In this document: in pieces, positions 1 to 64,000 of the stretch
Layout: the number at the start of each line of letters is the position of its first letter
How positions within the stretch are numbered: the stretch's first letter is position 1
NCBI GenBank assembly: GCA_963713925.1
Contig: OY970212.1
Coordinates: 32,001 to 96,000, forward strand
DNA: 64,000 nt
Reading direction: 5' to 3'
From: an uncultured bacterium
GTDB lineage: Bacteria; Babelota; Babeliae; Babelales; Vermiphilaceae
The notes under the pieces: generated by a model
What the model was told of the DNA's origin: nothing
Databases searched by the model: none
The model's input: only the letters and a program-made list of their open reading frames with translations
Program-made: the position numbers and the translations under genes

Positions 1-487
1 TGGCACTTCCTCCATTCCGCACTCAATGGCTGATGTAAAGCATCCGGTTGATCAAGGCCTGCTCGCTCTTTTCTCTATGGCCTCCGACGCACTGCTTGCA
101 ACCCTTTCAGGGCTCATTGTGTTGGTGACCGGTGTCTGGCAGACTGGGATTTTCAGAAGCACCTTAATTTACGAAGCATTTGCGATTAACGCTCCCTGGT
201 ATGGCAAATATGTCTTGCTCGTGAGCATTGGATTATTTGTGGTCACCACCGTCATCGGAAACACCTTTAATGGCATGCAAAGCCTATCCTCATTTGCATC
301 GCTTCGCGTTGTGAGAATCTATATTCGCATTACTGGGCTTGTCATCTTTGCCGGAGCGCTCCTGCCCGTGCAATCAATGTGGAATATTATGGATGTCCTG
401 CTCACGCTAGCAGCTATCCCCAACGTGATTGGCCTGGTTATTTTGGCGCTAAAATATCCCAAGACGCTGAGCCTCTCAAAGAAGTAA
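1..487 (+). CDS. Alanine/glycine:cation symporter family, C-terminal part (5' truncated by window edge)
   Basis: Multi-TM ORF with QG/SxxxD..T..SGLIVLVTGVW and W..MD.....AIPNVIGL motifs typical of AlsT/AgcS. Confidence 0.8.
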   Translation, partial: GTSSIPHSMADVKHPVDQGLLALFSMASDALLATLSGLIVLVTGVWQTGIFRSTLIYEAFAINAPWYGKYVLLVSIGLFVVTTVIGNTFNGMQSLSSFASLRVVRIYIRITGLVIFAGALLPVQSMWNIMDVLLTLAAIPNVIGLVILALKYPKTLSLSKK

Positions 488-599
488 TTCCTTCTCGTAA
501 TAAGCTTTTTGCCAGCCTGTCAAAGATTTGCTAATATAAAATAGATGCTAATTTAATAAATGGGATTCCAGGTAGGCTTGGATATTATGGGGGTAACCT

Positions 600-1451
600 A
601 TGAAAAAATTATTCTACTCTTTTTCGCTTGCCACATCGATAATCTTTGGCGCTGGAAAACGACAAAGTGCTCAATTTTCGATGAATGCAAAAGATTTTAT
701 GAACATGGGCTTTGATGCGGTTGGCTGGGCAGGATTCTGCGCCGGAGTAAAGATAGGCGTACTAGAATATGAAGCTTTCAAAGCGGTCTATTCTTCGCTC
801 ACTAACCAGCAGATAACATTGGCCGATTTTCGAAACCCTGAAAATCTCAATCAGGAAGTCATTGGGGCTTTGATCTCGGGTCGATTTGATAGATTTGAAT
901 CAATGAACATAGGCGATTGGAGAAAATACCTTACTTGCGTCGGCCCGTCTCGTAATGAATTCGCTCTCAATGCGCTTGCAGGTGCAAGTTCTTGGCTTGT
1001 CAAAAATAAAATGCGGCCTATCATGCATGATGTCGTGCAGCGAGCCCCAGCCTCTATGGAAAAATATTCTCCCGCTTTAACAAAAAAAGATATTGTAGAT
1101 TTAGCGACTGAAGCAGTAGAAGCGTCGACACAATCAATAATCGCATATCGAGGTATAAAACCGCGCGCGCTGTGCTCGAGCATGACCAAGCGTATCGTTA
1201 GTCGATATATATGTAACAAAATAGAGCAGGGAGCAAGCAGCTTCAATGAAAAATTGCATATAATGGATCCAAATAGTCGAAAATATAAAATAGTGCGGTC
1301 ACTTGGCAAAAACGGATTAGAGCTTGCGACATGGTATCTCGTTTCGGGTGTCGTGAATAAATTCATGCCGAACCAACCTCAACAAGGTGATAATGACGAG
1401 GCCAGAATAGACGATCTCAGGGTTGCTTATGATCAAGGTCAAGTGGCTTAG
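600..1451 (+). CDS. Secreted hypothetical protein, tandem paralog 1
   Basis: MKKLFY signal peptide; YSPALTKKDIVD and ICNKI motifs shared with neighbours. Confidence 0.75.
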   Translation: MKKLFYSFSLATSIIFGAGKRQSAQFSMNAKDFMNMGFDAVGWAGFCAGVKIGVLEYEAFKAVYSSLTNQQITLADFRNPENLNQEVIGALISGRFDRFESMNIGDWRKYLTCVGPSRNEFALNALAGASSWLVKNKMRPIMHDVVQRAPASMEKYSPALTKKDIVDLATEAVEASTQSIIAYRGIKPRALCSSMTKRIVSRYICNKIEQGASSFNEKLHIMDPNSRKYKIVRSLGKNGLELATWYLVSGVVNKFMPNQPQQGDNDEARIDDLRVAYDQGQVA

Positions 1452-1464
1452 GATAATAACATTC

Positions 1465-2256
1465 ATGAAAAAGCTATTATATCTTTCGCTATCCTTCTTT
1501 CCAGCTCTTTTTGCATCTGAAAGTGATCAATTCACGTCGAAATTGCCAAACATTCGATCATATTATGCGGTGAATCGTTATTTAAACAACAATCAAAAGA
1601 ACATTCCATTTTATGTGAATGCGCTCAGAAACATATTGACAATTGAAGATGTTTTTGACGGCATAATCTATGCGGCAGTGAATAAAGGCATGAGTAAAAT
1701 GGTTGATCGCACAATGCCTTCTTCAAATAAATCAACTGTCACCATGAAAAGCTTATTTATTGAAGGATTGTTACTAAACAAATCATCTCAATTAATAAAT
1801 TACGTATTTGAAAAGCGAATATCGGCGAATGTTTCTAAAAAAATAGAGTTTTTAAGCCCTATTATTAGTAAAAAAGATCTACAAGACTGCCTAAATGCCG
1901 GTTCGTATGCTGCAATAGAACAAATTATGAAAGATCGTAAATTTGTCGCACCACATATTAAACGCGAAGTTCTTAAATCTATTGCAAAAAAATTCATCCG
2001 TAACAAAATCGGATCGGGAGTTAAAGCAATTAATACAAAATTCAATATTATTGATCAGAACAATGCTTTTTATGCGCCTACAGCCACACTCGGATATGCA
2101 ACTTTATTTTTGACACTTGAGACCATTGATTTTGTGTTATCAGATGATTTTGCAAAGACATTTATAACCACAAGTGGGGCCAATTTGGTCAAAAATGAAA
2201 TGATATTACGAATATTGATAGAAAATTATTATATGAATAAAAAAAAATCAAACTAA
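1465..2256 (+). CDS. Secreted hypothetical protein, tandem paralog 2
   Basis: Start taken at MKKLLY (1465); LSPIISKKDLQD and IRNKI motifs. Confidence 0.75.
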   Translation: MKKLLYLSLSFFPALFASESDQFTSKLPNIRSYYAVNRYLNNNQKNIPFYVNALRNILTIEDVFDGIIYAAVNKGMSKMVDRTMPSSNKSTVTMKSLFIEGLLLNKSSQLINYVFEKRISANVSKKIEFLSPIISKKDLQDCLNAGSYAAIEQIMKDRKFVAPHIKREVLKSIAKKFIRNKIGSGVKAINTKFNIIDQNNAFYAPTATLGYATLFLTLETIDFVLSDDFAKTFITTSGANLVKNEMILRILIENYYMNKKKSN

Positions 2257-2271
2257 AAAGACCGCATATCT

Positions 2272-3106
2272 ATGAAAAAGCTATTATATTTTTCCACTTT
2301 CATCTTTTCAACTGCCTTTTCATCTGAAATCAATCAACTCACAGCCGAAGTTTTGGGTATGAGTCTTCTTTATCAAAAAATGACCCCGGCAAAAATAGTC
2401 AAATATCAAGCTCTCGCGGGAACAATGCATAAGCCAAGAATTGCTATCATGTGTGAGGATGAAAGATTATACAGAGATCGAATACATCTCTATGAAAAAG
2501 TTCGAGGCATACATGATAAAATACGATACGAGTTACCAGCCTACTTGTGGATGGGGGTATTCATCCGACGTATCATTTCTATGACGGGAAAAGCACGCTA
2601 CGAAGATGTCGTTATGAATGATGGATTTAGAGAAACAATGTTCGTTCTAGCAGATACGCCCATATGGATGGTTCCTCATCCCGAATTTGGAAAACCATCA
2701 TTCAAAATGAATGATCATGTGCAAGTAACTGACAAAGATATTAAATATGCTCTGATAGCCGGAGCAATTGCGGGTGGAAACGCAAATTGCATTTGACAAA
2801 GCAATTATTCCCTCACATGTTGCAAAAGAAATGGCCCACACAACTATCTCTCATCTCATTTGCAATAAGATTAGCGCAGCCATCTACGATTTAAATGGTA
2901 CATACGGAATCGTTAAACCATGGACATCGACTTATTCTATTGCTGCTGCAACAGGAAATGTCGTACTCCCAATTATTATAAGACAATTAGTCGGCACCAT
3001 AATTGGAAGAGCCCCCGTTACAGTTGATGGAGAACTGCTCTATCGGAGCTGGGCTCATGATGATCCAGCAAAAAAGATTAATGTAAAATTTACAATGCCG
3101 CGATAA
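2272..3106 (+). pseudogene. Secreted hypothetical protein, tandem paralog 3, split by a frameshift near 2780
   Basis: ORFs 2272..2796 and 2768..3106 join into one paralog (KDIKYALIAGAIAGG / TQIAFDKAII..ICNKI) if one base is removed from GGTGGAAACG. Confidence 0.65.
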
Positions 3107-3119
3107 CTCACAAGGGTTT

Positions 3120-4016
3120 ATGAAAAAGCTATTATATTTCTTTATTCCGACTTTCTCAATACTCATCGGATCTGAATCGGATCAATTCGAAGCAATATTG
3201 CCACAAATTCGAACGCTATATGCCACAAATCGCTTCAGAGAACAACTGGAGAGAGGATACGAGTACCGCGAAGCATTAAAACAAGAATTACCAAAAAATG
3301 CTTCTGTAAAAACAAGCCTTAAAAAGGCATTGCAAAATATAGTAACGCTGCAAGATATCAAAACGGCGATTATGCCGACAATAGGCGGATATCTCTATGA
3401 CAATCAAAGCGAGCTCATCGCAAACACAAGGCATCTCATTTTTGGCAATGCTCCGCTCATGTCTCGATTGTTTATATGTCATTATAATGGCAAAGATGCC
3501 TTTCCTTGGATAACAAACACTTTTTTTACAACATTGGCACAAAATAAAATTCTCCAATTACGCGGTGAAATTGATACGATTATTCCAAAAAAAGTCACCC
3601 AAAAAATAAATTATTTAAGCCCGTTACTTACCCAAAAAGATATTCTTGATTTGGCGGCGGCCGGAGCTCAGGTGACAGCAAAACAAGCGATCAAACAGCG
3701 CACTATTGCTCCAAAGTTTGATGATCGTATGAAAAAAAAGCTTGCGCTTGCCCTAACTGCTCAATATGCCCACAATAAAACAAAGGATGGACTTAAATAT
3801 CTCAACAAAAAATTTGAAATATATTCTCCGGAGGCGCTGGAAAGTATACTTAACAATGAGATTGTTGATCTCGTACTCTATGCGGGTGTAAACATGTGTG
3901 TTAGAAAGACAGTTACAACATGCTTAAGGATTTCCGATAACGTCAAGATGCAAAGAGAGCGCGCGCGGCAAAGAAGTGCTCGGATAGATCTCTTATGGCT
4001 TCAATCGGAGATTTAA
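3120..4016 (+). CDS. Secreted hypothetical protein, tandem paralog 4
   Basis: MKKLLY signal; SESDQF..LPQIR shared with paralog 2; LSPLLTQKDILD. Confidence 0.75.
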   Translation: MKKLLYFFIPTFSILIGSESDQFEAILPQIRTLYATNRFREQLERGYEYREALKQELPKNASVKTSLKKALQNIVTLQDIKTAIMPTIGGYLYDNQSELIANTRHLIFGNAPLMSRLFICHYNGKDAFPWITNTFFTTLAQNKILQLRGEIDTIIPKKVTQKINYLSPLLTQKDILDLAAAGAQVTAKQAIKQRTIAPKFDDRMKKKLALALTAQYAHNKTKDGLKYLNKKFEIYSPEALESILNNEIVDLVLYAGVNMCVRKTVTTCLRISDNVKMQRERARQRSARIDLLWLQSEI

Positions 4017-4018
4017 AA

Positions 4019-4681
4019 ATGAATATCAAACCAATTTTTTATGCCGCCTTATGCGCTCCATTTTTTGCAAACGCACAATTTTCATATATTGATATTGTTA
4101 ATGCAGCATGTATGAGCGCGGCACAACAAAGTGCAGCGTCCTCTCTCCCTCTTGTTGCTGAGAAATTGAAACACCCAAATGATCAATTTGGGCTTCCTCC
4201 CGCTCTGCAAAAGATTGGGCCATATGCGGTAACCCTCACATATGCTTTTTTTATCAGCGCTATTGCAAAAGCTGATGCAAGACAGAATGCAAGCGCCATC
4301 TCATTTAGTCGCTATAAAAAAAATATCGCACAAACAGTTGTGGGTGCTGGCATTGGTTGCATCGGCACAGAGCTGATTGATCGAGCGCTCAATAAATTGG
4401 GCTATGGACAAGATAGTATGTATGTTCGTCCGGCAGTTCTTTTTGCAGGATCAGTAGGGGCTCAATTGGTAGGCCAAATGATTGCATCAAAAATAATGGA
4501 AAAACAGGCAGAACAGACAGAATTGTTAGAGGGTCTCAATTTATTGTCGACCCAACGAGCTTATTTACAACAACGTCTTAATAATGCTTTTGCGCTAAAC
4601 CGTGCCATTTCAGCCTTATGTAGCAATCCTGTACGTCATCCAAATTTCTCGAGATATAATCTCCGCAGAAACCTTTGGTAA
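4019..4681 (+). CDS. Hypothetical membrane/secreted protein
   Basis: GGAG RBS before ATG 4019; signal peptide ending ANA; Gly-rich hydrophobic segments. Confidence 0.65.
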   Translation: MNIKPIFYAALCAPFFANAQFSYIDIVNAACMSAAQQSAASSLPLVAEKLKHPNDQFGLPPALQKIGPYAVTLTYAFFISAIAKADARQNASAISFSRYKKNIAQTVVGAGIGCIGTELIDRALNKLGYGQDSMYVRPAVLFAGSVGAQLVGQMIASKIMEKQAEQTELLEGLNLLSTQRAYLQQRLNNAFALNRAISALCSNPVRHPNFSRYNLRRNLW

Positions 4682-4684
4682 AAT

Positions 4685-4713
4685 TTGTTATCTGAAGATC
4701 ATTTCGTTATAAT
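4685..4713 (+). promoter_or_regulatory. sigma70-type promoter of tRNA-Arg
   Basis: TTGTTA-17 nt-TATAAT directly upstream of the tRNA. Confidence 0.55.
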
Positions 4714-4748
4714 AATCTTTATTCAATTCTGAAAAATCCACAATTTTT

Positions 4749-4822
4749 GTGCCCGTAGCTCAGCTGGATAGAGCGACGGACTTCTAATCCGTAGGTCGTT
4801 GGTTCGACTCCAACCGGGCACA
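4749..4822 (+). tRNA. tRNA-Arg (anticodon TCT), CCA not encoded
   Basis: GTGCCCG/CGGGCAC acceptor stem, AGCTCAGCTGGATAGAGC D arm, ACGGA-CTTCTAA-TCCGT anticodon arm, GGTTCGACTCC T arm. Confidence 0.95.
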
Positions 4823-4883
4823 ATAGGCTTTTTCCCAAGTTATGTTCCACTGAGGGCTCAATTACGCTAAATTCACAACACTC

Positions 4884-5369
4884 TTATTTATTCAATCGTT
4901 TCACATATACATCTAAAACAAAGCTGTCATTTTCATCATCTTCATCAAACTCATCAACTTCTTCTATAACATCGCCCTCTAGAATGAATTGATTGTTCAT
5001 ATCCAAGAAAGCTTGAAGTATTCCAGAATAGTTCTTTACAATATTGACTTTGCATGCAAAAGGCAAGGCTGTAGCAGGTGTTTGAGAAAGTACATTGAAT
5101 CGCAGCTGTAGTACTTGTGGATCAAGCCATAAATAAAAAAGGGCTGGCGTGAGTGGATATTTTTTTATGACAATTTCCGAATAATGTTTTAAAAGTTTTT
5201 CAATGAAATGCGACAAATTATCCAGATTTATTACGTAAAAGGCATCTTTTTCGAATGAAAGTGCCCACATATTATGTTCTATTTCATCCTTTTGATTGCG
5301 ATTAAGGAGAATCTGATCTTCAAATACCGTGTTCAAATCAGATAATTTGTGAATGGCTAAGTAATTCAT
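4884..5369 (-). CDS. Putative immunity protein of the upstream Hint toxin
   Basis: Start overlaps toxin stop (4 nt); small protein with acidic tail; FYLWLDPQVLQLRF motif. Confidence 0.7.
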   Translation of the reverse strand: MNYLAIHKLSDLNTVFEDQILLNRNQKDEIEHNMWALSFEKDAFYVINLDNLSHFIEKLLKHYSEIVIKKYPLTPALFYLWLDPQVLQLRFNVLSQTPATALPFACKVNIVKNYSGILQAFLDMNNQFILEGDVIEEVDEFDEDDENDSFVLDVYVKRLNK

Positions 5370-7168
5370 TTAAAGATAACCTCCTTAAATGGAATAGATA
5401 AGCCAATAGGACCCTTATGCTTCGCTAAAATTGGCAATCCTCGCAAATCAGCGTCATATTGCCATTCAAAACTAGTAGAACCTTTTTTGAAGACTTTAGA
5501 ATGAGGACCTCCATGACCAGCCGTATCTCTTGACCACCACAACCCAGTTGCCGGATCACGATACAAATTACCAAATCGTTTTGAGCGAACTTTTTTGTCA
5601 GATCGTTTCTTCAATTTTTTAAAGAAATCATCTTCATCATCGTCATCCTCAGGATCTTCAGGAGGAATAAAGCTTCCTTTTTTTACTTTAGCCTCAGTAA
5701 GTTCTTTTGCAATTTTTGATTCACGATTTTTATTCAAACGATTATTAGTCTCATTCTTTAGATAATTAACATTGTAGTTTCTTCGAATAAGAGCCTCTTC
5801 ATTAACTCCTTGCCTTTCGATATTTGTCTTTCTCTCTTGGCAAATGAATTCTTCAGTAGATTTAATGTTTGATTCTTGCTGGCTGATGATTTTATCTATA
5901 TTGGTTGTTTGTTTTAAAATCGAAGCATTTGCCCTATCTCTATAGTACGCAACAGCAAGTCTTAACTCATAGTTCCTATTTTCAATATTTTTAAGTATCT
6001 CTTCTAGCTTGAGATGAATTTCTTGATACTGATAAACAATCATATGATTGGACAGATTTGTTCGATTATTGTTCCAATCACGAACTGCTTGTTCAACCGC
6101 GGGGCTAATGTCTGTAAATTCTTTAATCGCGTTATCTCTTGCCACAATCAATTCATTAAAATGAAACGATAGCGTGATTTGAAGGTCTATGATTTCTTGC
6201 TCTAATCGTGTTAATTCATACTCTCGTGTTATCCTCAAGTTAATTCTTTGATCATCGGTAAGTATATTTTCTTGATCAAATGATGGCTGTATAAATGCCA
6301 AGTCTTTTGCAATGCTATTCTGGGCAAGAAATGAGTATGAAAAACTCAAAGGATTGTTTCTTCTATAAATATTAGTAAAATTTTCTAGTCCACTTATTAT
6401 GTCAGCAAACTGTTTCTTCAGCGTAATCAGCTCAGCTCGCCTCATATCAAAATATTGACGCTCGCTCAAGTCAGCCTTTATATTCAATTTACTCAAATCA
6501 CTATCAATGCAATTTTTTTCCTTAATCATTTGCCATGTATTAACGGCTATAACAGTCAATGCTAATGTTGTTCCTACTGTCAATAAGATAGGATTGTAAA
6601 GAACAATTGAACCAATAATTATCATTGATGATGGGTTTGAAACAACATCCATATTATGAACACAAATGTCCTTTTCTGAGACAAAAAACACATGGTCATC
6701 AACTGTGAGAGCATAACATTCAACATGATCATCTACTATCTCTATTGAATCGACCCGTCCGTTCAATGCCGATTTGCCTAAGCAAACATCAAGCTGACTC
6801 AGCTCCTTTGCTTTCATCCAAGAATTTTGACCTGGGAGATAAAATTTTTGATCTAAAGCAGCCCTGATAATTTCGTTTTTTAAGATAACATTTAGATATT
6901 TTGAAATGTTTCTTTTTGTAATGCAAACAACTTGTTTGTCTGAATCGTTTCCAATTACAAACTCGCCGATCTTTATATCCTCTATGGATTTATAACCACC
7001 TGGAACTTTGATTTGTGTTCCAGCTAAGAATCCCTCTTGAGAACCAAAATCTTGAGCGATTGAACAATCAATTGTTTTTGATTCTTTTTTAATCAGATCT
7101 CCGAAATCTTGAGATGATACTGCTGATGATAAAAAACTCAATATTAAGACTAAAAACTTGGATGACAT
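5366..7168 (-). CDS. Sec-signal Hint-domain polymorphic toxin with putative C-terminal RNase domain
   Basis: Signal peptide; GFLAGTQI..KSIEDIKIGE..FFVSEKDICVHN Hint; hydrophobic helix; coiled coil; PPEDPEDDDD linker; WWSRDTAGHGG..KVF..KHKG tip. Confidence 0.8.
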   Translation of the reverse strand: MSSKFLVLILSFLSSAVSSQDFGDLIKKESKTIDCSIAQDFGSQEGFLAGTQIKVPGGYKSIEDIKIGEFVIGNDSDKQVVCITKRNISKYLNVILKNEIIRAALDQKFYLPGQNSWMKAKELSQLDVCLGKSALNGRVDSIEIVDDHVECYALTVDDHVFFVSEKDICVHNMDVVSNPSSMIIIGSIVLYNPILLTVGTTLALTVIAVNTWQMIKEKNCIDSDLSKLNIKADLSERQYFDMRRAELITLKKQFADIISGLENFTNIYRRNNPLSFSYSFLAQNSIAKDLAFIQPSFDQENILTDDQRINLRITREYELTRLEQEIIDLQITLSFHFNELIVARDNAIKEFTDISPAVEQAVRDWNNNRTNLSNHMIVYQYQEIHLKLEEILKNIENRNYELRLAVAYYRDRANASILKQTTNIDKIISQQESNIKSTEEFICQERKTNIERQGVNEEALIRRNYNVNYLKNETNNRLNKNRESKIAKELTEAKVKKGSFIPPEDPEDDDDEDDFFKKLKKRSDKKVRSKRFGNLYRDPATGLWWSRDTAGHGGPHSKVFKKGSTSFEWQYDADLRGLPILAKHKGPIGLSIPFKEVIFK

Positions 7169-7333
7169 AACTATCTTCGTTGTAATGTGTAATAAAAATA
7201 ACTGACGAGAATACTAGTAAAAAATCTCTCATTCGTAAAGTTTGATTGCACCTTGCTTAACAATAGTTCCTAGTAAATAACACTTGCTCAATAATTGTTT
7301 TGTTAATATCTTCAAATGAAAAAGTTCTAAAAT

Positions 7334-7352
7334 ACTCCGACAGGGCACACCA
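7334..7352 (+). repeat. Degenerate copy of the tRNA-Arg 3' end (att-like)
   Basis: ACTCCGACAGGGCACA matches 4807..4822 ACTCCAACCGGGCACA at 14/16 and is followed by CCA. Confidence 0.55.
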
Positions 7353-7385
7353 TACTTCGCTCACAAGTGAGCTACGTATGGCTGG
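7350..7385 (-). repeat. REP-like palindrome, family C variant
   Basis: CCATACTTCGCTCACAAGTGAGCTACGTATGG hairpin with the CTTCGCT..AGCT(A/T)CG core also seen at 45400. Confidence 0.55.
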
Positions 7386-7531
7386 CTAGTTTCTTCAGAG
7401 GAAGAACCAACAATGTTGACAGAGCAATCGTAGGATATCTGCGATAGTTTGCCCAGCCAAATTTGATCACAAGTGAAGCAATTGCGTAACCTAAGAAGAA
7501 CTGAATCAATTACTCCTTCTTAGATACTTAT

Positions 7532-7825
7532 TTATTTTTTCTTTACCGGGAAATTTGGTAAATACTCTGCAAACCATTCTTCTACGGTCATGCCGTCAAT
7601 CAAGTCATTTTTTTCTGGCTCTTCTATTTTACCCTTGTAGTGCTTTTCGAGAAACGAGTCTAATTTATCAAGCGTTCTCCAGGAAACTTTCTCGCTTTTT
7701 AATAATTTCCATAAAGTAGCAATCGACATGGATGTTTTTCTTGCAATTGAATTTCTCGTTTCATATTGATTATCTAGTAAAAAAACTATGTTTTTTCTAA
7801 TTAAATTGTCTCGTTCGTTCTTCAT
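7532..7825 (-). CDS. Small HTH-like DNA-binding protein
   Basis: RNSIARKTSMSIATLWKLL..VSWRTLDKL resembles an Xre-type HTH. Confidence 0.5.
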   Translation of the reverse strand: MKNERDNLIRKNIVFLLDNQYETRNSIARKTSMSIATLWKLLKSEKVSWRTLDKLDSFLEKHYKGKIEEPEKNDLIDGMTVEEWFAEYLPNFPVKKK

Positions 7826-7852
7826 ATACAGGAAATTTCACATTAAATTTTT

Positions 7853-8214
7853 CTAGTGACGCACAGCCATACGAATGATGCGGATAGACTGCTCAGTTGC
7901 GACAGTAAAGTTATTATCTAGTTCCAAGCTATGCTCAACCAGCACTTTGCTTAGAACAGCTATCGTGCGATCAATTTCCCAACTCAACACACGAAGCAAA
8001 ATAATTCCCGCATGAGCTCGATTACTTCTAAAAACAATGTCGCGGAATCTTTATCCATCGTAACCAATATTCTATTCTCCGAGAAGGCTTTATGAAGCAC
8101 TTGCTCATCGGGGATCCCTGAAGATGTCTCAACTATAGCAACCACATCGTGATCATGGAGCCTCAACCAGTCAACAACCCTATGGTCAACACATTCATCC
8201 ACGAGAAACTTCAT
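7853..8214 (-). pseudogene. DUF5615/VapC45-like PIN toxin, frameshifted near 8047
   Basis: MKFLVDECV..RILVTMDKD; adding one base restores DKDFxDIVFRSNRAHAGIILLRV..IRIIRMAVRH* ending at 7853. Confidence 0.8.
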
Positions 8215-8220
8215 CTGCTA

Positions 8221-8457
8221 CTACCTCGCAATTGATGGCGCATATACAGAATTATTGATTGCTTGTTGCGCAAAAAGGAGGCATGCATAAATATCTTCTC
8301 TGGTAATATGCGGGTACCCCTTGAGGATATCCTCATATGTTGCGCCTTGTCCAAGCAAACCCAAAATCAGCTCGACTGTTATTCGCGTTCCTTTTATAAC
8401 GGGCTTACCCACCATAATTTTGGGGTCGATAATAATTCTTCCTAAATTATCTTTCAT
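8221..8457 (-). CDS. DUF433 antitoxin (VapB45-like)
   Basis: RIIIDPKIMVGKPVIKGTRITVELIL..YPHITREDIYACLLFA. Confidence 0.9.
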   Translation of the reverse strand: MKDNLGRIIIDPKIMVGKPVIKGTRITVELILGLLGQGATYEDILKGYPHITREDIYACLLFAQQAINNSVYAPSIAR

Positions 8458-8504
8458 AAGTTAACACTTTCTTTAGAAAAACATGTCATCATACTATTAT
8501 AAAT

Positions 8505-8759
8505 TTATGCCGATCGATAATAATGATCAATCAAAAAAGCAGTAAACGACTTCATCTCTTCTTGATATTCTTTTAATTTTTTCAACTTTTCACTTTCATC
8601 TCTTGTAATCTGAAATTCTCCACCAAAACTATAAAGTCTCTTAAGCGGACCAAGGATGAGAATTGTATCCCGATCAATTGTATGATCTTTATAAAACTCC
8701 GTGACTAAATTGTTCAATGGCACCGGTTTTAACTTTGAGAGCTTTTCGTCAAGTAGCAT
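8505..8759 (-). CDS. Hypothetical protein (possibly a fragment)
   Basis: 84-aa ORF co-oriented with TA pair, no recognised motif. Confidence 0.4.
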   Translation of the reverse strand: MLLDEKLSKLKPVPLNNLVTEFYKDHTIDRDTILILGPLKRLYSFGGEFQITRDESEKLKKLKEYQEEMKSFTAFLIDHYYRSA

Positions 8760-8864
8760 AGTAACAGGTCAGGCCGGCTTTTCCTAAAAAAACATTCACC
8801 GAAATATACCAATTAACAGCAACAAGAGCTTTCTCTCACTATGCAAACTGGCAATAATAATTAA

Positions 8865-9821
8865 TTAAAACTTATAACGAAGGCCGAAGGTAACAGGAAA
8901 CAGGATCTCTGCACCAATTTTTGCTGTATTAATGCTAAGTGAAGACAATTCTGTTACCGGAATAACGACGTTGTGACATGATGGTCCCCATCCTGCAACA
9001 ATTTCTGCAGCAATCATCAATGACCAGTCACAATTCAAGCAAATATCTACGCCTACTTCACCAGTAGCACTGAATGAGGTGCTGCTTTTGAAAATATTAA
9101 ATGATGGGGTGGTTGAGCTTTCAACCATACTGGTAAATGAAGATTCAACGAAACCACGGACACCAAAGTGATGGAGGAGCCCAGCTTTTATGCCAAGGAA
9201 CCATGCCATGTCTCCAAGAAAATCGCGAGGGAAGCAACGCATACGGTCAAAGTTGTAGCGATAACCAAAGTATGCACTTGCGTTTTCATATTTCGTCAGG
9301 TTGATATGGAGCAGAACTGGAACAGCCGCAGGATTCGTCACATTTGCTGCGAAATATTCATGCCTCTTTGGTGCTTGTACGTAATTGAACTGTAAAACCA
9401 CTTCATGATGTGTGTTGACTGCATAACCAAGTGTTGCCCCAATGGTCCATGGTGTTCTGAAAAGCTCATTAAACTTTGGAATCTTTATGCCGGTAATTGC
9501 TGTTTCTGCACAGTCGCTTTTACAACTGAATGACTCAATGAAAAATGGTGAAACACAGTTCGCATTGCAGCCCGTAGTACAATTTGTTGAACATGGACTG
9601 GTGGCAGCTGTGCTCAAAAAGCTCATGCAGCCACGATTTTTCCAGATGATTGGTGAAAGACCGCTCTGTAATCGAATATTGAATCCATCGGGATACAATG
9701 TATTTTTTGTACATTTTCGCACTTTATTGCAAGACGAATAATCAAATTGACATGCATTACCGAAAAGGCTGCTTGTTGAAACTAACAAGAGTGCAAGGGA
9801 TGCAAGCTTGATCTGCTTCAT
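8865..9821 (-). CDS. Cys-rich putative outer-membrane beta-barrel protein
   Basis: GAGGAG RBS, signal peptide, Cys-rich N-region, amphipathic strands, C-terminal FGLRYKF beta-signal. Confidence 0.65.
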   Translation of the reverse strand: MKQIKLASLALLLVSTSSLFGNACQFDYSSCNKVRKCTKNTLYPDGFNIRLQSGLSPIIWKNRGCMSFLSTAATSPCSTNCTTGCNANCVSPFFIESFSCKSDCAETAITGIKIPKFNELFRTPWTIGATLGYAVNTHHEVVLQFNYVQAPKRHEYFAANVTNPAAVPVLLHINLTKYENASAYFGYRYNFDRMRCFPRDFLGDMAWFLGIKAGLLHHFGVRGFVESSFTSMVESSTTPSFNIFKSSTSFSATGEVGVDICLNCDWSLMIAAEIVAGWGPSCHNVVIPVTELSSLSINTAKIGAEILFPVTFGLRYKF

Positions 9822-10020
9822 AATTTTCTCCTCATTACAAACGCTTTTTGGGGATATCTTAATGAGAATTTGTAGGAGCAAGCAATAAAAACTTTAAAAG
9901 CGCAACAGCAATGGACCTTCTGGCTTCCATGTACCAATTTTTGTTATTATGCAAATAAAAGGTACATTTGCTCAATTTTATTTTTGATAAGAAATCGCAT
10001 CCGAAAAAGGATAATTAGCT

Positions 10021-11400
10021 ATGAAGATATCGAGATTGCAGTGGATTATTATCGGATTATGCGTAATCGGTATCCTGGTTGTGGGGATTGCGACATATCG
10101 CTCCCACAGACTCTTGCATGCCGCTGAGCAAGTGTATGTGTATGCGTATCCGCTTGTATTGATGGACGTGACTGAAAAAATTATGACTCATAATGGAACA
10201 TATAAAAATCAATTTATCAACGTTCCTGAATTTCCTACGGAGAATTTTAAACATATTGTTCGTCCCAATGTAGACACGCTCTATTCATTTGCATGGCTTG
10301 ATTTAGCTCAAGAGCCGCAGATAGTATCGGTTCCTGATACGGGCGATCGCTATTATTTAGTGGAAGTTTTGGATGCTTGGACTAACGTTTTTGCATCACT
10401 CGGCAAACGCACGACTGGCACTCAGGCTCAAAACTTTATTATCGTTGGCCCAGGTTGGCAGGGAATTGTGCCACATGAGTTTACCAAAATTCAAGCTCCT
10501 ACCAACATGGTTTTGCTTTTAGCACGCACACAAACGTATGGTAAAAAAGATTATGCTCATGTGCATGATATCCAAGAAGGATATGTAGTTATCTCATTGA
10601 GCAATTGGGGTAAAACAGACACTCAAAAATTAATGCCGATCCCCAAAGATACTGCCAATCAAACGCAACAAGCGCCAGTAGACCAAGTAGCTGCAATGGA
10701 CGCACAAACTTTTTATACCTTATTTGCGCGATTACTTAAACAGAATCCTCCTGCTGCTGCTGCTGATGGGCCTATGATTGAAAAACTCAAGCAGTTTGGT
10801 TTTGAACGAGGCAAGGATTTTGAGTTCAACAAATTGAGGGCAGATTTGAGAAAAGCATTAAGCAACTCGATGAAAAAAGCTTTCAGAGCTATTGCTACAA
10901 AAAAAGATACGCTTAAAAACGTACATGGTTGGGGCGTGATGTATAATATCGGAACCTATGGCACCGATTATACTACGCGCGCAATGGTTGCTTATATCGG
11001 CATAGGCGCAAATCTACCGGAAGATGCCTTGTATCCTACGGCTTTTGTAGATGCTCACGGCAATCCTTTGAATGGCAAAAATAATTATCGTATTCATTTT
11101 GCTAAAGGCCAATTACCGCCAGCCAATGCTTTTTGGTCTATCACGCTGTATGATGCACAAAGTTTTCTGGCGAAAAATTCTCTGAATCGCTATTCGCTTA
11201 ATGATCAAGATCCATTACATTTTAACCCTGATGGTTCGCTTGACGTGTACATTCAGCATGAATCGCCAGGCGTTAATAAGCAAGCTAATTGGCTTCCGGC
11301 ACCGCAAGGCGCATTTAACCTCACGATGCGTTTATATTGGCCAAAAAGAGAGGCATTAGATGGCAGTTGGAATCCACCAGCGATTGAAAAGGTTATGTAA
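10021..11400 (+). CDS. DUF1254/DUF1214 domain protein
   Basis: YVYAYPLVLM, RPNVDTLYSFAWLDL, PPANAFWSITLY, NWLPAP..LRLYWP-type motifs. Confidence 0.9.
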   Translation: MKISRLQWIIIGLCVIGILVVGIATYRSHRLLHAAEQVYVYAYPLVLMDVTEKIMTHNGTYKNQFINVPEFPTENFKHIVRPNVDTLYSFAWLDLAQEPQIVSVPDTGDRYYLVEVLDAWTNVFASLGKRTTGTQAQNFIIVGPGWQGIVPHEFTKIQAPTNMVLLLARTQTYGKKDYAHVHDIQEGYVVISLSNWGKTDTQKLMPIPKDTANQTQQAPVDQVAAMDAQTFYTLFARLLKQNPPAAAADGPMIEKLKQFGFERGKDFEFNKLRADLRKALSNSMKKAFRAIATKKDTLKNVHGWGVMYNIGTYGTDYTTRAMVAYIGIGANLPEDALYPTAFVDAHGNPLNGKNNYRIHFAKGQLPPANAFWSITLYDAQSFLAKNSLNRYSLNDQDPLHFNPDGSLDVYIQHESPGVNKQANWLPAPQGAFNLTMRLYWPKREALDGSWNPPAIEKVM

Positions 11401-11552
11401 TTAAGCCCCCTTCACAAGATGCCTGGTTTTTATACTTTCAATCAAATATTGTGGCTTTAAATTCTTTATAAAATATATAATCGATATTATAAATCCGTCA
11501 CTTTTTTAGAAATGTTAACTCATGTATAACCTTCTATATTCGAGGTCTCATT

Positions 11553-12017
11553 ATGATAATACGCATTAACGCTTTTACTCAAAGTCATGGTAATACAATA
11601 CCTAAAAAATATACCTGTGACGGAGAAGATATTTCTCCTGAAATTATCTGGGATGAAGTGCCTGAAAAAACGGAAAGTTTTGTGCTTATTATGGAAGGTC
11701 TTGATGTTCCTCATAGAAGCAATCCCTTAGTATTATGGGTTGTCTATAATATTCCCGGTACAGCACGAAACATAGCATCAAATTCTATTCCTAAAGAAGC
11801 AAAAGTCGGTATCAATGATTTAGGGAAAAAACAATATAATGGACCATGCCCAAAACCCGGAACGCATCATCAAAGATATCGTGCTACATTATATGCATTA
11901 GACAAAACATTTGTGTTTTTACCTGATGATGTAACAAAAGAAGTTCTTGTGAAAGCCATGAAAAATCACGTTTTAGGAACGGCCGAAGAAATTGCTTTTG
12001 GTGAGCGACACGGATAA
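11553..12017 (+). CDS. YbhB/YbcL family Raf kinase inhibitor-like (PEBP) protein
   Basis: IPKKYTCDGEDISP, WVVYNIP, YNGPCP, YALD. Confidence 0.9.
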   Translation: MIIRINAFTQSHGNTIPKKYTCDGEDISPEIIWDEVPEKTESFVLIMEGLDVPHRSNPLVLWVVYNIPGTARNIASNSIPKEAKVGINDLGKKQYNGPCPKPGTHHQRYRATLYALDKTFVFLPDDVTKEVLVKAMKNHVLGTAEEIAFGERHG

Positions 12018-12094
12018 ACCTCAGCTAAATAGCAATTGCTTGATGTTCAAAATTAAGGTATAAACCGTTCATCGAGTCTTCAATGCCAACGATA

Positions 12095-12157
12095 CATTAA
12101 AAAGGATAAGCCGGCTTTCTACCCCAAGAATAGAAAGCCGGCTTATCCTTTTTAATG
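12095..12157. terminator. Perfect 27-bp inverted repeat, bidirectional terminator-like
   Basis: CATTAAAAAGGATAAGCCGGCTTTCTA-9 nt-TAGAAAGCCGGCTTATCCTTTTTAATG between convergent genes. Confidence 0.75.
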
Positions 12158-12212
12158 AAAAACCCTTAGGGCCCGTTGGGTTTTTATAACATCACTGAAG
12201 TCGCTTTCAATC

Positions 12213-12417
12213 GTTCGTATGGTTCGACTAACGCTTATACCCCTAATTTCGCTTACGCTGCATTGGGGACCCCGAAATCACGAACGCGTGGAACTTTCCT
12301 GTAACCCCAATTAGTCTTTTTTTATTTTTTCGCGTTCGTGGGGTCCCCAATCGTAACGTCAGTGGTGATTGGGGTTATCATGGTGAGTGTAGCGTAGCGG
12401 AATCGAACCATACGAGC
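12213..12417. repeat. Inverted pair of REP-like family A units, each with a nested family B element
   Basis: GTTCGTATGGTTCGACT..CACGAAC and GTTCGTG..TCGAACCATACGAGC; nested ACCCC..ATTGGGGACCCC and GGGTCCCCAAT..ATTGGGGT. Confidence 0.75.
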
Positions 12418-12453
12418 TTCCAAATTTTTTACACTTTCAAAACTCAACAGAAC

Positions 12454-14271
12454 CTAGATCGAATTCACGTTATTTCCAAAACGAAAATCCTGTTTAATAA
12501 TATCAAACACTCGATCAAAGTGGGCAATGCCAGGCTTAAGTGTATATGTACTCTTAAAAATGCCATCAGTAATTTTGACTTCCATAGTGTGGTTGCGCAC
12601 TCGTTCAGGATATTCTTTTTCAAGATTTGTAAGTTCCGGGTAATGCGTTACAAAAACGCACCCGATTGAAGAAATGCTCGCAAGCACTCGAGCGTATTCG
12701 CAGGCAAGCTCTTGTCCTTTTTGAAAGCTGGTGCCTTTGAATAATGAATCATCTACTAATAAAAGCACGGGAGCTTTATCTTGAAATAAGCGGGCAGTTT
12801 CAATTGACGCTTCAGCTTTGATCATCTCAGAAACCATTAATGATCTGTCTTTTGTGCTATCATCAGTAACAACAATGTGCGTCATTAAATGGGCAAAATA
12901 GGTCATTAGAAGTTCGTTTGCAGGAGCAATGCCATAGGTCTGTGCAAGAACAACTGCTCTTCCGATTGATTTCAAGAGACATGATTTTCCCGATTTATTA
13001 GGGCCAGTTAAAATTATCATTGACCCATGCGCTTTATCAAGATGCACTGCATTGCCAACAATTTCGGTCTTATTAATAGTGGTATCCCACAAATTATCTG
13101 CCAGAAAAACAGGGCTTACATCTTCAACAAACTCAACCATACATACAGGTCTATTGGCTTTTTGGCATTCAACATACCAAGATGCTACGCTTGTGAGAGC
13201 ATCAATATCGCCAATGAGGCTCAAAAGATTGTTCAATTCTGATGAATACTCCTTCATCATTGCATAATGCACCAATAATTTTCCCGATCGAGCAAATTTT
13301 TGGGATGATTGTTTTGCATATCTTTTATCGTGCAAGAACCGCCTCATCTTTTTATCATGCAGCATCGCAATAATCTTATTATACTCTTCGTTGGACAAAT
13401 CAAACAAAGAGGAGCGATAACCCATTTGCTCTATTTCCGAAACTAACACATCAGCCACATGCAAAGCTTTCTGCGCCATTGCAGTGCGATATGAAATTTG
13501 ATCAAGCACATTACGCTCAAATGTAATCTGGTCCCACATCTCTTTCACCCCACCAATATGGAGGGCAAAATGGATCCCTTTGATTGCCGTAAATCCATAG
13601 CGGAGAATTGATGATGCACCTGCAGGTGCCTCAAGATGATTTATACAAACATGACCATGATGTCCATGCCCTTCATGAGTACATTCGTGATTACTCGATT
13701 CACCAAACCATGTGGCCATACGGTCGAGCCCGAAATGCAAGAGAAGATGCTCAAACAGTGGGCCAAACAGGCCGAAATACTTACCTACTGAGAGCACATC
13801 CAGCGCAAAGGAAGATCTATTACAGAATTGTAAAAGACGACTGGAATAGTAAAATGATTGAACTGCACGCTCTGCAATCGGATCAAGATCAACAGAAATT
13901 TTCTGAAGATATAACTCATACTCACGGAACTCTTTCAGCAGTTTCTGTAGTCGAATGAGTCTTTGCTCATCATTTATAACATGAGATATTAATACAGCTC
14001 TTTGTTTCACAACCATTTTGTCCTGAGGAATATGAACCAAATGATCTGCAATACGTTTACTTCCTATAATTGTCTGAGTTCTGCCAATGTTATTGAGGAA
14101 ACAGTCTGTTTGATCTTTAGATACAATATTCAAATCTCTTATCAGATCGGCTGAATAAAAAAGTGTATCAGATATACTCTGGTGGTCGTGATCAAGTGAA
14201 TCGCAGGAGCATACATTGGAAAATAAAAGCAATATGAATACAATTGATTTAATTGCATTTTGAAATAACAT
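12454..14271 (-). CDS. MutS-related ATPase (domain V) with N-terminal signal-like sequence and His-rich insert
   Basis: ILTGPNKSGKS, VLAQTYGIAPA, LLVDD..KGT, FVTHYPELT, YTLKPGI. Confidence 0.8.
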   Translation of the reverse strand: MLFQNAIKSIVFILLLFSNVCSCDSLDHDHQSISDTLFYSADLIRDLNIVSKDQTDCFLNNIGRTQTIIGSKRIADHLVHIPQDKMVVKQRAVLISHVINDEQRLIRLQKLLKEFREYELYLQKISVDLDPIAERAVQSFYYSSRLLQFCNRSSFALDVLSVGKYFGLFGPLFEHLLLHFGLDRMATWFGESSNHECTHEGHGHHGHVCINHLEAPAGASSILRYGFTAIKGIHFALHIGGVKEMWDQITFERNVLDQISYRTAMAQKALHVADVLVSEIEQMGYRSSLFDLSNEEYNKIIAMLHDKKMRRFLHDKRYAKQSSQKFARSGKLLVHYAMMKEYSSELNNLLSLIGDIDALTSVASWYVECQKANRPVCMVEFVEDVSPVFLADNLWDTTINKTEIVGNAVHLDKAHGSMIILTGPNKSGKSCLLKSIGRAVVLAQTYGIAPANELLMTYFAHLMTHIVVTDDSTKDRSLMVSEMIKAEASIETARLFQDKAPVLLLVDDSLFKGTSFQKGQELACEYARVLASISSIGCVFVTHYPELTNLEKEYPERVRNHTMEVKITDGIFKSTYTLKPGIAHFDRVFDIIKQDFRFGNNVNSI

Positions 14272-14533
14272 AAAAATCCTAACAATGGGGGAAAATGGTA
14301 TCTATCTGGTAGAAAATGGAATTAATGTGAGATAAAAAATAACTCTAATAAAAGTATGCAAAAGAATATCAAATCAGGTTAATCTCGTCAAAATGGCATA
14401 TCGTATCTCGTAGTCTGAATCACAATTATGCAAGCCTATAATGTTGATTCTATAACGAGACCGTATTGCATACCTCAAAAAATTGTTTCTATTAATTCGT
14501 AGTTTTATGAGATCTGGCTACCAGAAGCAGGAC

Positions 14534-16228
14534 CTAACCTCCGAAAGTGAATGCATATAAAGATACATTCTCGGGTACCTGTAATGTAAGGGTATGACGC
14601 CCCATTGGTTTTTTAAAGTCAAGAACCTTATACATACGTGACGTATTTACTTTAATTTCACCCTGACTATTCATATCATCCGTGTAAAACTCCGGTGGTA
14701 ATGGCTGACCATCGAGCATAACAGTAACCAAGCTCGGTTTTTCTGCTGACATTACAAGGTATACGTGTTGCCCAATAAAGTTTAATGACAATCGAGCATC
14801 GCTTCCCTTTGAAGTAATAGATTCAGACAAAACAATCCACTTACCCTTCAAACCGACTTCGTCGGGCGCGAGCACAGTATGGTAATCATAGGCCATCGTT
14901 TTATCATGCTCTATTGTCAGTTCACTTGTATAATGTTCTGCTCGCTTATAGCCCAAATATATCTCAGGGGTTTGCTGTGATAGCGCTTGTTGCTTTTCAC
15001 TTTCTACGAGCGGAGCAAGCCCCAAAAGTGAACGTATCTTATTTTCTGTTTTTACATATTCGCCTTCACCAAAGTGGATGTACTGTATGACGCCCTGTTT
15101 ATCTATCAGATAGTGGGCTGGCCAGTAACGATTATGATATGTCTTCCAAGTGGCAAAGTTATTGTCGAGCGCCACAGGATACTCGATTTCAAATCGCTTA
15201 ACGGCATCTTTAACATTCGTCGAACTTTTTTCAAATTCAAACTCTGGGGTATGGACTCCAACGATAACCAATCCTTGATTCTTATATGTGGCGTACCACT
15301 TTTTAAGAAAGGGAAGTGTCCGCACACAATTAATGCAGCTGTATGTCCAAAAATCGATCAATACGACGGAACCTTCTAATTGTTTTATGGTGAGTGCAGG
15401 TGAATTGATCCATTCAATAATTCCTGTAAATTCCGGTGCGCGGGCACCAATGACCGGTGCAGGTGAACTATTGCTCATCGAAGCTCCTTGTAAAGTATCT
15501 AATTCTTTTTTAACATACGTGTTCTCTTCAATCTTTATTGTAGGAAAATATTTAAGAGCAAATTGCTGCAAAATAACGTCAAAATGAAATGCTATCGCAC
15601 ATGCACCAAGTATCATCAATACGCCAAATATTTTACGAATGGCTTCTGTATAAGGAGCAATTGCACTTATTGATGTAACGATCCTATTTCCACCATATAT
15701 AATGAAAAACATGGGCAATGCGGTGCCACAGCTATATGCTATGGTTACCATAACAGTGCTCCACGTTATCGACCCTGTTGCCACGAGCGTAGTAACGGTT
15801 GCTAAAATAGGTCCAGCACATGGTGCCCAGATTAAACCCAATGCAATTCCCAAAATAAATCCTGAAGCAAATCCCGTTCCCGCTGTGCTCGCACCTTGTA
15901 TTTTATTTCCCAAACCCGCAAGAGGCGCCGTAAATAGGAAAAATAATTTTTCAATCCGGGGGAATAGCAATGTCAGTCCAAAAAATAGTATGAGCCCCAG
16001 AGAAATGTATCGTAAAACATCGGGGGAAACACCCGTTGCATGCACGAGTCCCGTGAGCGATAACGTAAAAAACGTAAAGCTCATAATTAATCCGATGATG
16101 ATCCCATAGGGACGATACTTCCCTTGCCCCACTCCTGCAGAAAGAAGCAAAGGCAATACCGGAAGTATGCAGGGAGAAAGCACTGTAATAATACCCGAGA
16201 GAAAAGCAAACATCAGCAATAATAACAT
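14534..16228 (-). CDS. dipZ: Cytochrome c biogenesis protein DipZ-like (CcdA/DsbD TM domain + thioredoxin domain)
   Basis: LSPCILPVLP, WAPCAGPIL, IDFWTYSCINC, GVHTPEFEFE, YAFTFG. Confidence 0.9.
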   Translation of the reverse strand: MLLLLMFAFLSGIITVLSPCILPVLPLLLSAGVGQGKYRPYGIIIGLIMSFTFFTLSLTGLVHATGVSPDVLRYISLGLILFFGLTLLFPRIEKLFFLFTAPLAGLGNKIQGASTAGTGFASGFILGIALGLIWAPCAGPILATVTTLVATGSITWSTVMVTIAYSCGTALPMFFIIYGGNRIVTSISAIAPYTEAIRKIFGVLMILGACAIAFHFDVILQQFALKYFPTIKIEENTYVKKELDTLQGASMSNSSPAPVIGARAPEFTGIIEWINSPALTIKQLEGSVVLIDFWTYSCINCVRTLPFLKKWYATYKNQGLVIVGVHTPEFEFEKSSTNVKDAVKRFEIEYPVALDNNFATWKTYHNRYWPAHYLIDKQGVIQYIHFGEGEYVKTENKIRSLLGLAPLVESEKQQALSQQTPEIYLGYKRAEHYTSELTIEHDKTMAYDYHTVLAPDEVGLKGKWIVLSESITSKGSDARLSLNFIGQHVYLVMSAEKPSLVTVMLDGQPLPPEFYTDDMNSQGEIKVNTSRMYKVLDFKKPMGRHTLTLQVPENVSLYAFTFGG

Positions 16229-16323
16229 TCTTTTTACCTACCGTTTTCAATGAGCATTGTATGAAAATTGTATTTCAAGCTTTTCCTGCGCCTCGCTTGC
16301 CACAAACGATTATGTCTATCGTC

Positions 16324-16367
16324 CCGTTCGTGGCGAGCAGAGTGCAACGGAGTCGAACCATACGAAC
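16324..16367 (+). repeat. REP-like family A unit (single)
   Basis: CCGTTCGTGGCGAGC..GGAGTCGAACCATACGAAC matches units at 12213-12417 and 53847-53890. Confidence 0.7.
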
Positions 16368-16487
16368 TTCCTTATTGAATTTTCGGTTAAGTTTTTAATA
16401 TTCAAGGGCCATAAATCTCCATGACTCTTTAAATCTGGAGATATAAGGCCCTCATTGTTTTTTAAAACACAATCTTTTAAATGAGTA

Positions 16488-16841
16488 TTATTTTTTTGCT
16501 TTTTTATCGACAAGCTCAAGAAGCTCTTTTGCGGCTTTTACAATTTCCTTGTGACCTTTTTTTTCTGCCTGAGCGATTGTATGAACGAGAGCAGAACGTT
16601 GCACTTCCTTTAAATCTCCATGGGGATATTCATAATGCTGTTTTACGTTATCAGGAAATTGATCATTTTTACCTAAAAACCATTCTCCATATTCGCTCAT
16701 ATCATGAACATCTATAAACCGTTCTACCTCTGATGGTGTGGGCTTTTCTGCTTCCCAGTTAGAATCAAATGATTCAATCTCACCTGCTTTGATAAGATAC
16801 TTTGCGCGATCAACTGCCGCCTTGTTCAATGTGATAGCCAT
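16488..16841 (-). CDS. Conserved hypothetical protein
   Basis: GGGAG RBS; MAITLNKAA..YGEWFLG..YEYPHGD..VQRSAL globular protein. Confidence 0.7.
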   Translation of the reverse strand: MAITLNKAAVDRAKYLIKAGEIESFDSNWEAEKPTPSEVERFIDVHDMSEYGEWFLGKNDQFPDNVKQHYEYPHGDLKEVQRSALVHTIAQAEKKGHKEIVKAAKELLELVDKKAKK

Positions 16842-16898
16842 TTTACACTCCCATATTTTAACAAACACTATATATTCTAAGGATACAACTACGCGGAT

Positions 16899-17276
16899 TT
16901 ACTTCTTGAGCAACTTCTGAATTTGCTCTTCGAGTTTTGCAATTTTTTCTCCGTATAGTTTGAGTAAGTTTTGCATTGCAGCCAAGGAGACCACTTCAAA
17001 ATCTGATCCGGAAACAACATCTTCAGCAACAATTTCAAGCGTTGCCGGCTCTTGTGACTCTTGCAACTCTCGTACAGCACGGGTGATTTCTGCTCCATTC
17101 AAAAATAACTGGCCCGTCACCCACAGACAATTCACACATAACTTATCTATTTTTTTAACTTTATCGCGCACATCAGCTTGAACGGTCTCTGAGTCGTGTA
17201 GAGAAATGCTCGCTGTTTCTTCTTGTGCTGATGCCAAAAAGGGAACAAAAAAGAATAGAATGATGGCTGATTTCAT
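16899..17276 (-). CDS. Secreted hypothetical protein with C-terminal coiled coil
   Basis: AAGGA RBS, signal peptide ending ASA. Confidence 0.65.
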   Translation of the reverse strand: MKSAIILFFFVPFLASAQEETASISLHDSETVQADVRDKVKKIDKLCVNCLWVTGQLFLNGAEITRAVRELQESQEPATLEIVAEDVVSGSDFEVVSLAAMQNLLKLYGEKIAKLEEQIQKLLKK

Positions 17277-17391
17277 AGTAGGAATCCTTTTGGAAAAAGA
17301 GTATGATCATTTTGCTTTTCGCCTTGATAATAGTCAGGCGCTACTTGCTAAGTCAATGATCCCATGCTTCAAAAAAAGAAAGGAGAAAATC

Positions 17392-18000
17392 ATGAAACGC
17401 TTTTGTCTGTTCCTACTTTCAATACTTGTCATGCGTGCATATGGCGCGGAAGAACAAGCTCAAAAACCATGTTGTCCAAATCTTCAAACTATTGCTTACA
17501 AAGCAACTTCATTTCTCGCAAACTTATTTTTTATCAGAAATGATTATCTTTACCTGGCTTACTCAGATGATATCTGGCGACTACAGATGAAGTTGCAGGT
17601 AAAAGAAGAAATCGAAGATGTTGATCGCTACTATTCACGATATAGATATTTAATTAATGGAAACGATATTCCTATTTATTATACTCCGCTGCATGAAGCA
17701 GTAGAGAGGGGACATCTGAAAGCTGTTCTTATGCTTGTGGATGCCGGAGCTGATAAAAATAAATGCATACGATTCAACAGCCTCCTCCCTCATGAAAAAG
17801 CTAAACATTGCGATACCTTCCTTATCGTACGGTCTTCGGCTGGAACAGAAAGAATCGAGAACCAAGCGGCTCAAGAAAAGATTGAAAAATGGAAAAGCTC
17901 ACACCATGTTGGACTTTCAGCGCTTGACTTGGCACAAAAATTGATGGCTGAAGATTGGTCGACGGAACGAGGACGAATCATGCTATTTTTAACAAAATAA
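17392..18000 (+). CDS. Secreted ankyrin-repeat protein
   Basis: AAGGAG RBS; signal peptide; TPLHEAVERGHLKAVLMLVDAGAD; SALDLA. Confidence 0.8.
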   Translation: MKRFCLFLLSILVMRAYGAEEQAQKPCCPNLQTIAYKATSFLANLFFIRNDYLYLAYSDDIWRLQMKLQVKEEIEDVDRYYSRYRYLINGNDIPIYYTPLHEAVERGHLKAVLMLVDAGADKNKCIRFNSLLPHEKAKHCDTFLIVRSSAGTERIENQAAQEKIEKWKSSHHVGLSALDLAQKLMAEDWSTERGRIMLFLTK

Positions 18001-18011
18001 GAATAATAGTT

Positions 18012-18821
18012 ATGACTCACATTAAAAAAATAGTTCGCGGCGTCGTATCAGCATCGCTGATATGTTCTATTCCATTATATGCCACAAAATTAGAGAGGGG
18101 ATCTATGAGCGTTTCAAATACCAAAGGATATTTTATACGAAGAGCAAAAGAGCGCGGCCATTTGAGTCATGGGTGGCTCGATACATTCCACACTTTTTCT
18201 TTTGCCGATTATCATGATCCAAACTACATGGGTTTTCGTACCTTGCGCGTTATTAATGAAGACACCATAGCCCCCGGGCAAGGATTCGGCACACATGCTC
18301 ACGACAACATGGAAATCATCACCGTCATGCTCAAAGGGGAAATAGCGCACAAAGACAGCATGGGCAATGAGCACATCATTCATGAACATGAGATTCAAGC
18401 AATGAGCGCGGGCACCGGTGTGCGCCATAGTGAATACAATCCATCAAAAACGAATAGTTCTCACCTTTTGCAAATTTGGATTATTCCTGACACAAAAGGG
18501 ATCAAGCCGCGTTATCAAGAAAAGAAATTGCCTCAAAAAGTAAATACATGGATCTTGCTTGCATCAAAAACAGGTGAACAAGATTCATTGCCGATTCAGC
18601 AGGATGTAAAGTTATACACGCTCAGCTTAGCTCCCGGGAGCACCATAGACAGACAATTGGATGCAAACCGCTATGGCTGGATACAAGTTATGGAAGGTGA
18701 TCTGACTTTAAATGATGAACAGCTACATGCGGGCGATGGCGTTGCGCTCGATCAAGAGCTACGCATAACTCTCAAAGCGGAACAAAAAGAAGCAAAATTG
18801 TTATTTTTTGATTTGAACTAA
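18012..18821 (+). CDS. Pirin family protein (YhhW-like); alternative start at 18105
   Basis: HGWLDTFHTFSFADY, LRVINED, GFGTHAHDNMEI, MSAGTGVRHSEYN, LQIWI. Confidence 0.9.
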   Translation: MTHIKKIVRGVVSASLICSIPLYATKLERGSMSVSNTKGYFIRRAKERGHLSHGWLDTFHTFSFADYHDPNYMGFRTLRVINEDTIAPGQGFGTHAHDNMEIITVMLKGEIAHKDSMGNEHIIHEHEIQAMSAGTGVRHSEYNPSKTNSSHLLQIWIIPDTKGIKPRYQEKKLPQKVNTWILLASKTGEQDSLPIQQDVKLYTLSLAPGSTIDRQLDANRYGWIQVMEGDLTLNDEQLHAGDGVALDQELRITLKAEQKEAKLLFFDLN

Positions 18822-18824
18822 AAA

Positions 18825-18850
18825 AAGACCCGGCAAAAAAGCCGGGTCTT
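18825..18850. terminator. Intrinsic terminator
   Basis: AAGACCCGGC-AAAAAA-GCCGGGTCTT between convergent genes. Confidence 0.7.
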
Positions 18851-18870
18851 CTCAAATTCAAAAGTGAATT

Positions 18871-19353
18871 TTATTTTCCTATCATATTTAACGGTTCCCA
18901 GTGTTCCGGAACATGACCACTTAAACATGAACCATGATGATAATTTGATTCGATTGTTACATACTGCCTTGCATCAAGAGGAATTTCGTTCCCTTGTCTA
19001 TCTTTGGTGTACACAATTATGTCAAAATGTGGTGCATCCCCTACACCCGCATGACCGTATGAAAAAGACTGACCTTCAATTGGTAATTTTGCCGACCCAA
19101 GTGTTACTCGGTCACCAGTCCATGTATAATTCACCGCTTTCACCCAAATCTCATTAAACTGTCTGTCAACCGGAATTAATGGATCTAATTTTGCTATTGG
19201 AATTGGTGTAATAGTCAACCTTCCGCAGAGCAACACATTATCCCCAACTTGAATGACGCCTTTCTCGGTAAAAAATGGTTTAGGCGCCTCGGCGCGTAAT
19301 CCTTGAGTAGCAATTATGGCCATGGCCACAGCTAAAATACGTAAATTTTTCAT
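18871..19353 (-). CDS. Secreted hypothetical protein
   Basis: AGGAGG RBS, signal peptide. Confidence 0.7.
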   Translation of the reverse strand: MKNLRILAVAMAIIATQGLRAEAPKPFFTEKGVIQVGDNVLLCGRLTITPIPIAKLDPLIPVDRQFNEIWVKAVNYTWTGDRVTLGSAKLPIEGQSFSYGHAGVGDAPHFDIIVYTKDRQGNEIPLDARQYVTIESNYHHGSCLSGHVPEHWEPLNMIGK

Positions 19354-19416
19354 AACTTCCTCCTAAAAAAGTATGCCCTAACCTCCAGGTTTAGAGCCCT
19401 GATTTTACAGGTTTAT

Positions 19417-19442
19417 TCCGCCATAGCATTAGCAAAGGCGAA
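19417..19442 (+). repeat. REP-like family C unit
   Basis: TCCGCCATAGCATTAGCAAAGGCGAA resembles CGCCATAGCCTTAGCGACGGCGGAA near 53911. Confidence 0.55.
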
Positions 19443-19587
19443 TTTATTCTACTATTAGGATAACAAAATAGGGGGCTAAAATTCAATATTCAGACTGAAT
19501 TTTTTTAACCCAGGAGGAATTGACTATTTTTTGCAGGGATACTACTCTAAAAATAACAAATATATATTAAAAATAAGGAATATTTTT

Positions 19588-19935
19588 ATGTTCATGAGAA
19601 AAACAATACTTTTTGTGATTACGATTGCATCAATCAGTCTGACTGCGTCCGAAGATCTACCTACTGCTCAGTTACAGCCGGAATTGCAAACCCGGAATAT
19701 TTCAAACAAATTGTTACAATATAGTAAGGGCGTTGGAATGTCTTTGGCAGGAGTTGCTAGTCTTCTCTTCGGAATAGCAAGTTTGGATAGTACAGAACTT
19801 CCCGGTTTTTTGATTGTACCATCGTTGGCAATGATAGCATTGGGCATAGAAAGTATTCATGGAACTTACAACTTCAAAGAAAATTGCACGATCACTATCG
19901 AGCAAGACAAAAAGATACTGGAACAGTTAAATTAA
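19588..19935 (+). CDS. Hypothetical membrane protein
   Basis: Signal peptide plus two hydrophobic helices. Confidence 0.55.
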   Translation: MFMRKTILFVITIASISLTASEDLPTAQLQPELQTRNISNKLLQYSKGVGMSLAGVASLLFGIASLDSTELPGFLIVPSLAMIALGIESIHGTYNFKENCTITIEQDKKILEQLN

Positions 19936-19972
19936 ATTCTCCAACTTACGCTACAATTGAGAAAACCTCGGA

Positions 19973-20006
19973 AAAAATACCCGGCTTTTTTGGACCGGGT
20001 ATTTTT
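19973..20006. terminator. Intrinsic terminator
   Basis: AAAAATACCCGG..CCGGGTATTTTT between convergent genes. Confidence 0.65.
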
Positions 20007-20067
20007 ATTTACATTGAGAGATTAAAGACGAGTGTTATCCCATAATGAATATATGGAAAAGAAAAAG

Positions 20068-20826
20068 TTATTTTGTTGGAAACCAAGGAATAAGTGCATT
20101 GGTTCTTTTCTTATATTCTTGATATTCCGCATTGTTTTTCATTGCTTTCTCAAGTAATGGTATGCCCGTGATAAAAACAAGAAAAATGGTTATTGTAATC
20201 GGTGCGATTATGCTTGTCCACCCTTGCGGCACAGAGAGAGCAATAAGATATATCGACCACCACATAACAATCTCTCCAAAGTAATTTGGATGCCGCGAAT
20301 AATGCCATAAACCGCGATCCATTACTTTACCCTTATTGGCAGGATTTTTCATAAAATGAAATAACTGTTGGTCACTGATTGATTCCACGCAAAAACCAAA
20401 AATCCATAAAAGAATGCCGCATATATCAAGTACCGTTAAGCCAGGCACTTGATTCGTGTTTATTAAAAACACAGGGTAGCTCATGATAGCGATCATAATA
20501 CTTTGTCCAAATACCCACATGATGTTGATGATGAGCGCTTTAAAGCCTTTCCATTTCCATGACTTGAAACGAGGGTCTTCACCTGTATACCTTTTATAGA
20601 CATGCAATATAAGACGCCCTGCCCACAGCGCAATCATGCTCGTTACTATAATTTGACGTGCTAAGAAAGTGCCTGTCGTGAAAAAAGTATACAGCGCGAC
20701 AATTAATACACCGCCACCCCAGGTAAAGTTTGCAATACTAGTGTCTCCCCTATATTGCACATTAATAACCATACAACTCAGATATGCGATCAGTATTGCT
20801 ATTCCTATAATGAAAATAGTCGTCAT
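20068..20826 (-). CDS. DUF1295 / steroid 5-alpha reductase-like membrane protein
   Basis: EDPRF, ESISDQQL, GLWHYSRHPNYFGE, GIPLLE. Confidence 0.9.
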   Translation of the reverse strand: MTTIFIIGIAILIAYLSCMVINVQYRGDTSIANFTWGGGVLIVALYTFFTTGTFLARQIIVTSMIALWAGRLILHVYKRYTGEDPRFKSWKWKGFKALIINIMWVFGQSIMIAIMSYPVFLINTNQVPGLTVLDICGILLWIFGFCVESISDQQLFHFMKNPANKGKVMDRGLWHYSRHPNYFGEIVMWWSIYLIALSVPQGWTSIIAPITITIFLVFITGIPLLEKAMKNNAEYQEYKKRTNALIPWFPTK

Positions 20827-20915
20827 ACGGCCTCATGTTTCAAAAGGGAGAAATTTTATTAATTATCAGTTAAACTTGTCCGCAAAAATAAATGCAATAG
20901 CTTTAAAGGATTTTT

Positions 20916-21161
20916 ATGATCATCATTTGGGGTTCGCGCGCTCTCAAACGCAGAGAAGGTACGCTACGTTATAACTGCATGATATGTCCAAGCAGCTCTC
21001 TTACAGTGCATTCATATAGAAAGTGGTTCACACTTTTCTTCATCCCAATCTTTCCAATCGGCTCACGAGAATATTATGTTAAGTGTCGCGAATGTCGCAA
21101 TAGTTACAAAATGCCCTACATTGAAGAACTCATGCAACAGCATGATTTTATGGAAGAATAA
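20916..21161 (+). CDS. Zinc-ribbon domain protein
   Basis: MIIIWG, CxxC..RKWFTLFFIPIFPI..CxxC. Confidence 0.85.
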   Translation: MIIIWGSRALKRREGTLRYNCMICPSSSLTVHSYRKWFTLFFIPIFPIGSREYYVKCRECRNSYKMPYIEELMQQHDFMEE

Positions 21162-21248
21162 ACTGAAACACAGGAATCGATGTTTTCAGACACTACAAGC
21201 ATTTCAATTATTTTATATCTTCTTTGCTAAATCTTTCTGTGTAAATTG

Positions 21249-21294
21249 AAAGCGGTCATGGCACCAACTATTTTCCTAATGCCATGACCGCTTT
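21249..21294. terminator. Intrinsic terminator
   Basis: AAAGCGGTCATGGCA..TGCCATGACCGCTTT between convergent genes. Confidence 0.7.
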
Positions 21295-21318
21295 TTCATC
21301 TAGATTTTCAGTTATTAT

Positions 21319-22073
21319 TTAAGCTATCCGCAAAATATATACTGAAGCTCTCACCTGATTTTGTGTGCCGCCAACGTTGGGTGCTAGAGTAACAGCTGAA
21401 GCAGAGCTGTGGTTTCTCAATGTTAGTGTATCTCCCGCGCCGAGAGTCAAAATAGTGTATCCGGTATTTTGCTGAGTTCCTGCCCCTGAACCATATATGG
21501 TTGATGCATTTGGAACACCATTTACTGTGAGCGCAAATTGATTTGGCTCAGTGCCAGATACGGAAAAAGTAACCGCATACGTCCCTGCACTTACAACCTG
21601 AATCGAAGCGCTTCCGGCAGTATGTGTGACTCCGGATAACGGGCCATTGCTATCAAAAAGGACGTCGCCTTCTATCGCTACTGTTCCTGCTTGCGTGAGT
21701 GCATAAACATAACCGTATCCCAATATTCCAACACCGCCAGCACCAATAGTTGTGGTGTACATGTTAAGGTACATGTACCGGTTGTGATTGGACCGCCAAA
21801 GGCACCTGCGCCCGCAACAGCTAAACTTCCTGCAACTGCCAGATCGCCGCCTATTGCTTCATTACCTCCAACAGCCAAGGTACAAATCTTTGCACAGTTC
21901 GCTATAATGCTACAGAACCGTTTGCATTTTTTTCTGCGAATTATTTCACTGTCCGATTCTTCCGGCATCTCATTTTGAGTTTCTAATTCTTCAGGATTTA
22001 TTGGTGTTAATTCCGACGTTGATTTAACTTGGAATGATAGCACAAGTGCGAGTGCTAGAATTTTTTTTAACAT
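21319..22073 (-). pseudogene. Secreted protein with BclA-like/C1q-type C-terminal domain, split by a frameshift near 21755
   Basis: ORF 21678..22073 (signal peptide, Cys cluster, G-x-L-A-V repeats) overlaps ORF 21319..21774 (VLFDSNGPL, EPNQFAL, YGSGAGTQQNTG, LTLRNHSS). Confidence 0.65.
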
Positions 22074-22198
22074 ACGTTTTCCTCTCTTGAATATTGTGGG
22101 ACCATACACACTCCTTAAAACAGGCAATGTTTTCAGAGTAGAAGCTATTATAAATAAATGCAGTACGTCAAGCTCTGTAAACAACCGGGCTATCTTAA

Positions 22199-22267
22199 TG
22201 CCGAAACAGCTACAAGATGCCGTATATTGAAGAACTTATGCAGCAACATGATTTTATGGAAGAATAA
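22199..22267 (+). repeat. Displaced duplicate of the zinc-ribbon gene 3' end (copy of 21093..21161)
   Basis: Both encode CRNSYKMPYIEELMQQHDFMEE*; 10 nucleotide differences, all synonymous. Confidence 0.9.
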
Positions 22268-22334
22268 ATATTGATATAATATCTTTATGTTGATTAACAG
22301 GATCAATACAAAACGCAATACAGAAAGACTTTAT

Positions 22335-22988
22335 ATGAAAAAATTCTTCTTGTTTTTTAGTTTACTCCTTATAAATAACAATATATTTACAGCAGATCAA
22401 TCAAATAACAATCGTATAAGAATTAAAGAACTTGTCAGCGTCAATAACATTCCAGAATTAAAACAATTTCTCAGTCAAGTATCAGATGATATTTTAGTCA
22501 GAAATATAAGATCAACAACTCTCTTAAGAAAAGCTCGTACGTCAGAAATGATCGATACTTTGATTGAATTTGGACTTGTTAAACTATCTCCTCTTGAAAA
22601 TTTATATGTGGATCATTTAACGAGGATGGTCGATAATAAAACACCAAATGCCTATGGTCGTGCTATACAAAAATTAGGTATCTCAGGTTTTTTTGCTCTG
22701 AAAGGAATTTGGGATAGCGGCACAGATGTTCAAAATCAAGAAGGACATGAAAATGCTTTAAAAGAATATGGCGTTATTGACCAAGCCGTGCTTGATAATA
22801 GAAGCAAAATCGAAAAGCACCAACTTTGGCCTTGGTTATTTTGTCAAGACCACTTAAATTTAGAAAATAAAATTCGTGAAGAAATTGGAATCCCTTCCGT
22901 TGTAATAACACGTCAACCAGAATCAGGTAATTGGATAGTTGACCATTCAAAAAACAATGTTACGAACTCGTCTGCACATTCGGAGTAA
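22335..22988 (+). CDS. Secreted hypothetical protein
   Basis: MKKFFL signal peptide; 3' end overlaps priA convergently. Confidence 0.65.
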   Translation: MKKFFLFFSLLLINNNIFTADQSNNNRIRIKELVSVNNIPELKQFLSQVSDDILVRNIRSTTLLRKARTSEMIDTLIEFGLVKLSPLENLYVDHLTRMVDNKTPNAYGRAIQKLGISGFFALKGIWDSGTDVQNQEGHENALKEYGVIDQAVLDNRSKIEKHQLWPWLFCQDHLNLENKIREEIGIPSVVITRQPESGNWIVDHSKNNVTNSSAHSE

Positions 22989-24948
22989 AAAAGATTTCAA
23001 CTGCACACTTGATTGCTGCAATATGCTGATACACGGCAATAATCTCGCTCATCTGATCTGCTTTTAGATAGATGTTCATGATATGGGTGTGTTTAATCTT
23101 GTGCACCGGAGGTTTGGCTGGGCCAAGCAGCAAGACATTCATATTGTGCCGTTCGATATATTCCAATGCACGCTCGCATACCATGTCCGCATCGGCTTGT
23201 AAAACAGCCTCATCGGATGCCCGCAGCTCTATTTGCGCCAATCGTTTGCAAGGCGGGTAGCCGACTTCTGCTCGTGTTGCTATTTCTTTTTCATAAAATT
23301 CCGGATACTTGAGCTCATCGATATAATCAAAAATAGGATGATGCGCCATCGCCTGGATAATGACAGTGCTTTCCTGTGTTTGTCTTCCGGCGCGTCCGGC
23401 AACTTGGATGAGCTGCGCAAGCGTCACTTCGCTCGCATTATACATCGGAAAATGTAAATTCAAATCTGCCCAAATGACCCCTACTAACGTCACTTTCGGA
23501 AAATGATAGCCTTTAGTAATGGTTTGCGTGCCGACAATGATATCAACCTGCTGTTTCTCAATGGCGCTCAGCGTCTGTGCCCAGAGTTTTTTCTTGCGCG
23601 TCACATCTTGATCTGCGCGAACAATGCGCGCGCTTGGAAGCAACGATTGCAAGATGTTGACCATCTGCTCGGTGCCAACTCCTTTTTTTATTAAATCATC
23701 CGAACTCGCAGAACACTGCGTGCATGTTCGCGGCATCATCATGCTGTAGCTGCAATAGTGACAGTTGAGCTGGCCGTCAGCATGCAACGTCAAACTCACT
23801 GAACAGGCCGGACACCCAAAAATATGGCTGCACCGTTTGCATTGAACAAAAAAACTATAGCCACGTCGATTGATGAAGATAATCGATTGTTCTTTTTTTG
23901 CGATCCGATCTTTCAACGCAGCCAACAATTGAGTGCTGATCCAAAAGTTTTTACGTTCTTTTTTATCGGTCAAAAGCACCGGCACAATAGCAGGGAACGC
24001 TCCAGCAAAGCGTTTTGTAAGTTTAAAGAGTGGCCATTGTTTTTTTGTAACCGCATGAAGCGTTGCGATAGAAGGTGTAGCCGATCCGAGCATGATAGGA
24101 ATGTTATAGAGTTGCGCGCGAATAAGCGCCGCTTCTTTGCTGTTGATTTTGGGATGTTTTTTTTCTTGGTAGCCAACTTCATGCTCTTCATCAATGATAA
24201 TGCATCCAAGGTTTGAAATCGGCAGCAAAATTGGCAAATGCACACCGATGATGAGCATACTTTGGTTGTTTTGCAATGCAGCCCACAGAGCTTTTTTTTC
24301 TGATTGTTTTGTTGCTGAATGGAACCCGAAAATGGGCGTATGTTGCGGAAGCTCTTTTTTTAATCGTTGTTCAAATGCATGCGCCAGAGTCACCTCCGGG
24401 AGCATCAAGATAACCGATTTGTTCTGGGCGAGTGTATGTTGAATTGCTGTTTTATACACCTCTGTTTTGCCAGAACCGGTCACTCCGTGCAACACAATAG
24501 GCTGAAATTGTGCACGATCAATTGCGTGCACGAAAAATGTTGCCGCTTGTGATTGCTCATTGGTAAGCATTGCCGATTGATGATGTGAGCTCTGTTGCTC
24601 ATCAGACAATTCAGTCTCATGCTCTTGACCTAAAAATCCGGTGAGTCGTTTGTATAAAATAATGGGATCTATCTGATAATAGGAAGCAATCTTTTGAATA
24701 AAAGGACGATACAAAGCATCTTCAGGCAATGCTTCCTTGTGCAAAATTGCTTTTAACTCAAAGGTGATATGCGCCGGCTTTTCTTGCGTCGCATAGCAGA
24801 CATATGCTGTTTCCACCCGTTTTTGCAATGGCACACGCACAAGCGTGCCAACCGGATACGAACTTTCGCCCGGAGATCCGGTGTACCACAGCGGACGCGG
24901 ATAACCATTAATGAGTTTGACCTGTAAGTACTGGATGTTCATGAGCAA
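22960..24948 (-). CDS. priA: Primosomal protein N' (replication restart helicase)
   Basis: LHGVTGSGKTEVY, IDEEH, GSATPS, FINRRG, zinc CxxC clusters, QVAGRAGR. Confidence 0.95.
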   Translation of the reverse strand: MLMNIQYLQVKLINGYPRPLWYTGSPGESSYPVGTLVRVPLQKRVETAYVCYATQEKPAHITFELKAILHKEALPEDALYRPFIQKIASYYQIDPIILYKRLTGFLGQEHETELSDEQQSSHHQSAMLTNEQSQAATFFVHAIDRAQFQPIVLHGVTGSGKTEVYKTAIQHTLAQNKSVILMLPEVTLAHAFEQRLKKELPQHTPIFGFHSATKQSEKKALWAALQNNQSMLIIGVHLPILLPISNLGCIIIDEEHEVGYQEKKHPKINSKEAALIRAQLYNIPIMLGSATPSIATLHAVTKKQWPLFKLTKRFAGAFPAIVPVLLTDKKERKNFWISTQLLAALKDRIAKKEQSIIFINRRGYSFFVQCKRCSHIFGCPACSVSLTLHADGQLNCHYCSYSMMMPRTCTQCSASSDDLIKKGVGTEQMVNILQSLLPSARIVRADQDVTRKKKLWAQTLSAIEKQQVDIIVGTQTITKGYHFPKVTLVGVIWADLNLHFPMYNASEVTLAQLIQVAGRAGRQTQESTVIIQAMAHHPIFDYIDELKYPEFYEKEIATRAEVGYPPCKRLAQIELRASDEAVLQADADMVCERALEYIERHNMNVLLLGPAKPPVHKIKHTHIMNIYLKADQMSEIIAVYQHIAAIKCAVEIFFTPNVQTSS

Positions 24949-24954
24949 TGCGCA

Positions 24955-25602
24955 CTATTCTACAGAATGCCATTTATGGGCTTGAGAGTTGTATCGATTA
25001 ATCTTGCCTGTTTTCAAATCAAAATACCATGCATGAAGCGCAAGCTTTCCCGCGGCGACAGATTGAGCTATCCACTCAAAGCTTGATAAATTTTTTAATG
25101 AATTTAACAATGCATATTTTTCGCAAAAAACAACCTGTTCATCAAATGATGCGTGCGAATGTTCATCTATCACTTTTTGATACGCAGGACGCGCTATATC
25201 AAGCCATTTTGAAATATAACCATTTTCCTGATTCCACACTTCGGGAGCTTTATGCAAGAGCGCTTGAATACCGCCGCATTGTGTGTGGCCTAAAATAATG
25301 ATGTCTTCAACACCCAAGAAGCGCACGCCGAACTCAAGGGCAGCGCTCGTGCCATGATACATAGTCACACCTTCTTGCGGAGGCACGAGGTTCGCAACGT
25401 TTCTGACCATAAAAAGTTCACCCGGCTGACAATTAAAAATGATTGCCGGATCAACACGTGAATCAGAACATGCGATGACCATTGTCTTTGGTTTTTGCCC
25501 GTAACGCGTCAGATTTTCATAGAGGGCTCGATCTGTCCCAAAATATTTTTCACGAAACTGCTTATTGCCATCAATAAGTTTTTGTATCCCCTCAAAAGAC
25601 AT
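24955..25602 (-). CDS. Beta-class carbonic anhydrase
   Basis: IACSDSRVDP, RNVANLVPP, GHTQCGG. Confidence 0.95.
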   Translation of the reverse strand: MSFEGIQKLIDGNKQFREKYFGTDRALYENLTRYGQKPKTMVIACSDSRVDPAIIFNCQPGELFMVRNVANLVPPQEGVTMYHGTSAALEFGVRFLGVEDIIILGHTQCGGIQALLHKAPEVWNQENGYISKWLDIARPAYQKVIDEHSHASFDEQVVFCEKYALLNSLKNLSSFEWIAQSVAAGKLALHAWYFDLKTGKINRYNSQAHKWHSVE

Positions 25603-25682
25603 ATTAATCCCTCCCTCACATGATATGACTATTGAAGGTTAGTATTACACATTAAAAAATATTGGTAAATGCAAGGAAGTTC

Positions 25683-26678
25683 TTACTCGGCCCTCATTTG
25701 AACAAACAGCTTATCTAACTTTGCAAAATATGCTTGCGAATGTCGAATTTCGCCTTCCCGGGCTGACGTGAAAATGAGTTTTGGGCTATAGGAAATTTTC
25801 AATTGTGCACGTAGTTGATCAATTAATTCCAATAAGGTAATGCTTTTCCCCGTTGCAACATTATACGCTTGACCATCCAATTGCTCAGTGTCCAAAGCAG
25901 CACAATTAACATTCGTATCAACAACCATATCGACCGGCACAAAATCTCTTGTTTGCAAACCATCTCCGAAAATGGTCAAAGGTTTTTCTTCTTGCAACAA
26001 TTGGGTAAATTTCGCAACAACCCCTGAGTATGGGCTTGAAGAATCTTGTCGAGGCCCAAAAACATTAAAATAACGGAGCGAAATCCCCGGCACACCATGC
26101 ACTCGCGCGTAATAAGCAACCAGCTGTTCTCCGACATATTTTGATAATCCGTAGGCGGAACTTGGTATGCACAGATCTTCCTCGCAGCAAATTCCCTCTT
26201 TATTGCCATACACGGCAGCTGAAGAGGAAAATATGAAACGCGTGACCTTTTTTATCCGAGCTGCCTCTAATATATTCCATGTCCCCCGCACGTTGCTATC
26301 AAAGCAAGTGGGTGGAGATTTGAGTGATTCAACTACTCGTATGTGCGCGGCCAAATGAAAAATAATTTCTTGGCCTTCTGCCGCATCAAGACAGTCTTGT
26401 ATGTTGCAAATATCACCTTGTATACAGCGAACATGTTGCGCAACACCCACAAGGTTTTCATGTTTTCCGGTGCTGAAATTATCAAGGACGCTCACCTGCG
26501 CTCCGAGTGTAACGAGCTTTTCAACCAGATGCGATCCGATAAAGCCGTATCCACCGGTTACCAACACCTTCTTGTTTTTATAATATTCATTGAGATCTGC
26601 GCTCGCCGATTGAGCCCAAGCGGGAATGAAAAGAATAAGACTAAGTAGAATGCTTGAAAACGAAATTTCTTTTTTCAC
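25683..26678 (-). CDS. NAD-dependent nucleotide-sugar epimerase/dehydratase (WbpP/GalE-like) with signal peptide
   Basis: VLVTGGYGFIGSHL, SSSAAVYG, YGLSK, RYFNVFGPRQD; N-terminal MKKEISF..IPAWA. Confidence 0.9.
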   Translation of the reverse strand: MKKEISFSSILLSLILFIPAWAQSASADLNEYYKNKKVLVTGGYGFIGSHLVEKLVTLGAQVSVLDNFSTGKHENLVGVAQHVRCIQGDICNIQDCLDAAEGQEIIFHLAAHIRVVESLKSPPTCFDSNVRGTWNILEAARIKKVTRFIFSSSAAVYGNKEGICCEEDLCIPSSAYGLSKYVGEQLVAYYARVHGVPGISLRYFNVFGPRQDSSSPYSGVVAKFTQLLQEEKPLTIFGDGLQTRDFVPVDMVVDTNVNCAALDTEQLDGQAYNVATGKSITLLELIDQLRAQLKISYSPKLIFTSAREGEIRHSQAYFAKLDKLFVQMRAE

Positions 26679-27595
26679 TACGCACCTCGCGCGATAAATT
26701 TCGGCGTTACTTCCATATGCGCAGCCTCATTTTCAATGCATGCAACGGCATCGATATCAATTTTCAGACCTTCTTTAAAATAATCAAACAACATCTCTAT
26801 TGGGTATCCCATATTACGAGATCCCAACCAATCGGTTTGCACCAAATTAAGCGGCACATTTACTATTTTTGAACGAGTATAGAATAATCCTTTTTTGTGC
26901 ATATCATATGCCGGACCACCGGTTAACCCTCCAGATCGAACAGCCATACACCCTTCAAGCCTGTTTGGAGAGTGGAACGGAATATATGGTATAATCGCAA
27001 GCAAATCAGCCTTGCGATAGATGGTCATGTCTAGACTGCTTGGATATCCCCAATCACCCTTTCCATCTTTAAAAGTGAAGGTATAAGCACCTGCAACTTC
27101 ATCTACCAATTCATGTTGCGGAACAGGAGTTTCAATGTTTTCTGTATAACAGCGGGTTATATTAAGCCCAAGACGCAAATAAAATCCATGCGCTCCCGTT
27201 TTTTCAAGCATTTCTATACATTCGGCACATTTGATTTCATCTTTAACGATAATATCATCAACTCCGAACATAACATATTCATGCGGGCACGATTGCAAGC
27301 ATGCAAGCACTTGCCCTTTATATTCGGCAAAAGGGTCCCTGCCTTGATGTATAATGCCAAGACTTTTATGTTTGAATGTTTCAAAAACGATTTGATATGC
27401 TTGATCAATCTCATCTGAACTTGTTCGATAAATGATAAATATGCGCCCAAGATCTTTCATATGCCGATCAATTGACTCTAAATATGCATATAATTGCATC
27501 GGTCTATCGTAAGATGAAATGATAAGGTCAGCAGTTTTTGCATGCACCATGCCAAAAGATAGTATGGTTATGAGCATCATTATTTTTTTAAACAT
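26678..27595 (-). CDS. Putative GT-A fold glycosyltransferase with signal peptide
   Basis: SSYDRPMQLYAYLES, MFGVDD, FYLRLG, WGYP.SLD, PNRLEG; MFKK..VHA signal. Confidence 0.6.
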   Translation of the reverse strand: MFKKIMMLITILSFGMVHAKTADLIISSYDRPMQLYAYLESIDRHMKDLGRIFIIYRTSSDEIDQAYQIVFETFKHKSLGIIHQGRDPFAEYKGQVLACLQSCPHEYVMFGVDDIIVKDEIKCAECIEMLEKTGAHGFYLRLGLNITRCYTENIETPVPQHELVDEVAGAYTFTFKDGKGDWGYPSSLDMTIYRKADLLAIIPYIPFHSPNRLEGCMAVRSGGLTGGPAYDMHKKGLFYTRSKIVNVPLNLVQTDWLGSRNMGYPIEMLFDYFKEGLKIDIDAVACIENEAAHMEVTPKFIARGA

Positions 27596-27598
27596 TAC

Positions 27599-28621
27599 TT
27601 ACTCCTGGTTTTTTTGGGGCCCCATCGACAAGGGCGTACTACTATACTGAATATTATTTTTAAAATAAGGAACTCCGTACTGCCCAGCAGCCAATCCAAG
27701 CCATTGAGCACCTTCTTTGAGATCATAATCAAGGCGCGATTGATAAATCGCCGTTGAATGATTCAACCAATACGAATCAACTCTTCCATCCGCATTCGGC
27801 CAATAGATATTGGTGTGAAATGGAACAGTGCGATCTTTCAACTTCAGTTGCAGCCATCCGGGTCTATAAACATGCAGTCCTAGCAACCTCGCGCAAATGC
27901 TCCACAATGCCTGGTCATGCCGCGCTCCACCAAAGCCCCATCCGGCCGATCCATCGTCTTCAAAATAGCGTATGTCTTTTGTCATTTCATACATGGGAAG
28001 AATGAGCTTTTCATACACAGCTTTGGTGCATCCAATAATATTGGCACTCAGAGATATTGTATTGAGAATATGTTGTCGTTCGGGCGTATCAAGCCCAAAT
28101 TGAGTTCTGACAAATCGAGTAGTGCAGTTGTTTAAATCATGAAAGACGCTGACAAGGAAATAACCGTTGTATGCTATATGCTCAAACAGCTCTTCAAGTG
28201 ACCGCATCACGGTGTTCCCGGCATCCATATATAAAACGGTATCAAAACGATCAAGAGTTTGTTTGATGATTACCGGCTTCCATGCATACCAACCGGGAAC
28301 CGTCTTGCCCTCGTTTCTTGTCACCATTGGTTTGAGAAGATCCGGATGCGTGAGCTCAACATGAGCAAGCTCAACTTTGGCCATATCGCTCAAAGATGCT
28401 CTTTCTTCGTGACTAAGCCCTATATCATACACCACAATTCGATTTAATCGATCAAAATCAACTCGATGAATACTGCCGATAAGATTTAACACCGGCTTAA
28501 AGTAGGAACTGTTTGCCGCAGTACAAATGACCATGTTTGCGTTCACGGTACACATCTGCAAACAGATGCTCAACACAATAAAGATGTTCCAAGGGAAATG
28601 ACGGATATATAGATGCTTCAT
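27599..28621 (-). CDS. Putative glycosyltransferase (DUF1647-like) with signal peptide
   Basis: TAANSSYF, VYDIGL, YAWKPVII, LYMDAG, RHDQA; signal ending VNA. Confidence 0.65.
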   Translation of the reverse strand: MKHLYIRHFPWNIFIVLSICLQMCTVNANMVICTAANSSYFKPVLNLIGSIHRVDFDRLNRIVVYDIGLSHEERASLSDMAKVELAHVELTHPDLLKPMVTRNEGKTVPGWYAWKPVIIKQTLDRFDTVLYMDAGNTVMRSLEELFEHIAYNGYFLVSVFHDLNNCTTRFVRTQFGLDTPERQHILNTISLSANIIGCTKAVYEKLILPMYEMTKDIRYFEDDGSAGWGFGGARHDQALWSICARLLGLHVYRPGWLQLKLKDRTVPFHTNIYWPNADGRVDSYWLNHSTAIYQSRLDYDLKEGAQWLGLAAGQYGVPYFKNNIQYSSTPLSMGPQKNQE

Positions 28622-28632
28622 TCTCCGTTACC

Positions 28633-29379
28633 TCAAAAGCGGACTGCCGCCTTATCCTTTTCAAGCGCCATTAATATTTTCGGCAACCAAAAATATTCTT
28701 TGCATTCGGGATAACAATAGGCGCTTGAAAGAATTTTAGTTGGTGGATTATCAATAAAATAGCGATTGATATGACTTTCATCATGCCATACGGCAATAAA
28801 ATTTTTTTTCAGGTCGGTGATAATATTTTCAGAACAAGTGCGAACTAATTTGAGAAATTCTGCAGTCTTGCCGCCATACAAACCTCCTGCAAAATACCGT
28901 TCACCTCGATTGTTTGCTACGTAGGCGGTTGAAACCGAATTTTCTTCGTAGGTATATTGATTGCGAATCATATTTTGAAAATAAGGATGTTGGGTGCCGA
29001 CCAAGTCGCCCAAAATTTCATCTCCCGCATCATTCACAAAGAGCATGTCCACGTCTGAAGCAAAAATGTAATCGTATCCATCAAATAACGATGCTGCTTT
29101 ACAATAGTTTTCAAATCTAAAAAGTGTTACATATGGCCATGGCAAATGAGCAGTCGGGACAACCACCACATCTGGTGACGATTGCACATCTTGTGCGCGA
29201 TCGGTGAATACAAAGTAAGTGACTTCATGATTTTTCAAAAAATGTTTGCGGCAGGAATCAACAAACGGCTGTATGAACTGCGTATATTTGTTGGTTGCTG
29301 CAAAACAAAGACCAACTTTGGCCGCATTCATGAAGTTTGCGCTCGAGGCAAAAGCTATCATTACCATTATCTTTTTCAT
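28633..29379 (-). CDS. GT6 family (ABO-like) glycosyltransferase with signal peptide
   Basis: ATNKY, YFVFTD, WPYVTLFRF, DVDM, YFAGGLYGG, AVWHDESHINRY. Confidence 0.9.
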   Translation of the reverse strand: MKKIMVMIAFASSANFMNAAKVGLCFAATNKYTQFIQPFVDSCRKHFLKNHEVTYFVFTDRAQDVQSSPDVVVVPTAHLPWPYVTLFRFENYCKAASLFDGYDYIFASDVDMLFVNDAGDEILGDLVGTQHPYFQNMIRNQYTYEENSVSTAYVANNRGERYFAGGLYGGKTAEFLKLVRTCSENIITDLKKNFIAVWHDESHINRYFIDNPPTKILSSAYCYPECKEYFWLPKILMALEKDKAAVRF

Positions 29380-29855
29380 AACTGTTCCTTTTGTGGTTCT
29401 CGCGGCTTCCCCCAGCTCCTGAAGCTTCCCCAGCATTCTCCACGAGCACTTTTTCTCTTCTCATAATCATGATTAATTGCTATCCCCAGCGCAACAACAA
29501 CTGCCGCCAACCCCATGACGCCCCGCACTCCCCCAAGTGCTGTTGCCGTACCAAAGCCGACCAGCCCCCCAACAATCAACGAACCACCCTTATCTATCTC
29601 AGCAAAGAAGTAGGTTGCCAGAGAACCAGTAATCATTCCAATCGGCACTGAAACTATAACATCCAAAGCTTCAGGTTTAGACGGGGAAAAATACTCTTGA
29701 GAGCAGCTATTGTGAAATCGTTTTTGTAATTGCGACTTTTGTAATCGAGAAATGATCTTTTTTTTCGCTTCAATACCAAGTGCTCGTTGCATCATAGCAT
29801 GCGTTGATTGAAATATGCAAAAGATACCGAGTATCAAAACATTGGCTTTTTTCAT
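29376..29855 (-). CDS. Hypothetical membrane protein with Gly-rich helices
   Basis: AAGGAG RBS, signal peptide, stop overlaps GT6 start. Confidence 0.6.
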   Translation of the reverse strand: MKKANVLILGIFCIFQSTHAMMQRALGIEAKKKIISRLQKSQLQKRFHNSCSQEYFSPSKPEALDVIVSVPIGMITGSLATYFFAEIDKGGSLIVGGLVGFGTATALGGVRGVMGLAAVVVALGIAINHDYEKRKSARGECWGSFRSWGKPREPQKEQL

Positions 29856-29890
29856 GACTGCTCCTTTTTAAATGCTCATGTATGTCCATT

Positions 29891-29924
29891 ACTTTAGAAA
29901 ACTGATTAAAAGTTGCAAGTAAAA
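29891..29924 (-). promoter_or_regulatory. Promoter-like sequence duplicated at 31721..31754
   Basis: Minus strand TTGCAA-17 nt-TAAAGT; 29/34 identical to the copy upstream of the WD40 gene. Confidence 0.55.
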
Positions 29925-29948
29925 CCGTAATAATTTCTTTAAAAAGTT

Positions 29949-31616
29949 TTAGAGCGGTTGTTTAATGATCTCTTTTTGTATAAAATCTCCGATTATTTTT
30001 TTCTCCGGAAAATCACCGACTTTAGAAAAGACTCTCTCTTGTAGGCTCGCTATATTGCCTAAATGATCCTTGTTTTTTGAAATAAAAGAAAGCATGAGTG
30101 TGACTTCCAAAGGCAATTTCTTTGGAGGCACCGCCCATATTTTCACGTCACTGCCGGCAACGGCAAACATGTCACCCTTTGAAGAGAAAGCAACTGAGTG
30201 AACGGGCCCCTCCTTCTTGAACTGATGCAAAAACGGTTCACCCGAGACGCCCCATAGGTCTACGGAATGAAAATCCGCAGGATAGGAGGCAATCGCCGTA
30301 TCATCGTGAGAAAATTCAATTAAAATAGGGCTTAATTCACGTCTACGATCGCCTGCTTCCAGATTGAAAGATCTCGAAGCACCCGTCTCAGTATTCAATA
30401 CTTTCAATTCATTATCATACGAAAGGATGGCGAATTTTTTCCCATCATGTGAAAGAAGAATAGATTTAACTCCGCCTTTATGATTAAAGGAACGGATAAT
30501 CTTGCCCTTTTTTACTTCCCATAATTCACATAATTTACTATCGCCGGCCACGCAAGCGGTAGCAAATAGCGCCCCGTTGGACGAAAGAGACGTCGAAAGA
30601 GCAGAACCATCATAATTAAAGGCACTCAAAACCTCCCCCGTGCCTACATTCCATAGTCTCACAACGTAATCATCAGAATCAGTGATGAGTATTTCTAGTT
30701 GGTTCGCCCCATCATTAGGCAAAAAGGCGACTGACCAAACGTGATCCGAATTAGACAATTCACGCAAAAGCTTTCCGTTCCCCGCATCCCAAACTTTTAC
30801 GACACGATTAGATTGATCGATCGGATAAAATTTGGAAAAGTAAGCGGAACAAAAAGTGGCAAGCTTTGCTCCGTTGTGAGAAAAGATAGCAACCAAATTG
30901 AAACTTCTGCCTCCTACATGATTGAAGGTATGTAAAACCCTTCCCGTCTCGATATCCAATAGCTCCGTAGGACGACGGGGAGAATTTATGGCAATTGTTT
31001 TATCGTCAGGCGAAAAAACCATTGCAGTAATAGGGCCGGAATGAGCAAGTATACGTTGTGGGGATTTGCTAAAGGCATCAAAAAGCAATTTTTTAACTTC
31101 TGTCGTTCGCACTATACGTTTGCTTATGGAATTCAACAATTCTTCCGGCATATCCAATGATTCAACAAAATTTTCTTCCTGCGCGAAATTTTGAAGAGTT
31201 TTCCTTAAGCAAATCAATTCGGAAAGACGATCCGCAACGAGAGGGCGTACCGGTTTTTTAACATCAAAATAATTGACGACCTTAAACAATTTTGCTGTTT
31301 CGTTAAGATTCAGTGATTTTATTTTTTTTTCAATCTCTTTTTTCGCGAGATCTTCATTCCCTCGTCTTTCATGCACAATTTCCATAAGCGGGTAAAGCTT
31401 ATCGAAAAAAAGAGTGCCGGGAACACTCTGAATTTCTATCCGCCCGCCATTGTCTCCGAAATCTTCGATCATGGTTTTGATGAGGTTCGATATTCTGATC
31501 ACATCGCCATTAACCGATTTTTCAATGCCTCCTATGACAACAGTAGTATCATTGCCATCGGCTGATCTGATGGAAGGAACAAACATACAACAAAGAAACA
31601 ATAAGGCTTTTTTCAT
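29949..31616 (-). CDS. Secreted Skp1/BTB-like + WD40-repeat protein
   Basis: Signal peptide; SNLIKTMIEDFG and LFKVVNYFDVK resemble Skp1; repeats H..V.SVAFS..G..VKVWD. Confidence 0.8.
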   Translation of the reverse strand: MKKALLFLCCMFVPSIRSADGNDTTVVIGGIEKSVNGDVIRISNLIKTMIEDFGDNGGRIEIQSVPGTLFFDKLYPLMEIVHERRGNEDLAKKEIEKKIKSLNLNETAKLFKVVNYFDVKKPVRPLVADRLSELICLRKTLQNFAQEENFVESLDMPEELLNSISKRIVRTTEVKKLLFDAFSKSPQRILAHSGPITAMVFSPDDKTIAINSPRRPTELLDIETGRVLHTFNHVGGRSFNLVAIFSHNGAKLATFCSAYFSKFYPIDQSNRVVKVWDAGNGKLLRELSNSDHVWSVAFLPNDGANQLEILITDSDDYVVRLWNVGTGEVLSAFNYDGSALSTSLSSNGALFATACVAGDSKLCELWEVKKGKIIRSFNHKGGVKSILLSHDGKKFAILSYDNELKVLNTETGASRSFNLEAGDRRRELSPILIEFSHDDTAIASYPADFHSVDLWGVSGEPFLHQFKKEGPVHSVAFSSKGDMFAVAGSDVKIWAVPPKKLPLEVTLMLSFISKNKDHLGNIASLQERVFSKVGDFPEKKIIGDFIQKEIIKQPL

Positions 31617-31857
31617 ACATCTTTCTCGATAAAAATCTAAGAACATTACCGTTTAACAACTTCAATGACAGCTCATTTCTCTTATTTCGCGCCGGTTTTT
31701 ACAGTTGCAAGACGAAAGACACTCTAGAAAATTCATCAAAAGTTGCAAGCAAAAACTATAGCCAAACGAAAAATCGCGCTTTTCCTTTACCAATAAAAAA
31801 TTGCATGATATACATAAATAAGTAAATTTAGGGACCTTTATACTTATTTTATACTAT

Positions 31858-33411
31858 ATGCATACAAAAATTTTTTCAGCAACGACTATCGGTGTTTCTG
31901 CCAATCTGGTTCACGTTGAAGTTGATATCTCACTTGGTCTTGTCAATTTTTATATCGTTGGACTTCCTGATACGGCAATTAAAGAAAGCAGTAAGCGCAT
32001 ACAAACCGCGTTGAAAAATAGCGGTATCCGTTTGCCCGCAAAAAAAATCACCGTCAACCTTGCGCCTGCCGATCTCAAAAAAGAGGGGACTCTTTTTGAT
32101 TTACCGATAGCGACCGCGATCTTATGTGCATCGGAAATCATTACTCTATCGCAAGAATTCATACAAGAAACTATTTTCATTGGCGAGTTATCTTTGGATG
32201 GATCAATTCGAGCAGTCAAAGGGGTATTGCCCATTGCATCTGATGCAGTATTGCTTGGCAAAAAGCGAATGATTGTTCCGTTTGATAATAGATATGAAGC
32301 AGCGCTCATTGAAGGTATTGAAGTCATTGGAGTGCACAGTCTGACTGAACTCATTGGTTATCTGCGCGGCGAAATTATAATAGTGCCCACACGAGAATCT
32401 TTTGCACAATTAACCACAAAAGCAATCGCTGACGACACACTCGATTTTGCTCATGTAAAAGGCCAGGCTCATGCAAAACGGGCTTTAACAATAGCAGCCG
32501 CGGGAAGACACAATATTTTATTTGTCGGGCCTCCGGGCGCCGGTAAAACAATGCTCGCGCGCAGATTGAGCGGCATAATGCCGGCTATGAGCTTTGATGA
32601 AGTGTTGCAAACAAGTAAAATTTATTCGGTGAGCGGTAAGCTGCCCGGCGACCAATTGGTGCTCGGCAGACCTTTTCGAAATCCGCATCACACGATTTCT
32701 CAAGCAGGGCTTGTCGGTGGAGGGTCATATCCACAGCCGGGAGAAATCAGCTTAGCTCACAATGGAATTTTGTTTTTAGATGAGCTGACTGAATTTAAGC
32801 GAGATACATTGGAAGTGTTGCGTCAACCGCTTGAAAACAAAACCGTTTCAATCGCGCGCGTTCAACAATCAGTCCATTTTCCGGCGTCATTTTTATTGAT
32901 AGCTGCTCTCAACCCATGCCCATGTGGGTATCTTGGCGATAAGAAAAAACCATGCACGTGTTCATCAGCACAAATTGAGCGATATCTCTCAAAACTTTCC
33001 GGACCTCTTCTTGATAGAATCGATCTTCAAATTAATATCGCTTCAATAGAATATGAACAAATTAAACAAACAAGCCCCGAGACAATCATAAGTTCCGCGC
33101 ACATGCGCGATTCCGTCGAAAGAGCCACGCAAGCACAGAAAAAGAGACAAAACGATGCCGCTCACTATGTCCCGAATGCATACCTCTCTCCTGAACAGGT
33201 TGAAAAAACATGCATTTTAACTGAAGGTGCAGAAGCGCTCATCAAAAAAGCATTTAACGCGCTCCATTTGAGTATGCGCGGATATCATAAAATTCTCAAA
33301 GTTGCCCGCACTATAGCTGATCTAAGTTCAAACGAATATATTGATGTTGCCCATATTCAAGAAGCAATTATGTATCGCTCTCTTGAGCAACTGGGAGAAT
33401 ATAAAAAATAA
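31858..33411 (+). CDS. comM: YifB/ComM Mg-chelatase-like AAA ATPase
   Basis: IVGLPDTAIKES, VNLAPADLKKEG, GPPGAGKT, PFRNPHH, NPCPCG, SGPLLDRID. Confidence 0.95.
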   Translation: MHTKIFSATTIGVSANLVHVEVDISLGLVNFYIVGLPDTAIKESSKRIQTALKNSGIRLPAKKITVNLAPADLKKEGTLFDLPIATAILCASEIITLSQEFIQETIFIGELSLDGSIRAVKGVLPIASDAVLLGKKRMIVPFDNRYEAALIEGIEVIGVHSLTELIGYLRGEIIIVPTRESFAQLTTKAIADDTLDFAHVKGQAHAKRALTIAAAGRHNILFVGPPGAGKTMLARRLSGIMPAMSFDEVLQTSKIYSVSGKLPGDQLVLGRPFRNPHHTISQAGLVGGGSYPQPGEISLAHNGILFLDELTEFKRDTLEVLRQPLENKTVSIARVQQSVHFPASFLLIAALNPCPCGYLGDKKKPCTCSSAQIERYLSKLSGPLLDRIDLQINIASIEYEQIKQTSPETIISSAHMRDSVERATQAQKKRQNDAAHYVPNAYLSPEQVEKTCILTEGAEALIKKAFNALHLSMRGYHKILKVARTIADLSSNEYIDVAHIQEAIMYRSLEQLGEYKK

Positions 33412-33767
33412 TGATTGTTGGCATCGGCACGGATATCATAGAAATTGACCGCTTTGCATCGTGGCGGTCACGACCCTACAAGCAGTTGCGGCGTATTTTT
33501 AGCCATGATGAAATAGGATATGCCCTTTCTAACCCCACAAAGGCTGCCGAGCGATTTGCAGCTCGGTTTGCAGCTCGAGAAGCCTTATATAAAGCAAGTT
33601 TCGGAATTATTAAGTCACTGCCGTTTTTGAGTTTATGTGCGCAAGTGAGCTTTTCCGGGCAGCCGGCCCGGCTTATCTTTGCTCCCTTGGCGGGATATAC
33701 CGTCCACGCCTCCTGGAGTCATAATGAATCTCACACCGTGGCATTCGTCATTATTGAAAAAATATAA
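33411..33767 (+). CDS. acpS: Holo-ACP synthase
   Basis: GIGTDIIEIDRF, AARFAAREA, SWSH. Confidence 0.85.
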   Translation: MIVGIGTDIIEIDRFASWRSRPYKQLRRIFSHDEIGYALSNPTKAAERFAARFAAREALYKASFGIIKSLPFLSLCAQVSFSGQPARLIFAPLAGYTVHASWSHNESHTVAFVIIEKI

Positions 33768-33802
33768 AAATCCCGATTTTTAGCCGGTTTCCAAACAATT
33801 GA

Positions 33803-33830
33803 TTGACAAACAGTAGAAATGCTCTAATCT
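33803..33830 (+). promoter_or_regulatory. sigma70-type promoter of tRNA-fMet
   Basis: TTGACA-16 nt-TAATCT. Confidence 0.55.
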
Positions 33831-33852
33831 GGGAATACATTTAACGTTCGAT

Positions 33853-33929
<77 letters not shown>

Positions 33930-34077
33930 AAAATCTCTTCTTTCCCCCCTATTATTTTCCATTCGAATTACATAATTTCTGGCTCACGCCGTTTATAACA
34001 ATTTTTCTTGTTTTTTCTCCTATCGAATGAGTAGTCTGACTTCTGATTTCAGTCTTTATCTCAGGAGTAAAAAATTT

Positions 34078-34497
34078 ATGATTCACCAGTTGTTTGCCCC
34101 CTATGCCCCTTACGCATTAAGCATTGTTCGCCTCCTTGTTGGTGTCACGTTCACCCTACATGGATCCCAAAAGGTATTTGGGTTTTTTGGTGGTTCAGGT
34201 TTAGAAGGCTTTGCAAACTATATTTCTTCGGCCTTCAAATTCCCAGGAATTTTGGGATATATCGCAGCCTTCATAGAATTCGGAGGCGGAATCTTGCTTA
34301 TTCTCGGCCTTTTTACACAATATGCTGCTCTTGCAATAATGCCTGTTATGCTCGTTGCTTTTTTTGAAGTTCATTTTAAAAATGGCTATTTTGCACAAAA
34401 TGGTGGTTTTGAATATGTTCTCAATCTCTTAGTTCTGCTATTCGTTTTAATCATTGGCAACTCCGATAAATTATCAATCATGAATGTGATTCGATAA
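34078..34497 (+). CDS. DoxX family membrane protein
   Basis: RLLVG..FTLHGSQKVFG, EFGGG..ILG, GGFEY. Confidence 0.9.
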   Translation: MIHQLFAPYAPYALSIVRLLVGVTFTLHGSQKVFGFFGGSGLEGFANYISSAFKFPGILGYIAAFIEFGGGILLILGLFTQYAALAIMPVMLVAFFEVHFKNGYFAQNGGFEYVLNLLVLLFVLIIGNSDKLSIMNVIR

Positions 34498-34536
34498 TCA
34501 ACACATCGCTAAAAAAAAGAGAATGAAGGAGAAACT

Positions 34537-35124
34537 ATGATCAAAAAAATCATTTTTCCCATTGCAATATGCGCGACGCTTCATCATCTATCGGCAGCTG
34601 ATAAAGATGAAGCAGGCAAGCCTTTTGCAAAAACTATCGCCCTAGCAAAAAAGCGACGCAACTCTGATGCATCTGTTCCATCACTATCTTTTGATCGGTC
34701 TCGTCCTCTATCGCCCGGCAGGGGTCTTAAGGAGAGGCAAGCGCGATCTCTTCCAACAAGTCCTAATTCGCATGATTATGACAATTTTTTCCTTAAAACA
34801 ACAGGTCCAGATATTGTCTATTTTCAACGAGAATTACTGGACTTAAATAAATCCTTGGGGATTACTTCCAAAACTGCCCTTAAGTTGTCTCTTGCAGTTG
34901 AAAACTACCGAAATCTCAAAAATAAAAAATTTGAACTGACAAAAAAACGCAATGAGGCGTTAAGTCTTTTCGATTCACAAGCCGCGGCTCTAGAAACTCA
35001 GATAGATCAAACGAAAGCCGATGTTTATGATCTTATTTCTAAAGGACGCACTACTATTCTCAAGAAAGTTTGTAAAAAACTTGAGGAGCTTACTGCAACC
35101 ACGAGTCAGCCTGATTCAAAATAG
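34537..35124 (+). CDS. Secreted hypothetical protein, Ser/Pro-rich then coiled coil
   Basis: AAGGAG RBS, signal peptide. Confidence 0.65.
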   Translation: MIKKIIFPIAICATLHHLSAADKDEAGKPFAKTIALAKKRRNSDASVPSLSFDRSRPLSPGRGLKERQARSLPTSPNSHDYDNFFLKTTGPDIVYFQRELLDLNKSLGITSKTALKLSLAVENYRNLKNKKFELTKKRNEALSLFDSQAAALETQIDQTKADVYDLISKGRTTILKKVCKKLEELTATTSQPDSK

Positions 35125-35503
35125 CGCGAGCATTATCATAGGTGAGCAAATTAAGGGCGTCTTTGTAACTCACCCATTTGTAACCGATATGTTCATCTGA
35201 AAGAACAACTGATTTCGATTTTACTTGACCCACAAAAAAGGTAACTTGCTTGTGGGCCGATTTTTTATCCATATAATCTTTAAAAGTATATGAGAGTGAT
35301 GAAGAAAATCCCGGCACTATCGTTGCCTCAAGCCCTGTTTCTTCTTTAAGTTCGCGAACAGCAGCTTGTTTTAACGTCTCGCCGGACTCAACTTTCCCTT
35401 TCGGGAAATCCCAATGGCCGGTCACATAATGCAACAATAAATACTCTCGAGAATCATTCTCTTGAAAAAAAATTACGATACCGGCTGAAAAATAATGTTT
35501 CAT
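35090..35503 (-). CDS. NUDIX hydrolase, Ap4A hydrolase-like
   Basis: HWDFPKGKVESGETLKQAAVRELKEETGL, LSDEH. Confidence 0.9.
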   Translation of the reverse strand: MKHYFSAGIVIFFQENDSREYLLLHYVTGHWDFPKGKVESGETLKQAAVRELKEETGLEATIVPGFSSSLSYTFKDYMDKKSAHKQVTFFVGQVKSKSVVLSDEHIGYKWVSYKDALNLLTYDNARAILNQADSWLQ

Positions 35504-35538
35504 GGTTAATTACAAGGACCTGTCATGGTTTTTGTGGA

Positions 35539-37101
35539 TCAAAAAAAATACATTTTTATTTTAAAAAAATGTCGCGTTGAATACAAGATCATATAATACA
35601 ATATGCCCAATGGTCCGACCCACAGCCAGAAACCAAAACCATACACCATAAATGACTGTATTTGAGTTGAGGCACAATGCAAAAATAAAAGTTTTATGGC
35701 ATAAAACAAAGCTAGTACGACACATGAGCAGAGTAATAGTTGAATCAAGAATTGTCTCAAGAAATGTGCAAGTTGCTTGGTAAAAATTGTTATATTATGC
35801 ACACACACCAAACTTCCTAAGAAAAGTACTGTCTGCAGGACGGCGGCGACCGTCGTGGCTAATGCTAAGCCCGGAATTTCAAATTGGGGCATAAGCAGAT
35901 AGTTCAAACCGATATTGACCAATGTTGAAATAACAGCAATAAATGCCGGCACCATTGTGTTATGCAATGAGTTAAATACATTCAAAAATATCTTATTAAT
36001 CGAGAGAAAAAAAAGCCCAATGACAGAAACGACAAGCACTCGTGAAGAACGAACCACTTGTTCTATAGGGAAGTGTTCTGAAAGAAAAAGCGTACTGAAG
36101 ATATCATATGAAAAAAAGATCATACCGATAGTCATGGGGATAGTAACCCAGACTATAAGCTTGATACTCTCGTGTACATAATAACTCAATCGTGAAGGTG
36201 CATAACTGCCAATGCGAGAAAAATGAGGCAGAAGAATGGTAGCAAATGAGGTAGAAAATACGCCAAGTGGAATTCCCATGAAACGAGTCGCATATGTTAA
36301 ACTTGATATACCCCCAACAACATAAGATGCAAATTCAGAATCGATAAAAAGACTCAATTCAGAAAGTGCAGCACTTGGAACAAATACAATAAATTTGAAA
36401 AATATACGTAAAAAAGAGGGGATATGATCTTGATATGCAGATGAAAACCAAAATCCGGCTTTTCTGTATGCAGCATAATGTACGGCAGTTTGGATCATGA
36501 CGCCGACGATAATAAATGCACATAACCATACGGGAGAAAGATTATAATAAATTCCCACCACAGCGCCAAAAATAAATACAAAATTCAAAAAAATAGGAGC
36601 TATGGAAGGAACAAAAAATCGTTGCACCGCCTGCAACACTCCGGCAAATAATGAGCTTGCGCAAATGAACATAATAAATGGCATTAAAATGCGCAGCATG
36701 GGAATGCTCATCTCAAGTTGCTGTTGATTAAAACCGGGAGCCAACAACTTTATAATCCAAGGGGCAATAAAAGCAGTGATGATGCATATGAGTGCAAGCA
36801 GAGATTGAAAAAGAATCAAACAAAGACTCAAAACACCGTTCACTTGATTGGTGTCGCCTTGGCGAATTGCTTGCACAACGCTTGGAATAAACGCAGATGA
36901 GAGCGCTCCTTCAGCGAAAATTTTTCTGAGAATATTAGGAATTCTAAACGCGGTCAAAAATGCGTCTGAAACAATACCGCTTCCCAAATAGCGCGCAAGC
37001 AATAGCTCTCGAACAAGACCAAACGCTCGACTTATCAAAGTGAGTGATCCTACTTGTACCGTTTTCTGCTGAATAGATCGTTTTGATAGAATCTCTGCCA
37101 T
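35539..37101 (-). CDS. murJ: Lipid II flippase
   Basis: SRAFGLVRE, SDAFLTAFRIPN..FAEGALSSAFIP. Confidence 0.92.
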   Translation of the reverse strand: MAEILSKRSIQQKTVQVGSLTLISRAFGLVRELLLARYLGSGIVSDAFLTAFRIPNILRKIFAEGALSSAFIPSVVQAIRQGDTNQVNGVLSLCLILFQSLLALICIITAFIAPWIIKLLAPGFNQQQLEMSIPMLRILMPFIMFICASSLFAGVLQAVQRFFVPSIAPIFLNFVFIFGAVVGIYYNLSPVWLCAFIIVGVMIQTAVHYAAYRKAGFWFSSAYQDHIPSFLRIFFKFIVFVPSAALSELSLFIDSEFASYVVGGISSLTYATRFMGIPLGVFSTSFATILLPHFSRIGSYAPSRLSYYVHESIKLIVWVTIPMTIGMIFFSYDIFSTLFLSEHFPIEQVVRSSRVLVVSVIGLFFLSINKIFLNVFNSLHNTMVPAFIAVISTLVNIGLNYLLMPQFEIPGLALATTVAAVLQTVLFLGSLVCVHNITIFTKQLAHFLRQFLIQLLLCSCVVLALFYAIKLLFLHCASTQIQSFMVYGFGFWLWVGPLGILYYMILYSTRHFFKIKMYFF

Positions 37102-37181
37102 GACTTTTTCCTTTTGTATTCACACACAAACCCCTTCTATCGTAGCTTTTTATATAGCTAATACAAGAGTTCAATGTGCCC

Positions 37182-37808
37182 TTAACCTATTGACACAACG
37201 TTCTCCAGAAAAGCGATCATATCTCGATCATGGGTTGCAACAATAAGGCCCATGCCATGCTCCTCTGATAATGAAATCAAAAGTGATGCAATGCCGCGTG
37301 CGCTATCAGGGTCTAAATGAGCAGTCGGCTCATCGGCAATCAAAAAAGGTGGCGAAAAAAACAGAGCGCGCGCAAGCGCTATCCGTTGCTGTTGTCCCCC
37401 CGAAAGTTGCCAGGGACTTACGTGAGCATGGGCGCGCAACCCGACCAGCGTGATGAGTTCCTCGGCTCTCTTTATCGCATCAGCCATTGGCACCCCCTCA
37501 ATTAAACCTGGGAGCGCGATATTTTCAAGCACCGAGAGCTCATTGATAAGAAATGGCGTTTGCAACATGAGGCCATATTGTTTTTGCTCGTATGAATGCG
37601 CAATGGTTCCGGAAGTTGGCATCTCAATTCCGACAATTAAATGGATGAGCGTAGATTTTCCACTGCCCGACGGACCTATCAATGCGTATCGATTTCCCTG
37701 TAAAAATTCATAAGAAAAATTATGGAGGCCTGTAAATCTTTGATGGCCAGCATGATACTGTTTTGTCAGATTCGTACAAATAATGGAACTTTTTTTCATG
37801 AAGAACAT
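37182..37808 (-). CDS. ABC transporter ATP-binding protein (LolD-like)
   Basis: GPSGSGKST, LSGGQQQR, ADEPTAHLD, ATHD. Confidence 0.85.
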   Translation of the reverse strand: MFFMKKSSIICTNLTKQYHAGHQRFTGLHNFSYEFLQGNRYALIGPSGSGKSTLIHLIVGIEMPTSGTIAHSYEQKQYGLMLQTPFLINELSVLENIALPGLIEGVPMADAIKRAEELITLVGLRAHAHVSPWQLSGGQQQRIALARALFFSPPFLIADEPTAHLDPDSARGIASLLISLSEEHGMGLIVATHDRDMIAFLENVVSIG

Positions 37809-37997
37809 CCTGTTTAGTTTTGCTATTATACCATTTTTTAATGAATTATTTGTTTAATTTTTTTAAAAAATAACCCAAATATGCTGCTTAAGTTGATCGC
37901 TTTAGTTAAATATTGTTTTACCCATATGCAGTTTCGTAGAATGAGACACAGGGATATGAAGCGGGGGTTGAATGCAGCTTCTACATTAGGGGGACAG

Positions 37998-40337
37998 ATG
38001 AAAACATTATTCAATAAAGATGTGCAAGAGACCATTCCGGAACTAGTGCCGGTCATACCAACACTTGATGTTGTCGTATTTCCGCACATGATTGTTCCGC
38101 TCATGGTCATGGATGAAAAAATCATCAAAGGTATTAACGATTCTTTAGAAGAGTCAAAATTAGTATTGTTGCTTGCAGCAAAAAAACTAACTGACAGCAC
38201 TGAACCGATCGGAACCAAAGATCTTTATACAGTGGGAACAATCGCATCGGTTATGCGTGTCATCAAAATCCCTGAAGGCGGAATCAAAATTTTGGTGCAA
38301 GGGATTTCAAAAGCTCGAGTGACTTCTTTAGTGCCGGAAAATGAAAGTCTCCATGCCCATATCGAACACATTGAAAACATTGTGAATCATGCCGAAATGT
38401 TAGCCGCTCAAATTAAAAATCTTAAAGCATTGAGTGAGCGTTTGGCTGGAAATTCAACTACGTTCAGCCCAGACTTTCATATTATTCTTGCAAAAATGAA
38501 CGACCCGGAAAAAATTGCTGATTTTATTCTCTCACATCTGACTTTGTCTGTTGATGAAGCTCAAAAACTTCTTGAAATGCAAGATCAACAAGAATTGCTT
38601 TCTGCTCTTTATACATACTTGCATAAAGAAATTGAAGTTGCCGAAATGCAAGAAAAAATCAGAAATAATGCGCGCGAATCCATGAATAAAGCGCAAAAAG
38701 AATTTTATTTACGTGAGCAAATTCGCGCAATAAAAAAAGAACTTGGTGAAGATGATTTTGAAGAAATCGATGTAATGCGGGAAAAATTAGCCCAACTTTC
38801 TCTTGCGTCTGACATTGAACTTGAAATTACTCGCCAAATCAATCGACTTGAAAAAACATCGCCAGATTCTATGGAAGCTGCTGTTATCAGAAATTATTTG
38901 GAATGGATCTTTGCATTACCCTGGCACACTGAAACCGTCGAAATCAAAGATATCGCCTTTGCTCACAAAGTCCTTGAAGAAGAACATTATGGATTACGCG
39001 AAATCAAAGACCGCATTTTAGACTTCATTTCCGTCAGACATTTAAAAGAAGATGGATATGCCCCTATTTTGTGTTTTGTCGGGCCTCCAGGAACAGGAAA
39101 AACATCTCTTGGTAAATCAATCGCGCGAAGCTTAGGTCGAAATTACGCCCGTATTTCACTCGGCGGCGTGAAAGACGAAGCTGAAATTCGAGGCCATCGC
39201 CGCACATACGTAGGCGCAATGCCGGGACGATTTATTCAAGCAATACGAAAAAGCGGCTCAAACAACCCACTGATTGTCATTGACGAGCTTGATAAAATTG
39301 GATCCGATTTTAGAGGAGATCCATCAGCAGCCATGCTTGAAGTGCTTGATCCTCAACAAAATAAAACCTTCTATGATAACTACTTGGGAGTTCCTTACGA
39401 CTTGTCTCGAGTTATGTTTGTTGCAACCGCAAACAGCCTTGACACTATTTCAGAACCACTTCGAGATCGAATGGAAATCATTGAATTAAGTGGATATACA
39501 ACGGATGAAAAATTACACATAACCAAAAATCACTTGATCAAGCGTTCGATCCAAGATATGGGACTCGAGAAACATCAAATACAATTCACTGATGCAGTAT
39601 TGTTTGACATTATCTCCAACTACACAAGAGAATCTGGAGTTCGCCAATGTGAGCGCCTTATTCGCAAGTTGTGTTCAAAGGTTGCTCGTTCATTGGTGGA
39701 AACAGAAAGCGTGTGTACGTTTGATGTGGAAAATCTGCCGAACTATCTTGGGCCGCGTCGCTTTGTTGAAGATGATGTGAGTCTTGAAGATCAAGTGGGA
39801 ATCACCAACGGCCTCGCCTACACTCCGTATGGCGGCGAAATGATCAAAATTGAAGCAATTTTAATGCCTGGTAAAGGAAAACTCACGCTCACAGGTAAAC
39901 TCGGCGACGTTATGAAAGAATCTGCTCAAGCGGCGATGAGTTATGCTCGTTGTCACGCGAAAGAATTCGGCATTAGCGAACGCGTGTTTACGCACAATGA
40001 TTTACATATTCACGTGCCGGCCGGAGCGGTTCCTAAAGATGGGCCATCAGCGGGAATCACCATTTTGACTTCGATTTTATCGGCGCTTACTCAACGCCCG
40101 ATCAATGCTCATTACGCAATGACGGGAGAATTGAATCTGCGTGGTGAAGTAATGCCTATCGGCGGAGTTAAAGAAAAAATCCTTGCCGCAAAACGAAACA
40201 AAGTAACTCACGTTATTTTGCCTGCCAAGAATAAACATGATCTTATGGGTATCGATGATGTGGTCAAAGATATCGAAGTTATCTTTGTATCTCACGCACA
40301 AGAAGTACTTGATAAAGTATTGATGCCATCTGCATAA
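37998..40337 (+). CDS. lon: ATP-dependent Lon protease
   Basis: GPPGTGKTS, DEAEIRGHRRTY, PKDGPSAG; start at ATG 37998 after AGGGGG. Confidence 0.97.
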   Translation: MKTLFNKDVQETIPELVPVIPTLDVVVFPHMIVPLMVMDEKIIKGINDSLEESKLVLLLAAKKLTDSTEPIGTKDLYTVGTIASVMRVIKIPEGGIKILVQGISKARVTSLVPENESLHAHIEHIENIVNHAEMLAAQIKNLKALSERLAGNSTTFSPDFHIILAKMNDPEKIADFILSHLTLSVDEAQKLLEMQDQQELLSALYTYLHKEIEVAEMQEKIRNNARESMNKAQKEFYLREQIRAIKKELGEDDFEEIDVMREKLAQLSLASDIELEITRQINRLEKTSPDSMEAAVIRNYLEWIFALPWHTETVEIKDIAFAHKVLEEEHYGLREIKDRILDFISVRHLKEDGYAPILCFVGPPGTGKTSLGKSIARSLGRNYARISLGGVKDEAEIRGHRRTYVGAMPGRFIQAIRKSGSNNPLIVIDELDKIGSDFRGDPSAAMLEVLDPQQNKTFYDNYLGVPYDLSRVMFVATANSLDTISEPLRDRMEIIELSGYTTDEKLHITKNHLIKRSIQDMGLEKHQIQFTDAVLFDIISNYTRESGVRQCERLIRKLCSKVARSLVETESVCTFDVENLPNYLGPRRFVEDDVSLEDQVGITNGLAYTPYGGEMIKIEAILMPGKGKLTLTGKLGDVMKESAQAAMSYARCHAKEFGISERVFTHNDLHIHVPAGAVPKDGPSAGITILTSILSALTQRPINAHYAMTGELNLRGEVMPIGGVKEKILAAKRNKVTHVILPAKNKHDLMGIDDVVKDIEVIFVSHAQEVLDKVLMPSA

Positions 40338-40345
40338 GCAATTGA

Positions 40346-40390
40346 GAAAAAAGAAGAGTCGAGCTTGAATAACTCGGCTCTTCTTTTTTC
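40346..40390. terminator. Bidirectional intrinsic terminator
   Basis: GAAAAAAGAAGAGTCGAG..CTCGGCTCTTCTTTTTTC. Confidence 0.75.
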
Positions 40391-40404
40391 ATAAAGATAT
40401 CGAT

Positions 40405-40917
40405 TTAAACTTTTTCACCGGTCGCCCAACTCCTTACTGAATAACCGGCTACCTTAATGCGGACCGTTTTTTCATCAAAACTTATTTGCCTAAATGCTCT
40501 AAAAAGTATTTCTAGCACTGATTTTTGCGATTCTTTTTCAATCGTGGGTCGTACCCATCCGTTAAAAAAAAGAGCATCTTCTTGTTTTGTCGTAAGTCGT
40601 TTGTTTTCTCTATACTTGCCCCAATCACATGGATAATGATCTTGATATTCGACATAGCGAGCCGAACTGTGTTGTAACAATGCGGCCGGCAGTTTGTAAT
40701 AATGAACTTTTTGATTTCGTATTTCACAAGCTTGAGACAAAAGATAGTCATAAATTTTATGGGGACTAATAGTTAATACCACTTTATTTTTCGGCTCTTG
40801 AGCATCGAACGCCAAATACACATATTGTGTTTTCTCCTCCTTTTTCTCGGGAAGATCTGCCGAACAAATCGTATTGGCCCAAAGCATTGTCGCCGATATA
40901 ACAAATAATTGCTTCAT
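40405..40917 (-). CDS. Secreted hypothetical protein
   Basis: AAGGA RBS, signal peptide. Confidence 0.65.
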   Translation of the reverse strand: MKQLFVISATMLWANTICSADLPEKKEEKTQYVYLAFDAQEPKNKVVLTISPHKIYDYLLSQACEIRNQKVHYYKLPAALLQHSSARYVEYQDHYPCDWGKYRENKRLTTKQEDALFFNGWVRPTIEKESQKSVLEILFRAFRQISFDEKTVRIKVAGYSVRSWATGEKV

Positions 40918-40928
40918 TCATCATCCTT

Positions 40929-42290
40929 TTAACAAATGATTTCATTTTTCTCTATCGCCTTATCCCGTTGGCCTGAAATTGCCAGAGCGATCACAATCCA
41001 CACACACAACAAAGTAAAGCTCCCAAAAGATGTAAGTTGAAAGAAAAGGAGGTTGCCAAGCGTATATCTTGAAAGCCCGGTCAACGACCCAAATGCCTTC
41101 GCTCCTCCAAGGCCAAACGTTTCTATCCAGGTCTGGCTCTGATACTTCACATCAGTTGTAGTGGGAATATACAGTTGCTTAATTGAAGGGGCGTTTAAAG
41201 AATAATTAACTGCTTTTGCAATGATGAGCGCAACCATGACAACAGTAATAGTTGGCACAAAATAAAACAGCATCAATGCGCCAATCGTGCAGATAAATGC
41301 CACGATAAATGCGTTTCGTATCCCATATATTCTCTGAACATTATTAATACCAAATAAGAGAAGTAAGAAGGTGACTACGTTAATTCCAAGCGCATACCGC
41401 GACAAAAGAGCGGACGCTCCTTCAATATTTGAAAATGAGGAGAATACCATCGTTTTGAAATTGAGATCGAGGGTGGTGATTACATATTCAAAAAAAAGAA
41501 CGAGCAGGGCTATCCCCGTCAAATATTTATACATCCAAATAAGTTTAAAGCCTTCCAGTAAGCCCAACTCTTTTCGATGAGCCACTTGTGCGCTCGCAGT
41601 TCCGTGATAACCTTCCATGCTTTTTTTTGAAATGGTTGAAACAAGAACATGCATAATGCCCGCCGCTAGAAGAAGAAAGAGGAATGCGCACCCGATAAAC
41701 GCGATTTGTGAAACATGTAATGATGACCGTAAGGCAGACAATGCCGATGGTATAACAATGCCGCCAAACTGTCCCAGCATGACAATAAAACCGAATCCTT
41801 TTCGAGCCTCGGCCTGACTTGAAACATCAACAACAAATGCCCAAAAAGTGGCGACAACAAGAGCATTAAAACTCTCAACGCAGAGAAACCATAACCATCC
41901 CGACCAATAAAAAGGACTTGGAACACCAGCGAACTGGTTGAAAGAAAAAAAGAGAAAAAAAAGGAGAAAGAGAATGGAATAGAGCGTGGTAATAATATAA
42001 AAGGCGGTTGCTTTTTGATACCGATTTAAAACCCGTCCATATACAATCGTACTCGGAATTAAAACCAATAGCGCGATAATGCGCGCCCAAATAAAGTAAC
42101 TTTCACGCGCTTGACGGTCAGCACATGAGGCAAACCCTATAATTCGCTCACAAAAAAGGGTATCTCGCACCGGCATCAACGACCACATAATGCCTACGAT
42201 AATGGCAAATATGCTCCCAAGAAGCGTAAATTTATATAGTTCTTGATCGGTGAAGTTACCGTAATATTTTTTAATGAATCCAAAAATCAT
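40929..42290 (-). CDS. Nucleotide (ATP/ADP) translocase, Npt/TLC family MFS
   Basis: About 12 TM; VRDTLF, FWAFV.D, KAVNYSLNAP..QLYIPT..VKYQSQTWIE. Confidence 0.85.
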   Translation of the reverse strand: MIFGFIKKYYGNFTDQELYKFTLLGSIFAIIVGIMWSLMPVRDTLFCERIIGFASCADRQARESYFIWARIIALLVLIPSTIVYGRVLNRYQKATAFYIITTLYSILFLLFFLFFSFNQFAGVPSPFYWSGWLWFLCVESFNALVVATFWAFVVDVSSQAEARKGFGFIVMLGQFGGIVIPSALSALRSSLHVSQIAFIGCAFLFLLLAAGIMHVLVSTISKKSMEGYHGTASAQVAHRKELGLLEGFKLIWMYKYLTGIALLVLFFEYVITTLDLNFKTMVFSSFSNIEGASALLSRYALGINVVTFLLLLFGINNVQRIYGIRNAFIVAFICTIGALMLFYFVPTITVVMVALIIAKAVNYSLNAPSIKQLYIPTTTDVKYQSQTWIETFGLGGAKAFGSLTGLSRYTLGNLLFFQLTSFGSFTLLCVWIVIALAISGQRDKAIEKNEIIC

Positions 42291-42453
42291 GTGACCTGCT
42301 ATCAATTAATGATATCTATTACCATATCAGACAGACAAAAGAAGATGAAGTAAATAGAATCTTTGGTGTAACACTAAAAACCCGACCTTCACATTCGCGC
42401 AAAGGCATGGTAAATTCCTGCCGAAATGGACTTCATATAACGAGAGTCGGCAC

Positions 42454-44001
42454 ATGAACAAAATATCCAATCAAAATATCTTCTTTTTCATCTTACTTTC
42501 TCTGTATTCGTATAATATATTCGCTGGATTTCCCGCAGGAACACCGGTTAAAACAACAAGTGGATATCAGCCAATTGAAACAATCAAATCAGGCCACCAT
42601 CTTACCTCGTATGATACAAATGCGGGCTTTATTGAAAATCGAGTAAATTTTTCTTGGGCACAAGCTACCGACATATGCATTGTTATCCATTATCTTGAAA
42701 CTGAACTGATTTCAAACGCAAAACAACAGTTTTATCTTCCTGAATCGGCTTCATGGGTTGCGGCACGTGAGTTAAAGCCAGGCGACAAATTGCTTTCGGC
42801 AAAACATGGACATATCGTCATTGATGCAGTTGAACAACTTCCTTTTGCAGGGTTTACTCATTGTGTACGCTTTGATAATATTCACAATTTTTGTGTATCG
42901 CACGATGACATCGTCACGCATAATAGCGCCGGCCTTACATGGAAAATGAGACTCTGGCCCCCTCCAACTCCTCTTGAAATCGGGCTAGGAGTTCTTTTTA
43001 CTGTTGGCGCAATTGTTGTAAGAAAAATCATGACCAATTTTGGGGCCCATGAAGATACGCATGGAAAAGATGGTGTTTATCGCGGGAATCAACATCTTGC
43101 TGATTTGCGATATCAATACAACCCTGAAACTGATTTTGATAATCCATATGCATATTATCACCACAAGCAAGAAACTGAGGGCTATTATAATCCAAATTAC
43201 GAACATTCTTCATCTTTCCTCAACAACGATGATATTTCTGCTCATAATGAAACGTACACAGGGCATCTTCATAATGAAGCTATCGCTCAAAACATATATC
43301 ATCAAAAAGTGTCCTCAACCCAAAATATTCCACCTGCGATTAGCATAGAGCCTTCAGTCGACAACAATGCGTTACAATCGGCTCAAGCTCCCACCCAAAC
43401 TTCGATTACCACAATTTCAGGTCTTAATACTGAAACTGCATACTGTCCGACAACAATTCCTGATCCGGAGGTTCGAAAACAGCCACATGGCTGCCCAACC
43501 CCGCCACCTCCTACACCAACTCACACCGGCGGAGAGCAAATACCAAAACACGAACCAACTATTTTTGTAACACCGACACAACCACCTCAAGAAAAACCAA
43601 CCGGTTGTTATCCACTTCCGTGGCCGGAAGGAACATCCTCCGGACTTATTCTCAAGCAAGAAATTACACGAGAGAGACCTGCTGCTCAAGGAGGTAAAAT
43701 AAAAACAGTTGACGACATTCTTAAAGACGCAGAACCATTTACTGACAATAAGAAGCGATCTGATCAAGGACGAGCCGACATCTATGTAAAGCCGGGAGGT
43801 TTTGATGATGCATTGCAAGATTTTGAATCGCTGGGGCCAACAAATATTAGAGAGATACGTAACGGTAATAAGGGAAAAGTTGGGGATTTGCCTGATGGAA
43901 GAACCGCAAATGTTCGAGTCAAGAGCGACGACGGAAGAGCGACACTCGAAATTTATAATCCAGTTGATGAGAAAAGTATAAAAATTAGATACGGAGAATA
44001 G
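42454..44001 (+). CDS. Sec-signal Hint-domain polymorphic toxin with C-terminal toxin domain
   Basis: Signal ..NIFA then GFPAGTPV; HNFCVSHDDIVTHN; TM helix; Pro-rich linker; KPGGFDDALQDF..LPDG..VR..S..TLEI..KIRY tip. Confidence 0.8.
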   Translation: MNKISNQNIFFFILLSLYSYNIFAGFPAGTPVKTTSGYQPIETIKSGHHLTSYDTNAGFIENRVNFSWAQATDICIVIHYLETELISNAKQQFYLPESASWVAARELKPGDKLLSAKHGHIVIDAVEQLPFAGFTHCVRFDNIHNFCVSHDDIVTHNSAGLTWKMRLWPPPTPLEIGLGVLFTVGAIVVRKIMTNFGAHEDTHGKDGVYRGNQHLADLRYQYNPETDFDNPYAYYHHKQETEGYYNPNYEHSSSFLNNDDISAHNETYTGHLHNEAIAQNIYHQKVSSTQNIPPAISIEPSVDNNALQSAQAPTQTSITTISGLNTETAYCPTTIPDPEVRKQPHGCPTPPPPTPTHTGGEQIPKHEPTIFVTPTQPPQEKPTGCYPLPWPEGTSSGLILKQEITRERPAAQGGKIKTVDDILKDAEPFTDNKKRSDQGRADIYVKPGGFDDALQDFESLGPTNIREIRNGNKGKVGDLPDGRTANVRVKSDDGRATLEIYNPVDEKSIKIRYGE

Positions 44002-44004
44002 GAT

Positions 44005-44412
44005 ATGACTGAACAGTGGGAGCGCTGGGATCCAATGCCTGGGTTGCTAAAAAAATATTATGCCGAAAAAGTTATAGAAACTCCGAATGGATTCTCATTG
44101 ATGCTTATTGGATACGAAAAGAATCAAGAAAGTGAAATTTTGCTTGATTTTGGAAAATCGGTCAAGGCATACAGAAACGTTTATGAAACCTTTCGCGATA
44201 ACCTTATCATAGATTTGGATGAAAAATACGGAACAGGTTTCTATGGAGAGTGGACCTTTTTTAAAGTCAAAAATTCAGAGTATTTCAATCTTATCGAAAA
44301 AAAGTTTCTTGGAACCTCTCCAAATGCGTCCTTTTCACATTTTTGTTTGATCTTGGCAGAATCGGTTATCGATATTATAGCTTACGATGAACCAAAAATT
44401 ACCGTGTTATAA
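44005..44412 (+). CDS. Putative cognate immunity protein
   Basis: Begins 3 nt after toxin stop; EQWERWDP, WTFFKVKNSEY, HFCL. Confidence 0.75.
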   Translation: MTEQWERWDPMPGLLKKYYAEKVIETPNGFSLMLIGYEKNQESEILLDFGKSVKAYRNVYETFRDNLIIDLDEKYGTGFYGEWTFFKVKNSEYFNLIEKKFLGTSPNASFSHFCLILAESVIDIIAYDEPKITVL

Positions 44413-44431
44413 AAATGATTGGATCAAAATC

Positions 44432-44848
44432 ATGATATCCGAAAATTGGGAACGATGGGAACCGTTACCAAGCCTTTGCACAAAGTACTCCTTAGAAAAA
44501 ATAATAGAAGAAGGGGAAGTTTCTATAGTATTATCCGGTCACAAAAATGAGACAAGTAGAATCTTGCTAAAGATTAGCCGTCTGTTCGCCTATACAGTGA
44601 CGAAAAATTCATTCGACGATAAACTTTTTAACGATTTACAAGAAAAATACGGCCCTGAATTTCATACCACTTGGACCTTTTTCAAAGTCAATAATTCTGA
44701 TTTTATCAAATGGATTGATCAAGAATCATCCACTATTGCGTCCAGTTGGGCAAGGGAAGAAAAACCTATGCAACATTTTTGTTTGATTACCATGGAAGAA
44801 GTTATAGACATCATGGTGTACGGTGAACCAAAAATAACTCGGCTGTAG
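44432..44848 (+). CDS. Paralogous (orphan) immunity protein
   Basis: ENWERWEP, WTFFKVNNSDF, HFCL..EPKIT: clear paralog of 44005..44412. Confidence 0.75.
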   Translation: MISENWERWEPLPSLCTKYSLEKIIEEGEVSIVLSGHKNETSRILLKISRLFAYTVTKNSFDDKLFNDLQEKYGPEFHTTWTFFKVNNSDFIKWIDQESSTIASSWAREEKPMQHFCLITMEEVIDIMVYGEPKITRL

Positions 44849-45022
44849 GCGCGACTGAGCTATGGGACGATTGCCCCGTTCTTCAAAGTATTCTACATAG
44901 AAAATCTTACCCTCCTACTCCAATTCTCCAAGTATTGCCGCTTTTCAAAATTCAAAAATGGGGTATCTTATTTCTATAAAGCTAGAAATCTAGACAGCTT
45001 ATTACAATAAAGGTACACAATC

Positions 45023-45325
45023 ATGCTATTTGGTTTGCTGACAACTCTCTTTATTATCATTGGAATTTTCCTTATACTCCTCGTTCTCATTCAGCAAGGT
45101 AAGGGAAATATGGGCTTTGGAAACATGGGTGGCGCTACCCAAATGATCTTTGGTGGATCAGGTGGACAAGACGTTTTCCAAAAAACTACCTGGGTTTTAG
45201 GAGCACTATTTATGGGACTTTCAATGCTTCTTGCTCTTATGCGGGCTCAAAGCCTTCCTTTCTATCACCATGCTCGTACCCAAGCTCCTGTGAGCGCACC
45301 GGCTCAAGCGGGGGATGTTGAGTAA
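45023..45325 (+). CDS. secG: Preprotein translocase subunit SecG
   Basis: LVLIQQGKG..FGGSGG..FQKTTW. Confidence 0.9.
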   Translation: MLFGLLTTLFIIIGIFLILLVLIQQGKGNMGFGNMGGATQMIFGGSGGQDVFQKTTWVLGALFMGLSMLLALMRAQSLPFYHHARTQAPVSAPAQAGDVE

Positions 45326-45399
45326 ATGAATCTGTGGGAGATTATACAGTTGAGTTATTTTAATGGGCCCCAAATAAGCCGATACCATTTCATCAAATC

Positions 45400-45443
45400 T
45401 TTCTACTTCGCTAAAGCTTCGTAGAACAAGTCGTAGAACAGGC
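45400..45443 (-). repeat. REP-like family C variant with internal duplication
   Basis: TTCTACTTCGCTAAAGCTTCGTAGAACAAGTCGTAGAACAGGC. Confidence 0.6.
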
Positions 45444-45463
45444 GCCATTTGGGTAAGGACGGT

Positions 45464-46243
45464 ATGTTTGTAAGCGTGGTCAATTACATAGGTAAAGTTA
45501 CACTACATGTGAGTTCATTGTTAGGCTCATATGTGCTTTTTATCTTCTCCACGCTTAAAACACTCTTCACTACGCGCCTTAAACTTTCAAAACTGTTTGC
45601 TCAAATGGAAATGATCGGCGTTGAATCGCTGGTTATTGTTATTTTAACGGGGACATTCTCCGGAATGGTATTTGCGCTCCAAAGCTATATCGGCTTTAAA
45701 CGAGTCGGTGGCGAGCAGTTTATCGGGGCCATTGTCGCACTCGGTATGATCCGTGAGCTTGGGCCTGTGTTGACCGGGCTCATGGTGACCGGACGAGCTG
45801 GATCATCAATTGCCGCAGAAATTGGCACCATGCGCATCACCGAACAAATAGACGCATTGCGCACACTTCTTATCAATCCATTTCAATATCTCATAGTTCC
45901 CCGCATTATTGCAGGAACGATAATCCTCCCTTTTCTTGCGCTTTTCTCTATGATCTGCGGCATTGCCGGGGGTTATATTATCTGCGTCTATGTATTAGAA
46001 CTGAGCCCTGAAGACTACATGAGTAACATACGCACCTATGTTGAGATGAAAGATATTTTCGGCGGACTTACAAAATCAAGCGCATTTGGATTTATTCTCA
46101 GCTCAATTGGATCATATCAAGGCTATTTCACCGTCGGTGGAGCTCGAGGAGTCGGAATCTCAACAACACGAGCCGTTGTTGTTGGATCCATCATGATTTT
46201 AATCTCGAATTATTTCTTGACCAAAATGTTGGAGCATTTGTAA
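45464..46243 (+). CDS. mlaE: Mla/Mce ABC transporter permease
   Basis: RELGPVLTGLMVTGRAGSSIAAEIGTMRITEQIDAL. Confidence 0.92.
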   Translation: MFVSVVNYIGKVTLHVSSLLGSYVLFIFSTLKTLFTTRLKLSKLFAQMEMIGVESLVIVILTGTFSGMVFALQSYIGFKRVGGEQFIGAIVALGMIRELGPVLTGLMVTGRAGSSIAAEIGTMRITEQIDALRTLLINPFQYLIVPRIIAGTIILPFLALFSMICGIAGGYIICVYVLELSPEDYMSNIRTYVEMKDIFGGLTKSSAFGFILSSIGSYQGYFTVGGARGVGISTTRAVVVGSIMILISNYFLTKMLEHL

Positions 46244-47011
46244 ATGAGTACAAAAATTTCAATAGTTGGGCTTAAAAAACAGTTTGGTTCAAAGACAATT
46301 ACTAATGGCGTTGATCTTGATATCCCTGCCGGACAAATGACCGTTATCATTGGTCGATCCGGTGAAGGTAAATCAGTATTACTCAAACAAATTATCGGAC
46401 TCATTGAGCCAAGCTCAGGCCATATTTATATCGATGGTATTGATATAACAAATGTCACTGAAGAACAACACAACGAAGTTCTTAAAAAATGTGGGTATGT
46501 TTTCCAGTTTGCCGCACTCTTGGATTCGCTTAATATTTATGAAAACATCGGTATCACTCTGCTGGAAAACGGCGTGTCCCATGAGCAAGTCTTGCTGATT
46601 GTCAAAGAAAAATTGGCACAAGTGAATCTTGAAATGGATGTTCTGTATAAATATCCTTCAGAACTGTCTGGAGGGATGAGAAAACGTGTTGGTCTTGCGC
46701 GCACATTGGTCACAAAGCCTGAAATTATCTTGTATGATGAGCCGACCACCGGGCTTGATCCAATTACTTCCAGAGTTATTCATGAACTCATGTTTCAAAT
46801 GCAAAAACAACTGGGTACAACAACAATAGTTATTTCACACGACGTTGAAATATTTAAATTTGCAGACAATGTGGCTTTGCTCCATGAGGGCAAAATTAGA
46901 TATTTCGGACCCGCAAAAACTATCTGGGAATGCGACAATCCATTCGTACATCAATTTATACGTGGTGATCTACACGGGCCTATAGCTTCAGAAGTTGCGC
47001 ATAGCGCGTAA
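46244..47011 (+). CDS. mlaF: Mla/Mce ABC transporter ATPase
   Basis: GRSGEGKS, FQFAALLDSL, LSGGMRKRVGLAR, YDEPTTGLDP. Confidence 0.92.
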   Translation: MSTKISIVGLKKQFGSKTITNGVDLDIPAGQMTVIIGRSGEGKSVLLKQIIGLIEPSSGHIYIDGIDITNVTEEQHNEVLKKCGYVFQFAALLDSLNIYENIGITLLENGVSHEQVLLIVKEKLAQVNLEMDVLYKYPSELSGGMRKRVGLARTLVTKPEIILYDEPTTGLDPITSRVIHELMFQMQKQLGTTTIVISHDVEIFKFADNVALLHEGKIRYFGPAKTIWECDNPFVHQFIRGDLHGPIASEVAHSA

Positions 47012-47132
47012 TGATATTTTTGACAAAAATGCATTTTTACATCACAATCAGGCTCGTTGAAATGTATGAAAGTACTGCAACAAAACCTCTATCCTTTGAT
47101 AAACGGAAGACATTTTTAATTGAAAGGTTTTT

Positions 47133-47933
47133 ATGAAAAAGCTGATTGTTTTTTTATCGGGATTCATATTTGCAACAGTCTGTTCAGCAAGTATCCTTGT
47201 TAATGGAAAGGTGAACGGTATCTCTTTTTCAAAAACGAGCTCACAATTGCGTGAGATTTTTGACAATCTTGATAAGTATCACTCAAAAATTCCCGTTTCT
47301 GTAACTATCGAAACTGAAAAAACAATCGGTTTGATTGAGCCGTACACCGGAAGACGATATAAAGAAACACAAAGGGAAACTATTTATGCAAATAAAGACA
47401 AAAGCTGGAATAAAAATAGCCAACTAGCAGACCGCACATGGACCCATGTTTTTTTTGGCGACGATAACGTAGTACGATTAATGGATTACGGTCTCAATCT
47501 ATACAACACAGACGCGAGAGATATATCATGCTTATCATTTCAGTTTGATGACAAAACTCTTGTTCGAAAATTTACAAAAGCAGCGGGGATGACAAGATTT
47601 CTAATTATTAATCGTGGAAACAAAAATCCTGTAGCGGTAGAAGTTGGAACAGGGGAATTTGATGATATATGGACGAAGTTTATAGAAAAAGCAAAAGCAA
47701 CAGGTAGTTTTAATGCAAAAAGTTTTGAAGTGATGGCCGGCTGCCGCAAAGAAGAGCGTGTCGTCATGATAAAAAAGAACGGTGCACTTGCTGCAGTAAT
47801 GAGACCTCATCTTATTGGGCATGAAGAGCTTCTTTTCAAAGAGCTCGACCCCTATAGCATTATTATAAGCTTTAACAACAATAACAAATCAGTTCGAGAT
47901 CTTGTGAAGGCTGTCAAAGAAGTGGCAGTTTAA
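47133..47933 (+). CDS. Secreted hypothetical protein
   Basis: MKKLIV..CSA signal peptide; hairpin at 47941..47963 follows. Confidence 0.65.
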   Translation: MKKLIVFLSGFIFATVCSASILVNGKVNGISFSKTSSQLREIFDNLDKYHSKIPVSVTIETEKTIGLIEPYTGRRYKETQRETIYANKDKSWNKNSQLADRTWTHVFFGDDNVVRLMDYGLNLYNTDARDISCLSFQFDDKTLVRKFTKAAGMTRFLIINRGNKNPVAVEVGTGEFDDIWTKFIEKAKATGSFNAKSFEVMAGCRKEERVVMIKKNGALAAVMRPHLIGHEELLFKELDPYSIIISFNNNNKSVRDLVKAVKEVAV

Positions 47934-47993
47934 GTTTGATGCTCCGGCTCCAATAGCCGGAGCTTTTATTTTCAACACATTTTAAAGATTTGT

Positions 47994-48458
47994 ATGAAAA
48001 CACTCTTTATTTTTTTAGCAAGCACATTGTTCTGCATGCCCTGTGCTGGGGCCGAATTTTCTGTAAATTGCTTTGGGGCAGATGCAACATCTGCTAATCG
48101 AGGCTACATCTATGCCATGGTTAGTATAAGTCCCGCTTACGGTGAGATTAGAAACTATAATCGACGCTTGTTTGCTGCCGAATGGAAAAGTTTCATTAAG
48201 AGTTCTAAGTCGGAAAAAGAAGAAATAGGGTTCAGGATAACAACAACAGGAGCACAAAACAAATTTTATATTACAAAAGATCGAGGTCAATCAGATGCCA
48301 GTATTCAGGGCGTTGGGAAACGAGGAACGCCGTATCAATACAAAAATCTTTCTACTCAGATGAATAACGTAGAAACGGTTGTCATTACTTTTGCAAGGTC
48401 TCATCCATCAATTGATGATTTTATGAAGAAGATAGCATCAATCGCATTGCCTGATTAA
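47994..48458 (+). CDS. Secreted hypothetical protein
   Basis: Signal peptide. Confidence 0.6.
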   Translation: MKTLFIFLASTLFCMPCAGAEFSVNCFGADATSANRGYIYAMVSISPAYGEIRNYNRRLFAAEWKSFIKSSKSEKEEIGFRITTTGAQNKFYITKDRGQSDASIQGVGKRGTPYQYKNLSTQMNNVETVVITFARSHPSIDDFMKKIASIALPD

Positions 48459-48501
48459 TCATTCATGAAAATTACTCACAAGTGAGTTGTAAGGAACCAT
48501 T

Positions 48502-48993
48502 TTGAAAAAGATCTTCTTAGTTTTAACTTGTGCAGCAGCTTTTTGCAATGCCGCAGAGCCACAATACGGGGTCCTTATTCAAATTTTTAAGATGATTGAT
48601 CCTGCCACAAAAAGTTATGACTTAGACATATATGTCGTAAATCGTCAATCTATTCGTCCTTTGTTTAATCACATTACATGTAACTGTGGAAACAGGAATA
48701 TTATTAGATTTGATATGTTTTTAAAAGAAGCTGATTCCTCGCCTGAAAGACCATCAAACAACATCTCGATTAAAATATCAAAAAAACCAGGAACTACCAG
48801 TTTTAAATATTCTTTTAAAGATAAAAATGGCGAATCAATCAGCTTTGAACAACTACCCTCTATTGTTGATCTGCCAAATCAGCTGGAAAGCGTAAATATG
48901 TGGATTCCCGTCGATGGGAACCATGCACAATTCTTGCAAACAGTACAGCAGACATTACAGCCATTTAAATACACAGAAAAGAAAGTTAAATAA
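48502..48993 (+). CDS. Secreted hypothetical protein
   Basis: AAGGA RBS, TTG start, signal peptide. Confidence 0.6.
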   Translation: MKKIFLVLTCAAAFCNAAEPQYGVLIQIFKMIDPATKSYDLDIYVVNRQSIRPLFNHITCNCGNRNIIRFDMFLKEADSSPERPSNNISIKISKKPGTTSFKYSFKDKNGESISFEQLPSIVDLPNQLESVNMWIPVDGNHAQFLQTVQQTLQPFKYTEKKVK

Positions 48994-49927
48994 CAAACCC
49001 GGATAATCGAGCACGTGCCTTAGTCTCCCCATCAAACAAGGCTCGCGATAGGCGTTCCACTTTTGTCTCAATGTCCTGCTCTTGTTCTTCCAAATCCAAG
49101 AGGGCTATCGATTCGGTGCGTATATTTTGCCGCATTTTTTCATAAAATTCAGGGCTAAATTCATCGTCGGTGATATCAAGAAAATAGCAATATCGCTCAA
49201 TAAGGGTCACAAACAGATCATTCAAATCATCCTGATCATCTATGATATTTGCCTCATGCAAACTGGAAAGTCCTTGCGCAATTGATTTACACATTGACCA
49301 GGTATCAAACCCATCGGCAGGATTCCAGACAAGTCGATTAATACATCCATCTAAAAATAATAACATTGTTTTTCTGACCTCTTCATTTGTCGCATCTTTA
49401 TTGAAATGAAATGAATTATTTAAAGAGTCGATAACATTCGAAGATAAATCACTTAAAAAAAGATCGGGATCTTGCTTGAAAGCATCAAAAGAATTTAAAA
49501 ATGACCCATATAATAGCTCAAACACAGCTTTTTTTGCCGGATCAACATCGGGAGCTTTGAATATCATAAAATAGTCAGATAATATCCCCGGCAATTGCCT
49601 GATACACTCGCTCAGCGCATGTGCATTCACATAGGAGCTGCCTTTGATTTTGTTTGCAAACAACCGCATCACAGACTTACAATAGACTCTTTTATTATTA
49701 TTTTTTTTGCCGTGCTTGAGAAACTGCAGCAAATGAGAAAAATCATGCGCTAAACAATCGAGTGCATAACGCGGGTGATTAAAACTGTATTTAAAAAAAT
49801 CAGAAATTCCCACATTGGAAAAATGGATTGGTTTATGAAAAAAACGTACTTCAGAATGCATTGAACATGCGGTGCTTACGAAAAACAACAGCGAACCCAC
49901 ATATTTATTATAATATCTCACTTGCAT
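48986..49927 (-). CDS. Hypothetical helical protein
   Basis: 313-aa ORF with signal-like N-terminus. Confidence 0.65.
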   Translation of the reverse strand: MQVRYYNKYVGSLLFFVSTACSMHSEVRFFHKPIHFSNVGISDFFKYSFNHPRYALDCLAHDFSHLLQFLKHGKKNNNKRVYCKSVMRLFANKIKGSSYVNAHALSECIRQLPGILSDYFMIFKAPDVDPAKKAVFELLYGSFLNSFDAFKQDPDLFLSDLSSNVIDSLNNSFHFNKDATNEEVRKTMLLFLDGCINRLVWNPADGFDTWSMCKSIAQGLSSLHEANIIDDQDDLNDLFVTLIERYCYFLDITDDEFSPEFYEKMRQNIRTESIALLDLEEQEQDIETKVERLSRALFDGETKARARLSGFVI

Positions 49928-50080
49928 TGGAAAATCCTTATGCTAAGGTGATACAAGACAGTTACAACAGAATTTTTTATTATCGTGTCCTCCTAAAATA
50001 ACCCAACATTGCCAGCATAAATAGAAAACGGTAACATTTTGGGTTTACTTCTAATGATAGAAAAAGAAAAAGGATTGTAA

Positions 50081-51292
50081 ATGGCATTATATTTTTACAA
50101 AGCGCTATCAAAAGATGGAAAGCGAGTCTCTGGACAGCTTGATGGTACCTCTGTAAATAATGCCAAAGAACAACTCGTTGCACGCGGCCTTTATCCAACC
50201 GAAGTACTTTCTGCCCAAGAACGAGCCGCATCGAGCTGGTGGCGGTCACTCTTTATCAAAGGTTTTAAGCTTAAGCAAAAAATTTATTTCACGAATCAAC
50301 TTATTGTTTTGCTCAAAGCAGGAATTCCACTTTTACAAGCGCTTGAATTGTTAACCGATCAGTTTAGCGGTTCATTACGGCAAATGCTCATTGCTATCAA
50401 AGATGATGTAAAACAAGGTACTTCCTTTGCGCAAGCAATTGCCCAATACCCCAAAAGTTTTGATTCTATTTATGTCCAACTCGTGCGCGCCGGAGAAGCG
50501 AGCGGTAAATTGGAAGTGGTTTTGGAACGATTAGTTGCATATCTTGAACGTAAGCAAGAAACATCAAAGCGCATCAAAGATGCCTTGATGATGCCAATTA
50601 TTCAGCTTGTGATTGCCGTTATCGTCACTGGCGTCATGCTTTATTTTGTTGTCCCCCAAATGGCAGAAACATTCACAAAAATGGGGACCAAACTTCCTGC
50701 TATTACAGAATTTGTCATGAAAATCTCTAACGGGTTGCGATCATATTTTCTACCAATACTGCTTGTTATCGGCGCTGTGATTGGGATTTTTTTCTACTGG
50801 AAATCAACGCCGAACGGAAAATATGCACTTGATGTCATAAAGCTTAAAATTCCGGGAGTTAGCTATTTTGTGCGCATGAATGCGGTCGTACAATTTTGTT
50901 ATACGCTCGGGCTGTTGCTTCAAAACGGTGTCAATTTAGCGGAAGCACTTGATATTGTAGTGCGTATTGTTAATAACCAAATTTTAGCGCAAACATTAAG
51001 CCAAGCGCGCGATAAAATCATCAAGCAAGGTAAAATTTCTGCCTACTTAAAACAAACAGAGTTATTTCCCCCTATGGCAATTTATTTAATTAATACGGGA
51101 GAACAATCGGGGGAGTTAGATACAATGCTTTTGAATGTTGCTCGAAATTATGAGGGAGAATTAATTGGCTGGACAGACTCTTTAACAGCTCTCATAAACC
51201 CAATAATGTTGGTATTTATGGCGCTCATAGTAGGGTCAATTATTGCAGCAATTATGCTACCAACATTCAGTGTGATGGATAATATTAAATAG
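50081..51292 (+). CDS. gspF: Type II secretion/type IV pilus inner-membrane platform protein
   Basis: AGIPLLQAL, AGEASGKL, TGEQSGELD, INP. Confidence 0.92.
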   Translation: MALYFYKALSKDGKRVSGQLDGTSVNNAKEQLVARGLYPTEVLSAQERAASSWWRSLFIKGFKLKQKIYFTNQLIVLLKAGIPLLQALELLTDQFSGSLRQMLIAIKDDVKQGTSFAQAIAQYPKSFDSIYVQLVRAGEASGKLEVVLERLVAYLERKQETSKRIKDALMMPIIQLVIAVIVTGVMLYFVVPQMAETFTKMGTKLPAITEFVMKISNGLRSYFLPILLVIGAVIGIFFYWKSTPNGKYALDVIKLKIPGVSYFVRMNAVVQFCYTLGLLLQNGVNLAEALDIVVRIVNNQILAQTLSQARDKIIKQGKISAYLKQTELFPPMAIYLINTGEQSGELDTMLLNVARNYEGELIGWTDSLTALINPIMLVFMALIVGSIIAAIMLPTFSVMDNIK

Positions 51293-51328
51293 TGCATGAG
51301 TACAATAGTATTTTTTTGAAAGGATATT

Positions 51329-51742
51329 ATGAATAGTGTTGCTCACAAATCGTCCCTTCGTCAGGGATTTACCATTATCGAAATTACGATCGTACTTTTA
51401 ATAATTGGTATAATCGGTGGACTTCTTCTCATGAGACAACGTGGCGGCGGGGAAAGAGCGGCTCGTTTGGTTGTTACAAAACAACTACAACAAATTCAAG
51501 CTGCTCTCGATTCTTATGAACAAGATATGGATGGATATCCTGAACAGCTAAGCGATTTATGGACTCCGCCAAGTGACCAAGAAAAAGCAAACAAATGGTC
51601 TGAATATATCTCCAAACCGAAAGTTCCTGCCGGATGGAAGCCATATATTTATGAAAAAACAGAAGGCAGCGAGCGTCCATATGAACTAAGAGCTGTAAGA
51701 AAAGATGGCAAAGGCACAATCAATGCCGCGACTATGGAATAA
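51329..51742 (+). CDS. gspG: T2SS major pseudopilin GspG-like
   Basis: GFTIIE prepilin motif; ALDSY..D..YP. Confidence 0.75.
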   Translation: MNSVAHKSSLRQGFTIIEITIVLLIIGIIGGLLLMRQRGGGERAARLVVTKQLQQIQAALDSYEQDMDGYPEQLSDLWTPPSDQEKANKWSEYISKPKVPAGWKPYIYEKTEGSERPYELRAVRKDGKGTINAATME

Positions 51743-52307
51743 AAAACCCCAAGCATGGATTAAAGATGACCCTCAAAGGCCCGGTTTATACCCGGGCTTC
51801 ACCCTTATTGAAATTATTTTGGTAATCGGAATAATTGGGGTTATGGGTGGGCTTTTTTTACCATCTCTTTTCAGGCAGAAGCCAGACAAAGAAAGACGCA
51901 ACTTTATTGCATCACTCAATCATCTGACAAGTGTTGCTGTACGCAATGGCGCACGGACCGGAAAAATTCAACGTGTTTTATTTGAAATCAGGGAAAGAAA
52001 AATTAGTATCGATGAAGTCGAAAAGCCTGAACGTGGGGATCAAAAAATGGTGACGCGCCCGATCAAAGGAGCTTCACTTTCATCAATCAAAATCCCAAAA
52101 AACATCGATATTACGCGGTTTAGCATCGAAGGCATAAATGAATTTGAAGGTGGGGCGCGTGAAAGGGTCTGGTTTTTCATAATGCCAAGCGGCATTTCCC
52201 AAGACGTGCTCATCACGCTGGTAGACAAAAAAGACAAACGGGGCGGCAAAGCGCGCGTTGTTAATCTCAGTCTCAACCCGTTGCGCTCGGAATGGTTGGT
52301 GGTATGA
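51723..52307 (+). CDS. T2SS minor pseudopilin GspH-like
   Basis: GFTLIE; FFIMPSG; gene order. Confidence 0.7.
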   Translation: MPRLWNKKPQAWIKDDPQRPGLYPGFTLIEIILVIGIIGVMGGLFLPSLFRQKPDKERRNFIASLNHLTSVAVRNGARTGKIQRVLFEIRERKISIDEVEKPERGDQKMVTRPIKGASLSSIKIPKNIDITRFSIEGINEFEGGARERVWFFIMPSGISQDVLITLVDKKDKRGGKARVVNLSLNPLRSEWLVV

Positions 52308-52672
52308 AAAAAATGTTTGCTGGATTCACACTCATCGAAGTGATGCTCACCCTCATGATCGTCTCTCTGACAATCGGCCCGCTCTACGCACTTTATTCAA
52401 CTGTTATCAACTCCTTTACTCGCCGCACCAGAACATATGAATCTCTAACAACTGCGTATTCTGAGCTTTTACGAGTAAGCGTTCAAAAAGAAATCAAAGA
52501 ACGACAAACTCCCGAGCTCACGTTAAAACGAATTACTCCCACAACTTCTTTGAAAAATGTCGAAGCGATTCAAGCGTGGCAAGCGATCGTCAATTGGAAA
52601 GATCGAGGCGCAAGCCGAAAAGGCTCATTGGTCATGTATATAAATAAGAAGTCACCTAATGAGAGTAAATAA
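52304..52672 (+). CDS. T2SS minor pseudopilin GspI-like
   Basis: GFTLIEV; gene order. Confidence 0.7.
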   Translation: MKKMFAGFTLIEVMLTLMIVSLTIGPLYALYSTVINSFTRRTRTYESLTTAYSELLRVSVQKEIKERQTPELTLKRITPTTSLKNVEAIQAWQAIVNWKDRGASRKGSLVMYINKKSPNESK

Positions 52673-53696
52673 ATTAATAGCCTTCTTCAAATGTCAAAAT
52701 GGCCTGTCACGCCATAGCTCGCCATTGCTTGAAAAGCTATCGCGTAGCGACGGCGGAAGAGTGCGCTCCGGTTTCACACTAATCGAAATGATGATCGTGC
52801 TCATGCTCAGCGCAATCATTATTGGCATTATGCTCTCGAGTTATGGTCAACTGCAAAAAGCAACGCGTAGATTTGATTCACGCGTTGATCTGGAATCAAG
52901 CATTTTGGCAATAGCATCATTATTTGAGCGTGACGTATCCGGCGCCTGTATTCCGTTGCAATCATATCAAGCAGAAAAAGAGAAAAGAGCCGAAGAATCC
53001 CGTAAGAAGCAAGATCAGAATTCAGCCACTCAATCTTCACAACAAAAGGGCGGCGCAAAACCTTCACCTAATAATGCTCCCAAACAAGGTGACGAAAAAG
53101 AATCGCAACAAAAAACTCCTGAAGTAAAAGCAATTTTTTATGCAGAAAAAGGCGAAAAAGATATCACGAATCTTTTCACCTGCATCACCAACAATCCTTT
53201 GGATATTTACTGGTCTGAGGGTGCAGGACGTGCAAAACCGAAAATTGCGCGCGTAGTATTCCGATTGAAAAAAAATGAACGAGCGGCACAAGCGCCGTAC
53301 AGTCTCTGGCGGCAAGAAGGTCCTGATTTTGATTATCCATCCTACACAAAATCAGATTCTCAATATCGACAATATCTTGTCTCCGATATGATTTCCAAAT
53401 TTGCACTTACGTTTTATTCACACAAAACTGATAAAGAAGGCAAGACGCAAGAAGAAGTTTCTAAGCTGGAATATGGCAGCAATCAAGAAGTGAGTTTAGA
53501 GCTACCACAATTGGTAACTCTGGATATCACCGCGTATGATCCGAGGCAAAAACGAAGCCAATCATTTTCAATGACTTATCGCGTTTGGGGACAGCCGATT
53601 AAGATTGAAGAATCCGCCTCCACCAAGGCTACGGCGGGACAGGGCAGCCAAAGCGGCGACAAAGATGAAAACAAGGGTAAACCGAGACCACAGTAA
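52659..53696 (+). CDS. T2SS minor pseudopilin GspJ-like
   Basis: GFTLIEMM, FERDVS, LWRQE, LPQLV; unusually long leader. Confidence 0.7.
   Translation: MRVNKLIAFFKCQNGLSRHSSPLLEKLSRSDGGRVRSGFTLIEMMIVLMLSAIIIGIMLSSYGQLQKATRRFDSRVDLESSILAIASLFERDVSGACIPLQSYQAEKEKRAEESRKKQDQNSATQSSQQKGGAKPSPNNAPKQGDEKESQQKTPEVKAIFYAEKGEKDITNLFTCITNNPLDIYWSEGAGRAKPKIARVVFRLKKNERAAQAPYSLWRQEGPDFDYPSYTKSDSQYRQYLVSDMISKFALTFYSHKTDKEGKTQEEVSKLEYGSNQEVSLELPQLVTLDITAYDPRQKRSQSFSMTYRVWGQPIKIEESASTKATAGQGSQSGDKDENKGKPRPQ
52702..52759 (+). repeat. REP-like family C unit in the gspJ-like leader
   Basis: TGTCACGCCATAGC..TAGCGACGGCGGAA ends identical to the copy at about 53905-53935. Confidence 0.75.
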
Positions 53697-53728
53697 GGTA
53701 ATGCATGTTCTGTAGAGTTTTTAAAAAT

Positions 53729-53951
53729 GTTCGAATGGTTCGACTTCGCCTTGCTACGCTCACCACGAACGAACGGGGTCCTCATGCTTGCGCATGGGGT
53801 AAAACGGAAAAAAAAAGAAAAAGATTATCAGGACATAGTAAAGTCACCGTTCGTGGTGAGCGCAATGTAATGGAGTCGAACCATTCGAACCGGCCCCATG
53901 CAGCTTGTCACGCCATAGCCTTAGCGACGGCGGAAAGCGTGGGTAAAACGG
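53729..53951. repeat. Inverted pair of family A units with nested family B and C elements
   Basis: GTTCGAATGGTTCGACT..CTCACCACGAAC; CCGTTCGTGGTGAGC..AGTCGAACCATTCGAAC; GGGGTCCTCATG..CATGGGGT; GGCCCCATG[family C]GTGGGT. Confidence 0.8.
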
Positions 53952-53963
53952 CGGAAACGAGAA

Positions 53964-55124
53964 ATGGAGCCTATTGTGTTTAAAAAAATAACAAAATCTC
54001 GACACACTTCCGGTTATATTATGATTTTTGCACTCATGCTCGTAGGAGTGCTCACCGGCGTTGCTACTTTTGTTGCACTGCGCTCAAGCATTTTTACCCC
54101 GCGCATTAAACAATCAGAAGATTTTCTGCAGGCTCGTTTACTTGCATACTCGGGCATAGAAATTGTGTGCGCACAGCTCACTGAATGGCTTACCGAAAAA
54201 AAGCAGGAAGGACAAGAACAAACGGGCCAGCAAAACCAAACTCGGAATGGGCCCGCAAATCTTGGTCTCAATAATCAAAAAAAGAAGTCGCCTTTGGTGC
54301 AAATATTTGAAAAACTATTGCCAAAGCTCAACGTCTGGCAAGAACTCAAACTCAATACAAAGGAACATGGTGTTAATGGCGTAATTAAAACATGCATTAC
54401 TGCCGAATCGGGCAAAATCGATCTCAACGCATTGTGGGATTTCAAACAAAAACGATTTGTTTTTGAAGGGCAGGAAAAAAATCCGACAGCAGCATACGCC
54501 GGACTTATTCCCACGGCGCCTGCCCCCAAAGAATTGTGGGCAGATATCTTCAAAAAAATAGAACAACTGTCTGGTGGCACCAATTTGTTAACTGCGCTCG
54601 GCGAATATTTTAAAAAGCGTGGATTTATCATTAACGATCCGACTGATCTATTGATGATTAAAGAATTTGAAGTGTTCCAATACCGCCAATTTTATAACCC
54701 TGACGAACCGAATACGATTGCGCTAAGCGATATTTTCACAACGGTGTATCAAGATCGCATGATCGACCCTATACTTTTCTCTTCAAGCATGAAAAAAATA
54801 TTAGATATTCCCGTTGATTCTGAAAAAAAAGATATTACAGAATTGTTAAATGCCTACAATGACCAGGCAAACTGGAAAAGCGATTGGAATAAAATCTTAC
54901 GATCGTGGTATGAAAAAGACTTTAATAATTTACCCAAAGGAATAGAATCTATTTTGAGTAGAAAATCTGTGCCAAAACTCTTTTCTGTGCTATCGTACGC
55001 AATAATTGGGAAAACGACAGTAAAAATGCTTGCAATCGTCCAACTTGATAAAAAAGAAAAAAAGAGCGATGGTAAGAAAAGTGAAGTCGTTGAAGTCACT
55101 ATAAGAAATTTGTTTTGGTTGTGA
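53964..55124 (+). CDS. T2SS minor pseudopilin GspK-like
   Basis: SGYIMIFAL, QARLLAYSGIE, AESGKIDLN. Confidence 0.75.
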   Translation: MEPIVFKKITKSRHTSGYIMIFALMLVGVLTGVATFVALRSSIFTPRIKQSEDFLQARLLAYSGIEIVCAQLTEWLTEKKQEGQEQTGQQNQTRNGPANLGLNNQKKKSPLVQIFEKLLPKLNVWQELKLNTKEHGVNGVIKTCITAESGKIDLNALWDFKQKRFVFEGQEKNPTAAYAGLIPTAPAPKELWADIFKKIEQLSGGTNLLTALGEYFKKRGFIINDPTDLLMIKEFEVFQYRQFYNPDEPNTIALSDIFTTVYQDRMIDPILFSSSMKKILDIPVDSEKKDITELLNAYNDQANWKSDWNKILRSWYEKDFNNLPKGIESILSRKSVPKLFSVLSYAIIGKTTVKMLAIVQLDKKEKKSDGKKSEVVEVTIRNLFWL

Positions 55125-55143
55125 AGCAAAAAAAGGAACTGCC

Positions 55144-56784
55144 TTGCAAGGTGCTAATGAAACTCGAGTCGGTATATTCGTTTTGATTGCATTACTTATT
55201 TTGGCCTATATGGGATTTCATATAGGGGCATTTCGTTTTGATCGTGGAAACTACTCGAAATATACTGTCTATTTTAAAGATATTTCTGGTTTATCAAGAA
55301 AAGCTGAAGTAAAAATCGCCGGAGTTAAAGTCGGTTGGGTGGAAACAATCAACCTTGTTGATGGTGAAACCATGGCTGCTGAGGCAGATATTTACGTACT
55401 CAAACAGTATGAACTTCATGAGGATTCTCATGCTATGGTTCGCCAAGAAGGGCTACTTGGACCAAAATATTTAGAACTTGTCCCCGGCGACCCAATGTTG
55501 CCGACCATTGCACCAGGCTCTCATTTAGGAAAACCGAGCATTCATCCGGTTTTAATTGATGACTTGATGCATCAAGTGAAAAAAATTGCATCAAACGTTG
55601 AAAGCGTAACGAACTCCATGCGTGCAGCAGTGGGAGGGGAAGAAGGAAAAGAAGAGTTGCGCATAATCGTCAGAAATATAGACACAGTCACCAAAAATTT
55701 TGCTGAATTCTCGGAAATAATTTCTAGATCTTTTGTAAACAATGAGTCCAATATTGATGCCATATTGCAAATGGGTGGACAAATTAGCCGATTGACTACA
55801 CGCATTGAAGACGACTTGTTGCCCACATTTAAAGATAGTATCGAACGAATCTCGGGTGTTTTTGATCGCGATTTAAGTAAGCTCTCACAGCGGCTCGAGT
55901 CAACGGCAATAGCGCTCGAAGAAGCCTCATTTCAAGTGCGCGATAGTTTCAGAAATGTAACCTCAGTGACTGAAAAAATCGATGAGGGCCAAGGACTTAT
56001 CGGTAAATTGGTCAATGACGATGAAACATATGAAGATCTCAAAGTGGCTGCCGAAGGCTTGAGAAACTACTTTGCACGCGTTAACAAGATGCAAATCGTA
56101 TTTGATACGCACTTTGAAACCATGTTGCGCCCGGGGGAAAACTATGATTTTGAAGATTCAAAGGGTTATTTAAACGTTCGCATGCATCTCGCGCAAGATT
56201 ATTTCTTCATGCTCCAAGTGGTTGGATCTGAAAAGGGCTTTGTTAACAGATACGAAATTGAACCTTCATACATCGATTGTGATGGAAATTATATTGATGC
56301 AAGAAATCTTAATTTGACCGACAATGATCGTATTGAAAATATTTTTACCCAAAGAAGAACCATTTTCACGCGCGGCGACGTGCGATTCGGTGTGCAACTA
56401 GGTAAAATTTTCGGCGACATCGCGTTGCGTCTCGGAATGTTTGAAAACGCAGTCGGTGCGGCAGTCGATGTTGACGTGCCGCTCTATCGCGACAAATTCC
56501 GCTGGGTCACCACCTTTGAAGCGTTCGACTTTAGAGGTTGGAACCGTCGTGATGACCGTCGTCCTCACTTGAAATGGCTCAACCGCATGTTCTTCATGCG
56601 CAACCTTTACTTTGTGTTCGGCGCTGACGACTTTATCAGTAAACGTAATGCAAATATTTTCTTTGGTGGTGGTATGCGTTTTGGCGATGATGATGTAAAA
56701 TACTTCATGAGCACACTTGCTCCTCTGGCTGCTTCATCAGCCGGCGGCGGATTGAGTCAAACAATTGCGGTTAACCAAAACTAA
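55144..56784 (+). CDS. mlaD: MCE/MlaD family protein with long helical region and C-terminal beta-rich domain
   Basis: ETRVGIFV, GLSRKAEVKIAGVKVG, GLLGPKYLEL.PG, GLIGKLVND. Confidence 0.85.
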   Translation: MQGANETRVGIFVLIALLILAYMGFHIGAFRFDRGNYSKYTVYFKDISGLSRKAEVKIAGVKVGWVETINLVDGETMAAEADIYVLKQYELHEDSHAMVRQEGLLGPKYLELVPGDPMLPTIAPGSHLGKPSIHPVLIDDLMHQVKKIASNVESVTNSMRAAVGGEEGKEELRIIVRNIDTVTKNFAEFSEIISRSFVNNESNIDAILQMGGQISRLTTRIEDDLLPTFKDSIERISGVFDRDLSKLSQRLESTAIALEEASFQVRDSFRNVTSVTEKIDEGQGLIGKLVNDDETYEDLKVAAEGLRNYFARVNKMQIVFDTHFETMLRPGENYDFEDSKGYLNVRMHLAQDYFFMLQVVGSEKGFVNRYEIEPSYIDCDGNYIDARNLNLTDNDRIENIFTQRRTIFTRGDVRFGVQLGKIFGDIALRLGMFENAVGAAVDVDVPLYRDKFRWVTTFEAFDFRGWNRRDDRRPHLKWLNRMFFMRNLYFVFGADDFISKRNANIFFGGGMRFGDDDVKYFMSTLAPLAASSAGGGLSQTIAVNQN

Positions 56785-56797
56785 CGAAGGATACATC

Positions 56798-57202
56798 ATG
56801 AAAAAATTATTGATCATCAGTATGCTGACAATCGCATATGGCCAGATGCATGCAATAGACACAACAGGAGTAGGCGGATTCATAAGCAGAAGCTGGACAG
56901 TAGAAGAAGTAAATAATTTTTTCTCTCGCTTACTAGGCAAAAAAGATAACTCTCATCAGGAAAATTCAAAAAGTACAATTCCTGCTCAAAAAGCTCAAAT
57001 AATAACCCCGGAAGAAATGATCTTTCAATATGCCAAACAAAACCTTCCTATTGTAAATGGGCAAGTTACTCTCAAAATCGATATAGAAAAGAAAACAATA
57101 ACAAGCAAAGTGCCTGATCACAAAGTACTTTGCATCATGGGTGGAGGAGTAGCGGGTATTGCAGTCGGCGTCATTGCCACGGCAATGTATTTTAATCGTT
57201 AG
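56798..57202 (+). CDS. Small protein with signal peptide and C-terminal TM anchor (paralog A)
   Basis: MKKLLI; IFQYAKQNLP..LKIDIE; GGGVAGIAVG tail. Confidence 0.65.
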   Translation: MKKLLIISMLTIAYGQMHAIDTTGVGGFISRSWTVEEVNNFFSRLLGKKDNSHQENSKSTIPAQKAQIITPEEMIFQYAKQNLPIVNGQVTLKIDIEKKTITSKVPDHKVLCIMGGGVAGIAVGVIATAMYFNR

Positions 57203-57291
57203 AAAAAATAAATCTAAAAACAAGAAGAGCGTTTCAACCGAGACGCTCTCTTTATTTACAACAATTTTACCTCAAACCAGAAGGATTACTC

Positions 57292-57642
57292 ATGAAAAAA
57301 CTATTACTTCTCGGCGCATTAGTAACCACATACGCACACATATCTGCTGAAGAAAATTCACCTTCCAAAGACATTGAAACGATCTATCAACTCATCAAAA
57401 AAAATTTTCCAACAGCAAACGATAAGCATTTCTTCAAAATCGATGTCAAAAGTGGAACTATGACGCAGTTTTCTCAAGACGATCTGAATGGGCGATATGT
57501 TACGCTGGATAGAGTAAGTCTCAAAGATCCGCAAATCGGCTATTCAGGGTGGACAGTGGCAACTGTGGCAGGAGCAAGTTTCGTTGGCGGAGGGTTAGCT
57601 GCAATTGTTATAGCTGGCCTAACAAGCGGAAGACGCGGCTAA
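57292..57642 (+). CDS. Small protein with signal peptide and C-terminal TM anchor (paralog B)
   Basis: MKKLLL; IYQLIKKNFP..FKIDVK; GASFVGGGLA tail. Confidence 0.65.
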   Translation: MKKLLLLGALVTTYAHISAEENSPSKDIETIYQLIKKNFPTANDKHFFKIDVKSGTMTQFSQDDLNGRYVTLDRVSLKDPQIGYSGWTVATVAGASFVGGGLAAIVIAGLTSGRRG

Positions 57643-57731
57643 AAACACTACTCCCTAGAAAAATTCTCGGTTTGCGTTTAGGCGCTTACATTTTTCATCG
57701 ACTTTATGAAGATCTTTATACAGAATGCAAA

Positions 57732-57764
57732 AAAGCCGACTCAAAAAATATCTGAGTCGGCTTT
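57732..57764. terminator. Bidirectional intrinsic terminator
   Basis: AAAGCCGACTCA..TGAGTCGGCTTT. Confidence 0.7.
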
Positions 57765-57790
57765 GTAATTTCGTGAATTTTTTTACTCGT

Positions 57791-59104
57791 TCATTCCTGG
57801 GGAGCCGATGGCCCTGGTTCCGGATATTGAAATTGCGGTGGTTGCTGGCTATATCGGTGTTGCACATCAAAGCGATATTGTGCTTCTATCCGCCCTACTG
57901 TTGCCATTGTTTTATTAAGCATATCGGCATTTGATAGATTCACTCGCTGCACTTCGGTCAATTTCACTTGCGTTTCTTCATGATGTTCTTGCTGTGCTTT
58001 CCGCAATGCATCAAACCGAGTTGATATGTTTGTTGTAAAATCAGAGAATCGTCTTGCGATTTTTTCATCCATTACATTTACTTGTGAACCCAAAACGGCC
58101 GCTGTCTGCAACGCCCGAGTGCTCACCTCCGTTGCTTCTCTTTGAAGATCGGAGATTAATTTGCCTAATTGCGCTTGAGCATCAGTTATGAACTTTGATT
58201 TTTTCAGCTGATATTCTTTTTTTGCTCGATCGACTTCAAGTTGAATTTGAATCCTTTCATGCTCTTGCTGTTTAACACGTTCGTGATTTATCTCAGTTTC
58301 AAGCCATACATGTGTATTTCTAACCAAAGTGATAAGAGTATCTCTCGTTACTTGAATATCTTTCTTCACTGTCGGCGAAAGATTCATATCGGACAAAGAT
58401 TCCAATTGCTTAATCTCATATTGAACAGTTTCACAAAATTCAGTAATTCGAGTGATGCTTTGACCAAAATCCCCCTGGATTGCATCCTTCAATTCTGATT
58501 TCGAAGCACTTTGCTGATATTTGAATTGTCTAACAAGCGCGTGCAATTTATCTTGCACTTTTTCATCATTTTTTTTGATATCAGCTTCAAGAAGTCGTTG
58601 ATTCAATTCTTTAATGTCCGGTTCAACTTCAACTCGCATTTGTTCGGGAAGCGATCGAGTATATGCTTGTGCTTCTCGCTCATCGGTTATTTGAGACAGT
58701 CTCTTTCTGACATTCGCTTTATCCAAGAGGTTGATCCGTCGCAACAGTTCTACTTCACTGTAACATATCGACTCTTTTCCTTCTGACCCAACAAATCGTT
58801 CACTCGTTTTGATTTGTTTGAGCATTTCATCCAATACCCCAATGGAAAAAGCATCATTATTTTCTTCATTTTTTTTTAAAACATTCTCGATCTTTTTAAC
58901 ATCTTTCTCATGTGTCCATTGCTTATAGTAATCGACACCGATACTCGTTAAAAGAGTGGTCATCACCCCCCCGGCAAATGCGCCGAGTCCAATCAAAGTT
59001 GGGTCTATCTTAGTAAAATTTTTATTATCTGATGCCGGGCAAATTGTCACTGCGGTCATCAGTGTAACCGACAAAAAAATATGTTTCATATTTGTGGAAT
59101 TCAT
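57791..59104 (-). CDS. Signal peptide + TM + long coiled-coil protein
   Basis: MKHIFL signal, GLGAFAGGV helix, heptad-rich region, C-terminal YPEPGPSAP. Confidence 0.7.
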   Translation of the reverse strand: MNSTNMKHIFLSVTLMTAVTICPASDNKNFTKIDPTLIGLGAFAGGVMTTLLTSIGVDYYKQWTHEKDVKKIENVLKKNEENNDAFSIGVLDEMLKQIKTSERFVGSEGKESICYSEVELLRRINLLDKANVRKRLSQITDEREAQAYTRSLPEQMRVEVEPDIKELNQRLLEADIKKNDEKVQDKLHALVRQFKYQQSASKSELKDAIQGDFGQSITRITEFCETVQYEIKQLESLSDMNLSPTVKKDIQVTRDTLITLVRNTHVWLETEINHERVKQQEHERIQIQLEVDRAKKEYQLKKSKFITDAQAQLGKLISDLQREATEVSTRALQTAAVLGSQVNVMDEKIARRFSDFTTNISTRFDALRKAQQEHHEETQVKLTEVQRVNLSNADMLNKTMATVGRIEAQYRFDVQHRYSQQPPQFQYPEPGPSAPQE

Positions 59105-59294
59105 AAAACACCGTTTACTATGTATTGTGAAAAGACTGATTGTCAGTGAAATTTTAAGGCAGATATTCGATAAAATCAATGTGCTGTATTGTTGTGTGCA
59201 ATCGCGGCCATTAAGTAAACCCATTGCTGTCATATAAAATCCGTGTTATACAACATTAGGGAAAGTCATATGACAAACATCGAAAGTAGTAAGC

Positions 59295-61028
59295 ATGCGT
59301 TCAAATATTAACCGGACTATAAAACTCTTCGAGTTTACAGTCCGAAGATATTCGGTTCTTAGTCTTTTTATCATCCTCTCGATTTTTTCAACACAAATCT
59401 TTCCAACCAACAACGATTCATACAATCCTGAATATTGGCACAATCAGAAAGATCAACCGGTGAGTTCGGGAGATCAGCTACGATTTGATGAAATCAGAAA
59501 AGAAGATGACAAACAATTTGCACCGCGTTCAACCGGCATTCCTTATCTTGATGCCGCAATCAATGTCGCTTTGTTGGCATACTGCGCATCTACACAAGGC
59601 CGCGATCGACGATTAGAAAACAATAAAGAAGCTGAGGCGGCTTGGCTTAGAAGGGCCGGCATACCCTGTCCCGATCCGCAACAACAATACACACCTCCTC
59701 CGCAAAAACCACAACCAAAACCTGAGCCGCAACTTCCTCCCATGACACCCCAGCAAAGAGAAATTCATCAGCGATTTGAGCAAGATTTTCCGGAATATGT
59801 GCGACAAAACAATGAATTGAGAGATTGGTGTCTTCAGCATTTTGAACAAATTGAGCTCTTTGATCGATTCAAATGGCGCGGAGTTCCAACAAATGACCCA
59901 GGGTTTCCACGTGAATATCACTCTCAATTACCTTCAGATCTGAGCAATCATCTTAGGGAATATGGAGTTGATCCCGACAACTGGAGCAATGTGTGTTACA
60001 ACAACATACAGTGTTATGTCCATGCCGATTCTATGCGACTGCTTCGACGCACGATGCATCCTTTTAAAAGCGATTTTCTAAATGACTGCAGAGGGGATAT
60101 TGTTCAAACGCTTGATGCGGGAAGAGCTTTCAATGCGCAAGGCTATTGCTCAAAAGCAGGACGAGTAAACGATTTTTGTGCTGTTCTCATGGATTATGGA
60201 GAAGCTACTCTTGGCGGAGCCGCAAGCGGAATTTGTGAAGCTCTTAATTATGCTTGGGAGCATAAAGGAGCTCTTGTAATTGGTGGAGCTGCCGCGATCG
60301 CAATTGCCGGATACCCGGCAGTTGCAACTGCTTTAACAACCGCCGTCGTAGTCGCCAATGTTGCTCCGATCTGTTGGGAAATAGGTCAAGGATTAGGCGA
60401 ATGGATTTGCGAAGATAAAATAGCATTGGATGAACGATTAAATCGCAACCTCGGGCCCTTTTTTGACAAAAAAGCTGAGATCGATGCCGGAACGCGTGGG
60501 CTCAAAGATTGTGTGCGTGATGTTGCTCAATCCGGCGGACTCATTGGCGCGGAGATCCTGCTGACAAGGGGCGCAGGAACCATTATCCAAAAAGCTGCAA
60601 AACATGCCGGAAAGGTTATCAAAAAAATTGGCAAGCCCGGCAAAGAACGCTACCAAATGGTTACTCCTGATGGACATGTTGTCGATGTCGTGGATGATGC
60701 TACAAAAGCTCAACATCGTCTCAAAAGCGCCAACAGCAAAATTGATACCGAGAAAAATATCCCCCAAGCAACTCGAACGATAGAAAAGGCTGCGAAAAAA
60801 TTTACCACCAAAGAAGCAACTGAAATGGCAGAAAAATTGGGGTTCAAAAAGACAAATTACTTTTCTCATGGACAGCCCATTTTCAAGAAAGGAAGCAAAT
60901 ATATCACCATAGATATGGATCAACATAATGGAGGTGTTTGGAAGATGGCGGATTCAGTTGAAAATCTATCTCGAAAATCAACTCGCTTGGGAACTTATGA
61001 TGAATTTTTAAATAGAATAGGCGACTAG
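59295..61028 (+). CDS. Sec-signal polymorphic toxin with Ntox21-like RNase tip
   Basis: LGFKKT..SHGQPIFKKG..YITIDMDQHNGGVWK..RLGTYD..RIGD matches the DxDxxxH-like, RxGT and RxxD Ntox21 pattern. Confidence 0.85.
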   Translation: MRSNINRTIKLFEFTVRRYSVLSLFIILSIFSTQIFPTNNDSYNPEYWHNQKDQPVSSGDQLRFDEIRKEDDKQFAPRSTGIPYLDAAINVALLAYCASTQGRDRRLENNKEAEAAWLRRAGIPCPDPQQQYTPPPQKPQPKPEPQLPPMTPQQREIHQRFEQDFPEYVRQNNELRDWCLQHFEQIELFDRFKWRGVPTNDPGFPREYHSQLPSDLSNHLREYGVDPDNWSNVCYNNIQCYVHADSMRLLRRTMHPFKSDFLNDCRGDIVQTLDAGRAFNAQGYCSKAGRVNDFCAVLMDYGEATLGGAASGICEALNYAWEHKGALVIGGAAAIAIAGYPAVATALTTAVVVANVAPICWEIGQGLGEWICEDKIALDERLNRNLGPFFDKKAEIDAGTRGLKDCVRDVAQSGGLIGAEILLTRGAGTIIQKAAKHAGKVIKKIGKPGKERYQMVTPDGHVVDVVDDATKAQHRLKSANSKIDTEKNIPQATRTIEKAAKKFTTKEATEMAEKLGFKKTNYFSHGQPIFKKGSKYITIDMDQHNGGVWKMADSVENLSRKSTRLGTYDEFLNRIGD

Positions 61029-61544
61029 ATGCTTTATTTCAGAATAACAAAATATAATCCTATCTTTAGAAATGAACATGGTCACTACAAAAAAGATGAT
61101 TGGAGTAGCGTCAGCGATATAGGAAAAACTTTTGATGGCGAATTATTAACAGCTGCTGATTATTTAAATATCGAAAATGCATATGTTAAAGCCATTACAA
61201 TGTTAATGAAAACTTTACATATAAAGGTTTTAACAATTTCAAAGCTGGAAAAACGTAGAATAATTCCTTCTCCCATCACACCTTCCAAAGGATTATTGGA
61301 TACTCACAGTGCGATTGTAAACAATCAAAAGGTTTCAGTTGAAGTTGTCGCTAATATTGTAAGACTTGCATTGAGAGAAGATATATGGTGTGAACTTTTA
61401 TCTCCTGAAATGGAAGTTTATTTTGGATACGATTATTATATGTATGCCGCTGTTTCGCATATTGACCAAACATTAATCGATACGATTGAAGAAACGGGTC
61501 TTTTTGTTGAACAAATGGATGACATTCCTTGGCGTAGTTCATGA
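61029..61544 (+). CDS. Putative cognate immunity protein
   Basis: Starts directly after toxin stop; RITKYNP..W.S.SDIG..LRE.IWC..FGYDYYMY..GLFVE. Confidence 0.75.
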   Translation: MLYFRITKYNPIFRNEHGHYKKDDWSSVSDIGKTFDGELLTAADYLNIENAYVKAITMLMKTLHIKVLTISKLEKRRIIPSPITPSKGLLDTHSAIVNNQKVSVEVVANIVRLALREDIWCELLSPEMEVYFGYDYYMYAAVSHIDQTLIDTIEETGLFVEQMDDIPWRSS

Positions 61545-61848
61545 ATCAAGATAAAAAACTACTATATGATTTAATCAAGCAATACCTTAACCAAAAAAAG
61601 ATCCGTGGATTTTTAGTGATGATTTTATAATTCTCTATGACCAAGAACTCAGTAGTGAGTTATTTGATGAATACGAGCGTAGCATTCTTTCAGGCCTTAG
61701 CGAAGAAGTTGGCAGATTTACGAATATTGAATCCGACCTAAAGGAACATCCAGATGTTTACATTGGTGAAAAAACAATGTACCTATTAGTTGAAAAAGCG
61801 TGGAAGGATTTAGCTAACTATGTCACTAAATCAAAAGACATTTCATGA
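61541..61848 (+). pseudogene. Colicin-D-immunity-like protein interrupted by a -1 frameshift at A7G (61593..61600)
   Basis: MNQDKKLLYDLIKQYLNQK then -1 frame DPWIFSDDF..YIGEKTMYLLVEKA; paralog of 61820..62104. Confidence 0.75.
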
Positions 61849-62104
61849 TCTCATAGAACATTACCTCGCTCATCGAATATCTTCGGAGAGCTTTAGCGAT
61901 AACTTTGTTGATTTATTCTATGAAACAAAGCGTGAATCATTTTCTACTCCAGAGAAGGAAATACTTTTGGATTTAGTAGAATGGCTTAAACGCTTTAGCC
62001 CTTTTGAAGAAGATTTAAAACAATATCCAAATGTGTATATCGACGAAAAAACCATGTATCGATTGGTTGAAAATGCAAGAGAAAAAACTGAAGCACGGGG
62101 ATAA
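61820..62104 (+). CDS. Orphan immunity protein, colicin-D-immunity-like
   Basis: LIEHYL..IS.E.F...F..LF; RFSPFEEDL..YIDEK. Confidence 0.65.
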   Translation: MSLNQKTFHDLIEHYLAHRISSESFSDNFVDLFYETKRESFSTPEKEILLDLVEWLKRFSPFEEDLKQYPNVYIDEKTMYRLVENAREKTEARG

Positions 62105-62404
62105 ATGAGATATTTAATCCTCATTGCGGATTACACGCAATCATGTATACATGACGATTTTAGTGGGCCTCTCAGACTTGCTGATTTATCGCTTCCCACA
62201 GAAATAGTTACACAATTAGAACAATGGAATGAACGTTATAAAGCAATCATTCCTCTTTCAGATAAAGACCGAATTAAACAACTACAACTCATTCATGATT
62301 TGGATAAACAAGGATTATTACTATCTTCGCAGCTTCAAAATATATTGAATGCCAAGGTTAAATATTTTAGTGAAGGACTTTTACAATATTTGTCTCCTAA
62401 ATAG
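62105..62404 (+). CDS. Putative orphan immunity protein
   Basis: Abuts previous gene; LILIADY..L.QWNERY..LDKQG. Confidence 0.55.
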   Translation: MRYLILIADYTQSCIHDDFSGPLRLADLSLPTEIVTQLEQWNERYKAIIPLSDKDRIKQLQLIHDLDKQGLLLSSQLQNILNAKVKYFSEGLLQYLSPK

Positions 62405-62416
62405 AAATAAGTTTTG

Positions 62417-62893
62417 ATGCCAGAATATTTCGAAATATCTTTCATATCAAAAAAAATCGCTCCAAAAGAAAAAATTTCTGATCTTTTTCTTACTCGGATT
62501 CATTTACAGGAAGGCGAAAACTATCTCATACACAGTGACTATGCCTTGATGCAAAAGAAAAACATATTATTTCACATATATGAATATGACGATACTGATT
62601 ATCTTGAATCTACTATCAGTATTCCCGAAATGAAATTTTACAAGAAATCGTTTGATAGAGAACTAGAAGAAATTAAAAAAATCGTGTTGGCATGTTCTCA
62701 GTTTTATACCTTTGAATTTGCGGTTTGCAGCTATGAAATGAATAGTTATTTTATCACCAATGTTAAAACAATTAATGATATGGATGACGCATTTCTGCTA
62801 CAATTCCCCATTTACTTCAACAATAGCGTTAAAAAATCATTTGGTATGTACGTCAATGTAGCAGCGCAAGAAATCTTTGTAGATGAAGATTAA
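62417..62893 (+). CDS. Putative orphan immunity protein
   Basis: Last gene of AT-rich array after the toxin; FAVCSYE. Confidence 0.5.
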   Translation: MPEYFEISFISKKIAPKEKISDLFLTRIHLQEGENYLIHSDYALMQKKNILFHIYEYDDTDYLESTISIPEMKFYKKSFDRELEEIKKIVLACSQFYTFEFAVCSYEMNSYFITNVKTINDMDDAFLLQFPIYFNNSVKKSFGMYVNVAAQEIFVDED

Positions 62894-62924
62894 TAGTAAA
62901 AAATGAATAGATTATCACCACAAC

Positions 62925-62962
62925 GAAAAGAGGGAATGTCCTTAAGGACATTCCCTCTTTTC
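62925..62962. terminator. Perfect 38-bp palindrome, bidirectional terminator
   Basis: GAAAAGAGGGAATGTCCTTAAGGACATTCCCTCTTTTC between convergent genes. Confidence 0.75.
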
Positions 62963-62980
62963 ATTTTTCACAATTACAGT

Positions 62981-64000
62981 TTACTGACCAGTTGCGGTTG
63001 TTTTCTTGTTGATAGATTCAAGAAACTCTTCATTTGTTTTGTGTTTCTTCAATTTATCAATCAAGAATTCCATACCTTCCATTGAGTTCATAGTCGCCAA
63101 GAACTTTTGCATCACCCAAACCTTATTGAGCTCGTCCTCAGGAAGTAACAACTCATCGCGGCGAGTACCTGACACTAAAATATCAAAGGCAGGATAAATA
63201 CGTCGGTTTGAAAGTTTACGCGTCATATGCATTTCCATATTACCCGTACCCTTAAACTCTTCGTAAATAACCTCATCCATGCGAGAGCCGGTATCAATCA
63301 ATGATGATGCAATAATGGTGAGCGACCCGCCTTCTTCGGTGTTTCGCGCAGCGCCAAAGAAACGTTTTGGTCGTTGCAATGCATTTGCATCAATACCACC
63401 GGTCAATACCTTGCCTGAAGCAGGGGCTACCGTGTTGTAAGCTCGCGCCAAACGAGTGATCGAGTCAAGCACGATGACCACATCTTTGCCCGCTTCGACA
63501 AGTCGTTTTGCTTTTTCAAGCACGATTTCTGCAACTTGCACGTGGCGATCTGCCGACTCATCAAAGGTCGAGCTGATTACTTCTGCTGAAGTGCCTCTGA
63601 CCATGCGGCGCATTTCTGCAACTTCTTCCGGACGCTCATCAATCAAAAGCATGATTAAATGAACTTCAGGGTGATTTGCAATCAATGCTTGCACGATATC
63701 TTTGAGCAAGACCGTTTTACCCACTTTTGGCTGCGCAACGATTAATCCACGCTGCCCTTTACCAATCGGAGTAAACATATCCATGATACGAGTTGAAAGA
63801 TTTGCTGGATCATGTTCAAGATTAAACTTTTTTTCCGGGTGCAATGGAGTCAGGCGATCGAAATTAGGTCTATCTTCAGTCAATGCCGGTTCACCAAAAT
63901 TTACTTTGCTTACTTTGAGTAAAGCAAAATACTTTTCCCCCTCTTTTGGACGGCGAATCACGCCGGTCACTGTATCGCCAGTTCTTAAATTAAAGCGACG
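62981..64000 (-). CDS. rho: Transcription termination factor Rho (5' truncated by window edge)
   Basis: [43 protein letters not shown]. Confidence 0.97.

Follow-up and report, generated by a model that had tools for sequence, protein, structure and literature searches.

Four closely packed genes in a 64,000-nucleotide stretch of bacterial DNA (the window) encode enzymes of glycan synthesis, each preceded by a leader resembling an export signal. Bacterial surface glycans are normally built from cytoplasmic nucleotide sugars and carried out on lipid carriers, and periplasms are taken to be devoid of nucleotide-sugar donors and NAD(P)H. The locus raises the question of whether such enzymes leave the cytoplasm and, if they do, on what they would work. 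An earlier note on this DNA had proposed an exported pathway fed by host nucleotide sugars, an interpretation that, as a whole, the present analysis partly supports. The source genome (G000), 95.75% complete and in one contig, is Babeliales-like (Dependentiae); it belongs to a small bacterium with relatives that inhabit protist cells.

Composition of the four-gene locus

The row of adjacent leader-bearing genes exists as the note described it: minus-strand ORFs fill positions 25683-29379 of the window, and their families and leaders were confirmed, with one exception among the family names (see below). The features are:

28633-29379, minus strand: GT6 gene with leader (PF03414, E 2.5e-51)
27599-28621, minus strand: gene 2, GT-A fold glycosyltransferase with leader (AlphaFold model and fold comparison)
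26678-27595, minus strand: gene 3, GT-A fold glycosyltransferase with leader (AlphaFold model and fold comparison)
25683-26678, minus strand: NAD-dependent NDP-sugar 4-epimerase with leader, GTG start (PF01370, E 1.8e-53)
29376-29855, minus strand: leader-bearing ORF of no family (4-nt overlap with the GT6 start)

From GT6 through genes 2 and 3 to the epimerase, the genes are separated by gaps of 11 and 3 nt, then overlap by 1 nt. The ORF at 29376-29855 may be co-transcribed with the GT6 operon; a family search assigned it to no family, and no glycan role was shown. Scanning the locus for promoters and terminators gave no more signals than in shuffles. The four-gene order was not seen conserved in the relatives' loci examined, where genes of the three glycosyltransferase families are often only a few kb apart. 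A longest contig of 25,678 is common to the top homologues P0005, P0125 and P0243, a hint of linkage only.

The GT6 protein scores 174.8 bits against PF03414 (cut-off 25) and 210.9 against NF041524, below the cut-off of 250. It aligns to BoGT6a (4ayj) and to the human ABO transferase with E about 1e-40, and in this alignment keeps the DVD, YFAGG (YYAGG in BoGT6a) and WHDESH motifs. PaGT6, from the DxD clade, transfers GalNAc to the H antigen, according to the portion of PMC3516806 available. Because the AGG motif is common with BoGT6a and PaGT6 has this activity, the protein is predicted to be a metal-dependent alpha-1,3-GalNAc transferase for Fuc-alpha1,2-Gal acceptors.

Genes 2 and 3 yielded confident AlphaFold (AF2) models (pLDDT 94.0 and 93.4, respectively), both with a GT-A fold combined with conserved acidic donor-site residues. 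In gene 2 homologues D105 and R206 are invariant and H207-D208-Q209 near-invariant (mature numbering); those bearing names are nearly all from Babeliales/Dependentiae. Fold comparison (VIA) of gene 2 returned WbbM (Z 15.5, rmsd 3.9, 235 aligned), LgtC (15.4), Skp1 galactosyltransferase (15.3) and UGGT (15.2), placing its predicted activity closest to the retaining enzymes of GT8 type. The DUF1647 label given earlier is not borne out, as the match (17.9 bits, E 0.0028) falls below the Pfam gathering cut-off of 25.7; gene 2 is filed neither as DUF1647 nor, despite its GT8-like fold, as GT8. Gene 3 belongs to no Pfam family, and its TIGR04440 match (E 4e-6) is below cut-off. Its homologues carry an invariant DD at mature positions 94-95, and its fold matches (VIA), namely GnT-I (Z 13.8, rmsd 3.7, 194 aligned), TarS (13.6), POMGnT1 (13.2) and MGAT2 (13.1), suggest an activity nearest to inverting GlcNAc transferases. 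Gene 3 is matched in 25 of the 36 genomes from the same family and in 4 of 24 others.

The fourth protein is an extended SDR with Rossmann, SSSA and YxxxK motifs, the Ser/Tyr/Lys triad being kept. Its nearest PDB matches are 6wjb/6wja, which we take to be PelX, followed by WbpP and WbgU; its best NCBIfam scores are below cut-off (TviC, 168 against 760; GalE, 158 against 262). It is predicted to be a WbpP/WbgU-type epimerase converting UDP-GlcNAc to UDP-GalNAc.

Build, base rate and distribution of the leaders

Leaders were called by a hydropathy rule devised for this analysis and by reading by eye. The rule flags 582 of the 1247 ORFs of G000, 513 of them without a later transmembrane helix, as against 136 of 4342 internal-Met controls; by this rule, leaders occur on 41-47% of G000 proteins. 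Runs of at least four leader genes number 19 in the genome (shuffled mean 8.6), and the chance of all four given genes bearing a leader is 0.029. Because the base rate is so high, four leaders in a row are on their own weak evidence for export. The significance of the leaders lies in which proteins bear them.

All four leaders have an n-region of charge +1 or +2 followed by a hydrophobic stretch of 9-15 residues. They are built like those of the G000 OmpH, TolB, WD40 and one ankyrin protein, and are shorter than the 20-25 residue anchors of this genome. By eye, purine runs resembling Shine-Dalgarno sequences precede the leader starts and none precede later in-frame ATG or GTG codons; between the epimerase leader and the first beta strand there is no in-frame start that could be used. 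The AxA-type ending attributed to all four was found, as (A/V)-x-A, in three. The GT6 leader is the weakest and its -3 residue is non-canonical; a GT6 homologue 85% identical (P0242) has a clear leader. Apart from this atypical position, the four proteins fit the features of Sec/signal peptidase I substrates as judged by our rule and by eye: positive n-region, short hydrophobic core, small -3/-1 residues and translation from the leader start. G000 encodes leader-bearing glycosyltransferases, SDRs and Ugd together with SecA, SecY, SecD, SecF, YidC and signal peptidase I (peptidase S26); TatC was not found in the genome.

The earlier proposal depended on conservation of the leaders across orthologs, which holds for the three glycosyltransferases. 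A leader is present in 108 of 120 database homologues of GT6 (self included), in 13/13 stand-alone Babeliales copies and in four homologues named as chlamydial, and in none of the 51 scorable viral copies; the viral enzymes lack one because their synthesis takes place in the cytosol. Gene 2 has it in 44 of 45 scorable metagenome copies and gene 3 in 20 of 24 (by rule). Conservation is patchy for the epimerase: 51 of 118 homologues bear a leader, of which 33 also retain an internal Met close to the domain. Database homologues and one leaderless locus (L110) here represent most of the orthologues in the 60 relatives. The eight closest homologues are all leader-bearing and none has a nearby internal Met. 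From the homologue comparison, the idea that leader epimerases are dead paralogues was not accepted.

Several other candidates were considered and set aside. That all cytoplasmic enzymes of G000 have leaders was not upheld by a scan of flagged proteins of at least 170 aa (419 of 442, first 380 aa each), most of which have no family; in the flagged housekeeping enzymes GroEL, MurA, CTP synthase, DnaN, SecA and LDH, the domain begins at the N-terminus. Cysteines, a possible mark of periplasmic life through disulfide gain, are not enriched (2.8 against 2.5). An exported phosphomutase was not accepted, an internal Met being present, nor was an exported GlmU: its internal Met lies behind a purine-rich run, and no more than 3 of 30 genomes, G000 among them, have the leader-like extension, each time with an internal Met downstream. 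Such extensions can thus appear on an enzyme that the cytoplasm requires.

Glycan genes in the genome and in its relatives

The four genes had been taken to form a complete glycan pathway. They are instead a satellite module of a 16-gene cluster at G000:C1:147471-163537, in which 15 genes have leaders. This second cluster holds a paralogue of gene 3 (44%). Throughout G000, leaders are present on all four nucleotide-sugar SDRs (PF01370), on Ugd and on all five GT2s; GalU has none, nor has it in any of seven relatives. A candidate fucosyltransferase (G000:C1:157509-158399), whose sequence presumably resembles GT11 motifs, matches PF01531 in 1 of 10 members (E 0.019), a weak match that does not establish its identity and leaves the fucosyltransferase needed for the GT6 acceptor weakly supported.

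Searches of G000 found no initiating phosphoglycosyltransferase (PF02397), Wzx (PF01943), GT-C (PF13231), GT4 (PF00534) or LpxC, and no Wzy or Wzm family among 87 multi-spanning membrane proteins, of which 26 were assigned to no family and might include an unrecognised flippase or polymerase. Thus, no conventional export route for a cytoplasm-made glycan was found, which speaks for exported enzymes. GDP-fucose enzymes are encoded, and ManC was not found, leaving no detected way to make GDP-Man.

The relatives bear on this point. ManC is present in 17/17 genomes with a leaderless GMD, as against 9/17 with leader GMDs only, its absence being confined to genomes whose GMDs all bear leaders (8/17 against 0/17). 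GT-C follows a similar pattern (9/17 against 1/17). Both comparisons treat kin as if independent and leave out G042, whose GMD N-terminus is unreadable. The leader GMDs were not taken for dead paralogues: they keep their motifs (YxxxK in 26/26, QASxSE in 25/26), and 13 of the 26 lack any start codon close to the domain. On the question of a single origin of the GMD leader, a quick tree requires eight changes between leader and leaderless states (shuffled 13.6), and a 22-row group in it (SH-aLRT 80) holds 20 leader copies. ManC itself is often leader-bearing in relatives and lies beside a leaderless GMD in mixed clusters of G002, G018, G028, G031 and G036; several relatives keep a leaderless ManC-GMD module adjoining GT-C.

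These data permit an assessment of the view that the leaders anchor the proteins in the membrane or are extensions without a function, the working enzymes facing, or being made in, the cytoplasm. The base rate, the sporadic GlmU extensions, the patchy leaders of epimerase, Fcl and ManC, the mixed clusters and the eight tree changes all suit it. However, the cores are short for anchors and have positive charge in front, many of the enzymes have no alternative start, and leaders are near universal on three glycosyltransferase families and absent from viral GT6. Moreover, a cytoplasmic GMD would have no GDP-Man unless imported, no glycan exporter was recognised, and the flagged housekeeping enzymes start their domain at the N-terminus. 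We regard this view as improbable.

Site of action and comparison with known systems

The explanation we favour, with confidence a little short of even, is that glycan enzymes with predicted Sec signals act beyond the cytoplasm on nucleotide sugars and cofactors probably supplied by the host, the periplasm or the cell surface being the most likely site. The enzymes would cross the inner membrane unfolded, be cleaved, and acquire NAD+ and metal on the far side. The host's UDP-GlcNAc, UDP-Glc, GDP-Man, NAD(P)H and SAM would arrive by the route that feeds the TLC transporters with host nucleotides; G000 has four of these transporters and two porin-like proteins. By homology, the epimerase would supply UDP-GalNAc and the second cluster GDP-Fuc and UDP-GlcA/UDP-Xyl; GT-A enzymes would lengthen the chain and GT6 would place alpha-1,3-GalNAc on a fucosylated galactose, the predicted product being an A-antigen-like, further methylated glycan. 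In the least supported step, the acceptor would be the envelope of the bacterium itself, a cell without detected LpxC. Against export stand the patchy epimerase leader, the mixed clusters and the GlmU extensions.

The donors could conceivably come from the bacterium: in a Golgi-like periplasm, a nucleotide-sugar transporter of the inner membrane would feed the exported enzymes with UDP-Glc and UDP-GlcNAc at the least. G000 has GalU and GlmU in its cytoplasm, and possible transporters are an EamA-family protein, the four TLC carriers and the 26 membrane proteins without a family; EamA shares its superfamily with the nucleotide-sugar transporters of eukaryotes. Yet GDP-Man (no ManC) and NADPH/NAD+ turnover are left unexplained, the EamA gene adjoins neither glycan cluster, and ManC is often leader-bearing in relatives. 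This arrangement appears most improbable.

A second step by type II secretion, allowed for in the earlier note, is not required by the argument, since four TLC-family nucleotide transporters imply that host nucleotides reach the periplasm. With such a step, the enzymes would reach the host cytosol or the lumen of the vacuole and act there as effectors, glycosylating components of host or vacuole, or the bacterial surface from outside. Two secretins and two GspF proteins in G000 could form a type II system or a type IV pilus; in the part of PMC4378268 available, type II is the sole secretion system reported in Babela. WD40 and ankyrin proteins, bound to act on the host, bear the same kind of leader; Fcl and Ugd, as NADPH/NAD+ users, are most easily supplied in the cytosol; and Chlamydia GlgA in the inclusion provides a precedent (PMC4829429, in the portion available). 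Nevertheless, a multi-step pathway with methyl-, pyruvyl- and possibly acyltransferases is more like surface-glycan clusters than single-target effectors, the four proteins have no fused repeat or targeting domains, and exporting donor-making enzymes would add little in a cytosol where the host already makes several donors. We consider the effector role unlikely, if a serious contender. Sequence alone does not separate periplasm, vacuole lumen and host cytosol as the site. Babela lives in a vacuole (PMC4378268, in the part available), which would place an extra membrane between host cytosol and periplasm.

Extending the favoured explanation, we tentatively suggest that Babeliales and some environmental Chlamydiae may have moved a whole glycan factory out of the cytoplasm: a lipid-carrier-free "periplasmic Golgi" that draws nucleotide sugars, NAD(P)H, GTP and SAM from the host, laying a blood-group-A-like coat on an LPS-less cell, with ManC lost once GMD was exported. 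A phylum-wide switch to exported soluble nucleotide-sugar enzymes would, if true, constitute another route to envelope glycans and a new metabolic parasitism, and would account for part of the unexplained Dependentiae secretome and for the coat of an apparently LPS-less Gram-negative. The observed pattern, in which ManC is lost only with leader GMD, yields a direct evolutionary prediction. The two GT-A families without a name offer new enzymes for characterisation, and cultured relatives make the idea testable.

Lipid-carrier surface-glycan pathways (Wzx/Wzy, ABC, GtrB/GT-C) likewise cluster glycosyltransferases with epimerase, GMD/Fcl, Ugd and tailoring enzymes. G000 differs from them in the leaders on its glycosyltransferases and in having no detected initiating transferase, Wzx, Wzm, GT-C or LpxC.

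The high leader share (about 45% here) is already published for the phylum (PMC6561590; PMC4378268). As far as the available text of these papers goes, the secretomes of Chromulinavorax destructans and Babela massiliensis have 44% signal-peptide proteins, against 41-47% here by our own rule, and share with G000 Sec and type II secretion, ankyrin/repeat proteins and nucleotide transporters. The proteins treated there are proteases, nucleases and ankyrins; within that text "glycosyl" and "sugar" do not occur in PMC6561590, "glycosyl" occurs once in PMC4378268 (DNA glycosylase), and exported glycan pathways appear in neither. In the literature searched, no description of an exported, leader-bearing glycan pathway was found.

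The G000 enzymes would work like the secreted glycogen system of Chlamydia trachomatis and are not filed under it. There too, a cytoplasmic-type carbohydrate enzyme, GlgA, is exported to use host nucleotide sugar, but by type III secretion, for one storage homopolymer and with UDP-Glc used as supplied (PMC4829429, in the portion available). Here, by contrast, there are Sec-type leaders, many glycosyltransferase families and NAD(P)-dependent donor-remodelling enzymes, and PF00534 was not found.

The prokaryotic GT6 DxD clade (PaGT6 of Parachlamydia, cyanophage P-SSM2), BoGT6a and human GTA have the same minimal domain with DxD, AGG and WHDE (PMC3516806), and A-antigen synthase activity is the predicted common function. 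The G000 enzyme has a predicted cleavable leader, whereas viral copies and BoGT6a have none and the vertebrate enzymes have an uncleaved Golgi anchor. Finally, giant-virus and large-phage glycan clusters run their own glycosyltransferases and nucleotide-sugar enzymes on host metabolite pools. These clusters operate in the host cytosol; for the bacterium, access to such a pool would depend on the export of its enzymes.

The four-gene module and its leaders

The module consists of almost contiguous open reading frames on one strand:

28633-29379, minus strand: gene 1, GT6 (PF03414, E 2.5e-51)
27599-28621, minus strand: gene 2, DUF1647 match below cut-off only
26678-27595, minus strand: gene 3, no Pfam family
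25683-26678, minus strand: gene 4, NDP-sugar SDR (PF01370, E 1.8e-53)

The Pfam matches substantiate the GT6 and SDR assignments of an earlier note on this DNA. The DUF1647 likeness of gene 2 stays below cut-off, its AlphaFold model (pLDDT 94.0) adopting a GT-A fold, as does that of gene 3 (93.4), which the note had called GT-A-like. The gene 2 model is closest to GT8-type retaining enzymes (WbbM, Z 15.5; LgtC, 15.4), and the gene 3 model to inverting GlcNAc transferases (GnT-I, Z 13.8; TarS, 13.6). WbpP/WbgU-type enzymes are the closest relatives of the epimerase, and the GT6 retains DVD, BoGT6a's AGG motif and WHDESH. The tight packing and the leaders (predicted Sec-type export signals) described in the note were both borne out. 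All four proteins begin with a positive n-region followed by a 9-15 residue hydrophobic core, resembling leaders that this genome (G000; a single 1.32-Mb contig, 95.75% complete) has on OmpH, TolB and WD40 proteins. Purine-rich runs lie ahead of the leader starts, with none ahead of the downstream in-frame starts. The genes' named relatives are from Ca. Babeliaceae, Babeliales or Dependentiae, labels on which the lineage placement depends.

Leader conservation among orthologues, a check proposed in the note, held for GT6 (108 of 120 database homologues, self counted), gene 2 and gene 3 (20/24 by rule), and not for the epimerase (51/118, 33 of the 51 retaining an internal Met close to the domain). 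The eight closest epimerase homologues all carry a leader, with no internal Met near the domain. For gene 2, a loose rule gave 111/120, including at least four false calls on truncated proteins, and 44 of 45 scorable metagenome copies are positive (a further 9 are cut and 6 fused). The GT6 leader is present in 13/13 stand-alone copies in Babeliales loci and in 0/51 scorable viral copies (4 more are cut, 1 fused). Four of the 108 leader-bearing database homologues carry chlamydial names (P0258, P0265, P0278 and P0337, labelled Algichlamydia, Simkaniaceae and Chlamydiales), so environmental Chlamydiae may have the trait too.

Leader-bearing proteins elsewhere in the genome

Leaders were called with a home-made hydropathy rule and inspection by eye, not SignalP. 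The rule was positive for 582 of 1247 G000 ORFs versus 136 of 4342 internal-Met controls, a rate near the 44% published for Chromulinavorax (PMC6561590, in the portion available). Because of this high base rate and of 19 runs of at least four leader genes (shuffled mean, 8.6), four consecutive leaders are ordinary in G000; the informative question is which proteins bear them. All four PF01370 enzymes and all five GT2s do, and GalU is leaderless. Of the 442 flagged proteins of at least 170 aa, 419 underwent a family scan, and most were without a family or were envelope proteins or repeat proteins of eukaryote type. Core housekeeping proteins in the flagged set, whose domain begins at the N-terminus, were rejected as false calls. 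Clear leaders on further cofactor-dependent enzymes (four GNATs, a thioredoxin reductase, a PLP enzyme, an SDR) suggest that the outer compartment sees cytosolic cofactors. Leader-bearing Pirin (window 18012-18821), thioredoxin reductase (G000:C1:729360-730853), GNAT (743024-743623), PLP (748820-749986) and PPDK-like (827504-829639) enzymes, likewise cofactor-dependent, are predicted to be extracytoplasmic.

The earlier note had inferred a complete glycan pathway at the locus. Leaders on glycan enzymes are a real, lineage-wide feature, of which the window carries one satellite module; a larger cluster lies elsewhere (cluster 2, L032, G000:C1:147471-163537), with leaders on 15 of its 16 genes. 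It encodes a UXS-like SDR, Ugd, GMD, Fcl, four GT2s, two methyltransferases, a gene 3 paralogue and a weak candidate fucosyltransferase. None of the relatives' loci examined shows the module's arrangement of four genes. Near cluster 2, two GH130-like genes and a polysaccharide pyruvyl transferase gene, all with leaders (L033, G000:C1:168320-172111), adjoin a VTT/DedA membrane protein, possibly a lipid flippase.

Other arrangements were noted in passing. Five related tandem leaderless ORFs (109-118 aa) following a 662-aa gene (G000:C1:173965-175697) resemble an immunity-protein array. At window 42454-44848 and 59295-62893, long ORFs with leaders precede groups of two or more small ORFs that lack one, a layout reminiscent of polymorphic toxin-immunity loci. 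Four paralogous leader ORFs without a family, starting MKKLFY/MKKLLY, occupy window 600-4016.

Leaders on sugar-nucleotide enzymes of relatives

Loci from 39 genomes were compared (G042 was dropped), with GMD classes taken from the GMD loci examined. Leaders are frequent on GMD, Fcl, Ugd and even ManC, and one WecB has a leader by eye. ManC occurs in 17/17 genomes with a leaderless GMD versus 9/17 with leader-only GMDs (Fisher 0.003), and GT-C, often adjoining ManC, in 9/17 versus 1/17 (0.007), counts in which kin are non-independent and some genomes incomplete. Leader GMDs retain catalytic motifs. The pattern fits two putative modules: the older would be cytoplasmic and lipid-linked, the other exported, soluble and able to dispense with ManC. 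Contrary to this, a leader ManC adjoins a leaderless GMD in five genomes, the poorly supported GMD tree requires 8 leader-label changes, and no cysteine gain was seen. Clusters with one leaderless and one leader-bearing GMD, motifs intact, are L101 (G036), L103 (G002), L104 (G016), L105 (G028), L113 (G031) and L122 (G012). In G051, Fcl is seemingly fragmented (L107:7873-8538) alongside a leaderless GMD and ManC.

Three of 30 genomes (G000, G011, G053) encode a GlmU with a leader-like extension, each time ahead of an internal Met, and some leader-like extensions may therefore be incidental or yield two forms. In G000 (L208, G000:C1:1140380-1141951) purine-rich runs precede both starts, and GlmU is possibly a two-start, two-compartment enzyme. 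That the module's leaders are anchors or incidental extensions we consider unlikely, the GT6 and gene 2 leaders being so widely kept.

Donor supply, probable export and comparison with known systems

No ManC was found in G000, PF00483 matching GalU and GlmU only, which leaves GMD and Fcl without a recognised internal GDP-mannose source; self-supply of donors by the bacterium, which does encode GalU, appears very improbable. Searches of G000 found no initiating phospho-GT, GT4, GT-C, LpxC, TatC or Wzx, and no Wzy/Wzm family was named among 87 multi-TM proteins (26 without family). A glycan made in the cytoplasm would thus have no recognised exit route. G000 encodes SecA, SecY, SecDF, YidC and signal peptidase I, together with two secretins (genes at G000:C1:1265603 and 1270345), two GspF, four TLC nucleotide carriers (one at window 40929-42290), one EamA and two porin-like proteins. 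At window 50081-55124, GspF precedes several prepilin-like genes, a module belonging either to type II secretion or to a type IV pilus.

Most likely, the enzymes would cross Sec, be cleaved and acquire NAD+ and metal outside, TatC not having been found. Host nucleotides reach the inner membrane, to judge by the four TLC carriers, so nucleotide sugars need not be lacking in this periplasm; type II secretion is possible, not required. Delivery of the enzymes into the vacuole or host cytosol, for which that machinery could serve, is a lesser and rather doubtful prospect. The WD40 protein at window 29949-31616, which has a leader and shows a weak Skp1/POZ-like match at its N-terminus (E 0.0004), is likely host-directed; G000 encodes several of its kind. 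We tentatively favor exported enzymes building a glycan on the bacterial envelope; export in some form is probable, given the weights assigned to the competing readings. The epimerase would supply UDP-GalNAc and cluster 2 GDP-fucose. PaGT6, a DxD-clade relative of the GT6, is metal-dependent and transfers GalNAc to H antigen (PMC3516806, in part), and the predicted product would be an A-antigen-like, methylated glycan.

No account of exported glycan pathways in Dependentiae emerged from the main texts covered, among which subscription journals were thinly represented. The sections available of two secretome papers (PMC6561590, PMC4378268) do not mention glycan enzymes, and those of PMC11495043 add nothing further; Additional file 9 of the Babela paper (PMC4378268), a list of predicted signal peptides, may bear on such enzymes. 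In Chlamydia, type III-secreted glycogen enzymes act on host UDP-glucose (PMC4829429, in the text accessible). The babelial system would resemble this secreted glycan synthesis in being fed by host donors, and would differ from it in using another export route and in exporting a whole pathway.

Follow-up and report, generated by a model that had tools for sequence, protein, structure and literature searches.

The question raised by this locus is what a Hint domain can still do at the front of a toxin-like protein when the residues for its N-terminal chemistry are gone. The locus lies in a window of 64,000 nucleotides, the whole stretch analysed here, which is part of a genome made of a single contig of 1.32 Mb, and it consists of one open reading frame of 515 residues (42454-44001, + strand). 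Based on the sequence, we propose that the protein is quite probably a polymorphic toxin exported by the Sec route, in which the Hint domain would be a natural cap that only cleaves, that it likely kills bacteria, and that the genes downstream would give immunity.

The protein is composed, in order, of a signal-like segment, the Hint domain, a hydrophobic helix, a linker, a Pro/Thr stalk and a tip, with two small genes on the 3' side (Table 1). Its N-terminus has a hydrophobic stretch at residues 9-27 and then NIFA/GFPAGT, the codon of Gly25 being at 42526. The hydrophobic 19-mer after the Hint (residues 176-194) has a mean KD of 1.76, and the stalk from residue 329 to 412 is 38% Pro plus Thr, with Cys331 in YCP, Cys347 in GCP and Cys385 in GCYP. 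The tip, of about 100 residues (413-515), terminates in KIRYGE. An ATP/ADP transporter gene adjoins the toxin gene.

Table 1. Features of the toxin gene and of the two small genes after it (window positions)
Feature	Position	Strand	Basis and remarks
Predicted Sec signal peptide, aa 1-24	42454..42525	+	Hydrophobic core, small residue at -1; predicted cleavage after Ala24
Hint domain, aa 25-157; predicted cleave-only cap	42526..42924	+	PF07591, structure model, family counts
Hydrophobic helix within predicted new N-terminus, aa 158-195	42925..43038	+	Hydropathy; likely membrane-crossing role
Variable linker, then stalk rich in Pro/Thr, with three Cys	43039..43689	+	Composition; recombination breakpoint near 43500
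C-terminal toxin tip, aa 413-515; putative activity	43690..44001	+	C-terminal placement on many carriers
Putative cognate immunity gene 1, 135 aa	44005..44412	+	Family coupled to tip; begins 3 nt past the toxin stop
Putative immunity gene 2	44387..44848	+	Paralog of gene 1 (46% identical); likely start 44432

The protein scores 30.9 bits with the PT-HINT model PF07591 (cut-off 27.7), the structure model of its Hint is all-beta with a pLDDT of 95.6, and the nearest solved sequence is that of 2LWY, a bacterial intein-like domain (E 4.5e-28). According to PMC4031507, the N-terminal site works with Cys1, Thr-B7 and His-B10, and the cyclisation of Asn with His-F13, His-G6 and Asn-G7. In the present Hint, residue 1 is Gly25, block B is SNAKQQF (residues 87-93) with Asn88 at B7 and Gln91 at B10, block F has Cys137 at F4 and His144 at F13, and the domain ends in Thr155-His156-Asn157, followed by Ser158 at +1. 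The features named in the original prediction (Gly1, SNAKQ in block B, an intact THN/S, the hydrophobic helix and the Pro/Thr stalk with Cys) are thus all read in the frame. As the N-terminal catalytic set is lost and the cyclisation set is kept, we infer that cleavage would occur solely after the Asn. The other Hint protein of the window (5366-7168, - strand), for which the original prediction claimed the same catalytic losses, has Gly46 at position 1, Gln at B10 and a His-Asn end; the two Hints are identical at 47 of 124 positions and nothing aligns outside them, the stalk and tip being different. It is also noted that this other Hint toxin (locus 4884-7168, - strand) has about 27 additional residues between signal and Gly1 and a helical stalk; each of the six members of its tip family is paired with one downstream family, and an orphan copy of its downstream gene is present at G000:614825.

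The pattern can be followed through the family. A profile built from five Hints and run on 261 genomes of Babelota/Dependentiae gives 279 matches, which are distributed over 109 of the 261 genomes and 72 of 145 genera, and the independent PF07591 model matches 89 of the 261 genomes, mostly in the same places. The aligned sample joins the best 30 loci per search to 30 loci of genomes with low scores and to roughly 100 others, most of which the PF07591 list supplied, amounting to 184 of the 279 matches. Two of these domains have Cys1 and were treated as inteins, because they are buried in long enzymes without a signal and still have His at B10; dropping them leaves 182. From their motifs we take the two intein hosts (L068, L174) to be gyrase B-like and DEAD/H helicase-like proteins. 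In the 182 sampled domains, residue 1 is Gly in 158, Ala in 10, Ser in 6, Thr in 1 and never Cys, so that the retention of Cys1 by most homologs, which would have spoken against the original prediction, is not what is found; 175 have no nucleophile at residue 1 (3 of the 175 being alignment gaps). Thr-B7 is present in 35, and B10 is Gln in 155 and His in 12. By contrast, the cyclisation positions are kept, with His-F13 in 155, His-G6 in 177 and Asn-G7 in 173, the latter two being among the most conserved columns of an alignment in which the median pairwise identity is only 28%. F4 is Asp in 34 of 182, and THN is found in 51 of 173. The residue at +1 is hydrophobic in 126 of 173 and Cys, Ser or Thr in 14 of 173, and the Ser of the predicted THN/S, although present here as Ser158, is thus incidental.

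In a library set collected with the same profile, Cys1 Hints have Thr-B7 in 130 of 137 and His-B10 in 134 of 137, whereas Gly1 Hints have them in 9 and 29 of 89, respectively; His-F13 is kept in both. Position within the protein differs too: residue 1 is Gly in 83 of 103 Hints inside the first 70 residues and Cys in 121 of 131 internal Hints, and a hydrophobic segment after the Hint occurs in 77 of 82 Gly1 proteins vs 3 of 39 Cys1 proteins. This pattern suggests that the N-terminal chemistry was lost because it is unneeded where only a signal precedes the Hint. A separate architecture, seen in seven proteins (P0146, P0155, P0170, P0194, P0234, P0237, P0254), has a signal followed by Cys1 Hints in tandem, two to five of them, with short HNK-Gly linkers.

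In a FastTree tree drawn from 131 columns, which resolve little, 59 of 61 Gly1 Hints fall in one clade (support 0.88), and the Gly1 lineage may have arisen once (not rejected, p-AU 0.78). Judged by sequence, the Gly1 Hint group is a lineage of its own, centred on Babelota. Strict confinement to Babelota was considered and rejected, as 6 of 22 loci fell outside the set of Babelota loci, two of the 6 being in a record titled Myxococcales (label only); a few family members are found in records labelled outside Babelota. The two loci of the Myxococcales-titled record (L209, L210) have a Gly1 Hint, a GH19 tip and a signal-bearing downstream gene. The two GH19-tip members have no hydrophobic segment past His-Asn, which is in line with a role of the helix in crossing the membrane.

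With these counts, it may be asked whether the Hint cleaves at all. It could instead be a catalytically dead cap that serves folding, secretion targeting or receptor binding, with the release made by another protease or not made. In the class 2 KlbA intein the loss of His-B10 sharply lowers C-terminal cleavage as well as N-terminal cleavage (PMC4031507), and the Gln-B10 that replaces it in most of the family might then silence the Hint, which counts against the cleave-only reading; moreover, the conserved Gln (B10), Trp77 and Ala80 might have a binding or structural role. However, it is the N-terminal set alone that is gone, and the selective keeping of His-F13, His-G6 and Asn-G7 would not be expected in a dead domain, and a hydrophobic segment begins immediately past the Asn. 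A dead cap is thus unlikely. In the gp41-1 intein, C-terminal cleavage persists after the Cys1-to-Ala change without native exteins, THN promotes this cleavage and Asp-F4 limits it (PMC12245125).

Another point concerns where the mature protein begins. That Gly1 is the exact mature N-terminus, as predicted originally, fits the present sequence but is not a family rule. Of 177 members, 142 have a signal-like hydrophobic 9-mer, defined by hydropathy only, that ends at most 15 residues from the start of the Hint. Among these 142, the residue before Gly1 is His, Glu or Asp in 78, and a small residue is found at -1 in 47 and at -2 only in 66, so that the mature N-terminus is probably often one residue before Gly1. 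After the Hint, a hydrophobic 19-mer (at least 1.2) is present in 172 of 182 members.

With the Hint as a cleave-only cap, the pathway may be described as follows. The signal peptide would export the toxin, and the Hint, preceded by the signal alone, would fold as an N-terminal cap. By analogy with intein chemistry, Asn157 would then cyclise, releasing the fragment that starts at Ser158, after which the exposed hydrophobic helix would insert in the target membrane and carry the tip across. The tip would work in the cytoplasm, where RNA, by a modest preference, is its most likely target. Recombination in the stalk exchanges the tip and the immunity gene jointly.

The exchange can be read within the genome, in which five Hint genes were found. 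The paralog at G000:4568-6172 has 93.6% DNA identity to the present gene over 1168 nt, with 98-100% across the Hint; past position 43500 the identity, taken per 100 nt, drops to 44-64% after values of 86-100%, and the paralog bears a different tip and a different downstream gene. The tip of the present gene is found at four other loci in the genome, at two of them on Hint-less proteins, and the same small-gene family lies 3' each time. At the sequence level, it is shown that tips and immunity genes are swapped together by recombination in the stalk, and the swappable tips that had been proposed are seen both in this paralog pair and in the roughly 50 tip clusters over Babelota. The spaced Cys of the stalk, to which the original prediction also pointed, are real in this protein, but the Cys/Pro stalk occurs in only 13 of 110 family members and is a sub-lineage trait, not a general feature of the family.

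Several further observations were made around these loci. A remnant of 116 nt (G000:C1:10427-10542) matches the 5' end of the toxin gene with 84% identity. Directly after the immunity gene of the paralog lies a gene for 487 residues (G000:C1:6811-8283), which presumably resembles the TROVE/Ro60 RNA-binding protein and is of interest near a putative RNase toxin. The window itself has, at 59295-61544 (+ strand), a signal-bearing toxin without Hint and with an Ntox21 tip (PF15526, 93.6 bits), followed by a 171-residue gene, and another small gene at 62417-62893.

What the tip does can be approached from its carriers and its predicted fold. A profile search with the tip matched 132 longer proteins, 120 of them listed, and in all of the 120 matches listed the tip is C-terminal, the carriers being Rhs, LXG, VENN (CdiA-type), DUF1020 (MafB-type), PT-TG and Hint proteins; those of the Rhs, LXG, VENN and DUF1020 types come from free-living bacteria. 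Within Babelota the tip is present in 31 of 261 genomes. The tip has no match in Pfam or NCBIfam, the PDB sequence search returned repeat-protein noise only, Foldseek with the tip model gave nothing at E<=0.001, and the four tip motifs sought in nine supplementary files of PMC13483458 are absent there. Its Atlas neighbours at 0.92-0.93 are unnamed, and the named Ntox47, Ntox37 and Ntox21 stand at 0.80-0.82. No convincing solved relative was found, and the best VIA match, to the C-terminal domain of teneurin-2 (residues 2575-2667; Z 6.6, rmsd 3.1, 82 aligned), is under the convincing level of that tool.

In the tip model (pLDDT 90.6) a helix precedes a sheet of five strands, and the invariant residues are D42, G68, R74, S77, T83, K96, R98 and Y99. 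The BECR fold is described in PMC3482391 as a helix leading into a meander of four strands, the last of which bears Ser/Thr. In the model, the helix is at residues 36-45, the strands come next and the invariant Thr83 is in the fourth strand after the helix, so that the model is compatible with that description, but the VIA match to chain 5t86_A of a CDI complex is only a weak one (Z 4.2, rmsd 3.6, 72 aligned). We lean slightly towards an RNase-like tip that acts on RNA in the cytoplasm, and it would likely be a metal-independent RNase.

The downstream genes follow the tip closely. By profile, the immunity family is found in 24 of 24 loci bearing this tip vs 6 of 175 other loci, the same two-gene tandem recurs three more times in the genome, and tandem and orphan copies of the family occur. 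This coupling of genes indicates that the two genes 3' of the toxin are likely immunity genes protecting the kin of the producer. Over the phylum, the 173 complete family proteins form about 50 tip clusters, which pair almost one-to-one with clusters of downstream genes (e.g., 20/22, 18/20, 18/19, 14/18). Named tips were found in 8 of 35 members scanned, with nine hits: Ntox37 (2), Ntox21 (1), Ntox33 (1), Ntox35 (2), colicin E3-like (2) and EndoU (1). A downstream gene accompanies 130 of 147 long-cargo members vs only 11 of 26 short-cargo members. In the short-cargo subfamily (L073, L074, L082, L142, L151, L158, L164, L168, L169) His-Asn is followed solely by a Gly/Ala-rich hydrophobic peptide of 59-110 residues, mostly beginning with Gly, and several of these loci have Glu at B10. 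No Pfam family was found in the four such peptides scanned, and we take them to be bacteriocin-like from their general resemblance. Two arrangements of the immunity family are also noted: at G000:C1:547318-549418 (L010) five small co-oriented genes end with a shortened homolog of the family, which is possibly a polyimmunity locus, and at L133:1137-1979 two immunity-family domains are fused in a protein of 274 residues.

The same processing could also be directed at the protist host, with its cytosol or mitochondrion as the main target and the downstream genes guarding against mis-sorted toxin. Babelota isolates are intracellular parasites of protists with many secreted proteins (PMC6561590), type II secretion-like genes lie 6 kb away (50081-55124, + strand; GspF, G, H and K similarities under the NCBIfam cut-offs) in a genome with two secretins, and the short-cargo members are frequently without a downstream gene. 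Yet the tip is shared with Rhs, LXG, VENN and DUF1020 proteins of free-living bacteria, tandem and orphan immunity copies fit toxins arriving from other bacteria, and some 50 exchangeable tips fit an arms race among kin, so that a host target is improbable and a bacterial one is suggested. The arena would rather likely be the rivalry among Babelota or other bacteria in a shared protist host. The genome also has two Omp85 proteins and secG at 45023-45325. A conserved partner gene upstream of family members was sought and none was found, the largest cluster having 2 of 66.

A class 2 or class 3 splicing route via Cys-F4, Thr-G5 and Ser+1, joining or cutting on the N-terminal side, may be thought of from Cys137, Thr155, Ser158 and the non-nucleophilic residue 1 of the protein. 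However, the class 3 reading was rejected because the full WCT triplet occurs in 0 of 121 domains, with Cys-F4 in 5 of 121 and Phe, never Trp, at B12; furthermore, His-B10, essential in both classes (PMC4031507, PMC2807308), is absent, and almost no N-extein remains once the signal is removed, which makes such a route very improbable. That the changes represent the decay of an ordinary PT-HINT toxin has a negligible chance, for although one copy is visibly broken (G000:1205991-1207153, with the Hint partly missing, no His-Asn, the tip in another frame and both downstream genes retained), the same substitutions recur across the Babelota sample, the frames are intact, the fold is predicted confidently, and all 59 pairs that could be measured, out of 63 non-independent ones, give a Hint dN/dS under 1 (median 0.16), in agreement with the conserved mechanism originally predicted.

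No account of the Gly1/Gln-B10 cap or of polymorphic toxins of Babelota was found in a search of openly available papers. The words toxin and intein do not appear in PMC6561590, and neither polymorphic toxin nor intein occurs in PMC12172432. Relative to the literature searched, what is new is the cap that only cleaves, together with where it sits and how widely it ranges; the toxin-immunity logic and the release by Hint are already known. The widest reading stands at about even odds: that Babelota possess a toxin platform built on a self-removing Hint leader, with cargo from nuclease tips that have a membrane-crossing helix to bare, Gly/Ala-rich, bacteriocin-like peptides of 60-110 residues. 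If true, no weapon against other bacteria would have been described before for these obligately intracellular organisms, which would exclude co-infecting rivals with it, and bacteria of small genome would fight others within protists with an exchangeable arsenal that includes several unnamed toxin-immunity pairs. It would likewise be a naturally occurring Hint lineage dedicated to a single step of intein chemistry, whose conserved His-to-Gln change at B10 bears on the uncoupling and timing of C-terminal cleavage. More than 100 diverse candidates for traceless self-cleaving tags, with many +1 residues tolerated, would be provided, a property that engineers have so far had to build by mutation (PMC12245125).

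Finally, the system is compared with known ones. A signal peptide, a HINT autopeptidase, a variable C-terminal toxin and an immunity gene are an established scheme (PMC3482391). The present protein has the export signal (by hydropathy), a tip common to other platforms and a tip-specific gene 3', and shares with the polymorphic toxins of that scheme the signal, the HINT, the variable tip, the adjacent immunity gene, orphan tips and immunity arrays; it differs in that the Babelota Hint comes first after the signal, without Cys1 and mostly without Thr-B7 and His-B10, and is followed by the helix. Neisseria MafB (PMC4524018) is alike in its Sec signal, optional type A Hint, short variable toxin and immunity gene, and the present tip is also found on DUF1020 proteins. 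By contrast, the 515-residue protein has no DUF1020 (no PF06255 match) and no conserved mafA-like upstream partner.

Among inteins, the Hint departs from class 1 in Gly1, Gln-B10, a +1 nucleophile in only 14 of 173 and no N-extein past the signal. It departs from class 2 KlbA (Ala1, Ser-G6, Cys+1, Thr-B7, His-B10, Asp-F4; PMC4031507) in having Gly1, His-G6, Ser+1 and Asn, Gln and Cys at B7, B10 and F4. Of the class 3 set (Trp-B12, Cys-F4, Thr-G5, with His-B10; PMC2807308), it has two of the triplet. Inteins of classes 2 and 3 share the non-nucleophilic first residue, but unlike the Babelota Hint they depend on His-B10 and on a +1 nucleophile and are inserted in host enzymes. The bacterial intein-like domains of type A (e.g., PDB 2LWY) terminate in His-Asn and mostly cleave, C-terminally through Asn cyclisation (PMC4031507); the C-terminal His-Asn and the absence of a +1 nucleophile are common to the Babelota family, whereas type A domains are able to splice and make a thioester at their N-terminus. 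The cleaving inteins with C1A (gp41-1, Npu DnaE, Mtu RecA; PMC12245125) are alike in their non-nucleophilic residue 1; in the Babelota Hint, F4 is often not Asp, the present copy has THN, and a traceless C-terminal release is predicted. While those C1A inteins are laboratory mutants, the Babelota family is natural, diverse, under purifying selection and marked by Gln-B10.
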